In this document: positions 1-57,358 of the stretch, piece by piece | Layout of the letters: each line of letters starts with the position of its first letter | How positions within the stretch are numbered: position 1 is the first letter of the stretch | DNA from: Patescibacteria group bacterium | GTDB taxonomy: Bacteria; Patescibacteriota; Minisyncoccia; Phycocordibacterales; Phycocordibacteraceae | DNA: 57,358 nt | Direction of reading: 5' to 3' | Assembly (NCBI GenBank): GCA_040388985.1 | Contig: JAZKAU010000001.1 | Location: 1 to 57,358 of the forward strand | The notes under the pieces: generated by a model | Told to the model about the DNA's origin: nothing | The model's input: only the letters and a program-made list of their open reading frames with translations | The model's database searches: none | Made by a program: the position numbers and the translations under genes

Positions 1-36
1 TAAGTCTAATCTCTTGCGGCCAAAGATTCTGTGAAG

Positions 37-223
37 GCGGGCCCAGTAGGAATCGGTCACAGTTTACTAAACTCGAAGACTCGTTAAGTATCTGCGACCC
101 CGCCTCGCTGTCCTCGCAAGGCCTCGGACATGCTCCGGCTTTCGATTCCTACACGCGAGCAAAGCAGTTTGCTCGCTTGGGCCCGCAAATAGAAGAAGCG
201 CTTCTAAAGCGCTTCTTCTATTT
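37..223 (-). repeat. tRNA-Trp-linked palindromic module: displaced direct copy of the tRNA 3' end, ~90-nt conserved core, inverted copy of the tRNA 3' end, and a 26-bp hairpin
   Basis: The 19-nt GCGGGCCCAGTAGGAATCG at 37-55 equals 224-242, the T-loop-to-discriminator part of tRNA-Trp. An inverted copy lies at 143-152 plus 177-186, split by hairpin 155-176. A perfect 26-bp hairpin is formed by 178-203 and 207-232. Core boxes 62-90 and 113-127 are shared with the other tRNA-linked modules and with the repeats at 14143 and 23058. Confidence 0.75.
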
Positions 224-224
224 G

Positions 225-295
225 CGGGCCCAGTAGGAATCGAACCTACACTATCGGTTTTGGAGACCGATGTTCTACCACTAAACTATAGGCCC
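225..295 (-). tRNA. tRNA-Trp: tRNA-Trp (anticodon CCA)
   Basis: Hand-folded cloverleaf. Acceptor GGGCCTA/TGGGCCC, D stem GTTT/GAAC, anticodon stem TCGGT/ACCGA with loop CTCCAAA, T arm GTAGG-TTCGATT-CCTAC, discriminator G. CCA is not encoded. Confidence 0.9.
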
Positions 296-457
296 GAACG
301 AGACAATGCGACTGAATATATTCAGACGAATTCGTCGAGAGAGGGTTCTATATCCGTGCAAGCAACGGATATAGGCCCGTAACTAGGAGAGTAGCAGATT
401 CAGAGACCAAAATACAGGTTCGGCTGCTTGGGGAATCACACTCTTTGGCGCTTATAG

Positions 458-1555
458 ATGCCGTACAATAGGAGTACCTTCATGCGGCTCTATACCATTG
501 TCAGATTCCTTCCCGCAGGTCTTGCGCTTATGGCACTCATAGCAGTGCCGCATATCGGACATGCCGCAGGCCTTGGGGGAGTTTTCGACCCCATCATTCC
601 GAAGGACGGTTCATGTACCTGTCCGGGCTCTGCGCCTTCCTGGGGTTGCGTGCTCCAGGTCCTTCAGAACGTCATCAACGTAGCTATCGGGGTCGGTATT
701 ATCATATGCGTCCTGTGGCTCGCGTGGGCGGGCGCGCTCTTCATGATGAGCGGCGCAAATCCGGGACTGCGCGAGCAGGGCAAGACACGCATCGCTAACG
801 GTGTCATCGGCCTGCTCGTCATCCTCTCGGCATGGCTGGTCGTCGACTTCGTGATGAAGACGCTGTATGACCCGAATACGGCCTTCTCTGGGAAGAACTT
901 CGGACCTTGGAATAGCATTCTCGCGAGCAAGGGGAATGACTTCTGTATCGTGGCACATGACCCGGTTTCTCTCGCCTACGGAACGGTCGATATTCTAAAG
1001 GGCGTGACAGCCGGAACAGCTACGGGCCCTGGCGGCTTCCTCAATGGCTCGGGCAGTTGCGTGATTCCAACGTCTGGGCCATGCAGCGTGGCAAACCTGA
1101 CACCCTATTTCGGTAGTCAGCAGTTGGCTACGCAGGCGTCACAAGTCTGCTTTGGAGAGAGCGCCGGCATCATAAATCCGAAAACCACTACGGACTATAT
1201 GTATAACGATCCTCAGAAGCGCCCGTTCTCTGTCGGACTGTTCGCAATAAACTTGACTCAGAATGATCTCCCGGGCCTCCCTTGCAGCTCAAAGGCATTC
1301 AACGGAAAGAACTATACCGCAACCGTCAAGGATGAGACGCTCTATGCCAAATGCGTCGCAGCTGCTAAGACAGAATCCATCAATATCCAGAAGGCAGTCT
1401 CTCTCTATAACAGCCGCATAGGTAAGCCCGGAGGCCCTTGGAAGCCTTGGTCCGCTGCAAAGAATTGCGGCTTGGCATACACCTATAAGGATACCCTGGC
1501 GTTTACGACCGGATTAGGCGACTTCAATTTACGAATAACGCTACCAAGACTATGA
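458..1555 (+). CDS. Signal peptide plus two-TM TrbC/VirB2-type (T4SS-pilin-like) module, fused to a C-terminal SLT-type lytic transglycosylase-like domain
   Basis: N-terminal hydrophobic leader. A Cys-containing segment (CVLQVLQNVINV) is followed by TM1, the loop GANPGLREQGKTRI, and TM2. The C-terminal part carries ES (FGESAG), GLxxI (VGLFAINL) and YNxxxG (SLYNSRIG) in the order of the SLT motifs. Confidence 0.7.
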   Translation: MPYNRSTFMRLYTIVRFLPAGLALMALIAVPHIGHAAGLGGVFDPIIPKDGSCTCPGSAPSWGCVLQVLQNVINVAIGVGIIICVLWLAWAGALFMMSGANPGLREQGKTRIANGVIGLLVILSAWLVVDFVMKTLYDPNTAFSGKNFGPWNSILASKGNDFCIVAHDPVSLAYGTVDILKGVTAGTATGPGGFLNGSGSCVIPTSGPCSVANLTPYFGSQQLATQASQVCFGESAGIINPKTTTDYMYNDPQKRPFSVGLFAINLTQNDLPGLPCSSKAFNGKNYTATVKDETLYAKCVAAAKTESINIQKAVSLYNSRIGKPGGPWKPWSAAKNCGLAYTYKDTLAFTTGLGDFNLRITLPRL

Positions 1556-2103
1556 ATAAGAAGCTGATCATAGCACTGCTATGCGCGTTAGGGATACTTC
1601 TGGTACTAGGAGTACTGTTTGCGCTGCGTACGTCTAACCGCAACCCTGCTACCCCTTCGGTCGGGAACCCGTTTTCCGGGAGCTTGTCTTCATCTACTGC
1701 GCCCGGAACCCAGCAAGGGGTGATTTCCTTGCGCGCGCGCGACGGTTCGGCTATCTCGGCCACTGACGTCACTGCAGGCAAGACACCGCTTCCGGCTAGT
1801 AGCGACACCTACTATGATCTGGTCCACAATGGCATGGATACGTATGGAAACGAAGATGATCCTTTTGCCATACAGTACGCTGCGAAGAGTTCTTCCTTCA
1901 TCGTCTCGCTCCAGGAGGAACCCCTCGGGAAGTCCCGCCTTTCGGCAGAGACATTCTTACGCTCAACGCTCAATCTTACTGACGCGCAACTCTGCGAGCT
2001 CGATATAACGGTAGCCGTGACGCAAGCAGTGAACGAACAATACGCGTCTATGGGTAACTTGGGACTGAGCTTCTGCCCAGGTGCCGTTACGCTGCCGGAA
2101 TAA
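1552..2103 (+). CDS. Hypothetical membrane-anchored protein
   Basis: Its start overlaps the upstream stop (ATGA), suggesting translational coupling. It has a single N-terminal TM segment (LIIALLCALGILLVLGVLFAL). I recognised no domain. Confidence 0.6.
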   Translation: MNKKLIIALLCALGILLVLGVLFALRTSNRNPATPSVGNPFSGSLSSSTAPGTQQGVISLRARDGSAISATDVTAGKTPLPASSDTYYDLVHNGMDTYGNEDDPFAIQYAAKSSSFIVSLQEEPLGKSRLSAETFLRSTLNLTDAQLCELDITVAVTQAVNEQYASMGNLGLSFCPGAVTLPE

Positions 2104-2117
2104 GGTACACTTCTGAT

Positions 2118-3089
2118 ATGAAATACGTCGTAGCATGTGCAAGCTTCGCGCTCCTACTCCAGCTTGCTCCTGTGCCTGTCTATGCCGCTACGACCGGCTT
2201 ATTCGGTCCCACGAACCCCATCGTTCCGGCTGAGTGCTCCTGCGAGAAACAGAAAGCACCGGACGGCAAATCACTCATCACTACCGCGCCCGCCTACGGG
2301 TGCGTGCTTCAGACGCTGCAGAATGTCGTGAATGACGGCATATCGATCGCCATAGTCATATGCGTTCTCTGGCTCGCCCTTGCGGGTGCGCTTTTCCTGA
2401 TGAGCGCGGGAAATCCCGGTATGCGCGAGCAAGGCAAGACCCGCATCATGAATGCAGTCATTGGGTTAGTAGTCATACTTGCTGCCTGGCTCATCGTCGA
2501 TTTCGTCATGAAGACGCTGTATAACGAGAAGAGCGACTTCGGACCTTGGAATTCCATACTTGCCAGTAAGTCTGATACTGATAAATGCGTCGTCGCGACG
2601 AATCCTACCTCTATCGCTTCAGGTACGCTTAGCATACTGCAGAGCGTGACCCCGGGTACGTCGAGCGGTCCCGCCGCCGGAGGAGGGGTGGGTTCAAGCG
2701 GCTTGAATATTGCTGCCGCAACACACTATGCCACTATTCATTATCCAAATACTACGAGCGACAAGCATGCGTGTCTTGCCGGAGTTCAGCTCGCGCTTCA
2801 TGAGGGAGGAAAGACTTTAGCGTGTCCTCCTGACGGCTATGCCGATCAATGTGACGCGCCATTACTAAGACTCGGCTTCGCATCGCTGGGGTCATCCGAT
2901 CCTAGTCCGCTTGCGGGCGATATCGTAGTCATTCAACCGTTCCCGGGCGAGAAGGGAATCGGAGGGAAGGCAGGACACATTGCGATGTATAGCGGTACCG
3001 CTTGGATCTCTGACTTCACCCAGATAGATTTCTGGGGAGGACCAGGCTATCGTGCGAATCAGCCTGCGCACACTTTCTATCGCCCTTAG
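2118..3089 (+). CDS. Paralogous T4SS-pilin-like two-TM module fused to a C-terminal papain-like (CHAP/NlpC-P60-type) cell-wall hydrolase domain
   Basis: About 150 aa are highly similar to the 458-1555 product (CVLQTLQNVVN..GNPGMREQGKTRI..VDFVMKTLY..FGPWNSILASK), after which the two diverge. The C-terminus has candidate catalytic Cys (DKHACLAGV) and His (GHIAMYSG) residues. Confidence 0.7.
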   Translation: MKYVVACASFALLLQLAPVPVYAATTGLFGPTNPIVPAECSCEKQKAPDGKSLITTAPAYGCVLQTLQNVVNDGISIAIVICVLWLALAGALFLMSAGNPGMREQGKTRIMNAVIGLVVILAAWLIVDFVMKTLYNEKSDFGPWNSILASKSDTDKCVVATNPTSIASGTLSILQSVTPGTSSGPAAGGGVGSSGLNIAAATHYATIHYPNTTSDKHACLAGVQLALHEGGKTLACPPDGYADQCDAPLLRLGFASLGSSDPSPLAGDIVVIQPFPGEKGIGGKAGHIAMYSGTAWISDFTQIDFWGGPGYRANQPAHTFYRP

Positions 3090-3091
3090 CT

Positions 3092-3607
3092 TTATTCAAT
3101 AACTGAGTCCACTTTCCAAGCCCCCGGACCTCCTACAAGGCGTACTGTAAGCGATTTATTCGGATTATACGGAGGATCTTGCCTCAAATGAATGGTCACG
3201 ACTGCTTCGGACGAAGACTGACTTACGAGATCCGCTTTCATATTCATGAGCCATGAAGGCAATATGCTTTGGGCGAGCAATATAGGATCAGCATCATTGG
3301 CTTCGCCGATCGAATCAAATTGACTGTAAAAATCAGGTGTAAGCCACTGGCTAAGTTCGGTCTTGTAGCCGGGTGTGCCAGCAGATGTAGAATCAGCTGA
3401 AATCGAAGTAAGGTACCAGGTATAAAAGTCAGTGGTAAACGTGGTAGGCGATCTCTCCTTCCAGGTACTATTTGAAGAGATGTTGCCAAATGGGTCCGTA
3501 ACCTTCGTTGGGGTAGGGGAAGAAGGATAAAATACTTTATACAGAATAGCTCCGAGAAGGCCGAAACCTATCACCACCACCAATAGCCCAACAAGTATTC
3601 TTTTCAT
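3092..3607 (-). CDS. Hypothetical membrane-anchored protein
   Basis: 171-aa ORF with an N-terminal TM segment (ILVGLLVVVIGFGLLGAILY). No domain recognised. Confidence 0.55.
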   Translation of the reverse strand: MKRILVGLLVVVIGFGLLGAILYKVFYPSSPTPTKVTDPFGNISSNSTWKERSPTTFTTDFYTWYLTSISADSTSAGTPGYKTELSQWLTPDFYSQFDSIGEANDADPILLAQSILPSWLMNMKADLVSQSSSEAVVTIHLRQDPPYNPNKSLTVRLVGGPGAWKVDSVIE

Positions 3608-3632
3608 ACATTTATGCTAGCACATCACCTAA

Positions 3633-4445
3633 CTATTGCTGTAGCTTGCGCAGCCAAGCCTTCTGATGCCGTGCATAGTGCCAGAGCTTAGTAGACAAGG
3701 AAGGCAGGAGCGAGGCTTCGCTGCGTTCCCCTCGCAGATATTCGCCTACGATCCGGTATTCAAGACCAAGCTCATTCAGTCGGATATCCCCGACCCGCTC
3801 GCGCACCGCACGCACTTCATCTATAAGACCGCGCGCGAGTGCCTGTTCCAGTCGCGCGTCTATGCGCGCGCGCAATTCCTCTTTCGGGGGATCTATAGTG
3901 ATCCATTCGATATCGTACGCCGGCACGCTTCGTACGCGCTCGGGCACGCTCCCGTGCTCTGCAACTATCTCGAGCGCCCGTATCAGCCTGCGGGGATTAT
4001 GCGCATCTATGCGTGAAGCGCGTCTGGGATCGACCGCCTGCAGCCGTGTGAATAGCTCTTCAGCTGATAGTTTTTCAAGCTCATGGCGAAGGACCGGGTC
4101 GACAGAAGACGGCGGAAGGGCGTAGAGGAGCGCGTCGAAGTAGAAATGCGTACCTCCCGCGAGGATAGGCACTTTTCCGCGTGCCTGGATATCTTTGATC
4201 AACTCCTTTGCGTCATGCACGAAATCTCCTGCGCTGTAGGCGTCCTCAGGTTCGCGGACGTCAATGAGGTAATGCGGAATGCCACCCATCTCCTTCGTAA
4301 TCGTCTTCTCCGTGCCGATATCAAGCGTCCGGTATACCTGGCGCGAGTCGACAGAGATGACCTCGCCATCCAACTCCTTGGCCAGCGCGACTGCTTTGGC
4401 GGACTTCCCGGAGGCTGTCGGGCCGATGACTCCTATGATGCGCAT
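3633..4445 (-). CDS. miaA: tRNA dimethylallyltransferase (isopentenyl transferase)
   Basis: P-loop IGVIGPTASGKS, then SVDSRQVYRTLDIGTEK and IPHYLIDV. The start is set at the ATG giving MRIIGV; the ORF extends to 4472. Confidence 0.9.
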   Translation of the reverse strand: MRIIGVIGPTASGKSAKAVALAKELDGEVISVDSRQVYRTLDIGTEKTITKEMGGIPHYLIDVREPEDAYSAGDFVHDAKELIKDIQARGKVPILAGGTHFYFDALLYALPPSSVDPVLRHELEKLSAEELFTRLQAVDPRRASRIDAHNPRRLIRALEIVAEHGSVPERVRSVPAYDIEWITIDPPKEELRARIDARLEQALARGLIDEVRAVRERVGDIRLNELGLEYRIVGEYLRGERSEASLLPSLSTKLWHYARHQKAWLRKLQQ

Positions 4446-4497
4446 TGAGCTCATGTGCGCGGATAGTAGCATAGTATTTCTCTCCCACGAACGCTTT

Positions 4498-4526
4498 TAT
4501 ATATGGACTTACGAAGTCCATATATA
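4498..4526. promoter_or_regulatory. 29-bp perfect palindrome in the divergent miaA/ndk-like intergenic region; candidate operator
   Basis: TATATATGGACTT-ACG-AAGTCCATATATA. A near-identical palindrome occurs at 44897-44925. Confidence 0.4.
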
Positions 4527-4615
4527 TCTTCTCAGCTTTTGATTAGAAGAAATTTAGATTTATTTGATATCTGCTCTTGTAACATCTCAGAGTTCTTATT
4601 AAGGGGAGACAGGCC

Positions 4616-5056
4616 GTGCTTATATGCTGCATTATCAAGCCGCCGAGCCTGGCATGGGACAGGTCCATCCAGTCATTCTTGAGACAAGCAGGAGTTCCGA
4701 TAGTCACGACTCGACCGCTTGTCTACACTGAGACTATGATCAAGACGCTCTATGATCATATGGACGTTGAAGCGCAATGGAACATCGCACAGAGATACGA
4801 GCACAAGCGCGGATGCGCGCTTCTGGCTGATTTTCCGAGTATCGATACCTGTATGAGACTTATCGGACGAGAGAGCGATCCGCGAGCATGCGCGCCGCAC
4901 ACTATACGCGCACGGTTCGGAAGTAAGACCGAGCCGGAGCACGTCGGAGAATGGCTGTGGTGGGAGAATGCTCTGCATCGCCCGGTCGATGAGCGGGAAC
5001 GGCTGCGCGATCTTGCGCTTATCTTTCCTGAATGCGCACGGGGCGCGGACGAATAG
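4616..5056 (+). CDS. Divergent nucleoside-diphosphate-kinase-like protein
   Basis: GTG start, 146 aa. Matches the NDK layout: CIIKP (cf. IIKP), LIGRESDPRACAPHTIRARFG (cf. LLGATNP..GTIRGDF), and NALHRPVD in place of NxxHGSD. Confidence 0.55.
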   Translation: MLICCIIKPPSLAWDRSIQSFLRQAGVPIVTTRPLVYTETMIKTLYDHMDVEAQWNIAQRYEHKRGCALLADFPSIDTCMRLIGRESDPRACAPHTIRARFGSKTEPEHVGEWLWWENALHRPVDERERLRDLALIFPECARGADE

Positions 5057-5145
5057 TCCGCGCCCTTCTTGGTATCTAAGTATAAGACATGGTCACGAGT
5101 TGCGGATATATTGCTCCAAGTATTCGTTAACTTGCACTAGACTAG

Positions 5146-5307
5146 ATTGGACTTGGCACCCGTCACTAAGCTCGAGGACTCGCTAAGTCCGCCAGCCCGA
5201 GCTCGCGACGCTCGCAAAGCCTCGCATAACGCTCCGCTTTTCAAGTCCCACACAAAGAGCGCGCAGGCGCTCTTCTCTCCAGCCCCTCGCTCACTGCGTT
5301 CGTTCGG
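5146..5307 (-). repeat. tRNA-Leu-linked palindromic module
   Basis: TTCAAGTCCCAC (5240-5251) and CTCCAGC (5277-5283) are reverse complements of the tRNA-Leu T-arm and acceptor 3' strand (5316-5327, 5309-5315). They are split by hairpin 5255-5274. The outer stem pairs 5146-5155 with 5242-5251. Core boxes 5167-5189 and 5211-5225 match the Trp module. Confidence 0.65.
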
Positions 5308-5387
5308 TGCTGGAGGTGGGACTTGAACCCACAACCCGAGGGAGCGGGTTTTGAATCCGCCGCGTATACCGATTCCGCCACTCCAGC
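5308..5387 (-). tRNA. tRNA-Leu: tRNA-Leu (anticodon CAA), long variable arm
   Basis: Acceptor GCTGGAG/CTCCAGC, anticodon loop TTCAAAA, variable arm about TCCCTCGGGTTG, T arm GTGGG-TTCAAGT-CCCAC, discriminator A. There is one A-C mismatch at the base of the anticodon stem. Confidence 0.85.
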
Positions 5388-5493
5388 TTTACGTAGAAGC
5401 ACTCCCAGTAAATAAGCAGGCTCTACCTTCTGCACATCCTACTCTAGAGAATTACTACGCGCAAAAGGAAGACGGGTGCTAGAATGCATAGTA

Positions 5494-6522
5494 ATGAAGG
5501 AAGAGAATTATCTGCCGACGAAATACGACTCGGTATTCTGGGTCGAAGTCGATCGCATCCAGCCCAATCCCTATCAGCCGCGCATAGAATTCAACGAGGA
5601 GAATCTCAAGAGCATGGCTGAGTCCATACGCCAGTACGGCGTGCTCATGCCGCTTGTCGTGACGCGCAAGGACATCGAGAAGCCCGACGGAGGGCTCCAG
5701 ACAGCCTATGAGCTCATCGCCGGGGAACGTAGGCTCCGGGCGAGCAAGCTCATCGGTCTCAAGGAAGTTCCTGTAGTGATTCGCGCAGGCGAGCAGACTG
5801 ACCGCATGAAGCTCGAACTTGCCATCATCGAGAACCTGCAGCGCGAGGATCTGAATTCCATCGATAGGGCTAAAGCTTTGGCGCAGCTCGCGGAGACCTT
5901 CGGCATATCCCATGCAGAAATAGGCGCAAAGATAGGTCGCAGCCGAGAGTATGTATCGAACTCGATCAGGCTTCTCCAGCTTCCGGAAGCAGTACAGTCA
6001 GCGGTCGTGAATAAAGAGATCACCGAGGGCCACGCGCGGGCGCTCCTCATGCTCACTGACCGTCCGGAAGAGCGCGATACCTTATTCCGCGAGATAGTAC
6101 TCAAAAAGACATCGGTACGCGTCGTAGAGCAGATGGCTCGCCGGCTCGCCCAGGATAAGATCCGTAAGCACGATAAGACGCCCGAGGTCATGGAGCTTGA
6201 GCGCAGCCTTACAGAGACGCTCGGCACGCGCGTCTTGATAGAGAACCGCCCGAAGGGCGGCCGGGTGCTCATCGAGTTCTTCTCGCCTGAGGACCTTTCC
6301 CATATCGCTGCCATCCTCGCTGAACGCAGGGAAGTCGAGGCGAGCATGTCTCCTGAGGCGCATGCATCTGTGGCTGAGACAATTGGAGCTGAGCCCAGTG
6401 CGGCTGCGACGCCAGACGTGCCCGTTCATCCGAACACCTCGCTTATCGAAGCTGTGCCGCCTCCGCTACCTGTGGTTGAACCTGACGAGGATCTTTACTC
6501 CGTCCACAACTTCACCGTCTAG
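5494..6522 (+). CDS. parB: ParB/Spo0J chromosome partitioning protein
   Basis: PNPYQPRIEFNEENLKSMAESIRQYGVLMPLVV and LIAGERRLRASKL, followed by an HTH region. The ATG at 5494 is preferred over the GTG at 5476. Confidence 0.9.
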   Translation: MKEENYLPTKYDSVFWVEVDRIQPNPYQPRIEFNEENLKSMAESIRQYGVLMPLVVTRKDIEKPDGGLQTAYELIAGERRLRASKLIGLKEVPVVIRAGEQTDRMKLELAIIENLQREDLNSIDRAKALAQLAETFGISHAEIGAKIGRSREYVSNSIRLLQLPEAVQSAVVNKEITEGHARALLMLTDRPEERDTLFREIVLKKTSVRVVEQMARRLAQDKIRKHDKTPEVMELERSLTETLGTRVLIENRPKGGRVLIEFFSPEDLSHIAAILAERREVEASMSPEAHASVAETIGAEPSAAATPDVPVHPNTSLIEAVPPPLPVVEPDEDLYSVHNFTV

Positions 6523-8171
6523 TGCGGCTTCTCCTTTTTCGTTGACTTCTTCTTTCGCGCCTTCACCGGCTTCAGCTCGCCCTTCGGCGATATGGTACCG
6601 CGCTCCGCGTGATCAAGCTTGAGCCGTATATGTCGACGGGCCATGCTGGTGCGCGCATACTCTATCCATTTGGCCGTCGGGTGAGCAGAGGGACGCTCGA
6701 GGATCTCCACGACGTCGCCATTGCGGAGCTGCGTATCGAAGGAGACCATCTTCCCGTTCACTTTCGCGCCGTTCATGTGATGACCCAATTCGCTGTGTAT
6801 AGCGTACGCGAAGTCCACGGGCGTCGAGCTTACCGGCAGGTCGATGACGTCACCCCGCGGCGTGAAGACGAAGACGCGATGCGAGAAGAAGTCTTGGCGC
6901 AGCCCTTCGACGAAATCAGTTGAACCGGCAGTCGGTGCATGCGCGTCAGCAAGCTCTGAAAGCCACGGCGGCGCGACCCGCTGCTTGCTCTTGACCTTCT
7001 TCACTTTTTCTACGGGAGCCGGTGCAGCGTCCCTTGAGCGCAGATGCAGGAGGGTCGGCACGAGTCCGCGCATCCACGAGAAGGAAAGACGCTCGAAGGC
7101 CTGCTTCTGAGCCACTTTTTCGAGCTTCTGCGTCTCTTGTCGCAGCTGCTTGTATGACATGTGCGAGGCGATACCGTATTGCGCTTCCTGATGCATCTCT
7201 TCGGTGCGTACCTGCATCTCGACGATGCCTGCGTCCGGAGTTATCACGGTCGTATGCAGCGACTGATAGCCGTTGGGCTTAGGGAAGGAGATATAGTCCT
7301 TGAATTCGCCCGGAAGGGTCTTCCAGAGCGCGTGGATGACACCGAGCGTCGTATAGCAGTCGTCGATGGTGGGCACGATGACGCGTAACGCAGCTATGTC
7401 ATGTATACGCGTGATGTCGTCGTTCTTGCGCTTGAGTTTCTGATGCAGGCTCCAAAGACCTTTCATGCGGATATCAGTTCGAAAGCCGGTCATGTTGCGG
7501 CGCGCGAGCGCATGCTGCAGATCCCTCTGTACCCGTACGAGCCCGGCCTCGGTCTCCTTAGATTTGAGCTTCCTGACTTCAAGCGCGTGCTGGTAGGCGT
7601 CAGGATCGATGTTAGGAAATGCCAAGTCCTCAAGCTCGCGCTTCATCGCGCCCATTCCGAGTCGGTCAGCGAGCGGCGCGTATATCTCGAGCGTCTCAAG
7701 CGCGATGCGGCGGCGCTTGGCTTCCGGCACATGCTCGAGCGTCGTCATGTTGTGGTAGCGGTCGCAGAGCTTGATGATGAGTACGCGCACATCGGCAGAG
7801 GTAGCGACTAGCAGGCGTCGCAGTGACTCAGCATGACGCTCCGCGCCCTGATACTTGTGCTTGCCGAGCTTGGTCACGCCCTCGACGAGGAAGCGGACAT
7901 CAGGACCGAATTCAGCTTCGATCGTTTCCTCCGAGACCCCGGTGTCCTCGACGCAGTCGTGCAGAAGACCTGCGGCAATGGTATCCGCGTCCATGCCGAG
8001 CTCCGCCAGATGGAGGGCGACTGCTGCAGGATGGAGGAAGTATGCTTCGCCCGAGTAGCGTTTATGGTCCTTATGAGCATTCTCCGAGAAGGCATACGCC
8101 TTCTCGATAAGCGTGATATCCTCCGGATCCGGATCGCGCATGGCCGCCACGATCTGCTTGACGGTAGTCAT
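6519..8171 (-). CDS. Bifunctional (p)ppGpp synthetase/hydrolase, RelA/SpoT family; TGS domain present, no ACT domain
   Basis: HD domain (YFLHPAAVALHL..LLHDCVEDT), synthetase core (YQSLHTTV), and TGS (VFVFTPRGDVIDLP..AYAIHSELG). The start is set at MTTVKQ (8171); the ORF extends to 8276. Confidence 0.9.
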   Translation of the reverse strand: MTTVKQIVAAMRDPDPEDITLIEKAYAFSENAHKDHKRYSGEAYFLHPAAVALHLAELGMDADTIAAGLLHDCVEDTGVSEETIEAEFGPDVRFLVEGVTKLGKHKYQGAERHAESLRRLLVATSADVRVLIIKLCDRYHNMTTLEHVPEAKRRRIALETLEIYAPLADRLGMGAMKRELEDLAFPNIDPDAYQHALEVRKLKSKETEAGLVRVQRDLQHALARRNMTGFRTDIRMKGLWSLHQKLKRKNDDITRIHDIAALRVIVPTIDDCYTTLGVIHALWKTLPGEFKDYISFPKPNGYQSLHTTVITPDAGIVEMQVRTEEMHQEAQYGIASHMSYKQLRQETQKLEKVAQKQAFERLSFSWMRGLVPTLLHLRSRDAAPAPVEKVKKVKSKQRVAPPWLSELADAHAPTAGSTDFVEGLRQDFFSHRVFVFTPRGDVIDLPVSSTPVDFAYAIHSELGHHMNGAKVNGKMVSFDTQLRNGDVVEILERPSAHPTAKWIEYARTSMARRHIRLKLDHAERGTISPKGELKPVKARKKKSTKKEKPH

Positions 8172-8398
8172 AGCTTCAAGAATACTGCTAAAGGGAGAAC
8201 CTGGAAAGAAAGGGGAAGAGATATGGCAACGATCTATCGCCATTACTGCCGTCGCTGCCCGCTGGAATACCCCCAAGACGGGGTGTTATATGTCGAGCGG
8301 CCCTGCCCGCTTCACATGCCCGTCTACGTGGTGGACTCATTCCAGCGTATCATCGGACCGGCTCTGGGCTGCGTTTAACGCGGCCCTTTGCCTTTTAT

Positions 8399-10846
8399 TT
8401 ATGATAGATAGCTTGCTGCCTCAAGCGGCGTAAGTTCATTTGCATCCTGACTCTCGGGAAGATATATACGCCGTAATCCTTTCTTAAGGAAGAGTCCTTG
8501 CTTCGATTTATATAAGGTGATCATCTTTCCGGTCTTCGGATGCGCTCCGACATCTCGCACGATCTCGACGCCGCGCGGCGGTTGCTTCGGAGTGTTAATG
8601 AGCGTGACTGCTTCCTCAAGCGTGATGGTATACGGGTCCTGTTTCTTTATCGAACGGAATTCGCCATCGTGGGCGACATAGGGGCCGAACCGCCCCGTGT
8701 TGGCCATGACAGGCTTTCCAGATGTCGGATGAAGTCCGAGCTCGCGGGGAAGCGAAAGATAGCGTACGGCGTCCGTAAGCGTCACGGTCGAAAGATCAGT
8801 ACCGGGCGGGATGCTCGCACGCTTTGCGTTGACTTTCGGTTTTTTGGGTTTCTTCGCCACTTTCTTCCGCGCAGTCTTTGCAGTCTTTTTCTTAATCGTG
8901 CCTTCCTCGGCTGTAGCTTCAGAGACTGGCTCTTCCTGTGCCGCTTCCTCCGGAAGCGGCATCTCTACGTATGGTCCGAAGCGCCCGGTGCGTATGAATA
9001 TGGGATACCCCGTGTCAGGATGCATGCCGAGCGGCTCGTCGCTCTTAAGCTCCGTACCGTCTTCCTGGCGCGCGCCTTCGCAGTCCGGGTAGCGCGTACA
9101 GCTCATAAAGATACCCGCGCGCCCGAGCTTGAATTCCATGGGCGCGCCGCATAGAGGGCATGGAAATTCCTCAGGCACGCTGCCGAGCGCCGTCGCCTTC
9201 GGAAGGGAGTCCTTGCTCGCGACTGCCTTCTCGAACGGTCCGTAAAAATCCTTCATGGTCGCGAGGTAGCCGCGCTCGCCTCGCGCTATCTCATCGAGCT
9301 CGTCCTCCATCTCAGCAGTAAAGGCATCCGAGATGTAGTCAGCGAAGTGTTCCTCAAGCCAGCCGGATACAACCATGCCGGTAGCGGTGGGCTTGAGGGT
9401 GCGCCCGTCCTTTACCGCGTATTCGCGGTCTTGGATGGTCTTCATGATGCTCGCGTACGTGGAAGGGCGCCCGATGCCGCGCTTCTCGAGTTCCTTGATG
9501 AGACCAGCTTCCGTGTAGCGGTTGGGCGGTTCGGTCTGCTTCTCGAGGCTTTCTAATTTCAGAAGGTCGAGCGGCTCGCCTAAAGCCAACTTCGGAAGCT
9601 CGACGTCCTCGCCTCGTGCGCGCGTGTCGCAGGCAAGCCAGCCTAGGAAAAGGACCCGAGAGCCAGTCGTACTGAAGACAGGGATATCCGCATCAGCCTG
9701 AGACTTGACGGTCGTACGTTCGACTTTTGCAGCTGCCATCTGGCTTGCAAGCGTACGGGTACGGATAAGCTCATAGAGCTGCGTCTCGTCCGGAGTTGCG
9801 CCCGCGCGCGCCTTTGCCGGATCGGTAGGGCGTACGGCTTCGTGAGCCTCCTGTGCGTTCTTGCTCTTGGTCGTATATGCGCGAACATGCGTATAGTCTT
9901 TGCCGAATTCCTTTTCGACAGTCTGCGCGATCTTCGCGATAGCTTCCTTAGCCAGGTTCACCGAGTCAGTACGCATGTAGGTGATGTGACCGGCTTCGTA
10001 CAGCTTCTGTGCCGCGCGCATGGTGCGGCTCGGAGAGAAGCCAAGTCTGGTGGAGCCTGCCTGTTGAAGGGTCGATGTCGTGAATGGAGGTTTCGGGTTG
10101 CGCTCTTCGCTGCGCGTCGCGACGTCTGCCACCTTCCAGGAAGCCTCGCGCCCGAGCGTGACGATACGCTCTGCTTCTGCAGGCGTCGCCGGCTGCTCGA
10201 CGCAGGTAGCAGGGAATTCTCCGCTAGCTGACACTCCTTTAGTTTTGAGGAGTGCGTCTAGCACGTAGTAGGTGACGGGAATGAACGCCTTAATCTCGCG
10301 TTCGCGCTCTGCGAGGATGCGCAGCGCCGGCGACTGCACGCGACCGGCTGAAAGCCCGTACCGCACCTTCTTCCAGATAAGTCCTGAAAGATCATATCCC
10401 ACAATGCGATCGAGCACGCGCCGAGCCTCCTGAGCCTGACGCAAGTCCTGATCGATGACACGCGGATGGGCGAGTGCTTCTTCCACCGCTGCCTTGGTGA
10501 TCTCATGGAAGACCACGCGTTTCGGCGCTTTGAGTCCCACAGCTTGCTGGATATGCCAGGCGATAGCTTCTCCTTCACGGTCGGGGTCGGTCGCAAGGAA
10601 TACCTCGGAGGCTTTCTCACTTGCGCGCTGTATCTTCTCGATGACGTCGCGCTTGTCGGGGCTTACGACGTAGCGGGGTACGAAGCCTTCTTCGATATCA
10701 ACCGCGTCCTTGTTCGACTTCGGAAGATCGCGCACGTGTCCCACGGAGGCAAGAACCTCGTAGCCCTCGCCGAGATATTGCTGAATGGTCCTCGCCTTTG
10801 CGGGCGACTCGACTATGAGCAGTTTCTTTCCTTTGGTGGATGCCAT
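8399..10846 (-). CDS. topA: DNA topoisomerase I
   Basis: Toprim N-terminus LLIVESPAKARTIQQYLG, then DPDREGEAIAWH, and C-terminal Cys4 zinc-ribbon repeats. ATG at 10846; the TTG-started ORF extends to 10858. Confidence 0.95.
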   Translation of the reverse strand: MASTKGKKLLIVESPAKARTIQQYLGEGYEVLASVGHVRDLPKSNKDAVDIEEGFVPRYVVSPDKRDVIEKIQRASEKASEVFLATDPDREGEAIAWHIQQAVGLKAPKRVVFHEITKAAVEEALAHPRVIDQDLRQAQEARRVLDRIVGYDLSGLIWKKVRYGLSAGRVQSPALRILAEREREIKAFIPVTYYVLDALLKTKGVSASGEFPATCVEQPATPAEAERIVTLGREASWKVADVATRSEERNPKPPFTTSTLQQAGSTRLGFSPSRTMRAAQKLYEAGHITYMRTDSVNLAKEAIAKIAQTVEKEFGKDYTHVRAYTTKSKNAQEAHEAVRPTDPAKARAGATPDETQLYELIRTRTLASQMAAAKVERTTVKSQADADIPVFSTTGSRVLFLGWLACDTRARGEDVELPKLALGEPLDLLKLESLEKQTEPPNRYTEAGLIKELEKRGIGRPSTYASIMKTIQDREYAVKDGRTLKPTATGMVVSGWLEEHFADYISDAFTAEMEDELDEIARGERGYLATMKDFYGPFEKAVASKDSLPKATALGSVPEEFPCPLCGAPMEFKLGRAGIFMSCTRYPDCEGARQEDGTELKSDEPLGMHPDTGYPIFIRTGRFGPYVEMPLPEEAAQEEPVSEATAEEGTIKKKTAKTARKKVAKKPKKPKVNAKRASIPPGTDLSTVTLTDAVRYLSLPRELGLHPTSGKPVMANTGRFGPYVAHDGEFRSIKKQDPYTITLEEAVTLINTPKQPPRGVEIVRDVGAHPKTGKMITLYKSKQGLFLKKGLRRIYLPESQDANELTPLEAASYLS

Positions 10847-10898
10847 GAGCTTAAGCAATAACCTACATACCTATATATGGTCAAGGGAGAGCCTACGT

Positions 10899-11753
10899 TC
10901 ATACTCTTCTCCATGATCCGAATTCTTCTTTGAGAATGCCCTTCAGCTCGAGAATGCCGAGAAGCGGAAGCGCCTCGTGAGGAGGTATAGCGCATGCCCG
11001 CAGGACTTCATCGCGCGACAGGGGTTCTTCAAGCATGTCGTATAGCCTTCGTTCCGCATCTGACAGTTGAAGATGGCGTTGCTCCGTACCTGTCTCCATC
11101 GGCGTAATACCGAGCGCCTCCAGGATGTGTGAGAATTCGCTTACCATAGTCGCGCCTAGACGCAGGAAGAGATGCGAACCGAATCCATGCACGTCCCCGA
11201 TGCGATGCGGTATGCACAGAAGCTCGCGGTTATACTCGGCGGCCAGGCGCGCGGTTATGAGCGTCCCGGACTTTTGCCCAGCTTCTATCATGAGCACCGC
11301 ATGGGAGAGACCGACCATGATGCGATTGCGGCTGGGGAAGTCGTAGGGAGTGGCGATATGGCTCGGCTCTTGTTCGCTCAGAAGCGCGCCGCCCTCGCGT
11401 AGGATCTCGTGCGCAAGTCCCAGATTCGTGCGAGGACCGATGGCCTTGTCTGAGAGTCCGGAACCCGGCACCGCTATCGTATGCAGTCCCGCTCTGAGGG
11501 CCGCCCTATGGGCGGCCGCATCAGCTCCGAGGGCGAGTCCCGATACGATAGATATAGGATATCCAGCGAGCCCCGCAATAAGCGATTCGCATGCCTGTCG
11601 TCCGTAGCTCGTAAGCGCTCGTGAGCCCACGACTGCAAGCAGTCTCGTTCCGTCAGCAGGCATAGAGCCTCGCAGCCAGAGCTTTGCCGGCGGCTGGGGA
11701 ATCTCGCGCAATTGCGCCGGATAGTCGGGCGGTGTGAGTTCATGGATATCCAT
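10899..11753 (-). CDS. dprA: DNA processing protein DprA (Smf)
   Basis: LLAVVGSRALTSYGRQ..IVSGLALGADAAAHRAAL. The start is set at the MDIHELTPP ATG (11753). The longer ORF to 12239 overlaps serS on the opposite strand. Confidence 0.85.
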   Translation of the reverse strand: MDIHELTPPDYPAQLREIPQPPAKLWLRGSMPADGTRLLAVVGSRALTSYGRQACESLIAGLAGYPISIVSGLALGADAAAHRAALRAGLHTIAVPGSGLSDKAIGPRTNLGLAHEILREGGALLSEQEPSHIATPYDFPSRNRIMVGLSHAVLMIEAGQKSGTLITARLAAEYNRELLCIPHRIGDVHGFGSHLFLRLGATMVSEFSHILEALGITPMETGTEQRHLQLSDAERRLYDMLEEPLSRDEVLRACAIPPHEALPLLGILELKGILKEEFGSWRRV

Positions 11754-11852
11754 CCGTCGAGTATCGCAGGAGGCGCTTGAACAAAAGCTCCAAGAAATAT
11801 AAAATCCGCCTCCTTTTATAGTGAACAGCTCTGTCGTACAATAAGCCCTACA

Positions 11853-13169
11853 ATGCTTGATATTCATTTTATCCGCGAGAACGCCGACCTGGTGAAGGCC
11901 GGAGCTGCCAAGAAGAAAGCCAATGTCGATATTGATCGGCTGCTCGCGGTCGATGAGGAGCGAAAGAGCTTGCGCCAGCAGATGGACGAGCGCAAGGCTG
12001 AGCAGAATCGCATGAGCACTCGCATACAGCTTGCAAGCGGTGAGGAGAAGGAGAAACTCATCGAGAGCATGCGCTTCGTAAAGGAAGGATTCAACGAGCT
12101 TGAAGAGAAGTTCAACGCGCTTACCGAAGAGTGGACGAAGCTCATGCTTGCGGTCCCGAATCTCCCGTCGCCAGATACTCCTGAAGGACCTGATGAGAGT
12201 GGAAACGTCATGGTTCGTGAATGGGGAGAGAAGCCGCAATTTTCATTTACTCCTAAGCCTCACTGGGATATTGGTGAGGCGCTCGGCATCATCGACTCGC
12301 AGAAGGCTGCCGAGGTCTCAGGCGCCCGCTTCACGTATATAAAAGGTGATTTGGCACTCATGCAATTTGCGCTCATCGATCTTGTCTTCAAGACCCTCAC
12401 TTCACGCGAAACTCTAGAAGCAATCGCAAGAGCTGCGAATCTTGATATTGATACGAAGCCATTCATTCCGGTCGTGCCACCGGTCATGATGCGTGCCGAT
12501 GTCATGGGCCGCATGGGCCGCCTGCATCCTATCGATGACCGCTATTACTTCGAGAAGGACGACCTCATTCTCATAGGCAGTGCAGAGCACACCCTCGGCC
12601 CGCTTCATATGAACGAGACTCTCGACGAAGCATCTCTTCCTATTCGTTACGTCGGCTACTCGACATCATTCCGCCGCGAAGCGGGAGCTGCGGGTAAGGA
12701 TACGCGCGGAATCTTGCGGCTTCATCAATTCGACAAGCTCGAGATGGAAAGCTTCGCGCGTCCTGAGGACGGGTATCGCGAACAGGATCTCTTCGTTGCC
12801 GTTCAGGAGCATCTCATGAGAGCTCTAAAGATTCCGTATCAGGTGATATCGGTATGCACCGGAGATATGGGCATGCCTGTTCATCGCCAATATGACATTA
12901 ACTCCTGGATGCCGGGACAGGATACGTATCGCGAAACGCATACGTCCGACTACGTCGGAGGCTTTCAGGCTCGCCGTTTGAATACGCGGGTGAAAGGAAC
13001 AGACGGTACCACGTCGCATGTGCATATGAATGATGCCACTGCATTTGCCATAGGACGCACGCTCATAGCTATCATGGAGAATTATCAGCAGGAGGACGGT
13101 ACCGTGCGCGTGCCAGAAGCACTCATTCCATATGTCGGCAAAGAAGTCCTGGGACGTACAGCCGGTTAG
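11853..13169 (+). CDS. serS: Seryl-tRNA synthetase
   Basis: An N-terminal coiled-coil arm (MLDIHFIRENADLV..) is followed by class II aaRS core motifs (FRREAGAAGKDTRGILRLHQF, GRTLIAIMENYQ). Confidence 0.95.
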   Translation: MLDIHFIRENADLVKAGAAKKKANVDIDRLLAVDEERKSLRQQMDERKAEQNRMSTRIQLASGEEKEKLIESMRFVKEGFNELEEKFNALTEEWTKLMLAVPNLPSPDTPEGPDESGNVMVREWGEKPQFSFTPKPHWDIGEALGIIDSQKAAEVSGARFTYIKGDLALMQFALIDLVFKTLTSRETLEAIARAANLDIDTKPFIPVVPPVMMRADVMGRMGRLHPIDDRYYFEKDDLILIGSAEHTLGPLHMNETLDEASLPIRYVGYSTSFRREAGAAGKDTRGILRLHQFDKLEMESFARPEDGYREQDLFVAVQEHLMRALKIPYQVISVCTGDMGMPVHRQYDINSWMPGQDTYRETHTSDYVGGFQARRLNTRVKGTDGTTSHVHMNDATAFAIGRTLIAIMENYQQEDGTVRVPEALIPYVGKEVLGRTAG

Positions 13170-14142
13170 ACGAGTGGTCCGTACGCCTGCGCCTGAACAG
13201 TCTCGGGTGCAGGCTCCGCGTCGGCCGGCTGCGCCTGCGCCCTCCACTCCAAGACCGTCTCGCACGCCCGCTCCCGCAAGTTCGAATTCCGTACGAGCGC
13301 CTCTGCGCCCGCAGCCGCTCCCGAAGGGAAGCCTCAAGCAGCGCCGCAAACAGAAGCGCCGCTACGCGGGATACGTAGCCCTTTTTGTCCTTCTGATACT
13401 CATTGCAGGATTCTTTTACGCTTTATGGCGGCCCGCGCTACGCGTGCAGAGCGTGAGCGTGCATGGTCCTGATAGCGAGACCGTACAGCAGATAGCACGG
13501 AGCAAGCTTTCGGGAACGTATTTCTATCTCATCCCGCGTAATTCGATATTCTTCCTGCCGACCTCGAAGGTGCGAGCTGCTGTCCTTGATGCGAGTCCGG
13601 ATGTCGCCGCCGTATCGTTCGCGCGCACGTCATTCTCATCGCTTGAAGTGACTACGACGTCACGCGCGACGGCTTTCGTCTGGTGCGGAACAAGCATCGA
13701 TACGCCATATCCGAATGGCGGTTGTTTTGACGCGGATATCGAAGGGTTCCTCTTCAAAGCTTCCGATCCAGTTTCTGTGGGCACGGCATCGACCACGGGA
13801 ACTCAGACGCGTGTCTTCGACACGCTCGACCGCGACATCGTAGAAGGACAGCCGCCGCTGCGGGCGCATATCTCGTACGCTTCGGCGCTTCCTGACGCTC
13901 TCAGATTCGTAAAGGCTATACGCGATTTGAACGTCCCGGTATCGGCGCTCGCTCTGCGCGGTGACGAAGCGGATCTCTGGGTAGGCGGACCGACTCGTAT
14001 CACCTACGTGCTCGGCCACGAAGAAGACGCCATACAGCTAGCCGCGTCCTCGCTTGCGAACCTGACGCTTACGAACGGCACCATCCAATACGTTGATCTG
14101 CGTTTCCCGGGCAAGGTCTATATTAAAAAATACGGGGAATAA
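13132..14142 (+). CDS. FtsQ/DivIB-like cell division protein with a Pro-rich N-terminus, one TM segment and a POTRA-like region
   Basis: TM segment YVALFVLLILIAGFFYALW, followed by LRVQSVSVHGPDSETVQQIARS, which looks like an FtsQ POTRA start. It overlaps the serS 3' end by 38 nt, so the true start is uncertain. Confidence 0.6.
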   Translation: MSAKKSWDVQPVRRVVRTPAPEQSRVQAPRRPAAPAPSTPRPSRTPAPASSNSVRAPLRPQPLPKGSLKQRRKQKRRYAGYVALFVLLILIAGFFYALWRPALRVQSVSVHGPDSETVQQIARSKLSGTYFYLIPRNSIFFLPTSKVRAAVLDASPDVAAVSFARTSFSSLEVTTTSRATAFVWCGTSIDTPYPNGGCFDADIEGFLFKASDPVSVGTASTTGTQTRVFDTLDRDIVEGQPPLRAHISYASALPDALRFVKAIRDLNVPVSALALRGDEADLWVGGPTRITYVLGHEEDAIQLAASSLANLTLTNGTIQYVDLRFPGKVYIKKYGE

Positions 14143-14325
14143 GTGAATCCCCTGAAATTCCCCGATCTGCTGCGTTGCTCTCGTCGTTCAAGACCGAACG
14201 GTACGCCCCTGTTTACTTACGAGTCATCGAGTTAGTAAACAGGAAGTGCCCTTGGGGTGCGCCTGAGTACGACTCGGTCTTTCACTTCTCAGCGCCTTGC
14301 ATATCGGGTTTTTCAAGGGACTCAC
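14143..14325 (+). repeat. Long imperfect-palindrome element (long variant) immediately after the ftsQ-like stop codon
   Basis: Outer arms 14143-14170 and 14299-14325 pair at about 22 of 28 positions. A central 10-bp-stem hairpin is formed by CCTGTTTACT (14208-14217) and AGTAAACAGG (14234-14243). Homologous to 23058-23237, and to the short variants at 46113 and 46648. Confidence 0.8.
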
Positions 14326-14356
14326 AAGAATTCTGTGTGATACACTCCGACTGCTC

Positions 14357-15346
14357 ATGGAATCCTTCTGGAAAAGCTTACCGAAGCCGTTCTTCGTTCT
14401 TGCGCCTATGGCGGACGTGACGGACCCTGCCTATCGCGCGCTTATCGCGCAGATGGGGAAGCCGGACGTCACCTGGACGGAATTCGTCTCAGCTGACGGG
14501 CTGTATCACACACGCGAACCGCGCAAGGACGGCACTCGGGTATATGAGCATGATGCCGACAATCCGCTCATGCGCGATCTGCTTTTCACGGAAGCAGAGC
14601 GGCCTATCGTGGCGCAGCTATTCTCAAGCAAGCCAGAGATGATGGCCTATGCCGCGAAGCTATGCGCCTCGCTCGGCTTCGACGGCATCGATATCAATAT
14701 GGGCTGTCCTGTCGGCACTATCGTAAACCAAGGATGCGGTGCGGCGATGATCCAGCATCCGGATGTTGCCAAAGCGGTTATCGCCGCTGCGCGCGCGAGC
14801 GGGTTACCCGTTTCCGTAAAGACTCGCATCGGCTATAACGCGGAGGAGATAGATACCTGGCTCGCTACGCTTCTTGAACAGAAACTCGATGCGCTCACGG
14901 TCCACCTACGTACTCGAAAAGAGATGTCCAAGGTCGCCGCCCATTGGGAACTCATGCCGCGCATCCTCGCGCTCCGTGATCGCATCTGCCCCGATACGCT
15001 TATTCTCGGCAATGGCGACGTGGATAGTCTTGAGGATGCGCGACAGAAGGTTGCAGAGAGCGGATGCGATGGCATCATGCTGGGCCGAGCTATCTTCGGG
15101 AATCCCTGGCTATTCGACGAGGAGCGTTCGACGGAGAATATCGCGCCCGGCGAGCGCATAGAAGCGCTCGCGGCTTTGGCCCGCAGCTTCGATGAACTGC
15201 GTCCGCGCAAGTCTTTCCATATACTCAAGAAGCATATCAAGGCCTTTATCACCGGATGGGACGGTGCGTCCGGACTACGCACTCGTCTCATGGAAGCTAC
15301 CACGCTCGAGGACTTCCAGCGTGCACTTAGGGAGAGTGGGGTATAA
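14357..15346 (+). CDS. tRNA-dihydrouridine synthase
   Basis: FVLAPMADVTDPAYRAL, GIDINMGCP, and a TIM-barrel layout. The start is set at MESFWK; the ORF-track TTG start at 14297 lies inside the repeat. Confidence 0.85.
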   Translation: MESFWKSLPKPFFVLAPMADVTDPAYRALIAQMGKPDVTWTEFVSADGLYHTREPRKDGTRVYEHDADNPLMRDLLFTEAERPIVAQLFSSKPEMMAYAAKLCASLGFDGIDINMGCPVGTIVNQGCGAAMIQHPDVAKAVIAAARASGLPVSVKTRIGYNAEEIDTWLATLLEQKLDALTVHLRTRKEMSKVAAHWELMPRILALRDRICPDTLILGNGDVDSLEDARQKVAESGCDGIMLGRAIFGNPWLFDEERSTENIAPGERIEALAALARSFDELRPRKSFHILKKHIKAFITGWDGASGLRTRLMEATTLEDFQRALRESGV

Positions 15347-15383
15347 TTCTTTCGTATTGTAACTGCCTACAGTCCACTTTTTT

Positions 15384-16415
15384 ATGGCTCATCAATCCTT
15401 ATATCGCACCTATCGCCCAGCAACCTTTGCGGACGTTGCAGGTCAAGAGCAGGTCACGGGACCTTTACGCGAGCAGATAGCAAGCAAGACCGTGGGTCAT
15501 GCGTACCTCTTCGCCGGCTCACGCGGGCTTGGGAAGACCTCCGTAGCGCGCATCTTTGCGCGCGAGCTCGGCGCGTCGAGCAAGGATCTCTATGAGATAG
15601 ATGCCGCATCGAACAACACCGTGGACGACATTCGCGCGCTTACCGAGAACGTCTACACGCTTCCGTTCGAGTCGCCGTATAAGGTCTATATCCTCGACGA
15701 GGCGCACATGCTCTCGAAGTCAGCCTGGAATGCCTTCCTGAAGACGCTCGAGGAGCCGCCCGCACACGCCATCTTCATACTCGCTACGACCGAGCTTGAG
15801 AAGGTGCCCGAGACCGTCCAGTCGCGCTGCCAGGTATTTACATTCAAGAAGCCGTCGCGCGAAGGACTCTCGAAGTTAGTGGCAAGCGTAGCCAAAAAAG
15901 AAGGCTATTCAATCGAGCCCGCAGCAGCCGATCTCATCACGCTCCTAGCCGAAGGCTCGTATCGCGATGCTCTCTCGATACTCGAAAAAGTATGTGCTTC
16001 GTCTCCTGATAAGAAGATTACCCTTGCGGAAACAGAGCAGGCGACAGAAGCGCCACGTCATGCGCTTGTCGAATCCTTTGTTCAGGCGCTTTCGGAAGGT
16101 AGCCAGGAGAACGCGCTTGTCGTTTTGCACACGGTGGGGAGTGAAGACGTCGACGCTGTCCTCTATCTCTCGCTCGTACTCGAATATCTGCGCACCGTGC
16201 TTCTGACGCGTCATGCGTCTGAACTTCGTAAGGAACTTGAGAAAGAGGTAGGACCTGAAGAGTATGGCGCCATACGTGCGCTTGCTGAAGCCAAGGAATC
16301 AAAGATCACGCACCAGACGTTAAAAGTCTTTCTCGATGCCTCTTCACGCATCCGGTTCTCGCCCGTGCCGATGCTTCCGCTCGAGCTCGCCGTATATGAG
16401 CTTTTCGGTGCCTAG
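15384..16415 (+). CDS. dnaX: DNA polymerase III subunit gamma/tau (short form)
   Basis: YRTYRPATFADVAGQE, HAYLFAGSRGLGKTS, and the DEAHML Walker B motif. Confidence 0.9.
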   Translation: MAHQSLYRTYRPATFADVAGQEQVTGPLREQIASKTVGHAYLFAGSRGLGKTSVARIFARELGASSKDLYEIDAASNNTVDDIRALTENVYTLPFESPYKVYILDEAHMLSKSAWNAFLKTLEEPPAHAIFILATTELEKVPETVQSRCQVFTFKKPSREGLSKLVASVAKKEGYSIEPAAADLITLLAEGSYRDALSILEKVCASSPDKKITLAETEQATEAPRHALVESFVQALSEGSQENALVVLHTVGSEDVDAVLYLSLVLEYLRTVLLTRHASELRKELEKEVGPEEYGAIRALAEAKESKITHQTLKVFLDASSRIRFSPVPMLPLELAVYELFGA

Positions 16416-16417
16416 TC

Positions 16418-16735
16418 TTACCTAAGCAGTAGATTCCCGGACGGATTGATAGTTTCGATATCGCCGAGGTCACGGGGAAGTATCTGGTAATTCGCTTGGA
16501 CGTAGCGCAGGTCGTGCCGAAGCTCGCGCGCGATATCTCTACGCTTTTCTTCACCCGCAGCGTTCGAAGCGTCAGTAGCGGTATCTTCCAGAAAGCCCAT
16601 TACGGTCGCGAGGAAGGCGAAGTAGTCGCCGGACCTGATATGAAAGTCGATATTCTTTGGCGAGTCCATCAACAAGCCTACCCTTTCAGTAATCAAATAC
16701 GTACGTGCCATATAAGTACATTGTAAGCGCTCCAC
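16418..16735 (-). CDS. Hypothetical protein
   Basis: Only an ORF, convergent with dnaX. No recognisable motif. An internal ATG at 16711 is an alternative start. Confidence 0.3.
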   Translation of the reverse strand: MERLQCTYMARTYLITERVGLLMDSPKNIDFHIRSGDYFAFLATVMGFLEDTATDASNAAGEEKRRDIARELRHDLRYVQANYQILPRDLGDIETINPSGNLLLR

Positions 16736-16836
16736 ATGTCCATGTCCTTAGCGTCGCATGGGGACAGGGTTGCAACGGGTTTTATAAAGATTTCATCTCC
16801 TTGCCGATTAGCGTGTTTCCCTGCAAGATTACGATA

Positions 16837-16903
16837 TTGGGAGACCATCAATGGTATATCAGCTGCTTCGCAGCAGGAAAGCGACCTTTGAAGTAATCCT
16901 AGA
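16837..16903 (+). pseudogene. Degenerate partial copy of the tRNA-Gln 5' two-thirds, abutting the true gene
   Basis: 16837-16856 matches 16905-16924 at 17 of 20 positions (acceptor 5' strand plus D arm). GCGACCTTTGAAG (16881-16893) matches GCGGCCTTTGAAG (16931-16943), the anticodon arm. A 24-nt hairpin-containing insert lies between them. There is no T-arm 3' half or acceptor 3' strand. Confidence 0.6.
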
Positions 16904-16905
16904 AT

Positions 16906-16976
16906 TGGGAGATCGTCTAATGGTAGGACAGCGGCCTTTGAAGCCGTGAATCTAGGTTCGATCCCTAGTCTCCCAG
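16906..16976 (+). tRNA. tRNA-Gln: tRNA-Gln (anticodon UUG)
   Basis: Acceptor TGGGAGA/TCTCCCA with a U1-A72 pair, anticodon stem GCGGC/GCCGT with loop CTTTGAA, T arm CTAGG-TTCGATC-CCTAG, discriminator G. Confidence 0.9.
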
Positions 16977-17140
16977 CAAATAAAGTGCGTGAGCAATTTT
17001 TTGCTGGGAGAAGTAAGCGTGGGGCGCTTACGGCTAGGGATCGAAGACCTTGTGAGCATTTTCTGAGTCCTCAAAGAAAATACACAAGGTGTACTGATCC
17101 TGTAAGGATCGAAGCGTAGTCGCGGCCCTAGTCTCCCAGC
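16977..17140 (+). repeat. tRNA-Gln-linked palindromic module
   Basis: A 12-bp hairpin pairs 16969-16980 with 17000-17011 and uses the acceptor 3' strand. A second hairpin is at 17013-17031. CTAGGGATCGAA (17034-17045) is the reverse complement of the tRNA T-loop and stem (16957-16968). An ~80-nt core follows. The 15-nt direct repeat CCCTAGTCTCCCAGC occurs at 16963-16977 and 17126-17140. Confidence 0.7.
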
Positions 17141-17193
17141 TAACAATAGTATGCAAACAGAAAGCCCACCGGAGCGGGATTTCCGCCGATGGG

Positions 17194-17499
17194 CTAGATC
17201 GGTACTTCCGGCTCGTTATCGAAGAGCTGAACCCAGCCGAAGAATGCGCGTTTTTCGAAACGATTATTCTTGGTCGTGCCGGACTTGACCCTAAGGTCGA
17301 GTGCATTGGGAATAATGCGCGCAGAATCGAGCGATACGAAATCGTCGCCGAATTGCCTTTGCGCCATCGCCCTGATTCGCGGAAGGAGCTCCTGAATCCG
17401 CTGATTGTCTGCTGGTGGGCTATCCCATGTCTCCGTCCTGATGAGATATCCAGAAGAACCGTCCTTCCGATTGCCATCGTACTCAACAACGATTTTCAT
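17194..17499 (-). CDS. Hypothetical protein (101 aa)
   Basis: The ATG at 17499 is preceded by GGAAGG. No recognisable domain. This is the first gene of the A+T-richer island. Confidence 0.5.
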   Translation of the reverse strand: MKIVVEYDGNRKDGSSGYLIRTETWDSPPADNQRIQELLPRIRAMAQRQFGDDFVSLDSARIIPNALDLRVKSGTTKNNRFEKRAFFGWVQLFDNEPEVPI

Positions 17500-17688
17500 G
17501 AGAACCCTTCCGATTTGAGAAACTAAGGATTCGAGCGAACCCAAGGACATAATACACTTTTGCTACTGCTTAGAAAGGTTCCAATATCGTCCCAGTACGG
17601 GTAGCCGTAGTTGAGATAACTACGGACATATAGGTTCCAACGTTGTCCCACACTGCCAGGCGGAATCGGAAATGGTACTGTAGACATA

Positions 17689-18366
17689 ATGAATACCCCA
17701 TCGATAGTTCCCTATACTGAACGGCTTACCTTGCTCGAATGCCGTCATGAATACGATGAGGTCTTTACCTATATATTCAAGCCAATGAATCCAGTCTCAT
17801 TCACGGCCGGAGAATACGCGCATGTCCGCCTGCTGAACCTTTCCGAAGACATACGGCGCGTACGCGAGTTCTCATTCGCATCTTCTCCGCAGGAATCGGA
17901 GGTCTGGTTTGCTGTCGATGGGAGATCGAAGAGCGAATATCAGCAGGCGTTGCGATCGCTTGCTCCTGGAGATGAGATCGAGATATTCAAGATAAAAGGG
18001 CACATGACCTGGCCGCCTCCCTCTCGTGATGTCGTGATGATCGCAAACGGAGTGGGTGCAGCACCATTCCGCTCGATGCTCCTGGACAAAGTTGAAAGGA
18101 ATCTCTCACTCACAACTACTCTTATAAGCGTGGCGCGGGAATCATTCCTGTATATGGATGAGTTCAGGAATCTTGCCGGAACGTATCTCCCGATACGGCG
18201 CGACCAGCTGGCCGAAACGCTTGAGGAGATTACGGACGAGCATCCGGGTGCTCACTACTGTGTCGCCGGTTCGAGCGATTTCGTACTAGACGTCGTACAG
18301 ACACTTTCAGACAAAGGCATCGTCCGAGTCGAGAGCGATGAATTCAAGGGTCTGCTTAGGGAATAA
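17689..18366 (+). CDS. FNR-like FAD/NAD(P)-binding oxidoreductase
   Basis: RxFS-type FAD motif (VREFSFASSP) and an NAD-binding glycine motif (MIANGVGAAPFRSML). Confidence 0.65.
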   Translation: MNTPSIVPYTERLTLLECRHEYDEVFTYIFKPMNPVSFTAGEYAHVRLLNLSEDIRRVREFSFASSPQESEVWFAVDGRSKSEYQQALRSLAPGDEIEIFKIKGHMTWPPPSRDVVMIANGVGAAPFRSMLLDKVERNLSLTTTLISVARESFLYMDEFRNLAGTYLPIRRDQLAETLEEITDEHPGAHYCVAGSSDFVLDVVQTLSDKGIVRVESDEFKGLLRE

Positions 18367-18458
18367 TAAATAGTGACTTACTCCGTTTCCGTAGAAAAGT
18401 TCCAACCTTGTCCCACACAGTCAGCGGGTCTTCAGTCGAATTAACTATACTTAAAAGT

Positions 18459-18797
18459 ATGATCTTTTCTTACTTCTTGGTCACGTATTCGCTTACCATT
18501 GTTCTTTCTAGAGTCTGGCTGTGGTTCGTGCCTCGACACGCACCACAGATCGGAAACTTTCAGTGGCACCACTGGATGACAGGCGTCCTCCTGATTGTCG
18601 TGTATCTTATATATCCAAATCTATTCTTACTTGCTATTGGTGCCGCATTGATTGTTGATCAGATTCCTCTGTTCTTTATCTTCAAAGGACTTAATTGGCC
18701 CGATGATTGTTGGAAAGAGTATCAATCAGTGTCTTCTACGATAGGGACTTTCCTCGTGTCTCTGATTGTTATGGTTGTATATTTATCAATAGCATAG
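18459..18797 (+). CDS. Hypothetical integral membrane protein (about 4 TM segments)
   Basis: Strongly hydrophobic 112-aa product. The ATG at 18459 is preferred, because the TTG at 18408 lies inside the intergenic motif. Confidence 0.55.
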   Translation: MIFSYFLVTYSLTIVLSRVWLWFVPRHAPQIGNFQWHHWMTGVLLIVVYLIYPNLFLLAIGAALIVDQIPLFFIFKGLNWPDDCWKEYQSVSSTIGTFLVSLIVMVVYLSIA

Positions 18798-18859
18798 CGA
18801 AGGAGAGTTCCAACCTTGTCCCACACTGCCAGCAAGTTAAATTTGATATACTTCTCAAC

Positions 18860-19405
18860 ATGAAAGTAATCCTGTTTGGTGACAGTATGCTTGCCCGATT
18901 CGGTAAAGAGCGTCTCCAAAAACTAGAATCAATGGTGCCGGAAGGTGATTTCTACAACTGTGCTACAGGCGGTTGGGATAGTAATGACTGCGCTATGAAG
19001 GCCCCATATATTGCATCCCTTAAGCCAGACGCGGTCGTCATCTCCGTAGGCACGAATGATGCCTCGCCTTGGAAACAAGTCCCGCTAGAGATTTTTAGAA
19101 ACAACCTATTGAACATTCGCGATAGCTTTAAGGATTCGAAAGTCATTTTCTTTCCACCACCTCCTGTCAACGAAGATAAACAAGCAGGTGAGTTGATAAG
19201 GAGCAACGAATTGATGCAGCAGTATTCCTCCGCTGTAAAAGATGTGTCTTCAAGTGCGGCTGTCGCGTGTATCGACTCGTGGGCAATATTTAGCTCACTT
19301 CTTGAACAAGGTCAGGACTACCATGTTGAGGATGGAGTACATCTCAACGATAATGGGAATGACCTGCTGACTGATCAGCTAGCGGAGGCGCTGAGTTCGA
19401 AATAG
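18860..19405 (+). CDS. SGNH/GDSL-family hydrolase
   Basis: Block I FGDSM, block III GTNDAS, block V DGVHLN. The ATG at 18860 is preferred over the ORF-track start at 18707. Confidence 0.8.
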   Translation: MKVILFGDSMLARFGKERLQKLESMVPEGDFYNCATGGWDSNDCAMKAPYIASLKPDAVVISVGTNDASPWKQVPLEIFRNNLLNIRDSFKDSKVIFFPPPPVNEDKQAGELIRSNELMQQYSSAVKDVSSSAAVACIDSWAIFSSLLEQGQDYHVEDGVHLNDNGNDLLTDQLAEALSSK

Positions 19406-19487
19406 GGTCCCACGTTGTCCCATACGGTAAGCAAACTGAATGTGCGTAAAATATTATTGAGCTTTAGGAAGTTGTATAATCGTACAT

Positions 19488-19916
19488 ATGACGACCCTAA
19501 ACCCTTGGATTAATTTTAATGGCAATGCTGAAGAAGCTTTTAATTTTTACAAGTCAGTCTTTGGCGGCGATTTCAAGAAGATAATCCGCCTCAAAGATCT
19601 TGCCAGTTCTGAGTTCCCGGTTTCGGAAGAAGACGCAAATAAGATACTGCAGATCGTCTTGCCCATAGGTGACTCGAATACATTAATCGGAAATGACGTA
19701 CCCAACTTCATGGGAAAGGTGAGTGAGAATGAGAACAGGAGTAAGGTCCACGTTGCGACCAGCAGCAAAGAAGAAGCTGAGAGGATATTCAACGGTCTTT
19801 CCGTGGGAGCAGATGTAGAGATGCCGATCGGTGAGAGTGCGTGGGGAACCTACTTCGCTATGTTCAGGGACGTGTACGGTATTGAATGGGTCATAGAATT
19901 TGATCCAAGTAACTAA
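19488..19916 (+). CDS. VOC (glyoxalase/PhnB-like) family protein
   Basis: The N-terminus NPWINFNGNAEEAFNFYKSVFGG and the C-terminal WGTYFAMFRDVYGIEW are typical of PhnB-like VOC proteins. Confidence 0.7.
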   Translation: MTTLNPWINFNGNAEEAFNFYKSVFGGDFKKIIRLKDLASSEFPVSEEDANKILQIVLPIGDSNTLIGNDVPNFMGKVSENENRSKVHVATSSKEEAERIFNGLSVGADVEMPIGESAWGTYFAMFRDVYGIEWVIEFDPSN

Positions 19917-19975
19917 GGTCACGCTTATTCCAATATCCTCCCGTGCTGCCGGCCAAGGATGCTAGGATAGGCGTA

Positions 19976-20800
19976 ATGATTGAAGCAATCCCACAGCCTC
20001 AGAAGGAAGAGAACGCTTCTCTGCCGTCTCTGGGAACGGTCGAGCAACTCCTCTCCGAGGAGTTGCGTGGAGCAGAACAAGATCTGGCAATAATAGGCGA
20101 ATCTTTGCGAGCATTTGCGAGGCTCGTAGAAGCAGAGCGTCCTGATGTTCTTGTCTTTCTTGACGTCAGTGTCCGTATCTTCGGTACTCCCTACCTGAAA
20201 TACTTTTCTGAGAGAATGGGAAGAGGTGCTCCCTCGATCCGCTTTTACAATGATCATAATTTGAAGGGCGCCTTTCTGGGATATACGCCTCTAGATCCTA
20301 TAGTTCAGAATGACTTCGAATCACTGAAGGGCAAGAAGGTATTCTTTGTTGACGAGACCTTTTCCGAAGGAAAAGGCGCGCTAGCACTGCTTGAAGCTTC
20401 GTCACGGGCTGGAATCGCGGCTCGCTATATTGCTCTTACTAAAGATCCTGAGCCTCCTTCAAGTAAGATCCTAAATGAGGAGGATGAGATTCTTGTTGAA
20501 CAAGATATAGAGGACGGGAATATTATTATTTACGATCATCCTATTCATAATCTTTTCTCTCGATACGGCAGCAGACTCTACGTTAAAGAGGAAGTGGAAG
20601 GCAAGACTCGTCCCATGCAGGTTTCTCGAGAGAAGGCGACGGCCGCTAGTAGTATCCCTCATGCAGATAGCTATAGTGTGCCCCCAGAAGGCATGTCGAG
20701 TGAAGAGTACCAATTAGCTGTTTCAGCGAAATTCGATGCTAGCGTTAGGGATTTGAAAGAAAAGATCTATCAAACACTTAAGGCTGAAGAGGGCGTATAA
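19976..20800 (+). CDS. Phosphoribosyltransferase-like protein
   Basis: PRPP-loop-like KKVFFVDETFSEGKG, preceded by VLVFLDVSVRIFGTPY. The call is weak. The ATG at 19976 is preferred, because the GTG at 19943 lies inside the intergenic motif. Confidence 0.45.
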   Translation: MIEAIPQPQKEENASLPSLGTVEQLLSEELRGAEQDLAIIGESLRAFARLVEAERPDVLVFLDVSVRIFGTPYLKYFSERMGRGAPSIRFYNDHNLKGAFLGYTPLDPIVQNDFESLKGKKVFFVDETFSEGKGALALLEASSRAGIAARYIALTKDPEPPSSKILNEEDEILVEQDIEDGNIIIYDHPIHNLFSRYGSRLYVKEEVEGKTRPMQVSREKATAASSIPHADSYSVPPEGMSSEEYQLAVSAKFDASVRDLKEKIYQTLKAEEGV

Positions 20801-20901
20801 CGGCTCCAGTATCGCCTGCACCCTAATTTGTCGAGGATAAACAGATCCGGCAATTCCGGACTACGAATGTACAGGGACAAGAATAGTGCTATCGTTTAGG
20901 C

Positions 20902-21648
20902 ATGGCTGAACCTCTTCCAGCGAACGCATTCTTTGATATAAATAAGCTTCCTTCTGAAAAAGGACTGCTTTTGTTCGGTCTTTCGATGAATAAGCTTTTC
21001 TTACGCCAGAGCCCCGAACACTGTGTAGAGGACATTCGACACTTTCACACAGCAAAAGTATCCAAGCCGCTTATCGGCCTGAATTTTATCTACAGTGAAT
21101 TCCTATATCTATACAGCGACAAGCCGGCCCCGGAGTTGAAAGACTCCTTTATGAACCAGATCATTAGTCACAAGAATGGCCTGCAGAATATTCTCGGAAA
21201 GAACAACCTGGATTTCCAGATTCAGCATGCCTTTAACTATATGGCGTGGGCCCAGCTATATGTCGGGACCAAAGACTTTAATCAGCTATTTGCGTCTTTG
21301 AAAAAAATATACGCCACAGACGAACTATTTCAGAGATACATCAAGGAAGACAGTGAGGCATACGGCAGAGAGATGGGAGACAATCAAGTGAATTTCTTTT
21401 TGGAAGAGATTCTCATGTTTCACCTGCTTACCAAGAACCAGGTGAAGCTTCCGAACGAATATATCGAAGGCCAGCAGAAGTGGATACTATACTGCTATCC
21501 TGGCCGTCCGCTCAAGAGTACCGTCTATATGTATCAACTGAATCCCTTTAAGCTCGATTGGAAGGATAACCCGTATCAGAACGCTCACTTTGATCTGGAA
21601 GCCAAGCAACTCATTGAATTTGATAGGGTAGATTTAGAGACCTACTAG
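20902..21648 (+). CDS. Hypothetical protein (248 aa); weak motif-level resemblance to cyclodipeptide synthases
   Basis: LLLFGLSMNKLF (aa 22-33), NFFLEEILMF (aa 164-173) and ILYCYPGRP (aa 195-203) fall at spacings reminiscent of the CDPS Ser / Tyr-x3-Glu / Tyr motifs. See the findings. Confidence 0.6.
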   Translation: MAEPLPANAFFDINKLPSEKGLLLFGLSMNKLFLRQSPEHCVEDIRHFHTAKVSKPLIGLNFIYSEFLYLYSDKPAPELKDSFMNQIISHKNGLQNILGKNNLDFQIQHAFNYMAWAQLYVGTKDFNQLFASLKKIYATDELFQRYIKEDSEAYGREMGDNQVNFFLEEILMFHLLTKNQVKLPNEYIEGQQKWILYCYPGRPLKSTVYMYQLNPFKLDWKDNPYQNAHFDLEAKQLIEFDRVDLETY

Positions 21649-21670
21649 CGCCAATAGCTATATTGAAAGC

Positions 21671-22513
21671 ATGAAGAACTGGCTGGTAACCGGAGGAGAG
21701 GGATTCATCGGAGGAAGGATCGCTAGGGCGACGGGTGCGACGTTATACGACCTGAAATCGGCTAAGGATATTCTCGATACTCAGGAGCTGCTTCAGGCCT
21801 GTGGAGATGTCGACGGGATATTCCACTGCGCGGCCAAGATAAGCGTTCCTGAGAGCTTCCGAGAACCGGAGGAATATCACCTCCATAACGTTCAAGGTAC
21901 GGCGAGCGTTACCCGGGCCGCAAAAGCTAGGAATGCCAAGGTAGTCTTCTCTAGCAGCGCTGCGGTATATGGCGAATCTGATACGCCGGTCCGAGAAACA
22001 GATGCGCTTCACCCGATGTCGCCCTATGCGCAGAATAAGAAGGATGGTGAAGCGCTATTGAAGGAATCAGGAATTCCGTACGCTGTTCTGCGGTATTTCA
22101 ATGTGTACGGCCCTGGCCAATCTGCGGCCTATGCGGGAGTCATTACCATGTTCATTCATAGCGCGCTCAGGAATGAAGATCTTGTCATCTATGGCGACGG
22201 CACCCAGGTGCGCGACTTCGTATATGTCGACGACGTGGTCGCGGCTAATATAAGAGCGATGGAATCAGAGGGCATCTCAGGAGAGACCTTCAATATCGGA
22301 AGCGGAACGATGACTTCTATAGGGCAGCTCGCCGAAGAGATCATCAGGCTTACCGGTTCAGGATCCAGGATTACCTACAAGTCTGCGCGTGAAGGAGATA
22401 TCGTGTACTCCCAGGCTGACGTTTCAATGGCTACGAATATCCTGAATTGGAAGGCATCGGTATCGCTTACGGAAGGGTTGGAGCGAACGATCGAGTCATA
22501 TAGAGATGTGTAA
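21671..22513 (+). CDS. NAD-dependent epimerase/dehydratase (SDR family)
   Basis: VTGGEGFIGGRI Rossmann motif and a YxxxK motif (SPYAQNKKD). Confidence 0.85.
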   Translation: MKNWLVTGGEGFIGGRIARATGATLYDLKSAKDILDTQELLQACGDVDGIFHCAAKISVPESFREPEEYHLHNVQGTASVTRAAKARNAKVVFSSSAAVYGESDTPVRETDALHPMSPYAQNKKDGEALLKESGIPYAVLRYFNVYGPGQSAAYAGVITMFIHSALRNEDLVIYGDGTQVRDFVYVDDVVAANIRAMESEGISGETFNIGSGTMTSIGQLAEEIIRLTGSGSRITYKSAREGDIVYSQADVSMATNILNWKASVSLTEGLERTIESYRDV

Positions 22514-22609
22514 GGCTCGGGCTGATAGAAATACAGAGTGTTCGGCATAGCCGGCCGTTATCACCTACGACCGCTTGGTCTTTAGTGCTGACTAGGTCAT
22601 GCTATAGCT

Positions 22610-23059
22610 ATGAATAGGACCACCATATTCGTCATTCTTGTTCTGGTAGTCGTGCTGGCCTTTCTAGCCGTTTTCTATCTCAAACCATTATCCATCGCGG
22701 CGGGTACGGCCACGAGCACGGCGCCTGCAGCTCTACCTATCAAGACGACTACGGCAACGACTGCTACGACTTCGAGCGCCAATCTCGGCACGTATGCATA
22801 CGAATGCGACGAGCACGTGATATTCCTCATGACTCCGGCAGCTGATATGAGCACCCTGAAGATCGCGCCGCTTACAGGCGCCTATCCTCCTTCCAGCACG
22901 CTTATACGCAAGACATCTTCAAGCGGCGTGAGATATGAAGGTAAAGGAGTAATCTTTACGGCTCATGGCGAAACGGTGACGCTTGGTGAGGGTGACTCAG
23001 CTATCAATTGTTCTCCGGTGGGGAATCCAGATTCTGCTCCTTTCAACTTTGGCGACTAA
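22610..23059 (+). CDS. Membrane-anchored MliC-like (C-type lysozyme inhibitor-like) protein
   Basis: N-terminal TM segment, Thr/Ala-rich linker, then YECDEH..SGVRYEG..TLGEGDSAINCSP, which fits the MliC pattern of two Cys residues flanking SG-x-RY. Confidence 0.5.
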   Translation: MNRTTIFVILVLVVVLAFLAVFYLKPLSIAAGTATSTAPAALPIKTTTATTATTSSANLGTYAYECDEHVIFLMTPAADMSTLKIAPLTGAYPPSSTLIRKTSSSGVRYEGKGVIFTAHGETVTLGEGDSAINCSPVGNPDSAPFNFGD

Positions 23060-23237
23060 AGACCTCTGAAATTCCTCGATCTACCGCGTTGCTTTCGTCG
23101 TTCAAGACCTCACGTACGCCCCTATTTACTTACGAGTCATCGAGTTAGTAAATAGGAAGTGCCCTCGGGGTTCGACTGAGTACGACTCGGTCTCTCGCTC
23201 CTCAGCGCTTTGTATATCGAGTTTTTCAAAGGTCTTT
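23058..23237 (+). repeat. Long imperfect-palindrome element (long variant) overlapping the stop of the MliC-like gene
   Basis: Outer arms 23058-23084 and 23212-23237. Central hairpin CCTATTTACT (23121-23130) with AGTAAATAGG (23147-23156). There are three compensatory base-pair changes relative to copy 14143-14325. Confidence 0.8.
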
Positions 23238-23436
23238 CCGGAGAGCTTTCTCGAAGTGATATTCCAAAGCGCGCGCAGGCAAGGTAGTATCTGCATATGC
23301 CCAGTAGGATAACTTCGAATCGATTTCTTTTTGCGCCATATTTTTATGGTGAGATATATTCTGTTATTTTAGCGCGACATAATTTAGCAGCCTGCCTCGA
23401 GAAATCAGGCGCAATTTGAAGTTATACTAACCGGGT

Positions 23437-24333
23437 ATGAATGCTGAGTCAGAGTTCCAAGTGCTTCTTTTCTATAAGTACGTGACGGTGGAAGACCCGG
23501 AAGCGCTTGCGGCGTGGGTCCGCACACGCGCGACAGGGCTCGGCCTTACCGGCCGGGTAATCATCGCCGAGGAGGGCGTAAATGCTACGCTTGAGGGAAC
23601 GGTTGAGGATACAGAATCTTTCATACAGGAATTTAAGAACGACGAGCGCTTCAGCGACATGTCAGTGAAGCGCAGTGGCGGTACCGGTACCTCATTCCCG
23701 AAGCTTTCAGTAAAGGTGCGTCCTGAGATAGTCGGTACGCGCTTCCCGAAGGAAACGGCAGACCCGCGCGTACGCACAGCGCCTCGTATCACAGCCGGGG
23801 AGCTACGGGCCAAGTACGAGAATCAGGAAGACTTCGTGGTCGTCGATATGCGTAACGACTACGAATACCGTTCGGGGCATTTCAAGGGCGCGATAAATCC
23901 GGAACTTGAAGCCTCGCGCGATCTTCCGCAGGCTCTGCCTAAGCTTGAACCATATAAGCACAAGAAGGTGATTACGGTGTGCACCGGCGGCATCCGCTGC
24001 GAGAAGATGTCGGCGTTCTTGCTGAGTCATGGGTTCGAGGACGTGGAGCAGCTGGAAGACGGCATACACGGCTATATGGAGAAATATCCGGGGCAAGATT
24101 TCGTCGGCACGCTCTATACCTTTGACCAACGACTTACGATGGACTTCGGCGGCGCGCGCGTAGTGGTGGGGCGTTGCTATCTCTGTGAGAATCCGACCGA
24201 GCTCTATGTGAACTGCGCAAACGACGCGTGTCACCTTCATTTCCTTGCCTGCGACGCGTGCCAGGAGGACACGGGTACGTTCTGTGGAGAGGCGTGCCGA
24301 AAGACAGCTCAAGCTATTCTTACCTATGGATAG
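23437..24333 (+). CDS. trhO: Rhodanese-domain tRNA uridine(34) hydroxylase (UPF0176/YceA family)
   Basis: LLFYKY..GRVIIAEEGVNATLEG, the rhodanese active-site loop CTGGIRCEK, and a C-terminal Cys cluster. Confidence 0.8.
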   Translation: MNAESEFQVLLFYKYVTVEDPEALAAWVRTRATGLGLTGRVIIAEEGVNATLEGTVEDTESFIQEFKNDERFSDMSVKRSGGTGTSFPKLSVKVRPEIVGTRFPKETADPRVRTAPRITAGELRAKYENQEDFVVVDMRNDYEYRSGHFKGAINPELEASRDLPQALPKLEPYKHKKVITVCTGGIRCEKMSAFLLSHGFEDVEQLEDGIHGYMEKYPGQDFVGTLYTFDQRLTMDFGGARVVVGRCYLCENPTELYVNCANDACHLHFLACDACQEDTGTFCGEACRKTAQAILTYG

Positions 24334-24925
24334 GCCGATCGCGCTTGGTAGGCTCCGAGAGTTCATGCGCTTTATTACAGCCTTCGGCAAGGTCGAGCGC
24401 GCGTACTATATTCCAGCAACTGACCGAAAGGAGAATGACCTGGAGCATACTTGCAGTCTTGCGCTCATGGCGTGGTTCATACTTTCTGGCAACAACTCGT
24501 CGCTTGATACCGGACGGGTACTGAAATATGCGCTTGCGCACGACCTGGTAGAAGTGTTTGCCGGAGATACCTATATCTATACTACCGACAAAGAGCATCT
24601 GGACGGTAAGCCAGGTAGGGAATTAGCTGCAGCAGAACAGATCGCCCGTGACTTCCCGGAATTTGCCGACCTACATCCGTACGTGCTGGGCTACATGAAG
24701 CGCGAGGACGCTGAAAGTCGTTTCGTCTACGCCCTTGATAAGATACTTCCGATATTCTCGATCCATGATGACGAGGGAAGGATGTGGAAGGAGAATAAGG
24801 TCAAGCTACAGATGCTCATCGATAATAAGGCGTCAAAGGTCGCTCTGTCTCCGGAAATCGAACCGTACTTCGCTGAGCTGGTGGAGCTCCTTACCTTGGA
24901 AGAGGAGAAGATGTTCGGTGCATAG
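24326..24925 (+). CDS. HD-domain phosphohydrolase (YfbR-like 5'-deoxynucleotidase type)
   Basis: ENDLEHTCSLAL and AHDLVEVFAGDT (H..HD..D pattern). The ATG overlaps the trhO stop by 8 nt. Confidence 0.6.
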   Translation: MDRPIALGRLREFMRFITAFGKVERAYYIPATDRKENDLEHTCSLALMAWFILSGNNSSLDTGRVLKYALAHDLVEVFAGDTYIYTTDKEHLDGKPGRELAAAEQIARDFPEFADLHPYVLGYMKREDAESRFVYALDKILPIFSIHDDEGRMWKENKVKLQMLIDNKASKVALSPEIEPYFAELVELLTLEEEKMFGA

Positions 24926-24995
24926 CTTCTAATTACGAACGGCCTCCCCGGGGGGAGGCCGCCTCGCACGGTTGTTGTACTAGTCATATAGCCTG

Positions 24996-25490
24996 CTAGG
25001 CGCTGTCCAGGACCTCGATCGAGAGGAACTCACCGTCGGGCGATCGATAGTAGAGGTTCGCGTCGAACCACTTGCCTCGCACCATCGGATCGACCCAGGT
25101 GTGATACCCGGCCTGCATCTGCTCGAACGGCAGTATGTCCCTGAGGGCATGGCGCGCGTACGTTAGCGTAGTGTCTCCCGGGGGGTTGTTCCCGCGATTG
25201 TTCTTCACCTGGGTCGTCCGGAAGACCTCGATGGTCTTATACGGCACGTCTTCGGCGTAGAAGGTGAGGGTGCCACGCGGCATAAGATCCTCGTAGCCGA
25301 GTTCGGCATTCACCATCTCCCTCGCGCAGCGCACCGCACACATCTCCGGGCTTTCGCCAGGCTGGATGACGCCGCCCGGTATATAGGCGATGCCATGGCC
25401 GATAGAGCCACGGCTGATGAACCTATTCTTGTCCATCGCCATGAGCACAAACGTGCTTCCGACGATAAGGACCCTTGCTTCGCGAATCAT
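24996..25490 (-). CDS. Nudix-family hydrolase (divergent Nudix box)
   Basis: GGVIQPGESPEMCAVRCAREMVNAELG approximates GX5EX7REUXEEXGU with a 3-residue insertion. Confidence 0.5.
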   Translation of the reverse strand: MIREARVLIVGSTFVLMAMDKNRFISRGSIGHGIAYIPGGVIQPGESPEMCAVRCAREMVNAELGYEDLMPRGTLTFYAEDVPYKTIEVFRTTQVKNNRGNNPPGDTTLTYARHALRDILPFEQMQAGYHTWVDPMVRGKWFDANLYYRSPDGEFLSIEVLDSA

Positions 25491-25548
25491 CGGTCTCTCC
25501 TGCTTGGAATCCTGTCAGCGTCGAGGCTGACCCGGCATCACGATACAT

Positions 25549-26304
25549 TCAAAGACCGAGCAGGTCAAGAAATGTCGCGAGTTCAGCGCCTTCTATAGAT
25601 CGGAGCTCGCTGGCTTTCAGACTACCCAGCTTGATATTCAGGATGCGCGTGCGCTTCAAGTCCACGACTTCGTTATGCATGGCGACGACCATGCGGCGGA
25701 TCTGATGCTTCTTGCCCTCGGTAAGGGTTATGGAAAAGCTGTTTTCACCACGGACTTCAACCTTTGCTGGCCTCGTGATGTAGCCCTCTATATCAACGCC
25801 TGCCTCCATGTGCTTTGCGAAGCTGTCGCGCAGCGGCAGCTTGGTGCGCACCAGATATTCCTTATCGTGCGCCTTATCAGGATTAAGAAGGCGATCGGTT
25901 ATGCGGCCATCGTTCGTAAGAATCATCAGGCCGTGCGAGCCTTTGTCGAGACGTCCCACCGGAAAGAGTCCCTCACCAGCCACTTCTTGCGGAAGATCGG
26001 GTCCTGCATCTGAATCGTCATCCTCAGAACCCTGGCGTTGCATCGTGATAGCGCCACGAGGCTTGTTGTACGCGTAGTACTTGTTCTGCTTCGGAGCATG
26101 CTTGCTCCCGCGTGCGCTTGCGCGCACCTCGACAATATCGCTTTCGAGTACCTTATCGCCGAGCCCTGCTACCCGGCCGTTAACTAACACACGCTCGCGC
26201 GCGATGAGCTCGTCAGCGTCGCGTCTCGTTGCGATACCTTTGCGCGCAAGATACTTATTGATGCGCATCGGATATTCGCTTTCTGGAGCAGTGCGTTCCT
26301 TCAT
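25549..26304 (-). CDS. Pseudouridine synthase, RsuA/RluB/RluE family, with an S4 domain
   Basis: The S4 domain begins MRINKYLARKGIATRRDADELI. The catalytic motif is FPVGRLDKGSHGLMILTNDG. An alternative start is the ATG at 26268. Confidence 0.85.
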   Translation of the reverse strand: MKERTAPESEYPMRINKYLARKGIATRRDADELIARERVLVNGRVAGLGDKVLESDIVEVRASARGSKHAPKQNKYYAYNKPRGAITMQRQGSEDDDSDAGPDLPQEVAGEGLFPVGRLDKGSHGLMILTNDGRITDRLLNPDKAHDKEYLVRTKLPLRDSFAKHMEAGVDIEGYITRPAKVEVRGENSFSITLTEGKKHQIRRMVVAMHNEVVDLKRTRILNIKLGSLKASELRSIEGAELATFLDLLGL

Positions 26305-26523
26305 CTGCGTAGTATAGCAGCGTGCTCACGAATTATTCATTTCGCGTTCGGTAGATTTTCAGAGTCAAGTGATAAGTATGTGCTGCGGCCTTCTTACCAA
26401 CTAGCATTCACCCCTATGTTGAAGAGCATCAAGTATGACCTCGTAATAGCCCTCCCGGCGCTCATGCTCGCGAGCATGGTCGGAGCGTTTACGGTAGCGC
26501 ATTCGTGATTCTATTAAGGCAGG

Positions 26524-26566
26524 AAGAACGGCAGAGCGCGGCCTATGGCCGCGCTCTGCCGTTCTT
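26524..26566 (+). terminator. Strong hairpin: perfect 20-bp stem with a 3-nt loop
   Basis: AAGAACGGCAGAGCGCGGCC-TAT-GGCCGCGCTCTGCCGTTCTT. It sits between a possible 30-codon ORF and the ECF sigma gene. There is no long T-run. Confidence 0.5.
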
Positions 26567-26638
26567 ATCCGTCTGCTATACTCTTCATATACGCCGCGTT
26601 TGGGCTGTAAGGTCCTGCGTCAGCCTACGTCTCTATAT

Positions 26639-27139
26639 ATGGACCAAGACCGGATAAAAGCCGAATTCCTTGAAGCGTATGACCAGTACGCAGACGAGCT
26701 CTACCGTTTCTGTCTATTCAAGGTCTCAGACTCGGAACGAGCGCAGGACCTTACCCAGGACACCTTTACGCGCTTCTGGCAGACGCTGCGCAAAGACACG
26801 GTCGTCGAGAATCCTCGCGCCTTGCTCTTCATGATCGCGCGCAATCGCATCATCGACTGGTACCGCAAGAAGAAGGAGCAATCGCTCGACGTGCTCCAGG
26901 AAGCGGGACTCGATGTCACGGGAGAGGGCGCTGCTGATGTGGAGCAGCCGGCGCAAATGCGCGAAGCACTTGCCGCTATCGAATCGCTCGACGAGCCGTC
27001 CCGTGAAGTCCTCACCTTACGCTATGTAGAAGGATGGACGCCGGTCGAGATAGCGGCACTGCGTGGCGAATCAGCGAATGCCGTCTCCGTGCGCCTCAAC
27101 CGCGCCATCAAGAAGGTTCAAGACAAGATGCATATATGA
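26639..27139 (+). CDS. ECF-type RNA polymerase sigma-70 family factor
   Basis: Region 2 (DELYRFCLFKV..AQDLTQDTFTRFW) and region 4 (LTLRYVEGWTPVEIAALRGESANAVSVRLNRA). The start is set at MDQDRI. Confidence 0.85.
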   Translation: MDQDRIKAEFLEAYDQYADELYRFCLFKVSDSERAQDLTQDTFTRFWQTLRKDTVVENPRALLFMIARNRIIDWYRKKKEQSLDVLQEAGLDVTGEGAADVEQPAQMREALAAIESLDEPSREVLTLRYVEGWTPVEIAALRGESANAVSVRLNRAIKKVQDKMHI

Positions 27140-28185
27140 CCAAAACTCTGACTAAAACCGAACAAGAACTAGCCTACCTCCGCACCCTGCGTCTCCCTTC
27201 CGCCGCGCGTCTTCGCATGCGCGAAGAGTTATCCGCTTATGCTGACCTGCATGCGCGTCACGTAGGCGCGGAGCCCGCATACCGCAATTCGAAATACCTT
27301 TCATACTTCCCGGCAGGCTTCTGGCGCGTGTCAGCTGCCTTACTCATCCTCGTAGCCTCTCTCGGCGGTACGGCCTATGCCGCGAACGGTTCGCTTCCGG
27401 GGCAGCCGCTCTATCCGATTAAGATAAACGTTACGGAGCCGGTTGAGACCGCGCTTATCCCGAGCGCGTCCGGCAAAGCCGCCTGGCATGCCATCCTTGC
27501 AGAGCGGAGGCTCGACGAGGCGACGCAGCTTGCGGTAAAAGGAAGTCTTGACTCAGCAACGCAGCAATCGCTGAGTGATAATTTCAGCACGCACGTGCGC
27601 GACTCTATCGCCGCCGCTGACGAGCTACAGAAGGAAGGTGACGTAAACGGTGCACTCGCCGTCCGCTCAGACCTTGAAGCGCGTATCACCGCGCACGAGG
27701 ACATACTCGGCCTCGTTGCCGATCATCTTGCCGCCTCCGGCGCCGCGGACGCAACCTCGACTGAAGCCGTGCGCACCTTACTCACCGTCGTACACGATCG
27801 GCAGGATACCGTCGAGGGCGCGCGTCTGGCGCTCGAAGACTCGGAAGATGCAGCCAGCTCAAGGACTCCCGTATTTGCAAAGACAACTAGTGCTATGAAG
27901 GCTGACGATACGTCCGCGAAGCCGGCAATCATGCATTCCCCGCGAGAGATCACAAGAGAAGCGCGCACGCTCGAGATTGCGAGCATCCTGCGCAAGAACA
28001 GCGCGCTTATAAGCTTACTCGGCCCCGTCGGCACGAGCACGACAGCTACGTCGACCGCAACCTCCACTATTGAGACTGCTTCGAGCACCGTAGAGTCAGA
28101 TCAAGATATCGATGAGAACGCCGCACCTGATGGTGAGAATCTCAGGCAATCCTGGCCTACTTCTCAAGAAAACATAAAGAACTGA
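27136..28185 (+). CDS. Membrane-anchored anti-sigma-like protein
   Basis: ATGA overlap with the sigma gene stop. One TM segment (FWRVSAALLILVASLGGTAYAA), followed by a helical extracytoplasmic region. The role is inferred from position. Confidence 0.55.
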   Translation: MTKTLTKTEQELAYLRTLRLPSAARLRMREELSAYADLHARHVGAEPAYRNSKYLSYFPAGFWRVSAALLILVASLGGTAYAANGSLPGQPLYPIKINVTEPVETALIPSASGKAAWHAILAERRLDEATQLAVKGSLDSATQQSLSDNFSTHVRDSIAAADELQKEGDVNGALAVRSDLEARITAHEDILGLVADHLAASGAADATSTEAVRTLLTVVHDRQDTVEGARLALEDSEDAASSRTPVFAKTTSAMKADDTSAKPAIMHSPREITREARTLEIASILRKNSALISLLGPVGTSTTATSTATSTIETASSTVESDQDIDENAAPDGENLRQSWPTSQENIKN

Positions 28186-28244
28186 ATAGGTTTGTAAGAG
28201 TACTGCAAAGTACGTCTCAAAGCGCTTCCTGATACAATGACCCT

Positions 28245-29984
28245 ATGACGCAAGCGCACGCTCTTTCCATACTCGCGACCGGCGTGAATGTGTTCCTGAC
28301 CGGCGAGCCGGGAAGCGGCAAGACGCATACGGTAAATAGCTATGTCGCTTGGCTGCGCGCGCGTGGCATCGAGCCTGCCATTACCGCCTCCACCGGCATC
28401 GCCGCAACTCATATCCACGGCATGACCATCCATTCCTGGAGCGGCATCGGCATACGTGATTCGCTTTCTGAAGCGGATATCGATGCTATCGCGAGTAAGG
28501 AGCATGTCGCTCGCCGCATCCAGAAGACTACGACCCTTATCATCGACGAAGTCTCCATGCTCTCAGGCAGCGTCCTTGCCATGGTCGACGCGGTCTGCAG
28601 GGAGATCAAGCGCGTGGACGCAGCCTTCGGCGGCATCCAGATAGTGCTGGTGGGCGACTTCTTCCAGCTTCCGCCTATCGGCGCACGCGGCGGCGCGAAC
28701 GCCGCCTTCGCCTTCGAATCATCCGTCTGGGAAGACCTGCATCCGATCGTCTGCTATCTGACCGAGCAGCACCGTCAGGAGGATAGGCGATTCAGTTCCG
28801 TGCTCTCGAGCATACGCGCTGCGGACGCTGATCCCACGACCGTCTCTATCATCATGGGACGCGAGGCAGACATCGAAGGATTCGACGAGGACATTCCGCG
28901 ACTCTTTACGCATAACGCCGATGTCGATCGGTTGAATCAGGAGAAGTTAGAGAAATTAACGAGCGCAACAAAATCGTATCGTATGAGCGGAACGGGTGCA
29001 CCGCCTATGATAGAAGCGCTCAAGCGCGGCTGTCTTTCGCCCGAGGTGCTCGTCCTCAAGGAAGGGGCAGTGGTCATGGGTACGAAGAATATCCCAGCGC
29101 TGGGGCTTGCCAACGGTACGCTCGGCACGGTCATAGGCTTCGAGCGCGGTACGAACTATCCGATGATAGAGACGGCCGATGGGCGCACCATCACCGTGCC
29201 TGAAGCTGAGTGGGCAGTTGAGGAAGGTGGGAAGGCACGCGCCAAGATAGCTCAGATACCGCTTCGCCTAGCCTGGGCCATCACCGTGCATAAGAGCCAA
29301 GGCATGAGCATGGACGCGGCAGCCATCGATTTGTCCCGCGCTTTCGAATATGGACAGGGATACGTCGCGCTTTCGCGCGTACGCACGCTTGCAGGACTCC
29401 ACGTGCTCGGCTGGAGCGAGCACGCGCTTATCGTCCATCCGCTCGTCGCAAGCCGTGACGAGGGATTCCGAGAACTATCGGAAGAGGCGGAGAAAGGATT
29501 TGCAGCGCTTGAAGAGTCTGGAGAGCGATTGCAGCTTGAGAAAAATTTCGTACGTGCGTCCGGCGGGGAGTGGGAGGTGAGCAAGGCCACGGAAGGCAAG
29601 GCCGTACGGCCGCTTAAGAAAAAAGCAGTCGGAAGCACCTATGACGCGACGCTCGCACTTTTGAAGGAAGGAAAGTCTCTGAAAGAGGCCGCGCTTGCGC
29701 GCGGCCTCACCTTCGGCACCATCTGTACGCATGCAGAAAAGCTCGCGCAGGCAGGCACTGTCGGGCGCGATGTGCTCGAAGCCGCTATAGATGCACCGCT
29801 GCGCGCGAAGCTGCCCCAGATTCATGCGGCATTCAGCAAGCGGGGTGCCGCTGCGCTCACGCCAGTCTTCGAGATGCTTAACGGAGCCTTCACGTACGAC
29901 GAGCTCCGTCTCGCGCGTCTTGTCTATAGAGAAAAAGAATCATCCGCAGGGAAGCTCACGCAACCTTCAGCAGGAACACGGTAA
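28245..29984 (+). CDS. Pif1/RecD-like SF1 DNA helicase
   Basis: Walker A TGEPGSGKTH, then LIIDEVSML, VLVGDFFQLPPI, AITVHKSQG and YVALSRV. Confidence 0.85.
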   Translation: MTQAHALSILATGVNVFLTGEPGSGKTHTVNSYVAWLRARGIEPAITASTGIAATHIHGMTIHSWSGIGIRDSLSEADIDAIASKEHVARRIQKTTTLIIDEVSMLSGSVLAMVDAVCREIKRVDAAFGGIQIVLVGDFFQLPPIGARGGANAAFAFESSVWEDLHPIVCYLTEQHRQEDRRFSSVLSSIRAADADPTTVSIIMGREADIEGFDEDIPRLFTHNADVDRLNQEKLEKLTSATKSYRMSGTGAPPMIEALKRGCLSPEVLVLKEGAVVMGTKNIPALGLANGTLGTVIGFERGTNYPMIETADGRTITVPEAEWAVEEGGKARAKIAQIPLRLAWAITVHKSQGMSMDAAAIDLSRAFEYGQGYVALSRVRTLAGLHVLGWSEHALIVHPLVASRDEGFRELSEEAEKGFAALEESGERLQLEKNFVRASGGEWEVSKATEGKAVRPLKKKAVGSTYDATLALLKEGKSLKEAALARGLTFGTICTHAEKLAQAGTVGRDVLEAAIDAPLRAKLPQIHAAFSKRGAAALTPVFEMLNGAFTYDELRLARLVYREKESSAGKLTQPSAGTR

Positions 29985-29995
29985 GGTTCGGTGCT

Positions 29996-30439
29996 ATGGG
30001 AATGCTCGGGAAGATACTAGCCGTGTTCATCGTCGTATGTGCGGCAAGCGTATGGTTAGGCGCGCTGTATAAGCACTCATCCGATACGCTTACTGCTGCG
30101 GTGGTCGTACCGCATATATCGGCAAGCGTATCAACAGCCGTACGCGCAAGCCAGACCGACGGATATGTGGAAGTGCAAGGTACGGCGCTTATGGATACGT
30201 CGAGCGGCCTGCCTGCAGTGCCTTTCATTCAGTATATAAATACGGCTCATGGAGTCGCGACCAAGCAGCTTATATTCGCGGATAGCCGCGGCTGCGCTCC
30301 GAGCGCTGGCGATATTCCCTGCGTTTCAACTCCTACGATGAGTGCGTATCCGAGCCTTACAACCGGACAACGAATCGCCGTAAAAGGATATGTAAAGGAA
30401 GATCGGCTGCTGGTATACGATATTCAAGTCCTGCCCTGA
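29996..30439 (+). CDS. Hypothetical membrane-anchored or secreted protein
   Basis: N-terminal TM or signal segment (ILAVFIVVCAASVWLGAL). No domain recognised. Confidence 0.55.
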   Translation: MGMLGKILAVFIVVCAASVWLGALYKHSSDTLTAAVVVPHISASVSTAVRASQTDGYVEVQGTALMDTSSGLPAVPFIQYINTAHGVATKQLIFADSRGCAPSAGDIPCVSTPTMSAYPSLTTGQRIAVKGYVKEDRLLVYDIQVLP

Positions 30440-30515
30440 ACGCTTTCTTGAACAAGCGTACTGAGCTTGAGATGCCCAGCAAGCAAGTAGCGTTGCAGTG
30501 TTATACTGTCTTTAT

Positions 30516-31112
30516 ATGACTCGCTTCGGCTGGCTGGTAGGATTGGGAATCGTTCTCTGCATAGCCATAATTGCAGCGGTGACATTCTATGTGCACGCTC
30601 AGCATGCTGCATCCGTGCCGGTATCAGTCGAAGCTGCGCCAGCAGTCGTCGATCCGTCGAGCCTTGCCATCTATACGAGCGGTACCTATGGCTTCAGCTT
30701 CTTCTACCCCGCCTCCGCTACGCTCACCGATGTATTTGCGAGCAGCGGACCGAGCAGTATCGCATGGCGAGAGAATACGACCGCGACCGGCACACTCCTT
30801 GCGCGCGTCGAGACTATGAGCGGCGAGGCGCGCGTGGGAGAGAGCACCGCATCCAAAGGGATCTCAGAATGCACCAAACCGTCTCCTGCTGAGCACGCGC
30901 TCGGAACTGCAGTCATGGGCAGTACGACATGGAGCACGTTCTCCTTCGATAGACTCGGCACCGACGATCCGACTCGCGTGAAGAGCTATCGCGCCGTGCA
31001 TGATGGAACGTGCATCGCGCTTGAAACCTTCGAACCGCTTTCGGCGGCCTCTACAAGCGCCGCAGGCCCCGAGACGGTCGTTAAAAGCTTCACGTTCGCG
31101 CCTGCACAGTAG
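30516..31112 (+). CDS. Hypothetical membrane-anchored or secreted protein
   Basis: The ATG at 30516 is preferred over the GTG at 30498. N-terminal TM segment (WLVGLGIVLCIAIIAAVTFY). Confidence 0.55.
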   Translation: MTRFGWLVGLGIVLCIAIIAAVTFYVHAQHAASVPVSVEAAPAVVDPSSLAIYTSGTYGFSFFYPASATLTDVFASSGPSSIAWRENTTATGTLLARVETMSGEARVGESTASKGISECTKPSPAEHALGTAVMGSTTWSTFSFDRLGTDDPTRVKSYRAVHDGTCIALETFEPLSAASTSAAGPETVVKSFTFAPAQ

Positions 31113-31185
31113 ACCCCCCATGACGCACTCCTCGAAGGGAGGTATTATTTCATAGTAGTATTTCCAGCCCATAATCTGCATTCTT

Positions 31186-31524
31186 ATGAAAATCTTCTAT
31201 CACTGGCTCGTATCGGCAATCGCTATCGGTATCGCCGCTTACATCCTTCCGGGCGTCACAATTACCATAGCCGGCGCGCTCGTGCTTGCGGTCGTGCTCG
31301 GCATCATCAACATCTTCATAAAGCCGATAGTGAAGCTGCTTACCCTGCCGCTGACCATAATTACGCTCGGCCTCTTCTCGCTCGTCATAAACGCGCTGCT
31401 CATCCTGCTTGCAGGAGCTGTCGTGCCGGGCTTCGTCGTCGCGGGCTTCTGGTCGGCCTTCCTCTTCGCCATCATCCTCTCGCTCATTAACGCCTTCTTC
31501 AACGCTATAGACGGGAAGGACTAG
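31186..31524 (+). CDS. Small 4-TM membrane protein of the holin-IV/DUF360-like type
   Basis: The sequence LVSAIAIGIAAYILPGV..FIKPIVKLLTLPLTIITLGLFSLVINALLI resembles the YvlD/holin family 4 pattern. Confidence 0.5.
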   Translation: MKIFYHWLVSAIAIGIAAYILPGVTITIAGALVLAVVLGIINIFIKPIVKLLTLPLTIITLGLFSLVINALLILLAGAVVPGFVVAGFWSAFLFAIILSLINAFFNAIDGKD

Positions 31525-31607
31525 TAGGGTATAGGTCCATCCCGGAAAGCCGTAGCTTAGTCAGGAGTTTTGCATGGGGACTATGCGTACGGCATACTAT
31601 ATAGGTT

Positions 31608-32726
31608 ATGGACGAAAGAACTCCCAGAATTCACAGCAGCGCTGCTGATAGCGGCTACGACAAGCAGGAAACTGCTGGAGCAGTTTCTGAAAGAAGCGCC
31701 AACCAGCTCAGGCATGCCCACGAACAGCTGGCACAGAAATTAGCCCGAGAGTTCCTGGACGCAGGCAACCCTGCCCAAGCCCTCGCGCTCTTGAGGAATT
31801 CAAGCAGGACTACGACAACGAACCTGACGATGCTCATAGGAATCTGGGCTGCAGATCCGGAAAACTCCGGAGACGAGGCACAGCAGCTTTTCGCATCATA
31901 TGCCGGACGAGCCGACAGCTTTAACCTGTTGATGGATACGCTCCGGTATATACGGAGCCCAAAGAGAGGTCCTCTGCCCGCCTCTTTTGCAGGGATTACG
32001 GAATCTCGTATGCGAGAACTGAATCCCGAATGGGACGGTACGCCCGATACGCGCCATCAGGAACATGATGCCGAAAGGATCAGGCTTTCGAACTCTCCGC
32101 CAGAACAGATCAGCGATCCGACGCTCTGCTTGGAACTTGCATTTGTCGCAAGCGCTACGACGGCAGCGGCAGCATTCCTCAATCGCTACGTTGAACTTGG
32201 AGGAAGTCCTGATGACGAGAAGTATTTGAGGACAGTACTGAATCTGATCCAGAGAGGACGGTGGCCTGTGAAAGATGCTGCTGAATTGATCGAGAAGCTC
32301 GCGCAACGAATTCCTCCGGAGTCCTTTAGGAGGTGGGCGAGGAAACATAGCATCGATTCACCGAAGGATGGTTATTTCCAAGTACCTTCAGCTTTTTCTC
32401 GGCTAGTGCTAGCGAATTATATACAGGTAGATCCGAGTCATCTTGATGAAGCCGATTGGCTCTACATCAGCACGCGCTCCCTCGAGATTGGAGAGAGAGC
32501 GCTCATGGAGGCTTGCTTCGAACATCTTAAGGGGATAGTCCGTACGGAAGAGTCTCAAAGAGTCTTTGAAGACTTGTTCCGTAAGGTTTCCAAGACTCCT
32601 GAAGATGGCATGTCTGAAGCCGATAGGCAGCTAGGAAATAAAATATATAATCAATTATCGACGCGAACTGCAGTGAACAGGGATGCGGCCATAGTCGCGT
32701 GGGCGCACGAAGTGATACGTAATTAG
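31608..32726 (+). CDS. Hypothetical soluble protein (372 aa)
   Basis: Long ORF with no TM segment and no recognisable motif. It lies immediately upstream of the ATPase operon. Confidence 0.55.
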   Translation: MDERTPRIHSSAADSGYDKQETAGAVSERSANQLRHAHEQLAQKLAREFLDAGNPAQALALLRNSSRTTTTNLTMLIGIWAADPENSGDEAQQLFASYAGRADSFNLLMDTLRYIRSPKRGPLPASFAGITESRMRELNPEWDGTPDTRHQEHDAERIRLSNSPPEQISDPTLCLELAFVASATTAAAAFLNRYVELGGSPDDEKYLRTVLNLIQRGRWPVKDAAELIEKLAQRIPPESFRRWARKHSIDSPKDGYFQVPSAFSRLVLANYIQVDPSHLDEADWLYISTRSLEIGERALMEACFEHLKGIVRTEESQRVFEDLFRKVSKTPEDGMSEADRQLGNKIYNQLSTRTAVNRDAAIVAWAHEVIRN

Positions 32727-32780
32727 TATCACTCAGCATCTCGCGATTGCGGTTTCAGACAATTTGGTTAATTCATAGTC

Positions 32781-32829
32781 GTATATACCCACGGCTATGT
32801 TCTGAGTGAAGCCAGTACTGGGTATATAC
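32781..32829. promoter_or_regulatory. 11-bp inverted repeat 9 nt upstream of the ATPase start codon
   Basis: GTATATACCCA (32781-32791) pairs with TGGGTATATAC (32819-32829), with a 27-nt spacer. Confidence 0.35.
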
Positions 32830-32837
32830 TGTATCCA

Positions 32838-35588
32838 ATGGCATTCGAAGGACCCGTACAACCGATAGCGACACCCGAGGACGAGCTTGCGTACCTGCGC
32901 GCTCAGATCGCAGCGAAGGAGGCGGAACTTGCAACTCTCAAGGAATCACGTCCGCGTGAAGAGATAGTGCACGAACGTCTCCTGCATCACCGCGAAGCTG
33001 CCCCTGAAGCGGTGCTTGCGCCGAGCTATCAGCTCACGAGCGAAGCGGCAAGCGCGCTCGCGCTCAACCTTGATCCTGAGAGCGATGACGATACGATGAG
33101 CGAGCTCAAGGGCATCATGGAGACCAAAGGCATCAAGAATGCCTTTGCAGTACTTGAGAAGCTGAACTCACCGCATCTCGAGGACGACTTCCATCGCTTT
33201 CTCGTCCAATATCTCTTAAAAGGTCAGCCCATAAACGGACTTGGTGAAAAGCAGCCGGCATGGAAGTCGCTTCACATGACCCTCTACGAGATAGCGCTTC
33301 CAGAAGTAAGCGCGGGAGAAGGGCAGGCCAAACCGCTCAAGGAGCTCATCTCCGCGATGGAGCAGTTCTACTCAGGCATGCTCGCCGTCGAGAAAGCATA
33401 TGCGAATGAGCCGGCATATTTCTCGCTCGAGCTTGCCGTGCCGGTCGATAGCGCGCATCTCATGTTCTATGCTGCAGTCCCCAATTCACGGCGCGATCTT
33501 TTCGAGAAGCAGATACTTGCCATTTTCCCGAATGCGAACATCGCGGCACAGCCGAACGACTACAACGTCTTCGTACAGGACGGCGTATCACTCGCGTCCA
33601 TAGCTTCATTCGCGAAGCCAGCCGCGCTGCCGCTCAAGGACTACGCTGATTTCGATTACGATCCGCTCAACTCGCTCCTGAATGCCTTCGCAAAGATTGC
33701 CCCAGAGAACGAGGGTGCATCGCTCCAGATTCTCATCCATCCCGAGAACGATCGACACGCCGATCACTATCGTCGCATCCTCGACCTTCTGCGCAAAGGT
33801 GATAATCGCGATTCAGCATTGCGCCACCCAGAATCGTTCTTCGGTGACGCGATGAAGGATCTTGGCTCGACATTCTTCGGGAACGCGAAGCATGAGGCGG
33901 AAGAACGCGAGCGCAGGCGCAGCATCAATGCCAATCAGTCGGACATCGAGCAGGTAGAGAAGAAGATGGCTGCTCCGCTCGTCTCGGTCAATATGCGCCT
34001 CGCCGTGTCATCCCAGGACGCCGGGCGTGCCGAACAGATACTCGGAGAGCTTGAAGCAGCGTTCCATCAATTCGAGAATCCGCTAGGGAACCGCCTCCAC
34101 TGGACCCGCATAGCGCGAGGCGCCCTTCGCCGCTTATTCCATGACTTTACGTTCAGGCTTTACGAGAGGAGTTCGGAGCTCGCCATGTCGCTTCGCGAGC
34201 TCACGACCCTCTATCACTTCCCGCCGAGCGGCATCGAATCCTCGCCGCACTTGAAGCAGTCGCGCGCCAAAGGTGCGGCAGCTCCTGCGGAGTTGCCGCG
34301 AGAGGGTCTTGTTCTTGGAACTAATACCTTCGGCGGGAAAGTCACCGAAGTACGTCTCGGCGATCAGGATCGCCTGCGCCATCTCTATGTTATCGGTCAG
34401 ACCGGTGCCGGAAAGTCCGGTCTGTTGCGCACGCTCCTTGATCAGGACATCAAGGCCGGTAAGGGCGTCTGCTTCATCGATCCGCACGGCAACGACATCC
34501 TCGACGTGCTCGCCGGCGTGCCGCCCGAGCGGTATGAGGATGTCATCTATTTCGATCCGGCTAATATAGACCGGCCGTTCGGCATCAATATGCTTGAGTA
34601 TGATCCGTCGCATCCCGAACAGAAGTCCTTCATCGTGAATGAGCTTCTTATGATCTTCCGCCAGCTGTATGGCGACGTGCCTGAATCCATGGGCCCGGCC
34701 TTCGAGCAGTATTTCCGCAACGCGACCCAGCTCGTCATGGAAGACCCGAGTTCCGGCTCGACCCTCATGGACATCGGTCGAGTACTCTCTAACAAGGCAT
34801 TCCGCGACCTCAAGCTTTCCCGTTCCATGAATCCTATCGTAAACCAATTCTGGACCGAGATAGCGACGAAGGCCGGAGGCGACGCGTCCCTCGAGAATAT
34901 CGTGCCGTACATCACGAACAAGTTCGACGAGTTCACTGCCAACGATTTCATGCGACCGATAATCGGCCAGCAGAATTCGTCGTTCAATTTCCGCGACGTG
35001 ATCGACTCCAAGAAGATATTGCTCGTGAACCTTTCCAAGGGTCGCTTAGGCGAGCGCAACGCCAACCTGCTCGGCCTCATCATCGTGGGCAAGCTGTTCA
35101 TGGCGGCGCTTTCGCGCGCCGACAATCCGCGCGCTGACTTCCCGCCGTTCTATCTCTATATCGACGAGTTCCAGAACATCACGACATCCTCGATTCCGGG
35201 CATTCTCTCTGAGGCCCGCAAATACAAGCTTTCGCTTACCATAGCGCACCAGTACCTGGCGCAGATCGATGAGAAGATACGGGACGCCGTCTTTGGAAAC
35301 GTGGGCTCAATGTCTATCTTCCGCGTGGGCCAGGAGGACGGGGAATTCTTTGGGAAGCTCTTCGAACCGACTTTCAGTGCAAGCGACTTCACCAATATTG
35401 AGAACAGGAACGCGTATGTGCGTATCCTTGCGAATGGCGTGCCACAGAAGCCGTTCAACATCCGCACGCTCGACTTGGCGCCTGGAAATCTCGACCAAGT
35501 GGACGACTTGCGCGAGCTTTCATACCTGACATACGGTCGGGACCGTGGTACCGTTGAAGCATCGATTAGAGAGCGCTATCTTTCCTAA
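32838..35588 (+). CDS. VirD4/TraD-family (type IV coupling protein-like) P-loop ATPase without an N-terminal TM anchor
   Basis: Walker A YVIGQTGAGKSG, then CFIDPHGND, Walker B FYLYIDEFQN, and LTIAHQYLAQI. The ~480-aa N-terminal region has no hydrophobic segment. Confidence 0.75.
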   Translation: MAFEGPVQPIATPEDELAYLRAQIAAKEAELATLKESRPREEIVHERLLHHREAAPEAVLAPSYQLTSEAASALALNLDPESDDDTMSELKGIMETKGIKNAFAVLEKLNSPHLEDDFHRFLVQYLLKGQPINGLGEKQPAWKSLHMTLYEIALPEVSAGEGQAKPLKELISAMEQFYSGMLAVEKAYANEPAYFSLELAVPVDSAHLMFYAAVPNSRRDLFEKQILAIFPNANIAAQPNDYNVFVQDGVSLASIASFAKPAALPLKDYADFDYDPLNSLLNAFAKIAPENEGASLQILIHPENDRHADHYRRILDLLRKGDNRDSALRHPESFFGDAMKDLGSTFFGNAKHEAEERERRRSINANQSDIEQVEKKMAAPLVSVNMRLAVSSQDAGRAEQILGELEAAFHQFENPLGNRLHWTRIARGALRRLFHDFTFRLYERSSELAMSLRELTTLYHFPPSGIESSPHLKQSRAKGAAAPAELPREGLVLGTNTFGGKVTEVRLGDQDRLRHLYVIGQTGAGKSGLLRTLLDQDIKAGKGVCFIDPHGNDILDVLAGVPPERYEDVIYFDPANIDRPFGINMLEYDPSHPEQKSFIVNELLMIFRQLYGDVPESMGPAFEQYFRNATQLVMEDPSSGSTLMDIGRVLSNKAFRDLKLSRSMNPIVNQFWTEIATKAGGDASLENIVPYITNKFDEFTANDFMRPIIGQQNSSFNFRDVIDSKKILLVNLSKGRLGERNANLLGLIIVGKLFMAALSRADNPRADFPPFYLYIDEFQNITTSSIPGILSEARKYKLSLTIAHQYLAQIDEKIRDAVFGNVGSMSIFRVGQEDGEFFGKLFEPTFSASDFTNIENRNAYVRILANGVPQKPFNIRTLDLAPGNLDQVDDLRELSYLTYGRDRGTVEASIRERYLS

Positions 35589-35592
35589 ATCT

Positions 35593-38500
35593 ATGTCTAA
35601 GAATGGAGAACCAGGATTTCCGCCGCCAGGAATAAGCGCATCCGGGAACGAGGGAGAGCCCAAAGAACTTCGGCGCGGAGCGCTCTATGAACGCGACGGT
35701 GACGTATATCTTGTCGTCCAAAGGCTGCCGGACGGTGAAGTGAGGATTCTGAAGGAGAAAGACGTTATAGGACAACATGAGTATGATGGCCCTAGTACGC
35801 TTAAGGAATTTCGGGAAGATGACATTCACAAGTTTGCTATGGCCTATAGGCCGGGCGCAAGCTATTCCGGAGAAACGCTCTCTATGGATTACTTTACGAA
35901 AGGCGCGAGCTATATTGGCTCACTTCCCGATCCCGCGATCAATTCCAGAGCTGAATTCCCAGATTATCCTTCAGGCACTACCGGAATTCTGAGTGAAGGC
36001 GGCGAACGGATCATGCTTCTTGGTTCTCCATACTTTGATACTAGTTACGATAAATGGATGGCCAGTGTCAAGAATTCTGATGAATCCAGACAACATAGGT
36101 TTATAGAAGATTTCAAACCTGATTCGGAAAAGCCACTTATTGTCGAGAAGCCACTTGTTTTACCGAAAATTCCCAAAGTTGCTGAAGAGATACCTCTCAT
36201 TGTCGAGAAGCCGATCATAGCTGAGGAGGTGCCTCTCATTCTTTCGACCACTCCTGAAGCGGTTGACACATCCGTAGAGAAAGAGCCGAAGCCGATCGGA
36301 TTCATCGATGAAGACAGGATTTACCGACTCGCGGATCCAAGCGAGCTTCCAAAAAAATTGGGATTCATGACCTACAATACGGAAAAGGGGAAAGGAGATA
36401 TATTAATGATCCGTGCACAGACTGATCCTGCAGATTCAGGAACGCCTGATTGGGTTGCCCTCGATGCGATCGTCTTCGTTGACGAGACGGAGCGCGCGAA
36501 ATACGAGAAATACAGAGGCTTGGGATACGTAAAAGTTAACGACAACAATGACATAATCTCTGATGATGAGGCAAATCAGCGTATGGGGCCTATCGTGCTG
36601 TCTCCCGAGGCTCTAGCCGCAGCCGAGGCATATAAGAAGGAAGTCGAGGAAGCCGATGCTCTGCGCACAAGGCTGCTTGATGTGAAAGGAAATGATGAAT
36701 CACGTGAAATTGATACAGCTGGTTACTACAAGCGTACCACCACCCAGATGATTATCTCGGCTAAGGGGAGGATGGAACATATGAAAACCCAAAGCGCGAC
36801 TTTGCCACCCTCGCTGAAAGCCGAATTTAACGGCGAGTTTGTGCAAATGCAAACAGGATTATCCCGAATCATAGCCTTGGACGCGGAACTGCAGAGACTG
36901 ATTGATTCGAAGGGAGCCAATACCGAAATCAATCACGATGCTTATCTAAATGAAATCGAGCTTTTTGTACTCAGCGAAGATAGATTGATAGGCATTCTCA
37001 AGAAAGGAACTGTTGATTCAGACTTGAATACGGATAGTACACCGCCGCTTCCTGAGTCCATTCCCCAGCCGCCCGTTGACCCTCTATGGCATCACGGGCC
37101 GCCGGGGCTGCACGATGATCCGACGTTTGACTCCTTGAAAGAGACCAAGGAGGGATTGAACCGGAGCGTGGAAGAACTGCAAGCGCTCCGCATAGATCAG
37201 CGGGAGGCAAACGTAGAAGAGTTCGCTGCTAAATACAACATCACTTTACAATATGTAGAGTTGCGTGCAATAGAACGTCAGGTCGCTGACGTGATACGAA
37301 AGCGAGGTACTAATGTCGTTCGCGTTCCTTTTAATACATTCAAATTACCGAAGGAGCTCCAAGAGGATTACACGGCAGCGCAGGCGGCATGGATCGCCGC
37401 GCTTGATGGAGCGGTGCCGAAATTCGATACGCCCACTAAAGAGCTGACGAAGGAGCAATATCAGGCATTGAGTCCCGAAGAGCGAGCACAGCGTCAGGAT
37501 CGTATTAAGGCAGAAATGATCGCTAAGCGCGATACGGTCATCCGTCCAGGTAAGCTGAAGACAGAGGCCTTGCGCGCGGGCCTCGATGAGCGTAGCCAGA
37601 AGCTCGCGGTACGGTTGATGCAATGGGCAAGCTTCGGAGCGACTGAACTTCTCCGGGAGGACGCGGCAGTATTCAAGGCAGGCTTCAAAGGGTACTCGAA
37701 ACTAGCTGAGAAGGTCGGAGGTCTTGGCGAAGGCGCTGCGCGAGGAGCGATGGCGGGTTATGAGTTGTTTGGGGGACAGGAGATAAGCGAAGAGCGAAAA
37801 GCTGCGGTCTCCTTGCGCGCGCGCCGTATCGTCGGCTCGGCTGCCATATGGAGCCTTTTGGTGCCGGTCGGCGTCGCCGCGGCAGGTACTGCGGGTATAG
37901 CCGCAGCCGCCGGTCTCGGTACCCTTTCTCTAACGGGTATGAGCGCGGCTGCGTTCGCTCGCATACTGCGCGGTGGTATCGGCATAGCGACCGGCGGCGT
38001 GGCAGGCGTAGGAGCAGGAAAGGCATACGAACGCACTATCGGGACGTATGCGCAGAAGAAGAACGAGACCTCTAGGCAGAATCTCACAGAGCTTTATAAG
38101 AAAGGTTCGCTTACGGACTTATTAGAAACCGCAAAGCGCACGGAAGCTGAAAAAATATATCAGAGAGGAAATACGGAAGCTCGAGAAGCGCGCACGCAGA
38201 GAGCCGCGAGCGGCCGGTCTCTCTTCGAGATGGGAGTGGCAGGAATAGTCGGAGGACTGGCGGCTTACGAATCGAGCGGCGTCATCAACAAGGATATGTT
38301 CGGCAGTCATTCCGCAGTGGATAAAGCCGTGGGAGACATACGGCGAACAGAAACCGGCAGCGCTACCGCATCGAGCGAAGCGGCTCCTGCTCCTAAGCCT
38401 ACGACAGATTCCCTCGTACGACCGCGAACAGAGGCCGTTTCTTCCTCTGCGAATCCGCCTGAACAGGCCGCTACGAGTGCTGCTCCGACCCCTGCTGCGC

Positions 38501-39627
38501 CGGAAGGGGTGACCAGCAATGTCTCGATAGAAAACGCTTCAGGAGAAGGCACGGATCAGCTCTTCAGAGAACTTAAGGCGGTAGCCGGAAAGCCAGGATT
38601 CGGAGGCGGTACGCATTCCGCTGCACTGAATCACCTCTTAGGAACGAATTCGAATGCGCTTTCCCGAGAAATGGGCGAGGCTTACGGCACGCGCGGAATG
38701 GTGACTCACGTTGGGGACAAGTTCATCATCGACAGCAAGCAGAATGTCTACTTCCAGGCGGCAGGCGGAGAGCCGCAGCTTTTCTTAGAGAATAACGATG
38801 CTAGCCCGAAGGGCTTCACCGTACATGAGATAGACGCGAAGCCGCTGCCTCCTATCGAACAGCAACAAGCGGCGCGAACTACACCAGCCAGAGCTCCGCA
38901 GCCTATAGAACGGCCCGCAGCACCCGCCGAAACGCAGCAGTCCCCATCTACAACTGCTCCGCAGGAAATCTCGAATGCTCCCGCGCCATCCCCAGAGGCG
39001 GTGGTACAAGATAGTGTGACCCCAGCGGCTTCTGTCGATGCCGTGAATGCAGTACCTGATCAACACGCAGATACCTCCGTGGTTGACGCTACGACTCCTG
39101 CGGATGCTATTGACGCGAGCAATGCCAGTACCGCGCCCGCCATTTCTCCTGACCAGGCACCTGCTGCGACGGAGCCGCTAGCAGCCGAACGTCCGGCAGT
39201 ACCTGCATCTTCAGAAGCGGTCACGACTCCTGCGGCAGATCACTCCGCTCCAGAGGCTCCAGCAAGCACGAGCAGTGCGCTTGAGCCGTATACCAATCCG
39301 CATGGAGAATTCATAGACCCGAGCAAGCCGGGCATGCATCCATGGAGGGTGCCGGGTACCAAGCTGACGTACCCGGTCATCTACGGAGGAGATGACGCTA
39401 CGAGGGCAGCGTGGGCCGATCAGTATCTCAAAGATAACCCTGGCACAGAGCAAGTTCTGACTACGTATACTGATCCATTAACGCATCAGACGTACCTGCA
39501 GCTGCATAAGCTAGGGCCTACCGGGCAGCCGCAACCGCCGATAGGAATGGTCTATTTCCCGGACACGGAGGAGGCTCTTCCGATTCCTGACCCGAAGGAC
39601 TTTCTAAAGATGAGATATAATATATGA
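35593..39627 (+). CDS. Giant hypothetical membrane protein (1344 aa)
   Basis: The ATG is 5 nt after the ATPase stop. It contains a PLIVEKP-type short repeat, coiled-coil-like regions, a central Gly/Ala-rich cluster of TM segments (IVGSAAIWSLLVPVGVAAAGTAGIAAAAGLG.., GGIGIATGGVAGVGAG, MGVAGIVGGLAAY), a long Pro/Ala/Thr-rich linker, and a C-terminal globular part. Confidence 0.75.
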   Translation: MSKNGEPGFPPPGISASGNEGEPKELRRGALYERDGDVYLVVQRLPDGEVRILKEKDVIGQHEYDGPSTLKEFREDDIHKFAMAYRPGASYSGETLSMDYFTKGASYIGSLPDPAINSRAEFPDYPSGTTGILSEGGERIMLLGSPYFDTSYDKWMASVKNSDESRQHRFIEDFKPDSEKPLIVEKPLVLPKIPKVAEEIPLIVEKPIIAEEVPLILSTTPEAVDTSVEKEPKPIGFIDEDRIYRLADPSELPKKLGFMTYNTEKGKGDILMIRAQTDPADSGTPDWVALDAIVFVDETERAKYEKYRGLGYVKVNDNNDIISDDEANQRMGPIVLSPEALAAAEAYKKEVEEADALRTRLLDVKGNDESREIDTAGYYKRTTTQMIISAKGRMEHMKTQSATLPPSLKAEFNGEFVQMQTGLSRIIALDAELQRLIDSKGANTEINHDAYLNEIELFVLSEDRLIGILKKGTVDSDLNTDSTPPLPESIPQPPVDPLWHHGPPGLHDDPTFDSLKETKEGLNRSVEELQALRIDQREANVEEFAAKYNITLQYVELRAIERQVADVIRKRGTNVVRVPFNTFKLPKELQEDYTAAQAAWIAALDGAVPKFDTPTKELTKEQYQALSPEERAQRQDRIKAEMIAKRDTVIRPGKLKTEALRAGLDERSQKLAVRLMQWASFGATELLREDAAVFKAGFKGYSKLAEKVGGLGEGAARGAMAGYELFGGQEISEERKAAVSLRARRIVGSAAIWSLLVPVGVAAAGTAGIAAAAGLGTLSLTGMSAAAFARILRGGIGIATGGVAGVGAGKAYERTIGTYAQKKNETSRQNLTELYKKGSLTDLLETAKRTEAEKIYQRGNTEAREARTQRAASGRSLFEMGVAGIVGGLAAYESSGVINKDMFGSHSAVDKAVGDIRRTETGSATASSEAAPAPKPTTDSLVRPRTEAVSSSANPPEQAATSAAPTPAAPEGVTSNVSIENASGEGTDQLFRELKAVAGKPGFGGGTHSAALNHLLGTNSNALSREMGEAYGTRGMVTHVGDKFIIDSKQNVYFQAAGGEPQLFLENNDASPKGFTVHEIDAKPLPPIEQQQAARTTPARAPQPIERPAAPAETQQSPSTTAPQEISNAPAPSPEAVVQDSVTPAASVDAVNAVPDQHADTSVVDATTPADAIDASNASTAPAISPDQAPAATEPLAAERPAVPASSEAVTTPAADHSAPEAPASTSSALEPYTNPHGEFIDPSKPGMHPWRVPGTKLTYPVIYGGDDATRAAWADQYLKDNPGTEQVLTTYTDPLTHQTYLQLHKLGPTGQPQPPIGMVYFPDTEEALPIPDPKDFLKMRYNI

Positions 39628-39947
39628 CCATGACGCAACCGACGAAACAGGAATCTGAGACTCTTCTGAAGGCCCTTGATCTGACCGAGCTCCCGGTAGA
39701 GGAACAGGAGGAGTTATTGCTTGAGTTCAACTCGCTCGTCTTCGAAGGCACGATGCTGCGCCTCATAGACCGGATGGACGAGCCTACGCGGGAGGCCTTT
39801 GAAGCGCTCCTGGAAACCGACCCCTCGGACGACCAGGTCGAGGCATTCTTGGCTCTAAAAGTGCCTGATGTCGATTCTATAGTAGAAGAAACCCTTGCCG
39901 ACATCCGCAATGATATACTTTCCGTAACCGGCGAAGGCAGGGATTAA
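39624..39947 (+). CDS. Small acidic hypothetical protein (107 aa)
   Basis: ATGA overlap with the giant gene's stop. The product is highly acidic and looks helical. Confidence 0.6.
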   Translation: MTMTQPTKQESETLLKALDLTELPVEEQEELLLEFNSLVFEGTMLRLIDRMDEPTREAFEALLETDPSDDQVEAFLALKVPDVDSIVEETLADIRNDILSVTGEGRD

Positions 39948-39949
39948 CA

Positions 39950-40510
39950 TTGAATATCGCATTTCCTATGAATACTATGCAGATTACGTCTACCGGCATT
40001 GCCGTAGCTCTGGCGGTCGTGGTCGCGCTCGGCCTCTTGTTCTTCGGCCCGCGCGTACTCGCGCCGTTCTCGCCCGCGGCAAGCTCCCAGAGCCAGACGG
40101 CAGCAGCTACTGATATACAAACCTCAACCACTACCACTACCACTATGACCACGTCCGCACCTATACCATCTCCGCTTCCGACTGAATTAACGAAGATCGA
40201 CGAAGTCGTAGGTACCGGAGCTGTCGCTGCCGCAGGTACGCAGGTGACCGTGAATTACGTCGGCATGCTTCCTGACGGCACCGTCTTCGATGCCTCAGCA
40301 AAGCATCCTGAGACACAGGCAGGCTTCTCGTTCCCGCTCGGCGGAGGAAAAGTTATCCAGGGATGGGACCAAGGAGTCGTCGGTATGAAGGTGGGCGGTA
40401 AGCGCCGACTGATCGTACCTCCCGGCATGGGATACGGCGCGAACGACTACGGACCGATTCCAGGGAATTCCACGCTTATCTTCGACATCGAACTCCTGAA
40501 GGTTCAATAG
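39950..40510 (+). CDS. Membrane-anchored FKBP-type peptidyl-prolyl isomerase
   Basis: VTVNYVGMLPDGTVFDAS, GKVIQGWDQGVVGMKVGGKRRLIVPPGMGYG and LIFDIELL. TTG start at 39950; alternative ATGs at 39968 and 39977. Confidence 0.85.
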   Translation: MNIAFPMNTMQITSTGIAVALAVVVALGLLFFGPRVLAPFSPAASSQSQTAAATDIQTSTTTTTTMTTSAPIPSPLPTELTKIDEVVGTGAVAAAGTQVTVNYVGMLPDGTVFDASAKHPETQAGFSFPLGGGKVIQGWDQGVVGMKVGGKRRLIVPPGMGYGANDYGPIPGNSTLIFDIELLKVQ

Positions 40511-40550
40511 CCCCGGGCCCTTGGTACTCCTGCTGAGTATATAAAAAGAG

Positions 40551-40592
40551 CCGCCGGCGAGAACAACTAGTGTTCCGCCGGCGGTATGTTTT
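40551..40592. terminator. Bidirectional hairpin terminator between the FKBP gene and the lipoprotein gene
   Basis: CCGCCGGCG(A)GAACA-ACTAG-TGTTCCGCCGGCGG, followed by TATGTTTTTT. Confidence 0.6.
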
Positions 40593-40614
40593 TTCCCTGT
40601 CGGGAAGAGGGAGG

Positions 40615-41232
40615 TCAGTCCCCCTTGTGGTGACGCCGGCGCCGCTGCGGGCGCGGTTCGTCACCGCGGGGTTCGGAATTGCCCCAGGCCTTGCCGGCGG
40701 TCACGACTTCGACGAACGTACCGATGTACTTGTCGTCCTTGAAGTCGACCGACGGGTCGCCCGAGAGTCCTTCCTTCTTGGACTCGTCCCAGAAGTCGCG
40801 CGTGCACATGCCGATGGCACTTGCCGCGCTCGAGGCACCGACGGTGGCGTTATTGATGCCGCCGCCGACCGCGCCCGGGATCGCGCCGTACCCCGCGTAC
40901 TGGAGGGTCTTGGCAGCCGCGCCGAAGGCCGTGTGGGCCGCGGGGCCCACGCTGCCGCCGCTGATTGCGCCGGGGAGCACGCCATTCACGAACGACTGTC
41001 CGGGACCGGCCACCTGGTGGTGGACCTGCCCCTGGCAGCTGGTCGAGAGGAACGTGATCTCCTTCACTGCTTCCAGCGGCGGAACGCCGCCGTTGACCCG
41101 GGGATGCTGGACGATCGCAACCTGCGCGAGCGGCGCGCTGCTGAAGCCCGCGAACTGCGTGCTAGCGCAGCCCGAGAGCATCGGCCCCATTGCGAATGCC
41201 ATGAACATGGCGAGGATCCTGAAAAGACGCAT
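40615..41232 (-). CDS. Glycine-zipper-rich lipoprotein in a visibly G+C-rich insert
   Basis: Signal peptide plus the lipobox MLSGC. Gly/Ala-rich segments follow (GAISGGSVGPAA.., GYGAIPGAVGGGINNATVGASSAA). Third codon positions are strongly G/C, unlike the neighbouring genes. Confidence 0.7.
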   Translation of the reverse strand: MRLFRILAMFMAFAMGPMLSGCASTQFAGFSSAPLAQVAIVQHPRVNGGVPPLEAVKEITFLSTSCQGQVHHQVAGPGQSFVNGVLPGAISGGSVGPAAHTAFGAAAKTLQYAGYGAIPGAVGGGINNATVGASSAASAIGMCTRDFWDESKKEGLSGDPSVDFKDDKYIGTFVEVVTAGKAWGNSEPRGDEPRPQRRRRHHKGD

Positions 41233-41412
41233 GACGATCTCCTACCACTGAACCCCGTGGTGCGGGCGGGATAATCCCGAGTATTGAGAGCAGGTGACAA
41301 GCCGTTAGAACCATGCCACACCCTACCTTTATAGCATATTAACAGGCACTGTCAAGCTTTACAGAGCACAGGTTAGCTTGCGTAGAATATGGCCTGGATA
41401 TAGGCTAAATCA

Positions 41413-42696
41413 ATGGCTGCTCTGACATTCTCCATAACTGCTCGTGATGCGGCCTCGAAAGCTCGTACGGGCGTGCTCACAACCGCTCACGGGGCTATCC
41501 AGACCCCAGCCTTCGTCCCGGTCGGGACGAAGGCTGGGGTCAAGGGCGTGCTGCCGAGCGCTCTGCGAGCGCTCGGCGCGCAGGTGGTACTCGCCAACAC
41601 CTATCACCTCTATCTCCAGCCAGGTGCGCAGGTAGTACAAGACGCGGGCGGACTAGGTGCCTTCATGGGTTGGCAGAACGAGGACACGACTACCGGGCCC
41701 ACCATAACGGACTCCGGCGGCTTCCAGGTCTTTTCTTTGGGCGCTGGCTTTGATCGCAAGGTCGTACGCGTTACAGAAGAGGAGAAAGACACCTCGACTG
41801 AAGGTGTATCGATGTATGACGAGGACGTGCAGAGCCAGCACGGGCAGCTCGCAATCATCGATGAAGAAGGCGTCTCTTTCACGTCGCATCTCGATGGTAC
41901 GCTTCATCGCTTTACGCCTGAGCGCTCGGTAGAGCTGCAGCATCAGCTTGGCGCTGACATCTTCTTTGCCTTCGACGAATGCACGTCGCAGACCGAGCCG
42001 TATGAGTATCAGAAGGAGGCTATGTACCGGACCCATCGTTGGGCCGATCGTTCCCTTAAAGCGCATCGACAGAATATCGATGCCTCTCGTACGCAAGCCA
42101 TATATGGTATCGGTCAGGGCGGACAGTTCCCGGACCTGCGTCGTGAGAGCACGCGCGCTATAGCCGAGATGGGATTCGATGGCTTCGGATTGGGAGGCTC
42201 CTTCACGAAGACGAACGGAGAGAGCATGCTTCCGCTCGCGCTCTCAGTACTCGACGAGCTTCCGGAGACCATGCCCGTGCACGGTCTTGGTGTCGGAGAG
42301 CCGGGCGACTTGCTTGAGGCTATCGCTGCCGGAGTCGACACCTTCGACTGCGTCGCGCCCACGCGCCTGGGCCGTCACGGCACCGTCTATACCCGGCGCG
42401 GGCCCGTGCACCTCAAGAAGGAGCAATATTGCAACGACTTCACCCCGCTTTCCATATATGGATTTACGAAATCCATATATTCTGATGCGGCGGGTAGCGC
42501 TAGCGGAGTTGAAGGGTTCACGCTCGCGTATGTCTCGCATCTCTTGCGAGCGAACGAGATGCTCGGGCAAATTATCGCCTCGACTCATAACCTTGGCTTT
42601 ATCATAGGGCTCGTCGACGGCGCACGCTCAGCGATCGAGAAGGGTACTTTCGCTTCCTATCGCGAGGATTTCGTACGCGAATACTATCGTTCATAA
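41413..42696 (+). CDS. tgt: tRNA-guanine transglycosylase (queuine tRNA-ribosyltransferase) homologue
   Basis: GAIQTPAFVPVGT, TDSGGFQVFS, FAFDECT, GLGVGEP, DTFDCVAPTR and THNLGF. Confidence 0.85.
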   Translation: MAALTFSITARDAASKARTGVLTTAHGAIQTPAFVPVGTKAGVKGVLPSALRALGAQVVLANTYHLYLQPGAQVVQDAGGLGAFMGWQNEDTTTGPTITDSGGFQVFSLGAGFDRKVVRVTEEEKDTSTEGVSMYDEDVQSQHGQLAIIDEEGVSFTSHLDGTLHRFTPERSVELQHQLGADIFFAFDECTSQTEPYEYQKEAMYRTHRWADRSLKAHRQNIDASRTQAIYGIGQGGQFPDLRRESTRAIAEMGFDGFGLGGSFTKTNGESMLPLALSVLDELPETMPVHGLGVGEPGDLLEAIAAGVDTFDCVAPTRLGRHGTVYTRRGPVHLKKEQYCNDFTPLSIYGFTKSIYSDAAGSASGVEGFTLAYVSHLLRANEMLGQIIASTHNLGFIIGLVDGARSAIEKGTFASYREDFVREYYRS

Positions 42697-42739
42697 TCAA
42701 AACCTCACGTGAAGCCATATATGGTATCGTTTACCTACT

Positions 42740-44851
42740 ATGGCAGGATTCAAGATGCACATCCCGTTCCCGCCCGCAGGCGACCAACCTAAGGCTATAG
42801 AGAAACTCACCAAAGGCGTGAAGGATGGCTTGCGTTATCAGACGTTGGTCGGCGTCACCGGTTCCGGCAAGACGTATACGGCAGCGAACGTCATCAATAA
42901 CATCCAGAAGCCGACGCTAGTCATGGCGCACAATAAGACGCTGGCCGCTCAGCTTGCGCAGGAGTATCGCGAATTCTTCCCGGAGAACGCCGTGCATTAC
43001 TTCGTCTCTTACTACGACTACTATCAGCCGGAAGCATACCTGGCGCATTCTGATACTTACATAGAGAAGGAAGCGCAGATAAACGCGGAAATAGACCGGC
43101 TGCGCCACGCAGCGACGCAGGCGCTTCTTACGCGCAAAGATGTCATTATCGTCGCATCCGTTTCCGCTATCTATGGCCTCGGTTCTCCTGAGAACTACGA
43201 GAAGGTGCATGTGAAGCTTGCGGTGGGGGAGAAGGAGAATCGCGCGGCGCTCATTCGCAAGCTCATCCGCATCTACTTCGAGCGCACAACGGCTGATCTC
43301 GAGCCCGGAAAGATTCGCGCGGTCGGGAATTCGCTTGAGCTTATGCCGGTCAACGAGCGCGCCATCTATCGCATCGCCTTTGATGAGGATTCGATCACCC
43401 GCATCGAATGCCTTGACCCGGTATCGCGCGCGCTTACGGGCGAGCCTGACAATCTCTTCGTCTTTCCAGCAAAGCACTTCGTATCAAGCGACGAGGATCG
43501 CGAGCGCGCGATGGAGGACATCCGCGCTGAGCTCGATGAGCGTCTTGAAGTATTCAAGCGTGAAGAGAAGCTGCTCGAGGCAGAGCGCATCAAGCGTCGC
43601 ACGCTCCATGATCTGGCGCTCATCCGGGAGATCGGCTACACCAACGGCATCGAGAACTACTCGCGGCATTTCGACGGCCGCGCTCCGGGCGAGGCTCCGC
43701 ATACGCTTCTTTCATATTTCCCGCATAAGAAGGATGGTAGCGCAGACTTCCTCACCATCATCGACGAGTCTCACGTCACGGTCTCTCAGATCGGCGGCAT
43801 GTATGCGGGCGATAAGTCGCGCAAGGACATCCTCGTAGAACACGGTTTTCGCCTGCCGAGCGCCCGCGATAACCGTCCGCTCAAGTTCGAAGAATTCGAG
43901 GAGCGTATCGGCCAGGTCATCTTCACGACAGCAACGCCCGGAAACTATGAGAAAGAACATAGTGTCCTGCCGGAGGGTCAATTAGTCGAGCAGATCATCC
44001 GACCGACCGGTCTCATCGATCCTGAACTCGTCGTGCGTCCTATAGCCGAGGGTGCGGGCGTCGGCGGAGACGTCGAGGGAGAAGGCAATTACCGCGGCCA
44101 GGTCGCGGACTTCATCGCGGAAGCGGAATTTGTCATCGCACGCGGAGGCCGCGCGCTCGCGACTACCCTTACCAAGCAGATGGCCGAAGATCTCGCGACC
44201 TTCCTCAAGGAACGCGGCATCAAGTCCGAATACCTACATAGCGACGTGAAGACCATCGATCGTATCGATATCCTTACCGCCTTCCGCAGGGGAACGTTCG
44301 ATATCTTAGTTGGCGTGAACCTGCTGCGCGAAGGTCTGGATCTGCCGGAAGTGGAGCTTGTCGGCATCCTTGACGCGGATAAGGAGGGATTCCTGCGCTC
44401 AGAGACCTCGCTCATTCAGACCATCGGACGTGCAGCGCGCAATGTGCTCGGTCGGGTCATCCTCTATGCCGACGTCATGACCGGAAGCCTTGAGCGCGCC
44501 ATCGGCGAGACCAATCGCCGCCGCGCCATACAGGTAGCGTACAACACCGAGCACGGTATCACGCCCGAGACTATCAAGAAGGAGATCAGGGATATCGCAG
44601 AAAGCATGCGCAGCGAGCACGATAAGACCGTGCATAGTCTTCTGTCCCTTGACTCCAAGCTCTACGATGAAGATCCTACAGCCTTCCTGAAGGACAAGCG
44701 CCGTCAGATGGGCGAAGCCGTAGAGGCCCTCGACTTCGAAACGGCAGCGATACTGCGCGATGAGATATACATACTCGAAGGCCGGGAAGTCCCACCGAAG
44801 CCTGCCACAACCCAGAAAAAAAGCTCTTCATCATCACGCAAGCGTCGATAA
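42740..44851 (+). CDS. uvrB: Excinuclease ABC subunit B
   Basis: GDQPKAIEKL, GVTGSGKT, the beta-hairpin region YYDYYQPEAY, and a C-terminal UVR motif (FETAAILRDEI). Confidence 0.95.
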   Translation: MAGFKMHIPFPPAGDQPKAIEKLTKGVKDGLRYQTLVGVTGSGKTYTAANVINNIQKPTLVMAHNKTLAAQLAQEYREFFPENAVHYFVSYYDYYQPEAYLAHSDTYIEKEAQINAEIDRLRHAATQALLTRKDVIIVASVSAIYGLGSPENYEKVHVKLAVGEKENRAALIRKLIRIYFERTTADLEPGKIRAVGNSLELMPVNERAIYRIAFDEDSITRIECLDPVSRALTGEPDNLFVFPAKHFVSSDEDRERAMEDIRAELDERLEVFKREEKLLEAERIKRRTLHDLALIREIGYTNGIENYSRHFDGRAPGEAPHTLLSYFPHKKDGSADFLTIIDESHVTVSQIGGMYAGDKSRKDILVEHGFRLPSARDNRPLKFEEFEERIGQVIFTTATPGNYEKEHSVLPEGQLVEQIIRPTGLIDPELVVRPIAEGAGVGGDVEGEGNYRGQVADFIAEAEFVIARGGRALATTLTKQMAEDLATFLKERGIKSEYLHSDVKTIDRIDILTAFRRGTFDILVGVNLLREGLDLPEVELVGILDADKEGFLRSETSLIQTIGRAARNVLGRVILYADVMTGSLERAIGETNRRRAIQVAYNTEHGITPETIKKEIRDIAESMRSEHDKTVHSLLSLDSKLYDEDPTAFLKDKRRQMGEAVEALDFETAAILRDEIYILEGREVPPKPATTQKKSSSSSRKRR

Positions 44852-44896
44852 TATATTCTCTCGCCTTATTAACTCATCAATATAAGTCCCTGAATC

Positions 44897-44925
44897 AATA
44901 TATGGACTTACGTTGTCCATATATT
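44897..44925. promoter_or_regulatory. Second copy of the ATATATGGAC..GTCCATATAT palindrome, upstream of the histidine kinase gene
   Basis: AATATATGGAC-TTACGTT-GTCCATATATT. It shares ATATATGGACTTACG and GTCCATATAT with 4498-4526. Confidence 0.4.
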
Positions 44926-45005
44926 TTATTTCATATATTCTCCACAAAGTCTTTATCTTGAGCTGCCCCTCATGGCGTTAAGTTCAAGCGTGGTACGATA
45001 GCTTC

Positions 45006-46103
45006 ATGAAGCTGCATACGCTTATCGCGCTTTTGCTCTTGCCGTCGCTCGCGGTACTTCTGGGTTTTATCGGACTCGTGACCTATCAGACATGGGGATC
45101 GCTCGGTCCCATCGCCCATGCCGTGCTCACGATAGACGTGACGGCTTTGGCGGCATACGGCGGTGGCATCTGGTACATCATTGGCATCTCTGTATTGAAC
45201 GTCCTTGTCTTCCTGCTCCTATATTTGCTCCTGAATCGTCTCATCGCGCGACCAATACGCGTCATCACGGATTCGATGAGGGATTTCGCGAAGACGCAGA
45301 CGCTCGAGACGATGCCATCATTTTCTCGTAGTTCTAAGGAGGTAGCCGAGTTCACGACCGCCTTCATCGAATTCGCGGGCAGCGTGCAAGAGGTGCACGC
45401 GCATGATCTCGAAATATCGCGAGTCAAATCAGATTTCATATCGACGGCTGCTCACCAGCTGCGCACGCCGCTTACCGGCATACGGTGGGCACTCGAGGCC
45501 CTTGAGAAAGAGCCGCTCAGCGAGAGCCAGAAAGCGCTTGTCGAAAGTGCGACCGCGAAGAGCCACGACTTGGTAGCAATCGTAGGCACACTGCTCGATA
45601 TCTCGAGTATCGAGTCAGGCAAGCATAAGTACGTATTCGCGGATACCGACCTGGGACAGGTCGCGTCGGAAGTGGCGAAAGACTTCTTGCCGCTGGCCGC
45701 AGAAGGCAAGGTCACCCTCTACGTCGAGGCTGCACCCGGATCATGTCCGAAGGTTCGTGCCGATGGCCAGCAGATAAAGTGGGTGCTCAATAATCTCATC
45801 GAGAACGCTATTCGCTATACGCCTGAGGGAGGTAGTGTCCGCGTGTCCATGGCTACCGTACCGGGCCGTGTCCAGGTACTGGTGCGCGATAGCGGCATCG
45901 GCATCGCGCCACGCGATCGCAACAACATCTTCGAGCGCTTCTATCGGGCAGAGAATGCCGTAGCGAAACAGAACAAGGGCAACGGCCTGGGCCTGTATAT
46001 CGCGCGCACCATCGCGACCGATCATGGCGGGGACCTCGATTTCGCCAGCAATACCGACGGGCCGGGCACTACGTTTACACTCTCTATTCCCACCGCTGGA
46101 TAG
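45006..46103 (+). CDS. Sensor histidine kinase
   Basis: Two N-terminal TM segments, the HisKA H-box SDFISTAAHQLRTPLTGI, and HATPase N/G boxes (NLIENAIRYTP, DSGIGI, GNGLGLYIAR). Confidence 0.9.
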   Translation: MKLHTLIALLLLPSLAVLLGFIGLVTYQTWGSLGPIAHAVLTIDVTALAAYGGGIWYIIGISVLNVLVFLLLYLLLNRLIARPIRVITDSMRDFAKTQTLETMPSFSRSSKEVAEFTTAFIEFAGSVQEVHAHDLEISRVKSDFISTAAHQLRTPLTGIRWALEALEKEPLSESQKALVESATAKSHDLVAIVGTLLDISSIESGKHKYVFADTDLGQVASEVAKDFLPLAAEGKVTLYVEAAPGSCPKVRADGQQIKWVLNNLIENAIRYTPEGGSVRVSMATVPGRVQVLVRDSGIGIAPRDRNNIFERFYRAENAVAKQNKGNGLGLYIARTIATDHGGDLDFASNTDGPGTTFTLSIPTAG

Positions 46104-46112
46104 AGAAGCTTC

Positions 46113-46220
46113 CTGAAATTCCCCGATCTGCTGTGTTGTCGCTCTCACTTGGACTTTCACCGTACAGCCCAGTACGACTCAAGTCCTCGCTCTGCTCCGC
46201 CTTGCATATCGGGTTTTCAG
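46113..46220 (+). repeat. Imperfect-palindrome element, short variant, 9 nt after the kinase stop
   Basis: Terminal arms CTGAAATTCCCCGATCTGC and GCATATCGGGTTTTCAG. It lacks the ~57-bp central hairpin segment of the long variant. The flanking AGCTTC and AAACCT are shared with copy 46648. Confidence 0.8.
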
Positions 46221-46242
46221 AAACCTTGGACCTGCTGCATAA

Positions 46243-46641
46243 ATGTCCTATACTTTGATCATGAGCGACACAACCTTCATCCTGGTAGTCGAGGACGACC
46301 CCGTCCTTAAGAATCTCCTGGGACACACCTTTGCGGGCAAATATCAGACCCTCTACGCGGCTGACGGAACGGAAGCCCTGGCTCTCTATGACAAGTTCAA
46401 GCCCGCACTCATACTCCTTGATCTCACGCTTCCCGGCAGCATCGACGGCTTCGGCGTTCTTGAAACGCTGCGAAAACGAGCAGACGAGGGGAAAACCGTG
46501 CCGGTCGTCGTCGTTTCGAACCTTGGTGAGCAATCGGCCAAGGATCGCGTCATGGCGCTCGGCGCGAATGCATACATGGTAAAGGCGGAAGTCGATATCG
46601 ATGAGATCGTCGCCAAGATCGGTGAATTCCTTCCTGCGTAG
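46243..46641 (+). CDS. Single-domain response regulator (receiver only)
   Basis: ILVVEDDP, LILLDLTLPG and VVVSNLG..K receiver motifs. There is no output domain. Confidence 0.9.
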   Translation: MSYTLIMSDTTFILVVEDDPVLKNLLGHTFAGKYQTLYAADGTEALALYDKFKPALILLDLTLPGSIDGFGVLETLRKRADEGKTVPVVVVSNLGEQSAKDRVMALGANAYMVKAEVDIDEIVAKIGEFLPA

Positions 46642-46647
46642 AGCTTC

Positions 46648-46756
46648 CTGAAATTCCCCGATCTGCTGCGTTGCTCTCGTCGCTCAAGACCTCACCGTAC
46701 GCCCGAGTACGACTCGGCCTTTCGCTCCTCAGCGCCTTGCATATCGGGTTTTTCAG
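46648..46756 (+). repeat. Imperfect-palindrome element, short variant, 6 nt after the response-regulator stop
   Basis: It has the same arms as 46113-46220 and the internal hairpin CCGAGT-ACG-ACTCGG. It is in direct orientation with the upstream copy. Confidence 0.8.
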
Positions 46757-46856
46757 AAACCTCTTAAAGCTTTCGTGATTTTGCAGATATACGTGTCGCT
46801 AGGTATACTGAATACGTACCTGTCCCGCCACGGACAGGAACTTTACATACGAACTT

Positions 46857-49538
46857 ATGGCACATACGCCCAAAAAGAAAGAATCAAGTGCAATGGCGCA
46901 CGAGCAGCATACCGGCGAGGACTGGATACGCGTCAAAGGCGCTCGCACGCATAACCTCAAGAACCTATCGGTAGATATCCCGAGAGGCGTGATGACCGTG
47001 ATCACCGGCCTTTCTGGCTCCGGTAAGTCATCGCTCGCCTTCGATACGATATTCGCCGAAGGACAGCGCCGCTACGTAGAATCCCTGTCAGCGTACGCGC
47101 GCCAGTTCCTGAACCAGATGCAGAAGCCGGACGTAGACGAGATTACCGGCCTCTCTCCTGCCATTTCCATAGACCAGAAGAGCCGTTCGAATAACCCGCG
47201 CTCAACGGTCGCGACCGTGACCGAGATTTACGACTATCTCCGCGTGCTCTATGCGCGCGTGGGCCAGCCGTACTGTATCAATCACGACGTGCCTATCATC
47301 CGCTTGTCCAAGGAGGAGATGATCAGGCTCATCAAGCAGCGAATAGACGCAAAGACCGGCGGTAATGACGCTGAGAAAGTCATGGGTATAGAATTCGACC
47401 GCAGTACCGTTACCGTGTACGCCCCGGTCGTCGTCGGCCGTAAGGGCGAGTACTATCAGCTGCTCTATGACCTGCTCGGCAAGGGTTTCGAGAAGGTACT
47501 TATCGACGGCGCGCAGCATTCGCTACGCGAGAAGATAACGCTCGACCGCAATAAGCGGCATGATATCGATGCCGTTGTCGACTCCATATTCGTCTCTGAA
47601 TTCCTGCGCAGTCCTGACGCAGCACGCGAGCGCCTCTCGGAAGCTCTTGAGCTCGCGCTGAAGGAAAGCGACGGATTAGTTAAGATTCAACATGCCGACG
47701 GCACGCTCGAGACTCTATCAAGCAAGTTCATCTGTCCTGACGACGGAATGTCCTTCCCCGAAGTGGAGCCTCGCCTATTCTCCTTCAACAGTCCGTATGG
47801 CGCATGCCCGAACTGTAACGGCCTGGGCACGAAGTCCCTGTTCTCGGACGAAGTCTGTCCGGTCTGTGAAGGGAAGCGACTGCGTCCTGAAGCGCTGCGC
47901 GTATACCTCTCGGGAAAGAAGAATCCGAAGATAAACAACGGACTCGGCATCAACATCGTCGACTTCGTGAACTTCTCTATACGCGAAGCCAAGGAATTCA
48001 TGGATCATCTTGAGCTCTCCGAGATGCGCGAGGAGATAGCGCAGCCTATCATTCGCGAAATTACCGCGCGTCTCGACTTCATGCTGAACGTGGGTCTCGA
48101 TTACCTGACGCTTAACCGCTCAGCCGCGACGCTTTCAGGCGGGGAAGCGCAGCGCATCCGTCTGGCTTCGCAGCTTGGTACCGGGCTCGTAGGTGCGCTT
48201 TACGTGCTCGATGAGCCGACCATTGGTCTGCATCAGCGCGATAATGACCGGCTCATTTCGACACTCCTAACCCTCAAGGAGCTCGGCAATACCATCCTCG
48301 TGGTCGAGCACGACGAGGATACTATCTATTCGGCTGACTATCTGGTCGATATAGGTCCAGGGGCTGGCACGCATGGCGGGCAAGTGGTAGCTGCCGGCTG
48401 GCTCGATGAGCTGCTGACAGCCCCTACTAACGAAAGCGGCTCGCTTACGCTCTCATACCTGCGCGAGGAGACCGAGATAGAGATGCCCGAGGAGCGCCGT
48501 ACAAGCGAGAAAGGTTCGATAAAGGTAAAGGGGGCTGCGCTGCATAACCTTAAGAACCTGAATGTAGACGTGCCGCTCGGAAAGCTGGTGTGCATCACCG
48601 GCGTATCAGGATCAGGGAAGTCGACCTTCCTGTACGACATCCTGCATAAGAACATCGCTGCGAGACTCAGCAAACGCGAGTCCCCTATTGCAAACTGCGC
48701 GAGCATGACCGGTACCGAATACGTGGGCCGCGTCGTGCTTATTGATCAGTCGGCCATCGGCCGCACGCCGCGCAGTAACCCCGCTACCTATACGGGCGCG
48801 TTCACCCATATCCGCGACCTGTTCGCAGCTGCGACCGAGTCGCGTGCGCGCGGCTGGAAGCCGGGACGCTTCTCCTTCAACGTTCCTGGGGGCCGCTGCG
48901 AAGCGTGCCAAGGCAACGGCGTCATCGCCGTGGAGATGCACTTCCTCCCGACCGTCTATGTCACCTGCGATGTCTGCAACGGCACCCGCTTCATGCGCGA
49001 GACGCTTGAAGTAACCTATCGCGGCAAAAACATTTATGACGTGCTCCAGATGACTATCGAGGAGGCGGAAGCTTTCTTCAAGGATATTCCGTCTATCAAT
49101 GACCGTCTCGAGACCCTGAACTCGACCGGCCTCCAATACCTCACGCTCGGCCAGTCCGCAACTACGTTATCCGGCGGGGAAGCGCAGCGCGTGAAGATCG
49201 CATCTGAGCTCTACCGGCCTATCACGATGAAGACGATCTATCTTCTCGACGAGCCTACCGTAGGACTTCACTACGAAGACGTCCGCAAGCTCATCGAAAT
49301 ACTCCAGGAGTTGGTGCGCCGCGGCAATACCGTGGTCGTCATCGAGCACAATCTTGATCTCATCAAGTCTTCCGACTATCTCATTGATTTCGGTCCTGAA
49401 GGAGGAATCGGAGGAGGCAAAGTCGTTGCTAAGGGTACGCCCGAAGAAGTAGCTGAGACCGAGGGCTCTCACACGGGCGAATATCTTGCGAAGATGTTCA
49501 CGAAGGCGAGGAAGAGAAGGGCAAAAGCAAAGAAATAA
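46857..49538 (+). CDS. uvrA: Excinuclease ABC subunit A
   Basis: Two ABC ATPase modules ([24 protein letters not shown]; LSGGEAQR twice) and zinc-finger Cys clusters. Confidence 0.95.
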
Positions 49539-49544
49539 AATACG

Positions 49545-49576
49545 CGTGCCGTCCCTTATCGCTAAGGGACGGCACG
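49545..49576. terminator. Hairpin between the convergent uvrA gene and the G+C-rich membrane-protein gene
   Basis: CGTGCCGTCCCTTA-TCGC-TAAGGGACGGCACG, a 14-bp perfect stem. Confidence 0.55.
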
Positions 49577-49602
49577 AGATTCGTAGCGCAACGCGAAGTC
49601 GA

Positions 49603-50052
49603 TTACGTCGCGGCGGCGGTTGCCTCCTGTCTCTCGAGACGGAGTCGGTTCTCCCGCGGGAGACGGCGAAGGTGCGAGGCGAGCGCGATCGCCGGGTGCA
49701 CAGCCGCCATGAGCGCGAACAGCTGCAGGAGCGTGAACTGCTCAGGGGTGAGCATTCTCGTCCCCAGCATGAACGTGACCGCACCGAGCCAGACGAGCAC
49801 GGCGGAGTGCAGGATTGCCCGCCGCCAGTGGAAGGGCGCTTCCCGCGTGCGCTCCTTCTCGCCGATGGCAAGGATGACGAACCATCCCGCTGCGGCGATG
49901 CCCGCGACGAGAATGAACATGCGCTGTGCGTCGGGAATTCCCAGGGTTGCGGGCACGACGGCCGCGATGAGGAAGACCCCGACGGCCTTCCAGGCGAAGT
50001 GACGCACGCGATGTTGCGGGCCACCGTAATGCAAGTGTGACATAAAGACCAT
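49603..50052 (-). CDS. Hypothetical 4-TM membrane protein in a visibly G+C-rich insert
   Basis: Four hydrophobic segments. The alternative frames give Arg-rich nonsense. A likely start is the ATG at 50043, which is preceded by GAGGA. Confidence 0.5.
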   Translation of the reverse strand: MVFMSHLHYGGPQHRVRHFAWKAVGVFLIAAVVPATLGIPDAQRMFILVAGIAAAGWFVILAIGEKERTREAPFHWRRAILHSAVLVWLGAVTFMLGTRMLTPEQFTLLQLFALMAAVHPAIALASHLRRLPRENRLRLERQEATAAAT

Positions 50053-50124
50053 CCTCTGCTTCCTAGTACTGAATGAGTTATATATAATAGAACCTAGCTA
50101 GTCAATGACCGGCATCTGATATCT

Positions 50125-51444
50125 ATGGAACGAGCCGATCTCAAGAAATTCGACTTGCCTGACTCCCCTGGCGTATATCTTTTTACGAAGGGCAAGGGAC
50201 GGTCGAAGAAGATACTGTATGTAGGGAAGGCGACATCGCTGCGCGACCGCGTGCGCTCTTATTTCGATATCGAACTTATTGCGACCCGCGGCCCGCGCAT
50301 CGTCGATATGGTGACGCAGGCTGACGGGCTCATGCATGAGCCCGTGCCTACGGTACTCGAAGCGCTAGTTCGTGAAGCAGCGCTCATCCGCGAACATAAT
50401 CCGCCCGCAAACGCGATGGGCAAGGATGACAAGACCTTCCTTTACGCGGTCATCACTGACGAAGAGATTCCGCGCGTACTTGCCATACGGGGTAAGGAGC
50501 TTAATTTCAAGGGATGCGTCACGCTTGAGGCGCCGCCCGTGCCTTTTAAGGCCGCCTATGGGCCATTTCCTTCGGGGTACCAGCTGCGCGAGGCGCTTCG
50601 ACTCATTCGTCGTATTTTCCCGTTCTATGACACCGCAAAGCCCATAGTGCGGGACCCTGCGCGCGTCGGGCGCGTGCTGAGTACTGGCAACAAGCACCTG
50701 CAGGCTAACGTCGAGTTCAATCGTCAGATAGGGCAATATCCGCGCAATATGGATAGGAAGGATTATATGCGTTCCATACGCAACGTCAGCCTGTTCCTGT
50801 CCGGCCGCGTAAAGACATTACGCACGACGCTTGCGCGCGAGATGAAGCAGGCCGCTAAAGAAGAACGATTCGAGGACGCAGATATCGTAAAGCGTCAGCT
50901 CTTCGCTCTCGATCACGTCCAGGATGTATCGCTCATCCGCGAGGATCGTGGGCAGGAACAGGTGGGTCCGCGGATAGAGGCCTATGACACCGCGCATATC
51001 GGCGGTACGAACGCCATCGGCGTCATGGTCGTCGTCGAGAACAGCATGCCGATTAAAAAAGACTACAGGACTTTTCGTATCCAGGGCCGCGGTGGCAAGT
51101 CTACGAATGACGACATCGCTTCGCTGCGGGAGATACTCTCACGAAGATTAGGACACCCTGAATGGCCGCTCCCCAAGGCCTTCGTCATCGATGGCGGCAA
51201 GACACATAAAAAAGCAGCGGAGGAACTCTTGAAGGAGGTCGGCATCGGCATCCCAGTAGTCGCCGTCGTGAAGGACGAACGTCATCGCCCGAGGGAAGTG
51301 ATCGGGGGACTGCGAGCTGGCATTACGGACGCTGATGCAGTACTTGCGAACTCGGAAGCTCATCGTTTCTCTCTTTCCCGTCATCGTCATGCTCGTAAGA
51401 TGCAGATGGAGGGACGTGTTCATAAGGGGATTGCAAAGAAATGA
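50125..51444 (+). CDS. uvrC: Excinuclease ABC subunit C, short form (no C-terminal HhH region)
   Basis: GIY-YIG motif (PGVYLF..ILYVGKATSLRDRV), UVR motif (FEDADIVKRQLFAL), and the RNase H-like endonuclease region (IEAYDTAHIGG). It ends at 439 aa. Confidence 0.85.
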   Translation: MERADLKKFDLPDSPGVYLFTKGKGRSKKILYVGKATSLRDRVRSYFDIELIATRGPRIVDMVTQADGLMHEPVPTVLEALVREAALIREHNPPANAMGKDDKTFLYAVITDEEIPRVLAIRGKELNFKGCVTLEAPPVPFKAAYGPFPSGYQLREALRLIRRIFPFYDTAKPIVRDPARVGRVLSTGNKHLQANVEFNRQIGQYPRNMDRKDYMRSIRNVSLFLSGRVKTLRTTLAREMKQAAKEERFEDADIVKRQLFALDHVQDVSLIREDRGQEQVGPRIEAYDTAHIGGTNAIGVMVVVENSMPIKKDYRTFRIQGRGGKSTNDDIASLREILSRRLGHPEWPLPKAFVIDGGKTHKKAAEELLKEVGIGIPVVAVVKDERHRPREVIGGLRAGITDADAVLANSEAHRFSLSRHRHARKMQMEGRVHKGIAKK

Positions 51445-51629
51445 CAGTAGGAGTAGTATCGCTAATACCGAGTCGTCTGCGAAGACACTCGTTGTTAGGG
51501 GAGAGGTCCATGCGTTAGCGAGGATTTGAACATTCGGGGCAAACCCAACTAAGCGGCAGCTATATGGTGAGGATCAAGAGGCAGTCTAAACAAGCTGCTT
51601 GCACAGGTTATCCGAAACCATTGCCAACG

Positions 51630-51653
51630 GGGGCGGAGAGAAATCTCCGCCCC
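51630..51653 (+). terminator. 10-bp GC-rich hairpin 30 nt upstream of the aminopeptidase start
   Basis: GGGGCGGAGA-GAAA-TCTCCGCCCC followed by ACAGCTTTTA. It could terminate uvrC or act as a leader structure. Confidence 0.3.
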
Positions 51654-51682
51654 ACAGCTTTTATAGGGTAGACTTATTTACA

Positions 51683-53431
51683 ATGAAAAAGGATCCTCAT
51701 TCATACTACGAGCCGGGCCAGCCTAAGACTGAGAATCTGTCGTGGACTATTCTTTCCTTCGACTTTGAAAAGAAAAGCCTTCACGGTAAAGCACTCTATG
51801 CTTTTGATGGTTCTGGCGAGACCAATTTCGATACTAGGGAACTTGAGATCATTCGCGTAGGAGACTCAGAAGGTGAAGCGATTCCGTTCGAGCTTGCAGA
51901 ACATCACGCCGTAAAGGGAAGCCGTCTCACGTTCACCGTTCCTGCGAACAGAGAAGTCGAGATAGAGTACCGAACCACTCCGCCTGCAAGCGGTCTCCAG
52001 TGGATGAGCGCGGAGCTCGCCGGAGGACATCCCTTCGTCTATACCCAGGGGCAGACGACAAACGCGCGCTCATACATTCCATGCCAGGATACGCCGAGCA
52101 TCAAGTTCCCTTTCGAGGCCTCGCTGACTGTCCCAGCCGAGCTTCGAGGCCTTGTAGCTGCCGCCGAACATGTGGGCCGCGTGGAGAATCAGGACGGCAG
52201 TGCTACCGAGTCCTGGAATATGCCGTATCCTATAGCCTCCTATCTTCTCGCCTTTGCCGTAGGGGATTTGGTGAGCGAAGACATATCAGATCGCAGTCGC
52301 GTATGGGCTCAGCCGCCTATGATCCAGGCAGCCGCGCAAGAGTTCAAGGACATTCCACTCCTGATGGAAGCCGGAGAAAAGCTTTTCGGGCCGTATCCTT
52401 TCGGTCGCTATGACGTATTGGTTATGCCTTCCGCATTCCCGTACGGCGGCATGGAAAATCCCTGCCTTACCTTCGTAACTCCTGCACTCGTCGCAGGCGA
52501 CGGCTCCGGCATCGGCGTTATCGCGCACGAGCTTGCGCACAGCTGGACCGGGAACTTGGTAACTAATTCTGACTGGGATGGCTTCTGGCTGAACGAAGGC
52601 TGGACCACATGGGCAGAAGGCAGGATCCTTGAAGTGGTGTACGGCAAGGATCACGCCATGCTCCACCAGAAGCTTCTTGAGAGCGAGTTCCTTATCGACT
52701 GCGCGCACTTTGCAGCAGAGGGGAATCCGCATTACATGAAACTCACTCCGGGCGCTCACGACGTTGACCCTGACGAGATCTTCTCCCGAGTCCCCTATTT
52801 CAAAGGTTCGCAGTTCGTACGGCTTCTGGAAGAGACCGTGGGCAGAGAACGCTTCGACGCCTTCGTAGGAAGCTACATAGATGCCCACAAGTATCAGTCT
52901 ATCGATACCGACACGCTCCTAGCCTTCATCGAAACCGAGCTCGGTAAGGAGGTACTCGATACCGTCCGCGCGCACGACTGGGTGCATGGGCACGGCATTC
53001 CTGACAATCAGCCGCCTATAGAGACCGCACTTATAGACCAGGTGAGGGAACTCGCGCAGGTGACAGAACTGCCGGGAGAAGACGCAGCGTGGAGCAATCC
53101 CCAGTGGCAGCTCTATCTCGAGCTCCTGCCTCGTCCCTTGTCGCCAGAATTCGTCGCAGACCTGGAACGCCGCTTCAGTCTTTCCCAGATACCAAATGTA
53201 GAGGTCAAATGGTCATTCCTGGTGGCAAGCGCGCAAGCTGGACACGTTGACCTCTATCCCGCCGTAGAGAGCTTCCTGCGCACCCAAGGGCGTATCAAAT
53301 ACCTTAAGCCGCTCTATGAAGCATTAGCCAGCACCGAGCAGGGCAGCGAGCACGCAACCCGCATCTTCAGTGATGCCAAAGGGAACTATCATCCGGCTGC
53401 CATAAGCGCCGTCGAACGCACGTTGAAATAA
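51683..53431 (+). CDS. M1-family zinc aminopeptidase (leukotriene A4 hydrolase-like)
   Basis: GGMENP, then HELAHSWTGN followed by WLNEGWTTW (HEXXH-18-E). The ATG at 51683 is preferred over the TTG at 51599. Confidence 0.85.
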   Translation: MKKDPHSYYEPGQPKTENLSWTILSFDFEKKSLHGKALYAFDGSGETNFDTRELEIIRVGDSEGEAIPFELAEHHAVKGSRLTFTVPANREVEIEYRTTPPASGLQWMSAELAGGHPFVYTQGQTTNARSYIPCQDTPSIKFPFEASLTVPAELRGLVAAAEHVGRVENQDGSATESWNMPYPIASYLLAFAVGDLVSEDISDRSRVWAQPPMIQAAAQEFKDIPLLMEAGEKLFGPYPFGRYDVLVMPSAFPYGGMENPCLTFVTPALVAGDGSGIGVIAHELAHSWTGNLVTNSDWDGFWLNEGWTTWAEGRILEVVYGKDHAMLHQKLLESEFLIDCAHFAAEGNPHYMKLTPGAHDVDPDEIFSRVPYFKGSQFVRLLEETVGRERFDAFVGSYIDAHKYQSIDTDTLLAFIETELGKEVLDTVRAHDWVHGHGIPDNQPPIETALIDQVRELAQVTELPGEDAAWSNPQWQLYLELLPRPLSPEFVADLERRFSLSQIPNVEVKWSFLVASAQAGHVDLYPAVESFLRTQGRIKYLKPLYEALASTEQGSEHATRIFSDAKGNYHPAAISAVERTLK

Positions 53432-53473
53432 TTCATTCTGATACCTTCGGCCTATTGAGTGCTGTTATACTAG

Positions 53474-54454
53474 GTGCATATGCGAGGTACTGTCGTCGGC
53501 GTGTTGCGTGGAGGACCCTCAAGCGAGCATGACGTCTCGCTCAAGTCAGGTCACGCAATACTGAAGCACCTTCCGGAAGATCGCTTCACTGCCCGCGATA
53601 TCTACATCGACCGTGCAGGCGTCTGGCACGAACGCGGGATTCCGACGAGCCCTGATAAGGTGCTGCCGGGGGTTGATATCGTCGTCATCGCGCTTCATGG
53701 CGCCTATGGCGAGGACGGGGAGGTTCAGAAGCTGCTTGAGCGCTTCGGAGTCCCCTACACCGGATCGGATTCTTTCTCATCCTTCGTTGCCATGCACAAG
53801 GTCATGGCAAAGGAGAAGGCGAAGGAAGTCGGACTCCTTACGCCCAAGTATCGGTTCATAGAGCGTCTTGAAGACGTGGATGATACCGTCCATGACGTCA
53901 TCCGTACCTTCACGCAGCCGGTTATCGTGAAGCCTGCACGCGGCGGCTCGTCGGTAGGCACGACCATGGAGGCCGGGTATCAGCCGGTGCATCAGGCAGT
54001 CACCGGACTGCTCAAGCAAGACGAAGGCGGTGTGCTCGTCGAGGAGGTGATACGCGGCACCGAAGCAACCGCAGGCGTGGTCGAAGGCCTGCGCGGGGAA
54101 GTCCTCTATCAGCTCCCACCTATCGAAATTGTCCCGCCCGAAGATTCAGCCTTCTTTACGTACGACGCCAAATACTCAGGAGCTACCCGCGAGATCTGCC
54201 CTGGGCGCTTCAATAAGCAGGTGAGTCAGGAGCTTATGGACAAGGCCAGGCTTATGCACGATGCTCTAGGTCTGCGCCATTACTCACGCTCCGACTTCAT
54301 CATCTCACCGCGCGGAATCTATTACCTTGAGACCAATAGTCTGCCAGACTTGATCGAGGACTCAGGTTTCTCCGATGCATTCAAAGCAGTAGGCGTAGGC
54401 TATCCCGAATTCCTTTCCCATATAATCGAGCTTGCTTTGCAGAAAAAGAAATAA
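53474..54454 (+). CDS. ddl: D-alanine--D-alanine ligase
   Basis: GGPSSEHDVSLKSG, ALHGAYGEDGEVQKLLE, VKPARGGSSVG and ETNSLP in an ATP-grasp layout. Confidence 0.85.
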   Translation: MHMRGTVVGVLRGGPSSEHDVSLKSGHAILKHLPEDRFTARDIYIDRAGVWHERGIPTSPDKVLPGVDIVVIALHGAYGEDGEVQKLLERFGVPYTGSDSFSSFVAMHKVMAKEKAKEVGLLTPKYRFIERLEDVDDTVHDVIRTFTQPVIVKPARGGSSVGTTMEAGYQPVHQAVTGLLKQDEGGVLVEEVIRGTEATAGVVEGLRGEVLYQLPPIEIVPPEDSAFFTYDAKYSGATREICPGRFNKQVSQELMDKARLMHDALGLRHYSRSDFIISPRGIYYLETNSLPDLIEDSGFSDAFKAVGVGYPEFLSHIIELALQKKK

Positions 54455-54459
54455 TCTTT

Positions 54460-55008
54460 ATGTTTAAAGGTCTTGCATCTAGTCTCTTTTCAAAGAAAAT
54501 AACAGTTGTATATCCGCTTGCTGAAACGGATGCGACGTCGGGAGAAAACTTGATTCCCTTTGTTCCGATTGAACAACGCAGGCGAATCGGGCCTTTCTAC
54601 AGCGATCTTAGTCCTAATTCTCACTACGGGCCATACGAGCATGCCGTGGATTTTCTCGTAAAGGACGGTACGCTCGTGTATGCCGTGAAAAGCGGTACGG
54701 TGGTTGAGATTGTGGAGTCAAATGACGTCTACGGTCCAGGCCCCGACTATGCTCAGTATCTGAATTTTGTAACTATTGATCATGTGAACTGTTATAGCCA
54801 ATATGCTCACCTGAAGAAGGGCTCGCCGACCAGTTACGGCCTATATGTAGGAAAGAAAGTCGTGACTGGCCAGGTCATAGGAATTGTCGGAAAGTCAGGA
54901 TGGGTAGACTATGGAGAGAACGGAGATCACCTACACTTTATGGTCTTCCGGAACGTCAGTGATGGTTTTATAAGCTTACCAGTAGAATTTAAGACGCGTG
55001 TCGTATGA
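54460..55008 (+). CDS. M23 (LytM/lysostaphin-type) metallopeptidase-like protein without an obvious signal peptide
   Basis: HxxxD (HAVDFLV), then QYAHL, then HxH (HLHFMVF). The N-terminus is not clearly hydrophobic. Confidence 0.65.
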   Translation: MFKGLASSLFSKKITVVYPLAETDATSGENLIPFVPIEQRRRIGPFYSDLSPNSHYGPYEHAVDFLVKDGTLVYAVKSGTVVEIVESNDVYGPGPDYAQYLNFVTIDHVNCYSQYAHLKKGSPTSYGLYVGKKVVTGQVIGIVGKSGWVDYGENGDHLHFMVFRNVSDGFISLPVEFKTRVV

Positions 55009-56198
55009 ACGACTTTGAAGGAAAAATAGTAGGTGTTTTCTTTGGCGGAAAGAGTCCGGAGCATGATATTTCGATCATAACGGGCTTGCTTGTGGTTGAA
55101 GAGCTAACGAAGATGGGAATCCGTTGTGAACCTGTTTATATCACGACGGATGGCTCGTGGTGCCTCGGCCATGAGTTACGGGGTAGAGATTTTATGCAAA
55201 GTGTACACTCGAGAGATTTATATGCGTTACAACGTTGGTCTCTCGATACTCGCCATAGGTCGCCCCGTCTTATCTTTACGCGTAGACCCAATTTCTTCTC
55301 GAGGCGTGAGCAGAAAGTCATAGACATCGTCTTCCCAGCATTCCATGGCGCGTATGGAGAAGACGGTGCATTCCAAGGACTTTGCGAAGTCCTTGGCGTG
55401 CCGTATGTCGGGAGCAGTATTGAAGGATGCAGCATGGCAATGAATAAAGCTCTGACCAAAGAGTCTTTTGTTAGCAATCACATACCAACGACCGCGTTTG
55501 TATCTTTTTCAACGCGCGATTGGGAGCATGAGCGTAAGGATGTGCTTAGTACTATCCAAGCTACGCTCACGTACCCTCTCTTTATTAAGCCGGTGCACGC
55601 CGGTTCCTCCATAGGCATCACACGGGTCAAGAATGCTGAAGAGCTTACAGACGCCATTGATCTTGCCTTTAGCTTTGATACTCAAGTCATCGCCGAGAAC
55701 GGAATAGCCGCGGTACGGGATTTGACCTGCTGCGTAAGGGAACTTGCAGACGGGTCGTTGCAAGCCTCAGAAGTGCAAGAGTCCCGCTTCGAAGGAAGCG
55801 ACTTCTTCTCCTACGAAGAGAAATATCTTAAGGGCGGGGGAGCTCAGCTTGGAAACGCAAGACAGCAGATAATTATTCCGGCTGATATATCGAAAGAAGT
55901 AGCAGGTCAGGTAAAGAACTATTCGATACGAGTCTTTAAACGCCTGGGGTTGTCAGGCATAGGACGTGTAGATTTCCTCCTTAATCCGGAAACTTCAGAA
56001 TTGTTTGCAAATGAGGTCAATCCCATGCCTGGAACTCTGTATCAGCATCTTTGGAAAGAAACTGGGGTTGATTCCCCTACCTTGCTTGGTAACTTGCTAT
56101 CAGCCGCAATGACAAAATATACCCAGACTCGCAAGAAAAATACGTATTTCCAGTCCTCACTGCTGCAAGATTTGAAGGGATCGAAGATGGCCAAATAA
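55005..56198 (+). CDS. Second, longer D-Ala-D-X ligase family ATP-grasp enzyme
   Basis: ATGA overlap with the M23 gene's stop. GGKSPEHDISIITG, AFHGAYGEDGAFQGLCEVLGVPYVG, IKPVHAGSSIG and RVDFLL..ANEVNPMPG. It is about 70 aa longer than the first ddl. Confidence 0.75.
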   Translation: MNDFEGKIVGVFFGGKSPEHDISIITGLLVVEELTKMGIRCEPVYITTDGSWCLGHELRGRDFMQSVHSRDLYALQRWSLDTRHRSPRLIFTRRPNFFSRREQKVIDIVFPAFHGAYGEDGAFQGLCEVLGVPYVGSSIEGCSMAMNKALTKESFVSNHIPTTAFVSFSTRDWEHERKDVLSTIQATLTYPLFIKPVHAGSSIGITRVKNAEELTDAIDLAFSFDTQVIAENGIAAVRDLTCCVRELADGSLQASEVQESRFEGSDFFSYEEKYLKGGGAQLGNARQQIIIPADISKEVAGQVKNYSIRVFKRLGLSGIGRVDFLLNPETSELFANEVNPMPGTLYQHLWKETGVDSPTLLGNLLSAAMTKYTQTRKKNTYFQSSLLQDLKGSKMAK

Positions 56199-56241
56199 CC
56201 CCTTCCCATAATTTGGAAGGATATGATATGCTGGCTTCTAC

Positions 56242-56314
56242 GGGCCGTTAGCTCAGTTGGTAGAGCATCTCATTTGCAATGAGAGGGTCGCAGGTTCGAA
56301 TCCTGTACGGTCCA
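56242..56314 (+). tRNA. tRNA-Ala: tRNA-Ala (anticodon UGC)
   Basis: Acceptor GGGCCGT/ACGGTCC with the G3-U70 wobble pair, D arm GCTC-AGTTGGTA-GAGC, anticodon stem TCTCA/TGAGA with loop TTTGCAA, T arm GCAGG-TTCGAAT-CCTGT, discriminator A. Confidence 0.9.
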
Positions 56315-56491
56315 CAAACGCAACCGCCGAAAGGCGGCTTTTGCGTTTGTGGACCGTAGCATAGTGTCTGCACACTCTGCGGCAGGATTCGAAAGTGGTT
56401 GAGTATGTCGCAGCGAGCCCGAGGCTTTGCGAGAACGAAGCGAGACACGAAACCCATACTGTCCCCGTAAGGGACGAATCCTGTACGGTCA
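56315..56491 (+). repeat. tRNA-Ala-linked palindromic module
   Basis: A 17-bp perfect hairpin pairs 56307-56323 with 56341-56357 and uses the acceptor 3' strand. A second hairpin is at 56363-56376. GCAGGATTCG (56382-56391) is an inverted T-arm copy. The core contains the box CCCGAGGCTTTGCGAG (56418-56433). The 16-nt direct repeat CGAATCCTGTACGGTC occurs at 56297-56312 and 56475-56490. Confidence 0.75.
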
Positions 56492-56553
56492 TTGAAGCGG
56501 TGGCTGACCCTATTTTTGTATGCTAGTCTCCATGACAGAGGAGGAGCATTGCC

Positions 56554-56790
56554 ATGACTGACAAAGGCACCATCACGAACCAGCACTGCGGATGCGGATT
56601 GGTATTGTATATCCGCGCCGCAAGAGAGCCTCTACGGGGCATACACGGCCGCTATGAGATCGGCGAAGGACGCACCATGTTTGCCGCCGTGAACTGCACG
56701 CGATGCGGTCGCGTCTATGACCCTGACGCCGATGTCTACGCGAGCTACTTCAATATGGTCGCAGAAAGGCTGTTTCAAGGGAGCGGCTGA
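56554..56790 (+). CDS. Small hypothetical Cys-pair (zinc-ribbon-like) protein
   Basis: 78-aa ORF with HCGCG and NCTRCG Cys pairs. The upstream GAGGAGGAG could serve as a ribosome-binding site. Confidence 0.35.
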   Translation: MTDKGTITNQHCGCGLVLYIRAAREPLRGIHGRYEIGEGRTMFAAVNCTRCGRVYDPDADVYASYFNMVAERLFQGSG

Positions 56791-56893
56791 TCCGTGGAGA
56801 GGTACGCTCCGCGGATCTCTTCATTTACGAGCCAAGCGAGCTTTTCATCCTAAGCTAAATCACTAGCTTCATTCTGTGCGCTATACTTTTTTT

Positions 56894-57358
56894 ATGACTG
56901 AATTTCCTCCGAAGACTCCCCTCGTACAAGATGAGGATGCGCAGCAGCCAGAGGCTGCAGTAGAAGAACCTTCCCTTGAGAAAAGCGCCGAGGAGCGCGA
57001 AAGGGATATACTTCATGAATATTGGCAGAATCGAGCTACAAAAGAAGCGGCATTAGCTGCTTTGAGGAGAAAACGTCTCGAAGCAGGAAAATTGGCACGC
57101 GTGCACGCATCCCTAGGCATGGAATCCAACACGCCGATTTCAGAGCCAGAAAGTGATCAGCTCGAAACGGCAGAAACAGAACTTATAGCTGCGGAAGCAA
57201 ATTATCCAGGTCACTGGACCTTGTTATTAGAGGATAGGTTACGAGATCCCGAAACGAAAAGAAAGTTTGTTCAGGTCAGAACAGAAGCGTTGCCGTCACT
57301 TCGGCAAGGCGAGCCTGGCCAGTTTGATAAGGAGAAGCAATTTCAAAGCCACTACGAA
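56894..57358 (+). CDS. Hypothetical protein, 5' partial (runs off the window end)
   Basis: I translated it by hand from the ATG at 56894. The frame stays open for 155 codons to the end of the window. The N-terminus is acidic and looks helical. Confidence 0.5.
   Translation, partial: MTEFPPKTPLVQDEDAQQPEAAVEEPSLEKSAEERERDILHEYWQNRATKEAALAALRRKRLEAGKLARVHASLGMESNTPISEPESDQLETAETELIAAEANYPGHWTLLLEDRLRDPETKRKFVQVRTEALPSLRQGEPGQFDKEKQFQSHYE

Follow-up and report, generated by a model that had tools for sequence, protein, structure and literature searches.

An apparent family of small non-coding insertion modules in the 3′ part of Saccharibacteria/Patescibacteria tRNA genes

A direct repeat that extends from the T loop past the 3′ end of a tRNA gene is the classical att signature. 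It is associated with integrative elements of the T-loop class (tyrosine-integrase phages, islands, ICEs and CIMEs), which are among the described systems closest to the modules reported here. The others are integron attC cassettes and the CTX-phage attP(+) hairpin (XerCD), group I and group II introns, and MITEs together with hairpin-targeting insertion sequences (IS200/IS605 PATEs, REPINs with RAYT, and IS110/IS1111 on REP or attC hairpins). Partial tRNA genes arise from element integration (PMC9897764).

Modules of the kind described below are present at all four tRNA genes (Trp, Leu, Gln and Ala) of the window, the 57,358-nucleotide, Saccharibacteria-like stretch of Patescibacteria DNA that was analysed. 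An initial annotation had proposed that a single plan is repeated at the four genes, and this is borne out by side-by-side layouts and shuffles, the direct copy at tRNA-Leu being decayed. 3′ of each tRNA lies a hairpin (L1), followed by an inverted copy of the tRNA 3′ end that is usually split by a side hairpin (h2), a core of 80-85 nt, and a direct copy of the same end; the insertion amounts to ~170 non-coding bases per tRNA. The modules appear to constitute an undescribed family of miniature mobile elements and not a part of normal tRNA processing. Our overall reading, to which we assign a probability of roughly 0.55, is that they are selfish, non-coding insertion modules of very small size (about 150-200 bp) that reside in the 3′ part of Saccharibacteria/Patescibacteria tRNA genes. 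That they are mobile, selfish insertions which replace the tRNA 3′ end is held with considerable confidence.

Module layout at the four tRNA genes

The module at tRNA-Trp is arranged as follows, in tRNA sense:

224..295, minus strand: tRNA-Trp(CCA) (ARAGORN; Rfam tRNA, 74.5 bits)
224-242, minus strand: proximal copy X, the last 19 nt of tRNA-Trp, C56 to discriminator+1 (repeat search)
187..223, minus strand: L1, top of a terminator-like hairpin (inverted-repeat search)
178..186, minus strand: A2′, inverted acceptor 3′ strand, discriminator and next base (inverted-repeat search)
153..177, minus strand: h2, 9-bp side hairpin with loop CUGC (inverted repeat; covariation across 16 copies)
141..152, minus strand: A1′, inverted T loop and T-stem 3′ strand, T54-65 (inverted-repeat search)
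56..140, minus strand: type-1 core (covariance model R1, 99.9 bits; covariation)
37..55, minus strand: X again, as the distal direct copy of the 3′ end of tRNA-Trp (repeat search)

The sequence GCGGGCCCAGTAGGAATCG occurs at 37-55 and again at 224-242 with 19/19 identity in a repeat search, as first annotated, and the second occurrence is the T-loop-to-discriminator+1 end of tRNA-Trp. The inverted copies that had been recognized alongside it match the distal copy at 10/10 positions (143-152 vs 46-55) and 9/9 positions (178-186 vs 37-45), and the hairpin between them has its arms at 152-163/168-179. When compared directly with the tRNA, the inverted T part extends to 12 nt (141-152 with 233-244), and A1′ extends 2 nt deeper into the tRNA than does the distal direct copy. 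The side hairpin h2 interrupts the inverted copy precisely where its acceptor part meets its T-stem part. The hairpin at 178-203/207-232 proved to be perfect over 26 bp, as had been claimed; L1 (187-223) forms this palindrome with 178-186 and 224-232. The type-1 core comprises a three-way junction, a helix with tandem G.A pairs, a 'GG' linker, and a helix GGUCGCAG/CUGUGACC capped by hairpin ACUUAaCGAGUCuUCGAGuUUAGU, and its 3′ end (...GUGAC) directly abuts C56 of the distal copy.

Two further claims for this locus were upheld in part. The core and its boxes are present, but the boxes are shared less widely than had been supposed: among tRNA loci the box at 62-90 is common only to Trp and Leu, that at 113-127 to Trp, Leu and Ala, and the Gln core is of the other type. 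Two copies of an unrelated repeat, located at 14.2 and 23.1 kb, contain the box at 62-90 as well. Upstream of the gene, the 10-nt repeat 287-296/370-379 and the hairpin at 348-374 exist as described, but alignment of the tRNA 5′ part with the upstream flank gave z = 1.2 only, so this repeat may be due to chance.

The remaining three loci contain the following features:

5306..5387, minus strand: tRNA-Leu(CAA) (ARAGORN; Rfam)
5137..5305, minus strand: Leu module (R1, 67.5 bits at 5146-5251)
5284-5305, 5277-5283, 5252-5276 and 5240-5251, minus strand: Leu spacer, A2′, h2 and A1′
5156-5239 and 5137-5155, minus strand: Leu type-1 core and decayed distal copy
5089..5136, minus strand: candidate relict of another unit with an internal deletion, ...ACTTGGAGC...CTCGTGAC/C (read by eye; here and below a slash before the final base or X marks the junction)
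16906..16977, plus strand: tRNA-Gln(UUG) (ARAGORN; Rfam)
16978..17140, plus strand: Gln module (covariance model R2, 74.5 bits at 17034-17119)
16978-17002, 17003-17011, 17012-17033 and 17034-17045, plus strand: Gln L1, A2′, h2 and A1′
17046-17125 and 17126-17140, plus strand: Gln type-2 core and distal copy
56242..56315, plus strand: tRNA-Ala(UGC) (ARAGORN; Rfam)
56316..56490, plus strand: Ala module (R2, 51.4 bits; R1, 17.7 bits; terminator scan)
56316-56348, 56349-56358, 56359-56382 and 56383-56393, plus strand: Ala L1 (terminator-like), A2′, h2 and A1′
56394-56474 and 56475-56490, plus strand: Ala type-2 core and distal copy

Direct copies measure 19 nt at Trp, 15 nt at Gln and 16 nt at Ala, and the corresponding inverted copies 12+9, 12+9 and 11+10 nt. 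At Leu the inverted copy is 12+7 nt and the decayed direct copy matches at about 13/19 positions by manual count or 11/18 in the decay test. When each downstream region was shuffled 2000 times, none of the shuffles matched the direct copy at Trp, Gln or Ala, and for each inverted copy at most one did; the Leu direct copy, taken alone with its 7-nt exact core, was no better than chance. The Gln core differs in type from that of Trp, and the type-2 core of Ala carries a type-1-like CGAG hairpin. The sequence at 5089-5136, where the models give no match, might conceivably be what is left of a second Leu unit. A clear, decayed copy of the tRNA-Gln 5′ part is located upstream of that gene, at 16838-16902.

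Folding, insertion point and distribution

The cores fall into two types, 80-110 nt in length. Covariance models and a covariation test indicated that both core types and h2 covary strongly on the tRNA-sense strand. In alignments made with these models, which are biased towards the modelled structure, type-1 helices were 82% paired (64% in shuffles) with a covariation score of 0.418 vs 0.149, type-2 helices were 93.6% paired (62% in shuffles) with a score of 0.567 vs 0.156, and h2 was 84% paired (56% in shuffles) with a score of 0.694 vs 0.227. Both sides had changed in 16/17 type-2 pairs, and type-1 helices include a conserved G.U. G.U pairs were found on the sense strand only, and conserved junction nucleotides surround the covarying helices. 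A conserved G is paired with C56 in either core type, which places the core/X junction at a helix junction. These alignments support a predicted single-strand fold of the cores and h2 in the tRNA sense; covariation does not separate RNA from ssDNA.

The module had also been likened to a tRNA-like minihelix. The likeness holds for topology only, with the core in place of the T loop: within the closing helices (9 + 10-12 bp) the discriminator, the base after it and all bases of the T loop are paired. The 12-bp acceptor/T stack and free NCCA end by which a minihelix substrate is defined are thus lacking.

Orthologous empty sites, for which a search had been proposed, were found at tRNA-Trp. In L059 and L060, which are empty at this gene, it is followed by its native terminator; in L070, which is filled, two units (306 nt) followed by a relic X separate the gene from the terminator seen in L059/L060. 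The functional, element-borne 3′ end is not identical to this relic X and is the one that the unit's inverted copy matches. The reading at tRNA-Leu in L075, L058 and L065 agrees with that of the Trp pair. Overall, the data show that the inserted unit, consisting of a tRNA 3′ part, a hairpin, an inverted copy and a core, has T55 on one side and C56 on the other; in 'short' variants the insertion point falls among the last bases of the tRNA. They also show that the tRNA gene is kept intact because the unit brings the 3′ part with it, that the original 3′ end and native terminator are displaced downstream to become the distal direct repeat, and that newer insertions shift older units outward to build arrays. 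From the L070 vs L059 comparison, the distal copy at 37-55 of the window is interpreted as the displaced original 3′ end of tRNA-Trp. Snap-back or template-switch copying of the target at each insertion is not supported, as the L070 unit copies differ from the displaced original.

Arrays of 2-5 units were observed, as were chimeric units, orphan units, and units nested inside the hairpin loops of others. At least one nested unit (tRNA-Tyr of L075/L058) keeps the plan X, hairpin, inverted copy (rcX), core, X, with X down to 5 nt. When extended by 2 nt into the tRNA, the inverted copy (rcX+2) is the exact reverse complement of uninterrupted NN/X in T-loop and short variants alike. Direct repeats that start at C56 are 15-30 nt long, and over all variants the repeats span 3-30 nt. 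Different bases precede the insertion point on its 5′ side (TT, CC, GG), and the element ends (...GTGAC/C) are constant at every tRNA. In the decay test, decay had affected the inverted copy in some cases and the distal copy in others, which argues that there is no lasting host constraint and led us to reject lasting selection on the inverted copy. L059 carries two small ORFs between two units. No excised circle and no identical recent copies were seen.

Scans with R1 and R2 over 1.12 Mb of related Saccharibacteria/Patescibacteria DNA matched 50 modules, 41 of which are co-oriented with a tRNA and lie at most 900 nt downstream of it. The arrangement had been expected to recur at the tRNA genes of relatives; it does so at 32/120 tRNAs, but is missing from most orthologous ones. 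Presence is patchy: all tRNAs of the window (4/4) have a module, and the count is 1/30 among the closest relatives and 23/65 among more distant ones. Nine specificities are represented: Trp, Leu, Gln, Tyr, Gly, Asp, Arg and Ala in the counted set, and Ser at a viral-contig locus (L169). The same core families are found at these nine and at non-tRNA hairpins, and X and rcX are tRNA-specific and element-borne. Since tRNA-Trp bears different core types in different genomes, insertions at this gene are independent. Cores within one genome are ~60-85% alike by uncomputed visual estimate. In IMG/VR, a type-2 pattern gave 56 matches, of which one was real and lay on a Saccharibacteria-chromosome-like contig with an island; a type-1 pattern gave 72, all rejected by the model, and a GA-hairpin pattern gave none.

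A proposed mechanism and its alternatives

Two of the possibilities initially raised are each contained in part in these results. Miniature integrated elements at a T-loop-class site account for repeats that start at C56, empty sites and a displaced 3′ end, and insertion into hairpin loops accounts for nesting; neither is the whole of what was found, and MITE properties are lacking. We tentatively suggest recombination through a folded mimic of the target as the mechanism. The unit runs from X (the replacement tRNA copy, C56 to just past the 3′ end) through L1 and rcX+2, usually broken by h2 at the acceptor/T-stem boundary, to the folded core; its active form would be single-stranded and of tRNA sense. 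Pairing of rcX+2 with X would yield a duplex that mimics the intact target on both sides of the crossover, and the core may clamp its own 3′ end and the first X base, C56, at the helical junction. Strand exchange would occur there, by a recombinase or nuclease encoded elsewhere and less likely by the core RNA itself, and would resemble that of a folded integron attC or CTX-phage attP hairpin with a duplex target. Several points weigh against our overall reading, among them the lack of a recombinase, transposase or reverse transcriptase in the window, of excised circles and of identical recent copies, and the limited likeness of cores within one genome. Each unit also carries sequences specific to its own tRNA, which is hard to reconcile with a lineage acquiring a new target. 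In addition, many L1 hairpins resemble real terminators in a terminator scan and no sigma-70-like promoter was predicted in the three modules scanned, so it is unclear when the sense strand would be single-stranded.

The statement that no family with this architecture has been described agrees with our searches. Literature searches returned no description of such modules, and the Trp module had no BLAST match in phage and plasmid collections. At gathering thresholds, Rfam matches in the window and six module-rich loci were limited to tRNA, tmRNA, rRNA, a group I intron in an unrelated rRNA and spurious miRNA hairpins, and at E<=10 positions 1-420 gave none beyond tRNA and spurious hairpins. 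Hammerhead, twister, twister-sister, pistol, hatchet, HDV-like and hairpin ribozymes were absent from both searches. No recombinase, transposase or reverse transcriptase is encoded among the window ORFs, where tyrosine recombinases (including IntI) and TnpA were likewise not seen, and none consistently adjoins the modules. Serine-recombinase genes located 0.4-1.5 kb downstream of tRNAs in five sister loci provide only a lead to a candidate enzyme.

These genes also bear on the idea that modules are scars or cis-mobilisable remnants of larger islands, in which a tyrosine or large serine integrase acted on double-strand att sites, the interior was lost, attL and attR fused (CIME-like), and mobilisation occurs in trans. 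The T-loop-to-beyond-3′-end repeat is what such islands leave, and a unit is of nearly the size expected for a minimal attP. Genes for two large serine recombinases and a reverse transcriptase lie on an 18.4-kb island that is bordered by two palindromes, derived from T arms and of X-loop-rcX type, and adjoins a tRNA-Ser with a type-2 unit; the ORFs between the L059 units can be read in the same sense. Against this, double-strand protein-binding arms should not give covarying helices, and element ends stay constant regardless of the tRNA. Canonical double-strand tyrosine or serine att geometry does not fit the modules, and large-serine-recombinase geometry was rejected, as crossover at the palindrome centre would split the tRNA, contrary to the data. 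The tRNA-adjacent serine-recombinase loci lack X-L1-rcX, and no full-length element ending in a type-1 or type-2 core was found. We regard an island origin as unlikely. Much the same weight is given to an RNA-level element (mini-intron or ribozyme), with transcription starting at the tRNA promoter and reading through into the unit, and with the core as a small catalytic RNA. Here rcX+2 would be an internal guide pairing with both junction sides, like group I P1+P10 or group II EBS/IBS; the RNA would cleave and ligate at N/C56, possibly circularise, and reverse-splice into tRNA transcripts or DNA, and a reverse transcriptase would fix the product. The exact complementarity of the guide to ligated NN/X favours it, as do the conserved junction nucleotides, the sense-strand G.U pairs, the G-C56 pair at the helix junction, the predicted abutment of the 5′ and 3′ ends of a unit-length RNA (which would favour ligation), twintron-like nesting, and the reverse transcriptase of the related island. 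However, Rfam holds no ribozyme or intron match even at E<=10, the window lacks a reverse transcriptase, L1, which precedes the core, is in many cases a good terminator, and promoters were not predicted. To our knowledge, no splicing ribozyme is nearly as small as the core and no self-cleaver has a C/C junction. We consider it doubtful, at similar odds, that the core represents a novel class of small nucleic acids that act catalytically or carry a guide. Such a class would be a ~100-nt three-way-junction RNA or ssDNA with a ~20-nt internal guide to the T loop, inserting itself at N/C56 by strand exchange and bringing a spare 3′ exon that relieves the host gene of any need for splicing (a minimal self-insulating 'mini-intron' of ultra-small bacteria).

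A host-selected device, namely a tRNA-like RNA or pairing switch for 3′ processing, termination or stability of the upstream tRNA, had been the third possibility and is the least probable, being largely refuted by distribution. Modules are always co-oriented with the tRNA and adjoin it, A′ can pair alternatively with the tRNA end or the distal copy, and the position of h2 gives a tRNA-like branch point. A universal tRNA-processing device is nevertheless unsupported because most orthologues lack the module (29/30 tRNAs of the closest relatives), the tRNA-derived copies decay freely, and units pile up in arrays or occur as orphan and nested units; with the discriminator and T loop paired, the fold is also not a minihelix substrate.

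Several other candidates were rejected. A tandem tRNA pseudogene is contradicted by the '5′ strand', which perfectly complements the 3′ strand, T loop and discriminator included, and does not copy the tRNA 5′ half. The inverted copy matches the genomic trailer and not the CCA end, except where CCA is encoded, contrary to a retroviral-type primer-binding site. For a TnpB/IscB-type guide RNA there is no constant target-adjacent motif, and h2 breaks the would-be guide; for IS110 bridge-RNA logic the two junction dinucleotides differ; and the IS91 target GTTC is a misfit to the cut position and the short variants.

If our preferred reading of selfish insertion modules is confirmed, they would be the smallest known class of tRNA-gene-targeting integrative element and a rare non-coding element carrying a folded mimic of, or guide to, its own target. 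They would explain the abundant partial tRNA copies at Saccharibacteria tRNA loci, with consequences for CPR tRNA annotation, and would show that streamlined, reduced genomes still harbour selfish DNA at essential single-copy genes without their inactivation. The cores add two new covariation-supported structured motifs, candidates for catalysis or protein binding, and with the mobilising enzyme in hand a compact, sequence-programmable insertion system might be possible.

Comparison with known systems

MITEs and hairpin-targeting insertion sequences resemble the modules in being small, non-coding, non-autonomous and hairpin-rich, in entering hairpin loops and in having strand-specific structure. 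Unlike them, modules have neither terminal inverted repeats of their own nor a target duplication of fixed length; the inverted sequences that flank the core are target copies (rcX ... X), the target-derived repeats (15-30 nt) are tRNA-specific, and there is no known partner transposase. IS200/IS605 PATEs are characterized by subterminal hairpins, insertion 3′ of a fixed tetra- or pentanucleotide and a Y1 HUH transposase; in the modules, hairpins lie near both ends and structure is strand-specific, the bases 5′ of the insertion vary, and TnpA was not seen in the window.

Group I and group II introns share with the modules an internal complement to both sides of an uninterrupted target (here rcX+2), insertion into tRNA loops, nesting (twintrons), and, for group IIC introns after terminator hairpins, an association with hairpins or terminators. 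The modules differ in being five to ten times smaller and in having no intron catalytic core by Rfam covariance models; the host gene needs no splicing, and the module begins with a spare 3′ exon.

T-loop-class integrative elements likewise insert in the T loop, carry a replacement 3′ end, displace the old one as a direct repeat beside an intact tRNA, accumulate in tandem at one tRNA, and have empty sites in relatives. Modules are distinguished by their size of only about 170 bp, the absence of genes, one family on many tRNAs, an extra inverted target copy, constant ends and single-strand-type covariation, and no integrase was found among the window ORFs.

Finally, the modules differ from integron attC cassettes and the CTX-phage attP(+) hairpin in that IntI and attI are absent from the window, the stem copies a tRNA 3′ end in place of R/L boxes (neither these nor extrahelical bases were identified), and the cargo is a conserved folded core. 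They share with them the layout 'site - loop - inverted site - body - site', a body open to any cargo, the addition of new units beside the primary site to give arrays and, if the folding predicted from sequence is correct, a folded-strand site with its crossover near the hairpin base.

Modules behind the tRNA genes

The window is unremarkable chromosomal DNA from a Saccharibacteria/Patescibacteria-like bacterium, with genes for TopA, RelA/SpoT, ParB, DprA, DnaX, UvrABC, MiaA, Dus, Tgt, T4SS-type pilins and a VirB4/TraG-like ATPase; its ORFs yielded no integrase, transposase or reverse transcriptase. It carries four tRNA genes (Trp, Leu, Gln and Ala), and the initial annotation's view that one plan is common to all of them was borne out, as the same five parts lie 3′ of each. 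In tRNA sense these are a hairpin (L1), with a stem that often continues into the tRNA acceptor 3′ strand; an inverted copy of the acceptor 3′ strand (A2′, 7–10 nt); a second hairpin (h2); an inverted copy of the T loop and T-stem 3′ strand (A1′, 11–12 nt), always ending in ...TCGAA or ...TTGAA; and a core of 80–85 nt followed by a direct tRNA copy that runs from C56 to just beyond the discriminator. Below, X denotes this tRNA segment and rcX its inverted copy, A2′ plus A1′.

The direct copies at Trp (19 nt), Ala (16 nt) and Gln (15 nt) were matched by none of 2000 shuffles of the downstream regions, and each inverted copy by at most 1 in 2000; the Leu direct copy is decayed (about 13/19). The repeats and hairpins previously listed at tRNA-Trp are all present where they had been placed, with the exception in significance of a 10-nt repeat upstream of the gene, which is not clearly above chance. 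This copy of the tRNA-Trp 5′ end overlaps a 10-bp-stem hairpin (348-379, minus-strand sense) and is either due to chance or a 5′ relic in advanced decay. Core boxes described as shared across loci proved to be shared within subsets and not common to all four: Trp and Leu have type 1 cores, Gln and Ala type 2, and the Ala core also bears a type-1-like CGAG hairpin. A covariance-model search with filters off detected no further modules in the window.

Beyond the window, the modules form a family of small insertions tied to tRNA genes and located in their 3′ parts. An exact-pattern scan for the hairpin ACTTAnCGAGTCnTCGAGnTTAGT, using one genome per species, returned eight loci, of which six belong to MAGs of Saccharibacteria or unclassified Patescibacteria; five of the eight have the hairpin inside this same module, 3′ of a tRNA (Gly-GCC, Ala, Gly-UCC, Asp and Arg). 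A TopA-anchored search of metagenome contigs gave 80 syntenic loci with the same tRNA-Leu, Trp, Gln and Tyr genes. Two covariance models, one per core type, together found 50 modules in 1.12 Mb, 41 of which are co-oriented with a tRNA and ≤900 nt downstream of it, with three more cut by contig ends. With slashes at the junctions, type 1 has the form ...TCGAA/AGCCGGAGC-hairpin-GCGAGGCGGGGUCGCGG-variable hairpin-...GUGAC/C56, and type 2 the form ...TCGAA/GACCUUUUG-hairpin-CAAAAGGUGUACUG-hairpin with YGUAA loop/T-loop. No Rfam family matched the modules, no relative was found in phage and plasmid collections, and no description of such modules was found in the literature.

Covariation and the single-strand fold

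Covariation shows that the module interior has a conserved predicted single-strand fold, the signal being the same for RNA or single-stranded DNA. In alignments fitted to, or chosen for, the structures, and thus biased in their favour, type-1 helices S1 and S2 had 82% of cells paired (64% in column shuffles) and a covariation score of 0.418 (0.149 shuffled; ≤0.056 with partners slid); type-2 helices were 93.6% paired (vs. 62%), scored 0.567 (vs. 0.156) and had both sides changed in 16 of 17 pairs; and h2 was 84% paired (vs. 56%), with a score of 0.694 (vs. 0.227). Given the slid controls and the variety of pair types, chance is an unlikely explanation. One type-1 position is G.U in 19 sequences, where the opposite strand would give C.A. 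S1 has tandem G.A/A.G beside a one-base bulge, and its CGAG...CGAG motif is found again in peripheral hairpins. No promoters were predicted inside the three modules scanned, and some L1 hairpins are canonical terminators while others are not.

A second interspersed repeat family, with no Rfam match, occupies intergenic positions in the window, directly after the preceding gene's stop codon in three of four copies:

14149-14322 (+), repeat copy
23063-23235 (+), repeat copy
46107-46226 (+), repeat copy
46642-46762 (+), repeat copy

The repeat is ~120 nt and forms a long imperfect hairpin (z = -3.3). At its apex, the copies at 14.2 and 23.1 kb have an extra insert of ~50 nt holding the same tandem-G.A hairpin (TTTACTTACGAGTCATCGAGTTAGTAAA) as type-1 cores. 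This hairpin also occurs in a non-tRNA context at 343-366 of L007, a Gottesmanbacteria contig with a group I intron beside the 3′ end of the 23S rRNA gene (6432-6877).

Insertion, nesting and decay at tRNA 3′ ends

A module takes the place of the tRNA 3′ end and displaces the original one; modules also build up, nest in one another and decay. In the window 4/4 tRNAs carry one, compared with 1/30 in its closest relatives (TopA 64–81% identical) and 23/65 in more distant ones, and this patchiness, together with empty and filled states of tRNA-Trp, identifies the module as an insertion and not a constant feature. In loci L059 and L060 a terminator (TTTCAGAAAATATCCAGC...) directly follows tRNA-Trp, while in L070 the tRNA is followed by two units (306 nt), an extra copy of the tRNA 3′ end and the orthologous terminator. 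Two positions distinguish this extra copy from the functional 3′ end, whereas the inverted copy in the first unit matches the functional end. Therefore, a unit of the order X-L1-rcX-core entered between T55 and C56, brought a new tRNA-Trp 3′ end and displaced the old one. The same insertion story holds for tRNA-Leu in L075, L058 and L065, where one X-L1-rcX hairpin is joined to differing core types.

L079 has a T-loop unit and, after it, a "short" unit lodged between the last tRNA bases (CC/CGC). Arrays reach five units (L044) and include chimeric ones. Type-2 cores and one unclassified insert are nested inside hairpin loops of type-1 cores; at tRNA-Tyr of L075 and L058, the nested type-2 core keeps the X-hairpin-rcX-core-X plan with an X of only 5 nt. 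Either the inverted or the distal copy may be decayed, which argues that neither is under lasting selection. A few units are orphans at a distance from any tRNA; one of these lies past two small ORFs.

Orphan or inverted units lying apart from an intact tRNA and, in the last line, a 5′ relic were observed at these positions:

L059 440-800, Gln-type unit beyond the two small ORFs, away from an intact tRNA
L060 14300-15200, two Trp-type units, each preceded by only CCCGC, with no intact tRNA adjoining
L074/L075 6200-6520, nested unit upstream of dus, between genes
L070 14100-14420, inverted-orientation unit beside a relic of a tRNA-Leu 5′ part
Window 16838-16902 (+), decayed tRNA-Gln 5′ copy covering positions 1 to about 52 and interrupted after the D arm by a hairpin, just upstream of tRNA-Gln

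In the related loci, similar 5′ relics were seen upstream of ~10 module-bearing tRNAs and of no clearly empty ones; some have a mirror-image layout of relic, insert, inverted copy and then tRNA (tRNA-Gln of L070 and L079).

At the junctions, the direct copy always begins with C and a purine, either at C56 in the T loop or, at the tRNA end, as CGC/CAC. The inverted copy always spans those bases and reaches two, sometimes up to four, further into the tRNA (TT giving ...TCGAA/, CC giving GCGGG/, GG giving GTGCC/). Across the insertion point it is thus the reverse complement of the target as it stood before insertion. C56 is paired with a conserved G in both core types, which places the core/X junction at a helix foot adjoining the A1′/X helix.

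A candidate mobiliser and alternative readings

Integrases adjacent to tRNAs are normally tyrosine recombinases, and adjacency of large serine recombinases is unusual. The only true match in a viral collection was a contig (L217) with a tRNA-Ser bearing a type-2 unit, after which come a second tRNA-Ser and then an island. Homologues of the island's large serine recombinases are encoded a short way downstream of tRNA genes, in convergent orientation, at five TopA-anchored loci. The positions of the island and of these five loci are:

L217 2057-20537 (IMGVR_UViG_3300000970_000154), 18.4-kb island adjoining tRNA-Ser
L036, L053 and L082, recombinase gene 0.4–1.5 kb downstream of tRNA-Gln, convergent
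L056, recombinase gene 0.4–1.5 kb downstream of tRNA-Leu, convergent
L069, recombinase gene 0.4–1.5 kb downstream of tRNA-Tyr, convergent

The island is flanked by two palindromes of 41–45 bp, of the X-loop-rcX kind and derived from tRNA T-loop/T-stem sequence. Besides two large serine recombinases, it codes for a reverse transcriptase, three DNA methylases, a helicase, a small RelA/SpoT-like protein and ParB-like proteins. Since the five loci are without the module architecture, and a canonical serine-integrase crossover at the palindrome centre would not yield the observed part order, the island is a candidate mobiliser and not a finding. In the window itself, two paralogous T4SS-pilin-domain genes (458-1555 and 2118-3089, +; DNA 73% identical over 240 nt, 632-871 vs. 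2286-2525), a VirB4/TraG-like ATPase and an adjoining 1360-aa ORF without Pfam match (32838-35588; 35545-39627) look like a type-IV-secretion or conjugation-like cluster.

Earlier proposals of mobile elements at tRNA att sites or in hairpin loops were partly right: the modules are small tRNA-targeting insertions that replace the 3′ end, and they nest in hairpin loops. A selected device for tRNA 3′ processing or termination, also proposed, is not supported, and the distribution of modules disfavours any such host function. A tRNA pseudogene is ruled out by the inverted copy, which is complementary to the T loop and discriminator; a minihelix substrate and a universal processing signal were likewise rejected. 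The other main rivals are a mini-intron or ribozyme acting at the RNA level and CIME-like remnants of integrase-borne islands.

We infer that the modules are selfish and mobilised in trans, and class them as a miniature tRNA-targeting integrative element, apparently a variant not described before; there is a modest chance of something categorically new, should the core prove catalytic. The active form would fold so that X and rcX, the latter with its two additional bases, rebuild the target duplex across the crossover, and the core would position the junction. The hairpins of integron attC and CTX attP likewise rebuild a target duplex by folding.

Follow-up and report, generated by a model that had tools for sequence, protein, structure and literature searches.

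The DNA analysed here is a stretch of 57,358 nucleotides from a Paceibacteria-like CPR organism, a Patescibacteria group bacterium (contig JAZKAU010000001.1), below called the window. Its tRNA-Gln locus consists of one intact gene, with a degenerate fragment of the same gene upstream and a gene-less segment downstream (Table 1). The intact gene, which does not encode CCA, exceeded the RF00005 gathering threshold (29 bits) and is identical in sequence to the tRNA-Gln of the relatives L006 and L010. Its last 15 nt (16963-16977, positions 60-74) are the first copy, A, of a direct repeat. Three partial copies of the gene lie within 170 nt of it. They were the best non-tRNA matches window-wide, with scores of 33, 30 and 25.5 compared with a background of about 24. 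All four features that a preliminary description had listed for the locus (5' fragment, downstream hairpin, inverted T-loop copy and 15-nt repeat) were found in the sequence where it had placed them.

Table 1 Features of the tRNA-Gln locus and of the other tRNA-linked modules in the window, in order of position.
Feature	Position	Strand	Remarks
Canonical module behind tRNA-Trp (224-295, -)	37-223	-	79.9 bits; in the training set
Module behind tRNA-Leu(CAA) (5306-5387, -)	5140-5305	-	44.3 bits, E 3e-9; not in the training set
Conserved promoter-like block, CTTGCCG ... GCAAGATTA	16800-16831	+	In front of the stump, not of the intact gene
5' pseudo-fragment (stump) of a putative ancestral tRNA-Gln	16838-16905	+	Alignment score 33; architecture of L005
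Stump positions 1-19, TGGGAGACCATCAATGGTA	16838-16856	+	
D-loop insert of the stump, TATCAGCTGCTTCGCAGC	16857-16874	+	18-19 nt; itself a GCTGC/GCAGC hairpin
Stump positions 20-38, AGGAAAGCGACCTTTGAAG	16875-16893	+	
Degenerate variable/T-stem remnant and junction, TAATCCTAGAAT	16894-16905	+	Reaches up to the intact gene
Intact tRNA-Gln(UUG)	16906-16976	+	ARAGORN; Rfam RF00005, 63.8 bits
Spacer S	16978-17002	+	Hairpin loop between acceptor 3' strand and inverted copy; homologous to the L005 spacer
B-acc, inverted copy of acceptor 3' strand, discriminator and N74, GCTGGGAGA	17003-17011	+	
H1 hairpin, GTAAGCG-TGGGG-CGCTTAC	17013-17031	+	Splits the inverted copy at the 65/66 junction
B-T, inverted copy of T stem 3' strand and T loop, CTAGGGATCGAA	17034-17045	+	12/12 complementary
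Decayed module core	17046-17125	+	Long hairpin 17047-17090; alignment to the L005 module
C, direct copy of tRNA positions 60-74, CCCTAGTCTCCCAGC	17126-17140	+	Right boundary of the module
Intrinsic terminator of the convergent ORF 17194-17550(-)	17158-17190	-	Terminator scan, ORF list
Module behind tRNA-Ala(UGC) (56242-56315)	56316-56490	+	33.5 bits, E 2e-6; not in the training set

The stump reads as a pseudo-fragment, recognisable solely by its alignment to the adjoining gene. Gapped local alignment with tRNA-Gln gave the score listed in Table 1; shuffled sequences averaged 14.4 (sd 2.2), and none of 1000 reached 33. The degenerate 5' copy upstream of the intact gene is thus statistically solid. 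A formal scoring had been proposed as its check; this alignment was significant, and the Rfam tRNA model (RF00005) made no call at 16837-16905 even at E<=10. The D-loop insert had been put at 24 nt and proved shorter when measured. An independent Logan contig, from SRR26324622, was identical across the stump. Upstream of tRNA-Trp, GGGCCTATA with a hairpin could be taken for another 5' stump, but it was not significant, as 79 of 1000 shuffles reached its score.

Alignment with relatives placed the block CTTGC..GCARGATTA directly upstream of the intact tRNA-Gln in L003, L006, L007 and L010. The stump lies directly behind this same conserved block, and for that reason we regard it as the remains of the ancestral gene. 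A sigma-70 consensus scan did not flag the block. The preliminary description had asked whether close relatives carry an uninterrupted single gene. Most of them do, and one, L005, has the pseudo-fragment architecture with other neighbouring genes; measured against the refuting condition that the description had named, the outcome is mixed. The order in L005 is cleaner than in the window: old positions 1-59, then an insert with an intact tRNA-Gln and a module, then old positions 60-74. Spacer and core remnants align between the two loci and are homologous. The DnaX proteins of the window and L005 are only 73% identical, yet both have the arrangement, which therefore reflects either long vertical inheritance at the Gln locus or two gains. 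Neither an excised circle nor an empty allele of the window's own Gln locus was seen; the exact-protein look-ups had led to two short Logan contigs of a single sample.

Downstream of the intact gene, a repeat search found the hairpin that uses the acceptor 3' strand, with arms of 15 nt each (16969-16983 and 16997-17011, 93% complementary) in place of the 12 bp first described. The inverted T-loop copy, CTAGGGATCGAA, is the exact inverse of TTCGATCCCTAG (16957-16968). Read on the minus strand from 17045 to 17003, the segment gives T loop and T stem, a 22-nt hairpin and then the acceptor 3' strand. The 15-nt direct copy also held up: the window contains CCCTAGTCTCCCAGC just twice, as exact copies at 16963-16977 and 17126-17140, and the repeat extends to 21 nt at 90% identity. 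Both junctions had been assigned to the T loop, and the distal copy does begin at position 60, a junction typical of one module subtype. The terminator behind C shows that the neighbouring gene begins right behind the module.

As had been reported, the same kind of 3'-end module follows each of the four tRNA genes in the window; the three behind tRNA genes other than tRNA-Gln are counted as intact members. Modules are gene-less and about 140-190 nt long. Each begins with a spacer or terminator; next come a fully Watson-Crick inverted copy of the last ~20 nt of the tRNA, split by H1, and a conserved structured core, and the tRNA 3' end, repeated directly from the T loop on, closes the module. 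The Trp module has all parts: a palindromic terminator, B-acc, H1 with a CTGC loop, B-T, core, and C (CGATTCCTACTGGGCCCGC). In the Leu module the C copy has decayed. A covariance model, R1, was built mainly from metagenome members, and the Leu and Ala modules were its sole strong untrained matches in the 57 kb. Among metagenome matches to one 18-mer, 84 of 124 were genuine modules, and 84 of 101 R1 matches had a tRNA gene of the same strand no more than 260 nt upstream. Nearly all tRNA isoacceptors were represented in the metagenomes. The two matches of the 18-mer in viral sequences were both in coding-like sequence. In Paceibacteria-like CPR bacteria, tRNA genes are often followed by a member of this family. 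The family is absent from Rfam, and no description was found in the literature searched; an Rfam search with the Trp module returned only microRNA-like palindrome matches.

Structure is strongly conserved in the family. The position of H1 is conserved, and all nine of its stem pairs covary (61 members). For H1 and H2 together, 95.7% of cells were paired, with a covariation score of 0.54 vs 0.14 in shuffles. These values were taken from a trimmed alignment of the left halves; MAFFT with RNAalifold on nine heterogeneous whole modules predicted no structure. The TCGAA of B-T is invariant, and an internal loop, GAGC/GCGA (tandem G.A), is strongly conserved. With its conserved loop and covarying hairpins, the module has the look of a functional RNA or of a structure that binds protein. 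In many members an intrinsic terminator makes up the spacer, and its stem runs on into the pairing between tRNA and inverted copy. Module ends differ with each tRNA, the repeats being 15-19 nt of tRNA sequence. A strict parser that looked for both inverted and direct copies was abandoned after picking up only 23 of 82 modules, and promoter and terminator scans were uninformative on module orientation.

The Gln module (16978-17140) follows its tRNA directly on the same strand. Its inverted copy at 17003-17045 is split by a hairpin at 65/66 and ends in TCGAA, with an H1 loop that differs from the usual CTGC. The direct copy, C60-C74, is preceded by a right end, GGATCGAAGCGTAGTCGCGG (17106-17125), that resembles the subtype-iii end GGAGAnAAGCGTAATCGCGG. 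An intact core is defined as MGCCGGAGCATGT - H2 - ACRGCGAGGCGG with a significant covariance-model score, and here R1 gave 10.3 bits (E 0.86). We therefore filed the Gln copy as a decayed relic and not as an intact member. The L005 Gln module scored 89.7 bits. Within the Gln core only GAGCATTTTC aligns, to GGAGCATGTTC of L005; this remnant corresponds to the family motif GGAGCATGT. The view that the Gln core is the most divergent of the four agrees with the scores, since the others reached 33-80 bits. Apart from the intact tRNA gene, Rfam returned nothing for the Gln region at E<=10.

What the inverted copy matches was read from positions that distinguish the candidate templates. At wobble positions, among them G3:U70 of tRNA-Ala, its base is the Watson-Crick partner 16 times and that of the 5' strand five times. 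Judged by these bases, it is the complement of the tRNA 3' strand and not a copy of the 5' strand. At sites of difference between the tRNA and the displaced copy, the inverted copy agreed with the live tRNA 32 times and with the displaced copy four times. A selected tRNA-like RNA minihelix, formed by inverted and direct copies, was rejected as the main reading because the inverted copy tracks the live tRNA and not the direct copy; pairing with the discriminator and the removal of wobble pairs disfavour it further. Casposon-type or staggered-cut target duplication, IS200/IS605, IS110 bridge RNA, retrons, group II introns and known ribozymes misfit the geometry, and none was detected.

Several loci carry footprints of recombination at the T loop. 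Of 47 distinct members, 43 have a C copy whose identity starts at position 56, 57 or 59-61, and in 15 the junction is at 59-61. The L180 locus is a chimera, with tRNA-Pro[40-60] fused to tRNA-Gly[61-74] within the shared AGTTCGATTCTC. Downstream follow a Gly-type spacer, inverted copy and core, and then GTGAC|Pro[56-74]; the same contig also bears a near-identical Gly module. One pair of filled and empty sites was found, L033 with a 94-nt insert and a 19-nt repeat, and L034 and L027 empty. Tandem module copies occur in L008, L191, L257 and L262. Cores at unrelated tRNAs are up to 93% identical. Occupancy is patchy, at 87 of 161 tRNA genes on contigs chosen for having a module. The site pair, the tandems and the Pro/Gly chimera indicate, on sequence grounds, T-loop recombination by a putative gene-less, trans-mobilised element. 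Rearrangements of tRNA genes were seen as well: intact tRNA cassettes with flanking inverted repeats sit inside dead copies in L029 and L015 (D loop) and in L180 (anticodon loop), and in L237 a tRNA gene has been precisely replaced between nearly identical flanks.

No integrase, transposase or reverse transcriptase is encoded beside any module in the window, and no cargo-bearing or autonomous version was present among ~100 modules. As no recombinase was found, the mobilising enzyme is purely hypothetical. A jump to another tRNA yields a dead chimera, as in L180, and jumping alone leaves the match of inverted copies to many different tRNAs unexplained.

We consider it somewhat probable that the tRNA-Gln locus is a gene rebuilt after insertion of DNA into its T loop, with gene-less, T-loop-recombining modules moved in trans. 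The first ~55 nt of the ancestral gene would then persist as a decaying leader behind the original promoter, followed by a complete replacement tRNA-Gln and a worn-out module that ends with the last 15 nt of the old gene. First, a conservative recombination of the Campbell type would take place between a circular or looped-out module and the T loop of a tRNA gene. Second, the module would regenerate the tRNA, because it donates its own copy of positions 56/60-74, and the old 3' end would be pushed downstream. Recombination footprints back these two steps, and the remaining ones we infer. Since the modules are gene-less, a recombinase would have to come from elsewhere, in trans. A single-stranded module may be able to fold, by means of its inverted copy, into a mimic of the double-stranded target. 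The segment inserted at the Gln locus of the window and L005 would have carried a whole tRNA-Gln, and the module core would afterwards have decayed in the window lineage. Since 5' stumps are rare in the family (only L180/L215 among ~60 loci), the usual module event brings no whole tRNA.

The preliminary description, too, had proposed an older tRNA-Gln gene interrupted in its T loop. The stump as an older tRNA-Gln and the T-loop junctions stand; the repeat as the edge of an island does not. For the family as a whole we are more tentative. The modules may be undescribed gene-less structured mobile elements that home to CPR tRNA T loops, with the hairpin-split, fully Watson-Crick inverted copy folding as a single-strand mimic of the tRNA gene's 3' end. 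Together with tRNA cassettes flanked by inverted repeats, they would drive the turnover and rebuilding of tRNA genes, and the Gln locus would be a fossil of one such cycle; we hold this to be possible rather than probable.

We think it rather unlikely that the modules are instead resident, vertically inherited functional elements of tRNA transcription units, acting as cis-acting RNA, tRNA-linked small RNA, or a protein platform for termination, 3' processing or tRNA control. Their similarity would be kept by selection and gene conversion, L180 would be an accident, and the Gln copy would have lost its function. Strong hairpin covariation around invariant unpaired nucleotides and the tandem G.A motif suit such a role, but no closing helix with the direct copy has been preserved. 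Complementarity of the inverted copy to the live tRNA persists as the direct copy decays; the pairing of the inverted copy with discriminator and N74 and the removed wobbles, however, fit DNA-duplex mimicry better than a tRNA-like RNA. In the window each of the four tRNAs has a module, searches for a mobility gene found none, the spacer often is a terminator with a stem continuous into the pairing of tRNA and inverted copy, and the window and L005 share an orthologous arrangement despite deep divergence. Against this residency, occupancy is patchy within and between genomes, and copies at Gln, Leu and other tRNAs decay without loss of the tRNA. The filled and empty site pair, the identical tandem copies and the Gly module inside a tRNA-Pro gene also speak against it.

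The stump could also have arisen without insertion, by a local partial tandem duplication (~-3 to +55/59) followed by decay and gene conversion, for example through template switching or illegitimate recombination at the T loop; the reading of the module would be kept. The few bases before the stump resemble those before the intact gene in both the window and L005 (ATTGGGAGA; TTTGGGGGA), both stumps carry lineage-specific bases of the intact gene of their own lineage, and the rarity of 5' stumps in the family also suits this origin. However, the L005 stump ends at position 59 and its distal copy starts at 60, as predicted for a clean insertion and not for a duplication. The cassettes inside dead copies (L029, L015, L180) cannot be tandem duplications, and the precise replacement in L237 likewise argues against this route. 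We judge it improbable.

The locus had further been taken as the left edge of an A+T-richer accessory island at 17.1-23.1 kb. The A+T-richer stretch is real, with ~46% GC at 18-22 kb vs ~55% around. The content downstream of tRNA-Gln differs in every relative (the nearest are only ~73% identical in DnaX) and includes accessory or defence-like genes in L015 and L018, while the upstream synteny serS-...-dus-dnaX is conserved. The 15-nt repeats, however, enclose just 148 nt (163 nt from start to start), and the A+T-richer region lies outside them. Window-wide repeat and tRNA-similarity scans found no further tRNA-Gln 3' copy near 23 kb. Pfam searches of the ORFs between 17194 and 22513 detected no integrase, recombinase or other mobility gene; the matches were oxidoreductase-like, GDSL lipase, VOC/glyoxalase and epimerase, and the other ORFs had none. 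Homologues of the VOC and GDSL genes, 60-64% identical and thus at about core-gene divergence, lie downstream of tRNA-Gln in L006. For ORF 17194-17550 an exact-protein look-up had no match, and the other look-ups of this kind matched just two short Logan contigs, both of one sample. Given the 148-nt span, the missing copy at 23 kb, the lack of an integrase and the L006 homologues, the repeat is the end of a miniature module and not an island att site, and a classical island, with the repeat as attL/attR and 17.1-23.1 kb as the integrase-mobilised island or its remainder, is very improbable.

tRNA genes are classic landing sites of integrative elements, with sublocations in the T loop and at the 3' end, and those known are islands that carry genes and bring an integrase of their own. 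Like these, the modules would insert at a tRNA gene, regenerate its 3' end and leave a displaced partial tRNA downstream. Unlike them, they measure only ~140-190 nt, carry neither integrase nor cargo, occur as one family at tRNAs of nearly every specificity, and bear an inverted copy of the target, interrupted by a hairpin, together with a conserved core of covarying structure. To our knowledge, none of these properties belongs to known tRNA-island att sites. Tycheposons of Prochlorococcus show serial or tandem integrations at tRNA genes and decayed remnants with partial tRNAs (10.1101/2020.12.28.424599), and tandem copies and decayed remnants are seen among the modules too.

For the CTX-phi attP(+) site, which is used by XerCD, two inverted site copies tens of nucleotides apart are reported to fold into a duplex that mimics the chromosomal target (PMC3442271). 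The modules would be analogous to CTX-phi attP and integron attC in two respects: an inverted copy adjoins the regenerated direct site, and a branched feature, H1 in the modules, interrupts one strand. The module target is a tRNA T loop and not dif or attI, and no phage, integron integrase or cassette gene accompanies it. The likeness to folded single-strand attachment sites is an analogy only, in which geometry alone is observed.

The modules resemble non-autonomous derivatives of mobile elements, such as MITEs and the att-flanked CIMEs, in being short, gene-less, present in multiple copies per genome and presumably moved in trans, and in occurring in tandem and decaying. They differ in having no fixed terminal inverted repeat or short target-site duplication, and in that their ends are set by the sequence of the neighbouring tRNA and no autonomous parent is known. 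tRNA genes are also preferred landing sites in other comparison systems, the archaeal fragmented or interrupted tRNA genes and the TRE retrotransposons of Dictyostelium. Interruptions at the D, anticodon and T loops are shared with the present loci. In the present loci, by contrast, the interrupted copies are dead, an intact copy is present, the host is a bacterium, and neither splicing motifs nor a reverse transcriptase are in evidence.

New here is a tiny, gene-less, structured module on the 3' side of nearly all tRNA specificities in a major uncultured lineage, associated with dead and rebuilt tRNA genes. Whatever its nature, the module accounts for the breaks of CPR metagenome assemblies at tRNA genes, and it is a warning for annotation, as partial tRNA repeats in CPR do not mark island borders. 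If it is a functional RNA, it would be a new tRNA-linked RNA family. If it is mobile, a recombinase would act in trans on tRNA T loops, and this may imply a folded-DNA attachment site and an unrecognised turnover of tRNA genes in streamlined genomes.

The segment downstream of tRNA-Gln is a module, not the border of an island. Modules are gene-less segments of ~140–190 nt, and their common construction was found 3' of all four tRNA genes of the window (Trp, Leu, Gln and Ala). A spacer, often a terminator hairpin, comes first. Next are the acceptor 3' strand as an inverted copy, hairpin H1 (loop usually CTGC), the T stem and T loop, likewise inverted and with TCGAA at the end, a core of ~85 nt and a direct copy of the tRNA 3' end. 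At tRNA-Gln, the inverted copy reads on the other strand from T loop and T stem through a 22-nt hairpin into the acceptor 3' strand. The direct 15-mer is exact and has a single occurrence beyond the gene within the window. The Gln module kept the outer architecture of the family and the right end of subtype iii but has lost its core, and is thus a relic; its counterpart in the relative L005 scored 89.7 bits with the covariance model of the family, R1.

Features of the window and of related loci (L-numbers)
Feature	Location	Strand	Remarks
Trp module	37-223	-	perfect 19-nt direct copy; R1 79.9 bits, in training set
Pilin paralogues	458-1555, 2118-3089		type IV secretion pilin domain (PF18895); one protein without Pfam match between them
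Leu module	5140-5305	-	direct copy decayed, inverted copy perfect; R1 44.3 bits, not trained
dnaX	15384-16415		
ORF	16418-16735	-	small, no Pfam match; homologues 42-54% identical, same place in L002 and L006
tRNA-Gln stump	16838-16905		
D-loop insert	16857-16874		18 nt
tRNA-Gln(UUG)	16906-16976	+	genuine by ARAGORN and Rfam tRNA model
Gln module	downstream of 16906-16976	+	R1 10.3 bits, not significant
ORF	17194-17550	-	small, no Pfam match, no exact match in public gene index; own terminator at 17158-17190
Lower-GC block (46%)	17689-22513		FAD/NAD-binding-like protein, membrane protein, GDSL lipase, VOC/glyoxalase-family protein, NAD-dependent epimerase; two further proteins without Pfam match
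D-Ala-D-Ala ligase paralogues and M23 peptidase gene	53474-56198		one of the two ligase genes on either side of the peptidase gene; directly upstream of tRNA-Ala
Ala module	56316-56490	+	R1 33.5 bits, not trained
Second insert family	L005:11909-11977		69 nt
Second insert family	L015:11946-12019, 12092-12138		
Second insert family	L029:6927-6996, 7069-7111	reverse complement	
Second insert family	L022:11522-11582		

The window derives from a bacterium of the Candidate Phyla Radiation, of Paceibacteria/Minisyncoccia type, whose DnaX was at most 73% identical to those of the nearest species representatives (L002-L005), and the gene order serS-...-dus-dnaX-tRNA-Gln was kept in some 25 related genomes. 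The tRNA-Gln gene was identical to those of L006 and L010. Full CCA was encoded by none of the four window tRNA genes, nor by any module-bearing tRNA-Gln gene. Six module-free relatives (L003, L004, L007-L010) had tRNA-Gln with encoded CCA, followed 3' by a conserved hairpin of ~40 nt (A.GTG.TAGGTT.T.GCG..); CCA was missing from some module-free genes too.

The preliminary description had taken the locus as the left edge of an A+T-richer island (17.1-23.1 kb) and had proposed to look for a junction at the 15-nt repeat. The repeat is not that junction: the repeat pair does not enclose the A+T-richer stretch, and neither a second att-like copy nor an integrase accompanies it. Two genes of the stretch, GDSL and VOC, recur downstream of tRNA-Gln in L006. 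Since content downstream of tRNA-Gln differs among all relatives, this is a variable region.

Among relatives, the module construction was found 3' of tRNA-Gln or tRNA-Leu in L005, L008, L015, L018, L022 and L033, and orthologous tRNA genes of L003, L004, L006, L007, L009, L010, L027 and L034 had no module. Scanning metagenome contigs with the most conserved 18-mer of the family gave at least 120 loci; the matches listed included 84 genuine modules in three subtypes, and the metagenome modules sit behind tRNAs of nearly all specificities. The same scan of viral contigs gave chance matches only. In an alignment of 61 left halves, from which R1 was built, there were invariant unpaired nucleotides, including a tandem G.A motif, and H1 and H2 covaried strongly. 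On 603 kb of module-bearing contigs, a tRNA gene preceded 84 of the 101 R1 matches; occupancy is patchy, as 74 of the 161 tRNA genes there lacked a module. The family is not in Rfam 15, and a full-text literature search found no description of it.

At L245/L255, a module (L245:1873-1964) follows a sequence ending in ..CCGCCTCTCGAGGGGACAA that ARAGORN did not call as tRNA, with another module ~400 nt upstream; the gene in front of the former may be no tRNA gene, or a heavily altered tRNA-like one. Many metagenome contigs stop at modules. In one sample (SRR26324622), two Logan contigs break off, one within the tRNA-Gln gene (16940) and one within the inverted T-loop copy (17043). Repeats at modules break short-read assemblies, and such breaks may hide strain variation.

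At sites where live tRNA and displaced direct copy differed, the inverted copy was complementary to the former in 32 cases and to the latter in 4. At wobble pairs, G3:U70 of tRNA-Ala among them, its base was the Watson-Crick partner to the 3' strand in 16 cases and the base that the tRNA itself has on its 5' side in 5. Its pairing extends to the discriminator and N74 (the nucleotide at position 74), and often to the trailer. Taken together, the inverted copy thus acts like a second strand of the tRNA gene 3' end, not like part of a tRNA-like RNA. Analogy suggests that it may be a folded single-stranded attachment site. Integron attC sites are of this kind. CTX-phi provides a further example (PMC3442271).

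Among known systems, the modules come closest to integrase-mobilised islands at tRNA genes. Such islands include tycheposons, which show partial tRNAs and serial integrations (10.1101/2020.12.28.424599). Unlike such islands, the modules are miniature and gene-less, belong to a single family at nearly all tRNA species, and bear an inverted copy that is split by a hairpin, as well as a core that covaries. Cores at unrelated tRNAs were up to 93% identical, which requires either spread between tRNA genes with the tRNA-specific parts re-matched, or gene conversion from core to core. We lean slightly towards the modules being mobile; no recombinase was encoded near any module or in the annotated parts of the window, and no autonomous relative was found among about 100 modules. 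The conserved structure would be just as compatible with a role as RNA; a resident function of the modules appears rather unlikely to us.

All pieces named by the preliminary description were found in the sequence. The stump, a 5' pseudo-fragment upstream of tRNA-Gln, aligned with tRNA positions 1-38 with a single 18-19-nt gap (score 33, reached by none of 1000 shuffles), and was not called by the Rfam tRNA model. Together with the inverted copy and the downstream direct copy, it formed the best non-tRNA matches to tRNA-Gln across the whole window. A conserved block, CTTGC...GCARGATTA, precedes intact tRNA-Gln in L003, L006, L007 and L010; in the window it precedes the stump instead. From its position, the stump is what is left of the ancestral tRNA-Gln gene. 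L005 has the same arrangement in clearer form: positions 1-20, a D-loop insert, positions 16-40, a remnant reaching GTTCGAT (about position 59), five bases, intact tRNA-Gln, the module, and TCCAAGTTCCCCAGC, beginning at position 60. From this order, the old gene was cut between 59 and 60 by a segment with a whole tRNA-Gln. This split, and homology between window and L005 that extends through the spacer into the module, support the geometry proposed earlier, in which an old tRNA-Gln was interrupted in its T loop by a tRNA-Gln-carrying segment. The window's D-loop insert lies at the same position as those of L005, L015 and L029, and may be a remnant of the second insert family described below. 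What looks like a second stump, ~80 nt upstream of tRNA-Trp (296-420, minus strand; tRNA-Trp positions 1-9, GGGCCTATA, then a hairpin and TAGAAC), was rejected as not significant (score reached by 79 of 1000 shuffles).

The second family, of small inserts, has the pattern AGCAGAGCTTTCTG..GCGCTCGCTCGGAA..hairpin..CTCGCTCGCTTGG. Dead tRNA-Gln copies carry such an insert in their D loop, after position 20, and one lies within a T-loop module; at its hairpin tip, the insert has an intact tRNA-Gln in L015 and L029.

Direct copies of the modules begin at position 56, 57 or 59-61, within the T loop. In the filled/empty pair L033/L034, the filled site holds 94 nt plus a 19-nt tRNA-end repeat, and modules also occur in tandem. 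The most telling recombination locus is the metagenome contig L180 (reverse strand, 574-1000). Here tRNA-Pro runs to position 60 and continues as a tRNA-Gly 3' end, followed by a Gly-type spacer, inverted copy and core, whose end GTGAC is joined to tRNA-Pro positions 56-74. A donor-like Gly module lies 1.4 kb off on the same contig. L180 is what would be expected if a Gly module had looped out and undergone a reciprocal exchange with the Pro gene in its T loop, crossing over within AGTTCGATTCTC, which both share. The chimera is dead, and its anticodon loop (36/40) holds an intact tRNA-Pro with inverted repeats on both sides; similar cassettes occur in dead copies of tRNA-Gln in L029 and L015, there in the D loop. 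Between the tRNA-Leu(CAA) loci L237 and L221, both flanks and the module were 95-97% identical and tRNA-Leu only ~75%. The divergence boundaries are the tRNA ends, which looks like a precise, cassette-like replacement of the tRNA gene; the module's tRNA-matching parts kept the old type. Evidently, tRNA genes are broken and rebuilt in this lineage, and the stump in the window fits this pattern.

Follow-up and report, generated by a model that had tools for sequence, protein, structure and literature searches.

Canonical serine integrases recombine attP with attB only; their attP half-site spans ~25 bp, and the zinc-ribbon-domain motif lies 5 bp closer to the centre in attB than in attP (PMC3783163). 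The SCC/SCCmec composite islands are inserted at the 3' end of a single conserved gene by large serine recombinases, and their units, some of which carry no recombinase genes, are bounded by direct repeats in one orientation that represent several variants of the integration-site sequence (PMC7029136). Tycheposons of Prochlorococcus, elements with modules for integration and replication plus cargo, form islands at a conserved position beside a specific tRNA, with partial tRNA copies between and beyond the elements; most islands are element-free at a given time and variation peaks beside the tRNA (bioRxiv 10.1101/2020.12.28.424599). Integrons (IntI, attI, attC) are one-orientation arrays of mostly single-gene units with a recombination-site repeat just past the stop codon, in which the content varies between relatives and cassettes are occasionally reversed.

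The locus described here lies in a stretch of 57,358 bases (the window) of a Paceibacterota/Parcubacteria-like genome. A low-GC island (46-47% GC vs 55-59% in the surroundings) is located directly 3' of a tRNA-Gln gene, and its small genes are separated by copies of a 28-nt motif with the consensus GGTTCCAAC-N-TyGTCCCAsAC-N-GCCAGC. The first-pass annotation had counted seven copies in the same orientation, six of which are clear and all on the plus strand. Three of these are near-perfect (17634-17659, 18399-18424 and 18807-18832; 0-2 mismatches to the 26-mer, 0 expected from shuffles) and are the same copies that had been called best conserved (17633-17660, 18398-18427, 18806-18833). Copies at 17577-17604, 19405-19432 and 19926-19953 come up in addition when the core pattern is relaxed and with a position weight matrix (PWM). 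The seventh, at 20802-20829, scores below every threshold and shows only partial resemblance (CTCCAGTATCGCC), and is therefore taken as a probable decayed copy. In the rest of the window no further copy was detected with the core pattern or the PWM.

The tRNA-Gln(TTG) gene (16906..16977, plus strand; ARAGORN, Rfam) ends in a putative attB-type arm (GGTTCGATCCCTAGTCTCCCAGC, 16955-16977, plus strand), downstream of which the array starts in the same orientation. An inverted partial copy of this 3' end (GCTGGGAGA ... CTAGGGATCGAAG; 16997..17050, minus strand), read directly and found as inverted repeats I21 and I22, follows, and its first part doubles as a hairpin 3' of the tRNA gene. The last 15 nt of tRNA-Gln are present again as a direct repeat (D17, CCCTAGTCTCCCAGC) at 17126..17140 on the plus strand, probably a displaced attB-type remnant; a true tRNA-Gln 3' fragment is also found in the related locus L030 (453-474), and the sequence behind the fragment is conserved in both. 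Between these remnants and motif copy 1 lies a reversed unit, ORF118 (118 aa, 17194..17550, minus strand), without family match. Copy 1 (GGTTCCAATATCGTCCCAGTACGGGTAG, 17577..17604, plus strand) is diverged in its 3' third and is separated from copy 2 (GGTTCCAACGTTGTCCCACACTGCCAGG, 17633..17660, plus strand) by the hairpin with 8-bp stem reported before (CCGTAGTT-GAGAT-AACTACGG, 17605..17625, plus strand). In other arrays, similar hairpins stand between the motif and a reversed unit, so this one may be the leftover of an emptied unit.

All following units and motif copies are on the plus strand. Unit 1 (17689..18366, 225 aa, TACTGT 7 nt before the ATG) is followed by the near-perfect copy 3 (18398..18425), unit 2, a hydrophobic protein of 112 aa without family match (18459..18797, TATACT 7 nt before the ATG), by the near-perfect copy 4 (18806..18833), and unit 3, an SGNH/GDSL hydrolase of 181 aa (18860..19405, TATACT 7 nt before the ATG), by copy 5 (GGGTCCCACGTTGTCCCATACGGTAAGC, 19405..19432), which overlaps the stop codon by 1 nt. 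Then come unit 4, a VOC/PhnB-like protein of 142 aa (19488..19916), the degenerate copy 6 (TATTCCAATATCCTCCCGTGCTGCCGGC, 19926..19953, from core pattern and PWM), unit 5, a 274-aa protein without Pfam match (19976..20800, TAGGAT 7 nt before the ATG), and the probable decayed copy 7 (CGGCTCCAGTATCGCCTGCACCCTAATT, 20802..20829), for which the resemblance was read directly, below the PWM thresholds. Unit 6 (g6, 20902..21648, 248 aa, no Pfam match) and unit 7 (g7, 21671..22513, an NAD-dependent epimerase/dehydratase), the last gene of the low-GC island, have no motif between them. A 149-aa gene (22610..23059, plus strand), which adjoins trhO in relatives and is 46-50% identical in L030, L031 and L032, forms the right-hand boundary of the variable region.

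Several details of the first-pass annotation hold for these units. The distances from stop codon to motif agree within 1 nt (about 31, 8, 1-nt overlap, 9-10 and 1), and the alternative starts inside the motif (TTG 18408, GTG 19943) are probably artefacts; ATG 18459 and ATG 19976 each lie 7 nt past a TAnnnT box. The labels SGNH (Lipase_GDSL_2, 6e-16) and VOC (Pfam 3-dmu-9_3-mt, Glyoxalase) were recovered, whereas the FNR-like label of unit 1 corresponds to weak sub-threshold NAD_binding_1/DmmA-like matches (E = 0.004-0.005) and the PRTase-like label of unit 5 has no Pfam support. Each forward unit appears to be preceded by a minimal promoter of its own, in which the ATG follows an extended -10 box after 6-7 nt, which would give a leaderless transcript; this layout is the usual arrangement of the host. 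As had been stated, no integrase is present: domain searches found no integrase or recombinase domains in the whole window.

Same-orientation arrays of the 28-nt motif with unrelated flanks are also found in other Patescibacteria. When 36 unique copies, taken from the window and 14 loci (15 sources), were aligned, information content was high only from -5 to +28, and the flanking sequences were unrelated to each other, giving the motif sharp edges; 3' (right) of the motif no sequence was conserved across the 36 copies. At PWM >= 17, 54 copies were found in 335 kb, and 20 shuffles of the window gave 0. The spacing in the arrays has a median of ~520 bp, and decayed or internally deleted copies occur in L032, L035 and the window (copies 6-7). 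In all loci with more than one copy the copies are on one strand only, and this polarity is kept even around reversed genes (L030 ~2120-2395, L031 9041-9220 and L005 4622-4915, all on the minus strand, and ORF118 of the window). The arrays begin 3' of tRNA-Gln in the orientation of the tRNA, in the window and in L030, L031, L032, L035, L036 and L041, and likewise in a Saccharibacteria MAG (L005).

Relatives whose DnaX/TrhO are 74-83% identical have conserved flanks, with topA-dprA-serS-dus-dnaX on one side and trhO-HD-rluB-ECF sigma-PIF1 on the other. The locus between dnaX and trhO, headed by tRNA-Gln in all relatives, contains 0-11 motif copies and almost entirely different genes in each relative. 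Gene content between the flanks thus differs in all relatives examined, as a cassette array predicts, and the motif is confined to the variable locus, with no copy upstream of core genes in the window and ~330 kb of related loci. Unit 4 of the window has a 74% identical counterpart in the array of L035, where it has other neighbours. The available contig data showed neither recombination products nor circles, and no strain-level presence/absence variant.

Relatives carry a mobile element that encodes a large serine recombinase (LSR) and a Rep protein. In L045 the LSR is a full-length ORF of 503 aa with Resolvase, Recombinase and zinc-ribbon domains. The 3' end of the LSR gene (atttcYgaaaaagtagggttta...) meets four partners at the identical nucleotide, and the ORF reads through the junction. 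These partners are tRNA-Gln(TTG) (...TCTCCCAGC, L033), with a 3' end identical to that of the tRNA-Gln(TTG) in the window, tRNA-Gln(CTG) (...TCTCGCAGC, L043), the 28-nt motif (...CTGCCAGC, L045/L046) and a tRNA-Gln-like remnant (L047). Copy 2 of the window matches the arm abutting the LSR gene in L045 at 26/28 positions. The far end of the elements is marked by motif variants (AGTTCTAACGTCGACCCAGACTGCCAGC), and the same variant is present in the L030 array, which has no LSR; past the far ends more motif copies separate single genes. Moreover, a cargo gene of the L045 LSR/Rep element aligns with the full length of g6 at 82% identity, and the homology ends at the ORF ends. A linked recombinase is missing from the window itself, but in relatives LSR/Rep elements have the motif as their junction sequence. 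The LSRs of phages in IMG/VR are just 28-36% identical, and the motif is absent from their loci. For the junction of motif and LSR end in L045 three readings fit equally: an intact attP, a joint from tandem integration, or an insertion into an array copy.

Three points go beyond the first-pass annotation: the array starts at tRNA-Gln, the motif is the junction sequence of LSR/Rep elements in relatives, and it resembles the tRNA-Gln 3' end. Right-justified at the junction, the two have 11-12 of the 14 proximal nt in common, and a GGTTC(N)A(N)C block present in both lies 5 bp further out in the motif. Judged from these sequences, the offset matches the known half-site geometry of attB versus attP. 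In local alignments of motif and tRNA-Gln tested by shuffling, the similarity was moderately significant only (p 0.000 to 0.64, depending on tRNA and motif variant).

We consider it probable that the 28-nt motif is an attachment-site arm for an LSR family of Patescibacteria integrative elements with a rolling-circle-type Rep, and that the window contains an LSR-less accretion island. The elements would target the tRNA-Gln 3' end as attB-type arm, and the motif would be the attP-type version of this arm, with the 14 crossover-side nt nearly the same and the GGTTC block 5 bp further out. On integration, the recombinase end of the element would become joined to the tRNA end, and the motif copy that the element brings along would mark its far end, in tRNA orientation. 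If elements arrived repeatedly and their recombinase/Rep module was lost or alternatively excised, cargo genes would be left in a row with motif copies between them. The window would then be a recombinase-less composite island of tRNA-Gln, tRNA-end remnants and at least six single-gene units with the motif in between. That the LSR binds and recombines the motif, that the motif is of attP type and that the array was built by this route we infer from the sequences. The window contains no LSR gene, LSR remnant or P' arm, and neither do the complete arrays of L030, L031 and L032, so the enzyme either acts in trans or is gone. The LSR-side arm is not a mirror of the motif, and the usual pseudo-palindromic layout of two half-sites was not seen. 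Rows of single genes without recombinase remnants are not explained by repeated integration at a single tRNA alone, since canonical serine integrases are restricted to attP x attB.

This restriction also bears on an active, integron-like capture platform, in which single-gene cassettes would be excised one by one as circles and inserted at motif copies by an LSR in trans or another enzyme; the array would then be a dedicated cassette system and not what whole-element integration and decay left behind. The strikingly regular layout of one gene per unit at the ~520 bp median spacing, the own minimal promoters of forward units, the well preserved motif copies in arrays without recombinase, the homologous units with different neighbours whose homology stops at or near motif or ORF ends, and the recurrence of one motif variant across different genomes all speak for it. 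Nevertheless, we regard it as rather unlikely: the conserved second arm that a circular cassette needs is absent downstream of the motif, attP x attB is the normal limit of serine integrases (PMC3783163), circular or empty-site forms are not seen in the available contig data, and g6-g7 in the window and Ser_hydrolase-LexA in L030 are neighbours without motif. The copies could also be inert relics, decayed tRNA-Gln 3' fragments from past tRNA-targeting elements that have no function now, as the genuine fragments in the window and L030 and the decayed or internally deleted copies would suggest. This is improbable, because the 28-nt form, in which the spacing is always 5 nt longer, is near-identical across Saccharibacteria and Paceibacterota genomes whose tRNA-Gln 3' ends differ from the motif and among themselves, conservation is sharp-edged between unrelated flanks, and the motif abuts a full-length LSR ORF with all three LSR domains in L045.

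The operator, promoter or RNA 3' element considered in the first-pass annotation found no support. Binding of a regulator or alternative sigma factor that co-regulates the island genes would fit with the motif upstream of every forward gene, with several arrays in which it directly adjoins a conserved -35/-10 promoter belonging to reversed genes and with an ECF sigma factor gene 6 kb off. However, the distance from motif to -10 box varies (10 to 43 nt in the window, ~4 to 21 nt in L030), the array and not the gene sets the orientation, in L005 the motif sits between convergent genes, and no core-gene upstream region in the window and related loci has it. Exact matches in two very large collections are too few for a lineage-wide regulatory site, and the motif is contiguous and asymmetric, without dyad symmetry; we regard such a role as very improbable. 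Hardly any credence is left for a 3' UTR, terminator or processing signal at the RNA level or a classical integron attC folded as single strand. The motif does start 0-31 nt past stop codons and hairpins follow some copies elsewhere, but it folds no better than shuffles on both strands (z = 0.05 to 1.27), in line with the earlier remark that it is not an attC-like hairpin, and it matches no Rfam family. It also keeps the array orientation where the neighbouring gene is reversed, and window copies 1-2 and L010 3793 have no co-oriented upstream gene. attC sites are 57-141 nt long, whereas the motif has only 28 nt and no inverted R''/R' boxes, and no tyrosine integrase is nearby.

With the attachment-site reading preferred, the LSR has the same Resolvase, Recombinase and zinc-ribbon domains as the serine integrases of Listeria phage A118/LI, phiC31 and Bxb1. 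The element boundary is likewise precise with an arm of ~25-28 bp, and host-type and element-type arms would share the proximal sequence with the distal motif displaced by 5 bp (PMC3783163). In difference to those sites, only one conserved arm without evident pseudo-palindromic partner is present, the host arm would be a tRNA gene 3' end, the element-type arm stands in long same-orientation arrays between single genes, and the element has a CRESS-like Rep instead of phage genes. The features of SCC/SCCmec given above appear to recur here, but the target is tRNA-Gln and not rlmH/orfX, the repeat is a 28-nt attP-like sequence and not the 18-nt ISS, most units consist of one gene, measure 0.3-1.2 kb and have leaderless promoters of their own, and the hosts are Patescibacteria. 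The features of tycheposons are likewise similar; however, most of these depend on tyrosine recombinases and have genuine partial tRNAs as repeats, whereas here a distinct variant of 28 nt is placed regularly between single genes and is conserved across phylum-level lineages. With integrons the locus shares the array features described above and similar cassette functions (VOC/glyoxalase, NUDIX, hydrolases, small unknown proteins), but it has neither an IntI tyrosine integrase nor attI, its site is a conserved 28-nt sequence and not a structure-defined folded attC, its units have own promoters and the recombinase linked to it is of the serine type and lies on a separate mobile element. The proposed cassette array therefore stands as a cassette-like array with a recombination-site junction motif, for which attachment-site accretion by serine integrases, as in SCC-like composite islands, appears to be the closest mechanism, not the integron. 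The motif is most likely a docking site for a recombinase that is copied with each addition of foreign genes beside the tRNA gene, which would make this stretch a hotspot at which tiny bacteria of a little-known group collect genes.

The window is part of the chromosome of a Paceibacterota/Parcubacteria-like bacterium that was recovered from a watershed metagenome, with core genes such as topA, dprA, serS, dus, dnaX, uvrABC, ddl and T4SS-like genes. The island that bears the motif has a GC content of 46-47%, compared to 55-59% in the surroundings, and it begins directly after a tRNA-Gln gene (16906-16977). Behind this gene the 3' end of the tRNA is present again as an inverted partial copy (16997-17050) and a direct partial copy (17126-17140). 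Displaced fragments of this kind, direct and inverted, are a classic trace of integration replacing a tRNA 3' end; they are located just past the tRNA in the window (16978-17140) and at the equivalent locus of two relatives (L030, 430-474; L031, 8407-8450), where the L030 fragment resembles the tRNA end of the window and not that of its own tRNA. No recombinase domain, Phage_integrase included, was detected in any ORF of the window, in agreement with the first-pass annotation, and the divergent 118-aa ORF at the head of the island (17194-17550, minus strand) has no family match.

Several features of the flanking DNA were recorded as well. A gene of about 97 aa without family match (16418-16735, minus strand) overlaps the 3' end of dnaX in antisense and is found at this place, immediately ahead of tRNA-Gln, in all relatives that were examined. 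At the left end (458-3089) two proteins with a T4SS_pilin domain are encoded. The cluster at 31186-39627, with a holin-like protein, a 916-aa DUF87/TraG-like ATPase and a 1,360-aa protein without family match, is conserved in relatives and is therefore probably a core secretion or DNA-transfer apparatus and not part of the island. An ECF sigma factor is followed by a DUF5667 protein, likely its anti-sigma partner (26600-28185). All relatives have this conserved pair beside a PIF1-type helicase, and the DNA upstream of it contains no motif copy.

Within the island, three motif copies (17634-17659, 18399-18424 and 18807-18832) match the 26-mer consensus with 0-2 mismatches, where 100 shuffles gave no match, and a looser core pattern together with a position weight matrix (PWM) added 17577-17604, 19405-19432 and 19926-19953. 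All are on the plus strand, and the remainder of the 57,358 bases contains no further copy. The repeated motif between genes, as described in the first-pass annotation, is therefore real by consensus, core-pattern and PWM scans. Six of its seven copies were recovered; the stretch at 20802-20829 falls below the threshold and is at best a decayed seventh copy. The hairpin separating copies 1 and 2 is present (17605-17625), the short distances from stop codon to motif were reproduced, and the SGNH and VOC labels hold. Matches for the gene called FNR-like are only sub-threshold, and the PRTase-like label has no Pfam support.

The motif was also found in other genomes. When 185,579 species genomes were scanned for an exact 20-mer, eight loci were returned, of which six are real and belong to Saccharibacteria, Paceibacterota, Patescibacteria-group and otherwise unclassified MAGs. 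Five further real loci came from a metagenome scan; two of them repeat the sequence of one motif-bearing locus, L008. In the loci found, the 3' part ACnGCCAGC, which was outside the search query, is conserved too, and degenerate extra copies are located nearby in the same orientation. Over 36 unique copies, conservation extends from an A-rich run at -5 to an abrupt stop at +28, and the flanks are unrelated. At a PWM score of at least 17 the 335 kb of collected loci contain 54 copies, compared to none in 20 shuffles of the window. Both the repeat family and its polarity are thus directly observed, as within every multi-copy locus the strand is the same for all copies. Copies are spaced by a median of about 520 bp, and the single long interval (6,281 bp) corresponds to a large serine recombinase (LSR) element in locus L045. 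The linkage to tRNA-Gln is likewise seen in a Saccharibacteria MAG (L005), in which the copies lie downstream of tRNA-Gln in the same orientation.

The syntenic locus was recovered from relatives, all of them metagenome contigs, via TrhO and DnaX homologues at 74-83% identity. Both flanks are conserved and the variable part is always headed by tRNA-Gln, which in L037 is a genuine tRNA gene and not a remnant. L030 carries 11 motif copies among genes for NUDIX, glyoxalase, methyltransferase, Ser_hydrolase and other proteins. Different genes again were found in L035 (at least four copies), L031 (two), L041 (one), L036 (two, as TGTTCGAAT... variants), L032 (decayed copies only) and L037 (no copy). 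Gene sharing among these arrays is almost nil. Where a unit is shared, its neighbours differ: the VOC gene of the window recurs in L035 (74% identity) and the Ser_hydrolase of L030 in L032 (81%), and the DNA homology of shared units starts either where the motif ends on its 3' side or with the promoter. In the first-pass annotation a cassette array had been one of the readings considered for the motif. The motif was not found at core genes in the window and about 330 kb of related loci, and gene order is not fixed; both observations speak for this idea. A cassette-like locus is therefore favoured.

A trans-acting factor was sought among the neighbours of the motif. All-against-all BLAST of the arrays found no common neighbour gene, and the proteins of the reversed small ORFs beside the motif are unrelated to each other. 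Apparent joints that might represent population variants or circles, in contigs of runs with the window, were traced to multi-mapping, either of other copies of the motif or of arrays from other organisms. Public assemblies are broken at or just inside the locus in L034 (contig end 11538), L033 (contig end 13115) and L002, a pattern that repeats and strain variation in the array could produce.

In the relative L033 (82% DnaX identity), a 490-aa LSR of a family widespread in Paceibacterota abuts the 3' end of tRNA-Gln. The elements that carry it share a conserved module, in which genes for proteins of 288 and 80 aa are followed by Rep (Viral_Rep and RNA_helicase) and the LSR, and then continue into variable cargo. 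Their boundary lies at the same nucleotide in four contexts, ...CAGC/ATTTC (a slash marks the junction). The partner is tRNA-Gln(TTG) in L033 (...GGTTCGATCCCTAGTCTCCCAGC/atttctgaaaaagtaggg), tRNA-Gln(CTG) in L043 (...GGTTCGAGTCCTAGTCTCGCAGC/atttctgaaaaag), a tRNA-like remnant in L047 (...GATTCGATCCCTATTCTGCCAGC/atttcttgaaaag) and, in L045/L046, the 28-nt motif itself (GGTTCCAACGTTGTCCCACTCTGCCAGC/atttccgaaaaag), whose L045 arm is identical to copy 2 of the window at 26 of 28 positions. In all of these loci an LSR gene with Resolvase, Recombinase and zinc ribbon domains abuts or overlaps the site, and its reading frame continues across the junction. One LSR junction common to tRNA and motif is observed directly. 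The window itself has no LSR gene abutting the site.

At the far end of the elements a motif variant, AGTTCTAACGTCGACCCAGACTGCCAGC, is located, and past it follow more single-gene units, each closed by a motif copy. The same variant occurs twice in the L030 array, which like those of the window and L035 is without LSR; the arrays of L043, L045 and L047 have one. Using tblastn with all L045-element proteins, no LSR or Rep remnants were detected in the window. The search did reveal shared cargo, as over 248 aa unit 6 of the window island (20902-21648, plus strand) is 82% identical to one of the cargo genes carried by the L045 element, with the homology confined to the ORF.

The cargo of the LSR/Rep elements appears defence-like or addiction-like. 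In L043 (5465-7858) it comprises an HTH protein, a ThsB-type TIR protein and a SLATT/DUF4231 protein, and in L047 (7040-7835) a PIN-domain pair. A protein with a TnsA-like endonuclease domain is conserved between L043 and L045 (7145-7645 in L045; 89% identity). A phage origin was considered and rejected: the 13 IMG/VR matches to the 3' half of the motif all lack the 5' half and none is a real match, the attP junction is absent from IMG/VR, and the phage LSRs recovered there are only 28-36% identical and lie in loci without the motif.

When the tRNA end and the motif are aligned at the junction, 11-12 of the 14 nearest positions agree. The sequence GGTTC(N)A(N)C spans positions -23 to -15 of the tRNA; in the motif it spans -28 to -20 and is thus displaced outward by exactly 5 bp. 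For serine integrases, an attP half-site of about 25 bp has been described, and the zinc-ribbon-domain motif is 5 bp nearer to the crossover in attB than in attP (PMC3783163). Because the shift matches this geometry, we infer from sequence that the tRNA end is probably an attB-type arm and the 28-nt motif an attP-type arm. Copies of 28 nt with the canonical T-loop GTTCGAAT in L036 and L043 bridge the tRNA and motif forms. A second, inverted half-site around the central dinucleotide was not seen: the sequence 3' to the motif is not conserved, and by inspection the LSR-side arm is no mirror image of the motif. The same kind of inspection showed no arm symmetry as in a dif/Xer-like or hix-like dyad site.

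An expression signal was also considered as an explanation for the repeat. Forward-oriented array genes show TAnnnT, often after TGn, 6-7 nt before the ATG and no Shine-Dalgarno sequence. In the window, TAnnnT precedes the start codon by 5-8 nt in 18 of 41 genes, compared to 4% of random positions, and only six of the 41 have an SD-like sequence; this layout is the host's normal arrangement, in which leaderless-type starts dominate. Many -10 boxes of the window are preceded by TGn (extended -10), for example at 23415-23439, 25549-26330 (minus strand) and 28220-28247. In the window the motif lies upstream of the -10 boxes at distances of anywhere between 10 and 43 nt, the copies flanking reversed units are still in array orientation, and in L005 one copy lies between convergent genes; neither the fixed register nor the gene-tied orientation of a promoter or operator was found. 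Sigma-70, ECF and sigma-54 promoters were rejected on the variable -10 spacing and on a consensus scan with matches no commoner than in shuffles. Hairpin, attC and terminator readings were rejected as well, since folding does not exceed that of shuffles (z = 0.05-1.27), which bears out the first-pass view that the motif is not an attC-like hairpin. An Rfam search to E <= 10 returned tRNA only and assigned the motif to no RNA family, and a translated extension past the stop codon is inconsistent with the frame offset, as read directly. Operator, promoter and RNA-element readings thus fail on register, orientation, distribution and folding.

Reversed units show a separate feature, a promoter that is conserved together with the junction. 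Immediately 5' of the motif they share about 30 nt, CTAGACAAAACnTACCAyAyGTTGCAAAAA (L030, 1082-1131, 2393-2442 and 800-849; L031, 9226-9275; motif-bearing locus L010, 3821-3870, minus strand; L032, 12830-12872). Its reverse complement reads TTGCAA-N18-TAGnAA, with AGGAGG and then ATG behind it. The proteins driven from it are small and mutually unrelated, and the motif copy in front of these units is followed by a hairpin as well.

The array, with its mostly single-ORF units and a content that varies between relatives, is organized as in integrons. The attC sites of integrons are imperfect inverted repeats of 57-141 nt that form a bulged hairpin, with conservation of structure and not of sequence, whereas the motif described here is 28 nt long, sequence-conserved and asymmetric. 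In addition, IntI is adjacent to and divergent from an integron array; here it is missing, and no IntI-type or other recombinase was found in the complete arrays of L030, L031 and L032. Integrons are therefore an analogy only. An active integron-like system capturing single cassettes, which would be a stronger version of the attachment-site idea, is quite unlikely.

The closest mechanistic relatives are the att sites of serine integrases, and the closest island architectures are SCC composite islands and tycheposon-built tRNA-proximal islands. SCC composite islands are inserted at the 3' end of one conserved gene, and same-orientation site repeats demarcate their units, some of which are recombinase-less (PMC7029136). 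The 3'-end insertion, the repeats and the units without LSR are similar here; however, the target is tRNA-Gln and not rlmH/orfX. Tycheposons form islands near a specific tRNA with partial tRNA copies and with integration and replication modules, all of which are found here as well, but they mostly use tyrosine recombinases (bioRxiv 10.1101/2020.12.28.424599), whereas the enzyme here is an LSR. In full-text literature searches on integrons, cassettes, leaderless promoters and serine recombinases in Patescibacteria/Saccharibacteria no description of the motif, the LSR/Rep elements or the arrays was found, which is not proof of novelty.

These observations suggest a model in which the element circle would carry an attP composed of the motif and the LSR 3' end. 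The circle would integrate at the 3' end of tRNA-Gln and deposit its own motif copy distally, and repeated rounds, together with loss or alternative excision of the LSR/Rep module, could turn the locus into a row of cargo units with motif copies in between. An LSR-less composite island of that origin would then be present in the window. The joint in L045 may be an intact attP, may stem from a tandem integration or may mark an insertion into one of the array copies. That the copies are inert tRNA relics is unlikely, as the specific 28-nt form is conserved cross-phylum and has sharp edges. A far-reaching version of the attachment-site model, which we consider rather doubtful, is that Patescibacteria possess an integron-analogous, serine-recombinase-based capture of leaderless, self-promoted single-gene cassettes. 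Each cassette would be bounded by one 28-nt attP-type half-site. Capture, shuffling and exchange of the cassettes would take place at tRNA-Gln and reach across phylum-level lineages, with the recombinase supplied in trans from LSR/Rep elements and one conserved arm sufficing.

Patescibacteria (CPR) have very small genomes and their gene exchange is poorly understood. The locus suggests a concrete mechanism, with a tRNA-Gln landing site, a family of recombinase/Rep elements and a single-gene array punctuated by an attachment-site arm. The motif can serve as a simple marker for the flexible gene pool in CPR metagenome bins, and it also accounts for the breaking of assemblies at this locus. As the 28-nt sequence is common to Saccharibacteria and Paceibacterota, it is implied that the units, or the elements carrying them, are exchanged between deeply separated lineages. 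If the recombinase indeed uses a single conserved arm or mobilises recombinase-less units, this would extend the known repertoire of serine integrases and also provide natural attP/attB pairs with clear half-site geometry.

Follow-up and report, generated by a model that had tools for sequence, protein, structure and literature searches.

Genes at the locus

[quoted passage not shown] The ATPase ORF (916 aa; 32838–35588), which like the three other ORFs of the set agrees with a separate round of gene calling on the contig, comprises an N-terminal domain (N-domain; aa 1 to ∼480; DUF8128, PF26449) and a motor domain (aa ∼490–916). Its translation contains the Walker A motif GQTGAGKS (aa 520–527; 34395–34418) and the Walker B region LYIDEFQN (aa 773–780; 35154–35177), together with DPHGND (aa 548–553) and AHQYLAQ (aa 803–809). 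Residues G523, G525 and K526 of Walker A, and D776, E777, F778, Q779 and N780 of the Walker B region, are invariant in 21 ATPase orthologues. A hydrophobicity scan showed the first 480 aa to be free of hydrophobic segments, in keeping with the transmembrane (TM)-less extension described in the original prediction, and gave the same result for the N-domain of every orthologue from 80 related loci. The sole apparent holin–ATPase fusion, at locus L035, proved to be a run of N.

The ATPase stop codon (TAA) ends at 35588 and, after a spacer of 4 nt, the ATG of the second gene lies at 35593. This gene (35593–39627) encodes a giant protein of 1344 aa with no recognisable domains; its longest ORF, from a GTG at 35545, would give 1360 aa. 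Because the region is covered by one 25,981-nt contig at a depth of 28, and by identical pieces in a second sample, the giant ORF is not an assembly artefact. The protein lacks a signal peptide. A long soluble N-terminal part, bearing FPPP at aa 9–12 (35617–35628), leads to a central Gly/Ala-rich hydrophobic cluster at aa ∼743–812 (37819–38028), which has basic residues on both flanks and probably forms a helical hairpin of two to three segments. Hydropathy marks a second weak segment at aa 880–898 (38230–38286) which, if membrane-spanning, would put the C-terminal half of the protein outside. Linkers rich in Pro, Ala, Ser and Thr (PAST; aa ∼914–989 and ∼1082–1246) accompany two conserved C-terminal modules. 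No other part of the giant is as well conserved across its family as the mid domain (aa 975–1085; 38515–38847), for which a profile search found no credible PDB relative, and the conserved C-terminal domain (aa 1225–1344; 39265–39624) follows the longer linker. The general layout thus agrees with that originally described.

The start of the third gene (39624–39947) overlaps the stop of the giant gene in an ATGA at 39624–39627. Its product, of 107 aa and pI 4.05 (28 D+E versus 8 K+R), matches DUF5663 (PF18908) at 26.0 bits against a gathering cut-off of 23.7, an assignment also present in precomputed annotation, and is probably helical; a literature search found no mention of the family. A gene for an FKBP-type peptidyl-prolyl isomerase (39950–40510, forward strand), which is the conserved neighbour on the downstream side, begins 2 nt further on. 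Upstream of the ATPase, also on the forward strand, lie a gene for a 112-aa protein with four TM segments of family PF04020 (‘Phage_holin_4_2’; 31186–31524) and a 372-aa ORF (31608–32726). A check of the coordinates confirmed the first description of the four ORFs, of the ATPase motifs and of both gene junctions.

Profile matches identify just two further T4SS-related genes in the window, both for VirB2-type pilins (PF18895; 365 and 323 aa), on either side of a 183-aa ORF (458–3089, forward strand). The original view that no other T4SS or relaxase genes accompany the ATPase therefore holds for other T4SS ATPases and for relaxases, none of which profile searches found across the 57 kb, but the genes it called pilin-like are VirB2-type T4SS pilins. 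It also had the pilins possibly acting together with the ATPase module; they lie 30 kb away, and a pilin–ATPase linkage was never seen in other related loci, so that such a partnership is not supported.

A coupling-protein-type motor

The ATPase family spans more than 547 species, whose members share the domains DUF8128, DUF87 and TraG-D_C and a full-length identity of 51–88%. The gene is core-like, single-locus and highly conserved, and sits amid housekeeping genes. In Pfam searches TraG-D_C and TrwB_AAD_bind each matched all 21 orthologues examined and T4SS-DNA_transf matched nine; the DUF87 match on the window ATPase is confined to the Walker A region (aa 513–580). The coupling proteins TrwB (7e-4) and DotL were the top PDB profile matches, although against the curated NCBIfam models for type IV coupling proteins (T4CPs) the ATPase scored far under the cut-offs.

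Comparison of the full ATPase model by Foldseek placed TrwK/VirB4 first, with a colinear alignment of 780–955 columns (E = 1e-12), followed by DotL, HerA, Cagβ and TrwB; TMt was ∼0.4–0.5 for those of them that are coupling proteins (DotL, Cagβ and TrwB). With the N-domain model alone, the best 14 matches were all TrwK/VirB4 (E 5e-6 to 9e-4, probability 1.0), at a low TMq of 0.30–0.34, and the match is to VirB4 rather than to the HAS-barrel of HerA. In plasmid R388 the VirB4 protein TrwK is held at the inner membrane in a complex that also contains VirB3, a small membrane protein. At the sequence level, comparison of the ATPase profile with a VirB4 sequence gave an alignment confined to the Walker A region and no signal outside it. 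Neither AAA_10 nor CagE_TrbE_VirB matches the window ATPase in Pfam; AAA_10 matches 3 of the 21 orthologues, weakly, and CagE_TrbE_VirB is absent from the 25 families that they match most. In the models the TM-less N-domain appears to resemble that of VirB4 (TrwK). Between Walker A and Walker B the model also predicts an insertion of eight helices (aa 594–723; pLDDT ∼60–88).

Homologues on plasmids and a phage lie in conjugation-type clusters. In Bacillus plasmids the homologue, likewise TM-less, occurs with a relaxase, TcpE and a VirB4-like gene; in Embleya the order is PrgI, VirB4-like, ATPase homologue, relaxase and NlpC/P60; in Streptomyces the homologue is followed by a relaxase; and in Herpetosiphon a VirB4-like gene lies two genes upstream. 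Bacillus phage G carries the VirB-like gp155 and then the homologue gp156 (PHROG 5156), and phrog_5156 matches the window ATPase at 3.6e-66 over aa 191–912. In tblastn comparisons with these homologues the alignments extended into the N-domain, beginning at aa 142–260 (E 1e-23 to 3e-55). On Proteobacterial plasmids, the nearest relatives of the motor consist of the motor only and lack T4SS context. That full-architecture homologues in monoderm conjugation clusters have relaxases and VirB4-like ATPases as neighbours supports a coupling-type identity. As originally proposed, sequence and fold make the ATPase a motor of the coupling-protein type (VirD4/TraD/TrwB-like) and not a HerA/FtsK enzyme of unrelated function.

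The lack of a TM anchor is no anomaly for which the giant would have to compensate. Coupling proteins without a TM domain form an established class, to which TraJ of pIP501, with its anchor TraI, belongs (PMC7431656, PMC13037476); the Bacillus homologues have no TM segment either, and the N-domain model points to a VirB4-like fold. Orphan T4CP homologues in Patescibacteria were reported in 2025, with 5,713 homologues of which just 148 lie near virB4 (PMC12102498). Apart from the distant pilins, neither the window nor any of the 80 related loci has a relaxase or mating-pair formation (MPF) gene linked to the ATPase, and no VirB3, VirB6 or VirB8 gene adjoins it there. As neither virB4, virB6 nor a relaxase was seen in the window, a T4SS link in the present genome is putative.

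Conservation of the downstream cassette

In the closer clade the genes are arranged like an operon: 50 of 65 loci have a big co-directional ORF starting 4–20 nt past the ATPase stop (median gap 11 nt), and DUF5663 follows in 35 of 52, at a median of 9 nt behind the big ORF. DUF5663 was never seen without the big ORF in related loci; in Patescibacteria it tracks the giant and not the ATPase. Ten closer-clade loci and all nine outgroup loci have neither gene and an intact ATPase, with at least three independent losses of the cassette, and in cassette-less loci the FKBP gene lies directly after the ATPase. The co-occurrence of the three genes thus stands for most of the closer clade and fails beyond it. 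Since these loci keep an intact ATPase without the giant, the giant cannot be an obligatory anchor, nor the trio a self-contained machine.

Adjacency alone is weak evidence, because synteny within the clade extends over all of PF04020, ATPase, FKBP, tgt and uvrB, housekeeping genes included. Both slots flanking the ATPase carry variable, unrelated genes, and scans for promoters and terminators performed at chance level. The 372-aa ORF, which had been described as preceding the set, occupies the upstream variable slot; it matches nothing in Pfam, none of the 80 related loci has a homologue of it, and it probably lies outside the ATPase unit. The PF04020 gene is a conserved upstream neighbour in the closer clade, often 60–120 nt from the ATPase, and this linkage is absent in the outgroup; its product might, speculatively, be an alternative membrane partner.

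The giant family is small, with 86 representatives among 1.84 billion proteins, and its sequence is hypervariable and fast-evolving: global identity is 15–24%, and the N-terminal 740 aa of the window protein are unique to the present genome. None of 40 giants matches any Pfam family, and hence no VirB6/TrbL model. The hydrophobic segments are only weakly hydrophobic (peak hydropathy 1.97 for the window cluster, family median 1.76), well under a genuine membrane protein of the same genomes, the neighbouring PF04020 protein (2.63). The architecture is nevertheless kept across the family, with a long soluble N-terminal part, a hydrophobic cluster in the centre, and then PAST linkers and the domains of the C-terminal end. 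An N-terminal PP motif is conserved as well: of 49 big ORFs, 29 have PP at residues 4–14 (one of them at 18), as do 106 of 906 controls (p = 3.6e-14 for the enrichment). The concern that the giant might be poorly conserved filler is therefore justified for its sequence, but the conserved architecture and PP motif indicate that it is not mere filler.

Interpretation and likeness to known systems

On balance we lean towards reading the ATPase as an orphan coupling-type motor that is accompanied by a clade-specific client/adaptor cassette. The Patescibacterial motor would combine a VirB4-like DUF8128 N-domain with a VirD4/TrwB-like P-loop domain and its helical insertion. By analogy with its plasmid relatives, the ATPase ring may dock via the N-domain onto membrane components of a chromosomal monoderm-type T4SS encoded elsewhere, and would then feed substrates to that system or have been exapted from this role. 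The giant and DUF5663 genes would be a dispensable accessory cassette, presumably co-transcribed with the ATPase gene. By analogy, the giant, as a hypervariable envelope protein with an N-terminal PP motif and weakly hydrophobic Gly/Ala segments, would most likely be a client, either a surface protein or a membrane protein that is translocated, and the DUF5663 protein, a putative acidic helical helper, its adaptor or chaperone, both using the ATPase rather than anchoring it. Several points count against this reading: the low TM-scores of the N-domain, the Proteobacterial motor relatives that lack T4SS context, the tracking of the giant by DUF5663, and the window's want of virB4, virB6 and relaxase genes. 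The recurrence of the ATPase–DUF5663 pair in another phylum, on Rhodococcus ruber pYYL1.1, where a DUF5663 protein directly follows the ATPase homologue, favours the reading but is a single case.

The original prediction, in which the giant supplies membrane anchor and extracellular arm and forms with the acidic protein a minimal module for translocation or attachment that is complete in itself, now appears unlikely. Its attractions are the tight spacing in 50 of 65 loci, the conserved giant architecture, the precedent of a split coupling protein in TraJ/TraI, and the fact that Patescibacterial T4SSs are not known to have an adhesin like PrgB (PMC12102498). These are outweighed by the loci that retain a conserved, intact ATPase without the giant, by the uniqueness to one genome of the very 740 aa that would presumably contact the ATPase in the cytoplasm, by segments that are weak for an anchor, by the small size of the family, and by homologous ATPases elsewhere that work inside full T4SS clusters. 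We give similarly little credence to the notion that giant and DUF5663 form an independent hypervariable surface-protein cassette in a permissive ATPase–FKBP slot, functionally unconnected with the ATPase. The clade-wide synteny, the variable slots, the repeated loss of the cassette, the dependence of DUF5663 on the big ORF and the uninformative promoter and terminator scans would all fit this, but the consistently tiny spacing of co-directional genes in 50 loci, and the Rhodococcus plasmid of another phylum, would not.

Least probable, in our estimation, is that the ATPase of this lineage has nothing to do with T4SSs and is a HerA/FtsK-type DNA translocase or defence-type ATPase with a housekeeping or immunity function. 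Such a role could be read into the DUF87/HerA Pfam match, a PADLOC match to mad8 (1.6e-11) with weak HerA matches, the presence of HerA among the fold matches, the core-like setting and the motor-only relatives. A t4cp homologue of Ca. Southlakia was also not needed for epibiotic growth (PMC12102498), an observation that counts against the preferred reading as well. However, the DUF87 match does not reach beyond the Walker A region, coupling-protein families match every orthologue, the N-domain resembles VirB4 and not a HAS barrel, and full-architecture homologues lie in conjugation operons beside relaxases; nor did Pfam and PADLOC find a HerA partner gene (nuclease, NurA, Sir2 or DUF4297) in the window.

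Taken as an orphan coupling-type motor, the ATPase shares with the T4CPs VirD4, TrwB, TraD and DotL the P-loop motor and Walker A and B; the helical insertion predicted by the model would be a further likeness. Those proteins have an N-terminal TM domain, whereas the window ATPase has the 480-aa DUF8128 domain instead and is without relaxase or MPF genes nearby. Like VirB4 (TrwK of R388), its best fold match for both the N-domain and the full length, it has a ∼480-aa N-domain followed by a motor and no TM segment; unlike VirB4, its motor lacks the VirB4 Pfam signature, the TM-scores are low, and the inspected plasmid and phage clusters carry a separate VirB4-like ATPase beside the homologue. 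The DUF87/‘T4SS DNA-binding’ ATPases of Bacillus, Streptomyces, Embleya and Herpetosiphon plasmids and gp156 of phage G are similarly two-domain and TM-less, but these lie inside conjugation-type clusters by a Replic_Relax relaxase and a VirB4-like ATPase, whereas the window gene is a chromosomal orphan.

Small acidic partners of coupling proteins are known in IcmS/IcmW with DotL and CagZ with Cagβ, and the DUF5663 protein is like them in being of ∼100 aa, acidic, probably helical and encoded together with an ATPase of the coupling type; comparison gave no likeness in sequence or structure between DUF5663 and these partners. The Cagβ–CagZ entry 8dol is among the fold matches of the full ATPase model. 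TraJ of pIP501 resembles the ATPase as a soluble T4CP-type enzyme that needs recruitment to the membrane by another protein. No TraI homologue was identified for the window ATPase, and the candidate partners, the PF04020 protein and the giant, are unrelated to TraI and tied to the ATPase in one clade only. In pLS20, T4CP gene 48 lies directly before gene 49, which encodes an extended VirB6 of ∼906 aa (PMC8557374). Whilst the pLS20 T4CP has two TM segments and its VirB6 has five at the N-terminus, as against two to three weak central segments in the giant, both loci place a large, size-variable membrane protein immediately after a coupling protein gene.

Genomic setting and conservation of the operon

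Our ORF calls recovered the four forward-strand genes of the operon, an orphan ORF of 372 aa (31608–32726), the coupling-type ATPase of 916 aa (32838–35588), the giant protein of 1344 aa (35593–39627) and the acidic protein of 107 aa (39624–39947), and an independent gene caller gave the same four products for the public contig. All four motifs listed for the ATPase in the original prediction are present, at aa 520–527, 548–553, 773–780 and 803–809. Between its TAA stop codon, which ends at 35588, and the ATG of the giant lie the four nucleotides ATCT. The acidic gene starts at 39624, inside an ATGA as predicted, and an FKBP gene begins 2 nt past it.

The window is ordinary Patescibacterium chromosomal DNA, carrying topA, dprA, relA/spoT, parB, dus, dnaX, pif1, tgt, uvrABC and ddl. 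The operon region forms a single clean 26-kb contig (depth 28) from a watershed metagenome, with identical pieces in a second sample. GC content is even along the operon, and we saw neither an adjoining tRNA gene nor a compositional island over it as signs of a mobile element. A scan for promoters and terminators gave matches at chance level. Among the matches listed, the nearest genomes carry the labels Parcubacteria, Paceibacterota or Kaiserbacteria. Elsewhere in the window, a stretch at 17000–22000 has a low GC content (0.46–0.47 versus about 0.55 elsewhere) and encodes a GDSL lipase/acylhydrolase, an NAD-dependent epimerase and several ORFs without a Pfam match. Possibly this is a glycan or envelope island that was acquired. 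An M23 peptidase gene lies between two D-Ala-D-Ala ligase paralogues (326 and 397 aa) at 53474–56198. The highest GC content of the window (0.61) is found at 40570–41274, where long ORFs overlap on both strands; the public gene call there is a minus-strand ORF of 205 aa (40615–41232), without a Pfam match.

A scan of species-representative genomes for relatives of the ATPase gave at least 599 matched stretches, at least 547 of them encoding a relative. In the best 80 of these at least 547 loci, the ATPase is 51–88% identical across all 916 residues, and in none does its N-terminal domain have a hydrophobic segment. ORFs were called in all 80 loci and the window genes mapped onto them. The gene order in a closer clade (70 loci) is a PF04020 four-TM protein, a variable slot, the ATPase, a big ORF as the counterpart of the giant (where present), DUF5663 (PF18908, the family of the acidic protein; where present), FKBP, tgt and uvrB. 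A co-directional ORF of at least 440 aa follows the ATPase, with a median gap of 11 nt, in 50 of the 65 closer-clade loci with sufficient downstream sequence. The median length of these big ORFs is 878 aa; in the other loci they span 446–1267 aa, against 1344 aa for the window giant. The DUF5663 gene is present in 35 of the 52 closer-clade loci with at least 4.5 kb of downstream sequence, always behind a big ORF (median gap 9 nt) and in no case without one.

In ten closer-clade loci, no more than 450 nt separate the ATPase stop from the start of FKBP, and there is therefore no space for the giant or DUF5663. The outgroup clade, whose ATPases are 51–54% identical, has no big ORF (0/9) and no DUF5663 (0/6), and the genes next to its ATPase are unrelated ones with housekeeping functions (2-hydroxyacid dehydrogenase, phosphoribosyltransferase, NDK and Ham1). 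Small proteins behind two outgroup ATPases (loci L076 and L077) were considered as DUF5663 and rejected, as they do not match the family. In a neighbour-joining tree of the ATPase, the giant–DUF5663 cassette maps to the base of the closer clade and has been lost independently at least three times, nearly completely in one sublineage and individually in loci L070 and L023; the ATPase is full-length throughout. The expectation of a conserved trio was thus upheld in part: the trio is kept in one clade, yet the giant and DUF5663 are dispensable for the ATPase, both being absent from the ten loci and from the outgroup.

The 372-aa ORF, originally noted as preceding the set, is probably not part of it and has no relative in any locus; its slot holds unrelated genes elsewhere, and we rejected it as a member of the gene families found there because it matches none of them. 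The slot equivalents (L010, 8979–9890; L016, 8970–9899; and others) are unrelated proteins of ∼280–310 aa which, judged by eye, resemble SAICAR-synthase-like enzymes. Gene turnover is high on either side of the ATPase. Upstream of the ATPase, a DUF5667 protein (27034–28185) and the PF04020 ‘phage holin 4_2’ four-TM protein (31186–31524) are syntenic in the closer clade; in this chromosomal setting the name ‘holin’ is probably misleading. The PF04020 protein is, speculatively, a further anchor candidate, with its adjacency limited to the same clade. As a conserved anchor it was rejected, the adjacency being absent from the outgroup. An apparent PF04020–ATPase fusion in locus L035 was rejected as a Rosetta-stone argument for an anchor, since it is a run of N, and the upstream TM protein of locus L067 was rejected as a counterpart because it is unrelated.

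Two genes for VirB2-type T4SS pilins (PF18895) lie at 458–3089 of the window. Their products are unusually long (365 and 323 aa), with the pilin domain at aa ∼65–132, and the two genes are separated by a 183-aa ORF without a known domain; a tRNA-Trp gene is situated just upstream (224–295). The proposed link between these pilins and the operon was not supported by the other loci, none of which has T4SS pilin genes close to the ATPase.

The giant and DUF5663

No Pfam family matched any of 40 giants, and nothing in PHROGs or PADLOC matched the window giant. Profile searches of the giant domains against the PDB gave no credible match; an Msh3 match (7e-4) in the PDB searches of the giant domains and DUF5663 was judged spurious. 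The other giants share 15–24% global identity with the window protein, and relatives were found for aa ∼750–1344 alone, the first 740 aa being unique to the window giant. An exhaustive phmmer search with aa 741–1344 against 1.84 billion representative proteins gave 86 matches, nearly all of them to proteins of 640–1280 aa aligned in their C-terminal parts, with a few short fragments. Despite this sequence divergence, the architecture is kept in 38 of the 40 giants. The shared plan is a soluble N-terminal part of 190–760 aa without a signal peptide, a central Gly/Ala-rich hydrophobic cluster, linkers rich in Pro, Ala, Ser and Thr (PAST), a mid domain and a C-terminal domain.

Basic residues occur on both flanks of the hydrophobic cluster, and a second hydrophobic segment is often found ∼100 aa beyond it. 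These sequence features suggest a putative N-in, C-out topology. The hydrophobic peaks are weak, with a median 19-residue hydropathy of 1.76 compared with 2.63 for the PF04020 protein of the same genomes, which would fit a protein that avoids insertion in the producer membrane. A passage of PMC12981334 puts the share of T4SS effectors with TM domains at about one third in intracellular Gram-negative pathogens. The big ORFs also carry an N-terminal PP motif at residues 4–14 (once at 18), typically [FWY]PP[KR] and FPPP in the window. It occurs in 29 of 49 big ORFs versus 106 of 906 control ORFs (Fisher p = 3.6e-14), a significance which is inflated by kinship and overstates independence because the big ORFs are related. 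The motif is also present in big ORFs too diverged for BLAST clustering.

The acidic protein (pI 4.05) matches PF18908 barely above threshold, and a homologue search with it gave three matches. The name DUF5663 is absent from the searchable literature, and the family profile found no relative in the PDB. On the Rhodococcus ruber plasmid pYYL1.1, the locus annotation has a 738-aa ATPase homologue followed directly by a 107-aa DUF5663 protein, which is supported by Pfam (1.8e-15) and by hhalign against the Patescibacterial profile (89.9% probability). A tblastn search of plasmids with both DUF5663 proteins, a metagenome scan and a viral scan gave no further ATPase–DUF5663 pairs. The Rhodococcus pair, the sole cross-phylum case that these searches gave, is the best single argument for a functional tie of DUF5663 to the ATPase family beyond mere adjacency. 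Downstream of the pair on this plasmid (L083, 7533–16814) come several unannotated proteins, membrane proteins among them, none with a Pfam match. One of 263 aa is PAST-rich and has a signal-like N-terminus, two small TM proteins measure 86 and 113 aa, and one of 426 aa is polytopic; these genes could be a cryptic mating-pair-formation cluster.

The ATPase and its relatives

In Pfam, the window ATPase alone gave weak matches to DUF87, in the Walker A region, and to TraG-D_C. Among 21 orthologues, TraG-D_C and TrwB_AAD_bind were each matched in 21/21 and T4SS-DNA_transf in 9/21, and the VirB4-type AAA_10 matched weakly in 3/21. The family profile matched TrwB (7e-4) and DotL in the PDB, and the top NCBIfam matches were TraD/VirD4-type models, with scores far under their cut-offs.

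Precomputed Pfam annotation assigns the N-terminal 480 aa to PF26449 (DUF8128), a family name absent from the searchable literature; our local Pfam scan of the window ATPase matched nothing in this region. The AlphaFold2 model of the N-domain (53-sequence alignment) is confident, with a pLDDT of 87.4. All 14 significant Foldseek matches to it are to TrwK/VirB4 of the R388 T4SS (E 5e-6 to 9e-4), with the next match at E = 0.016. Because the TM-scores are low (0.30–0.34), we regard the case for a VirB4-like N-domain, as modelled, as good but not conclusive. The full-length model has a mean pLDDT of 73.8, with the final ∼130 residues poorly modelled, and TrwK aligns to it colinearly over 780–955 columns (E = 1e-12), followed in the ranking by DotL, HerA, Cagβ and TrwB (TMt of about 0.4–0.5 for the coupling proteins). 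The ATPase thus appears to combine a VirB4-like architecture with a coupling-protein motor signature.

Outside the Patescibacteria, the ATPase matches PHROGs family 5156, which has no assigned function, over aa 191–912 (3.6e-66), and tblastn identified Bacillus phage G gp156 (aa 172–864) and 321 plasmid records. On Bacillus plasmids, a homologue of ∼900 aa is the first gene of a conjugation operon, with a replication-relaxation family protein, conjugal transfer proteins, a TcpE family protein and a VirB4-like ATPase downstream. The order in Embleya is PrgI, VirB4-like, ATPase homologue, relaxase and NlpC/P60; in Streptomyces the homologue is followed by a relaxase, and in Herpetosiphon it lies two genes downstream of a VirB4-like gene. 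In the jumbo phage G (L088, 3249–7391), the ‘VirB-like’ gp155 is directly upstream of gp156. No hydrophobic segments were found in the Bacillus plasmid homologues. By these gene orders, the family holds the coupling-protein position in monoderm transfer systems, and for this family absence of a TM domain is normal. Shorter relatives are found in SP-10/CP-51-type Bacillus phages. The closest motor-only relatives are 395-aa Proteobacterial plasmid proteins (33% identity, E = 1e-56). In the single record inspected, from a Sulfitobacter plasmid (L094, 7109–8296), the gene lies amid transposases with no T4SS genes nearby, an indication that orphan coupling-type motors form a larger clade.

Interpretation and comparison with known systems

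We lean, by a little, towards a joint reading of an orphan coupling-type motor with a clade-specific client/adaptor pair. The ATPase would belong to the Patescibacterial monoderm-type T4SS repertoire, with its VirB4-like N-domain a likely docking surface for small membrane components. The giant and DUF5663 would be an accessory pair co-transcribed with it, the giant most plausibly being the client (an adhesin or a translocated membrane protein) and DUF5663 its acidic adaptor or chaperone. That the giant instead anchors the ATPase in a minimal machine, as originally predicted, now appears unlikely: the idea fails a simple comparative test, the ATPase being intact in the ten closer-clade loci and the outgroup that do without the giant. 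Coincidental synteny of the ATPase and the cassette is also improbable in our view, given that the ATPase–DUF5663 adjacency recurs on pYYL1.1. A HerA-like or defence-like function outside T4SSs would be in keeping with a PADLOC mad8 match to the ATPase (1.6e-11), and we consider it very unlikely.

The motor and its client/adaptor pair might form a dedicated delivery unit of one Paceibacteria clade, a proposal that we hold as doubtful. DUF5663 would then be a new coupling-protein adaptor/chaperone family, and the recognition signal would be the N-terminal [FWY]PP[KR] of the giant and/or its C-terminal domain. The giant, exported towards the host cell, would act either as a contact-dependent adhesin or as an effector that inserts into membranes and whose TM segments are deliberately weak. 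If true, this would provide the first candidate substrate or adhesin, with an adaptor, for Patescibacterial T4SSs.

The searchable literature holds no description of the VirB4-like fold of DUF8128, of the clade-restricted ATPase–giant–DUF5663 cassette with its hypervariability and N-terminal PP motif, or of the ATPase–DUF5663 pairing in Rhodococcus. The analysis gives the orphan ATPase a defined predicted architecture, a VirB4-like N-domain and a T4CP-like motor without a TM domain, and links it to a family of monoderm conjugative plasmids and a jumbo phage. It also puts forward two domains of unknown function, DUF8128 and DUF5663, and a hypervariable envelope protein specific to one clade, as partners that can be tested.

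The ATPase class itself is already known, from orphan Patescibacterial T4CP homologues, TMD-less T4CPs and plasmid homologues. Quinonero-Coronel et al. reported 5,713 VirD4-like T4CP homologues in 2,918 genomes of the host-cell-dependent Patescibacteria, just 148 of them near virB4, with relaxases mostly missing (PMC12102498). In the one genetically tested case, epibiotic growth requires a chromosomal T4SS that lacks a relaxase; Ca. Southlakia does not need its t4cp homologue for such growth, and the authors proposed exaptation of the Patescibacterial t4cp gene (PMC12102498). The window ATPase agrees with this picture of orphan T4CPs. T4CPs without a TMD are a recognised class, and in pIP501 a separate protein, TraI, is thought to anchor the T4CP TraJ (PMC7431656, PMC13037476). 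In R388, going by the titles of the TrwK PDB entries, VirB4 and VirB3 share an inner-membrane complex. The model of the ATPase is helical at aa 594–723, between Walker A and Walker B, and these predicted helices would occupy the same place as the all-alpha domain of coupling proteins.
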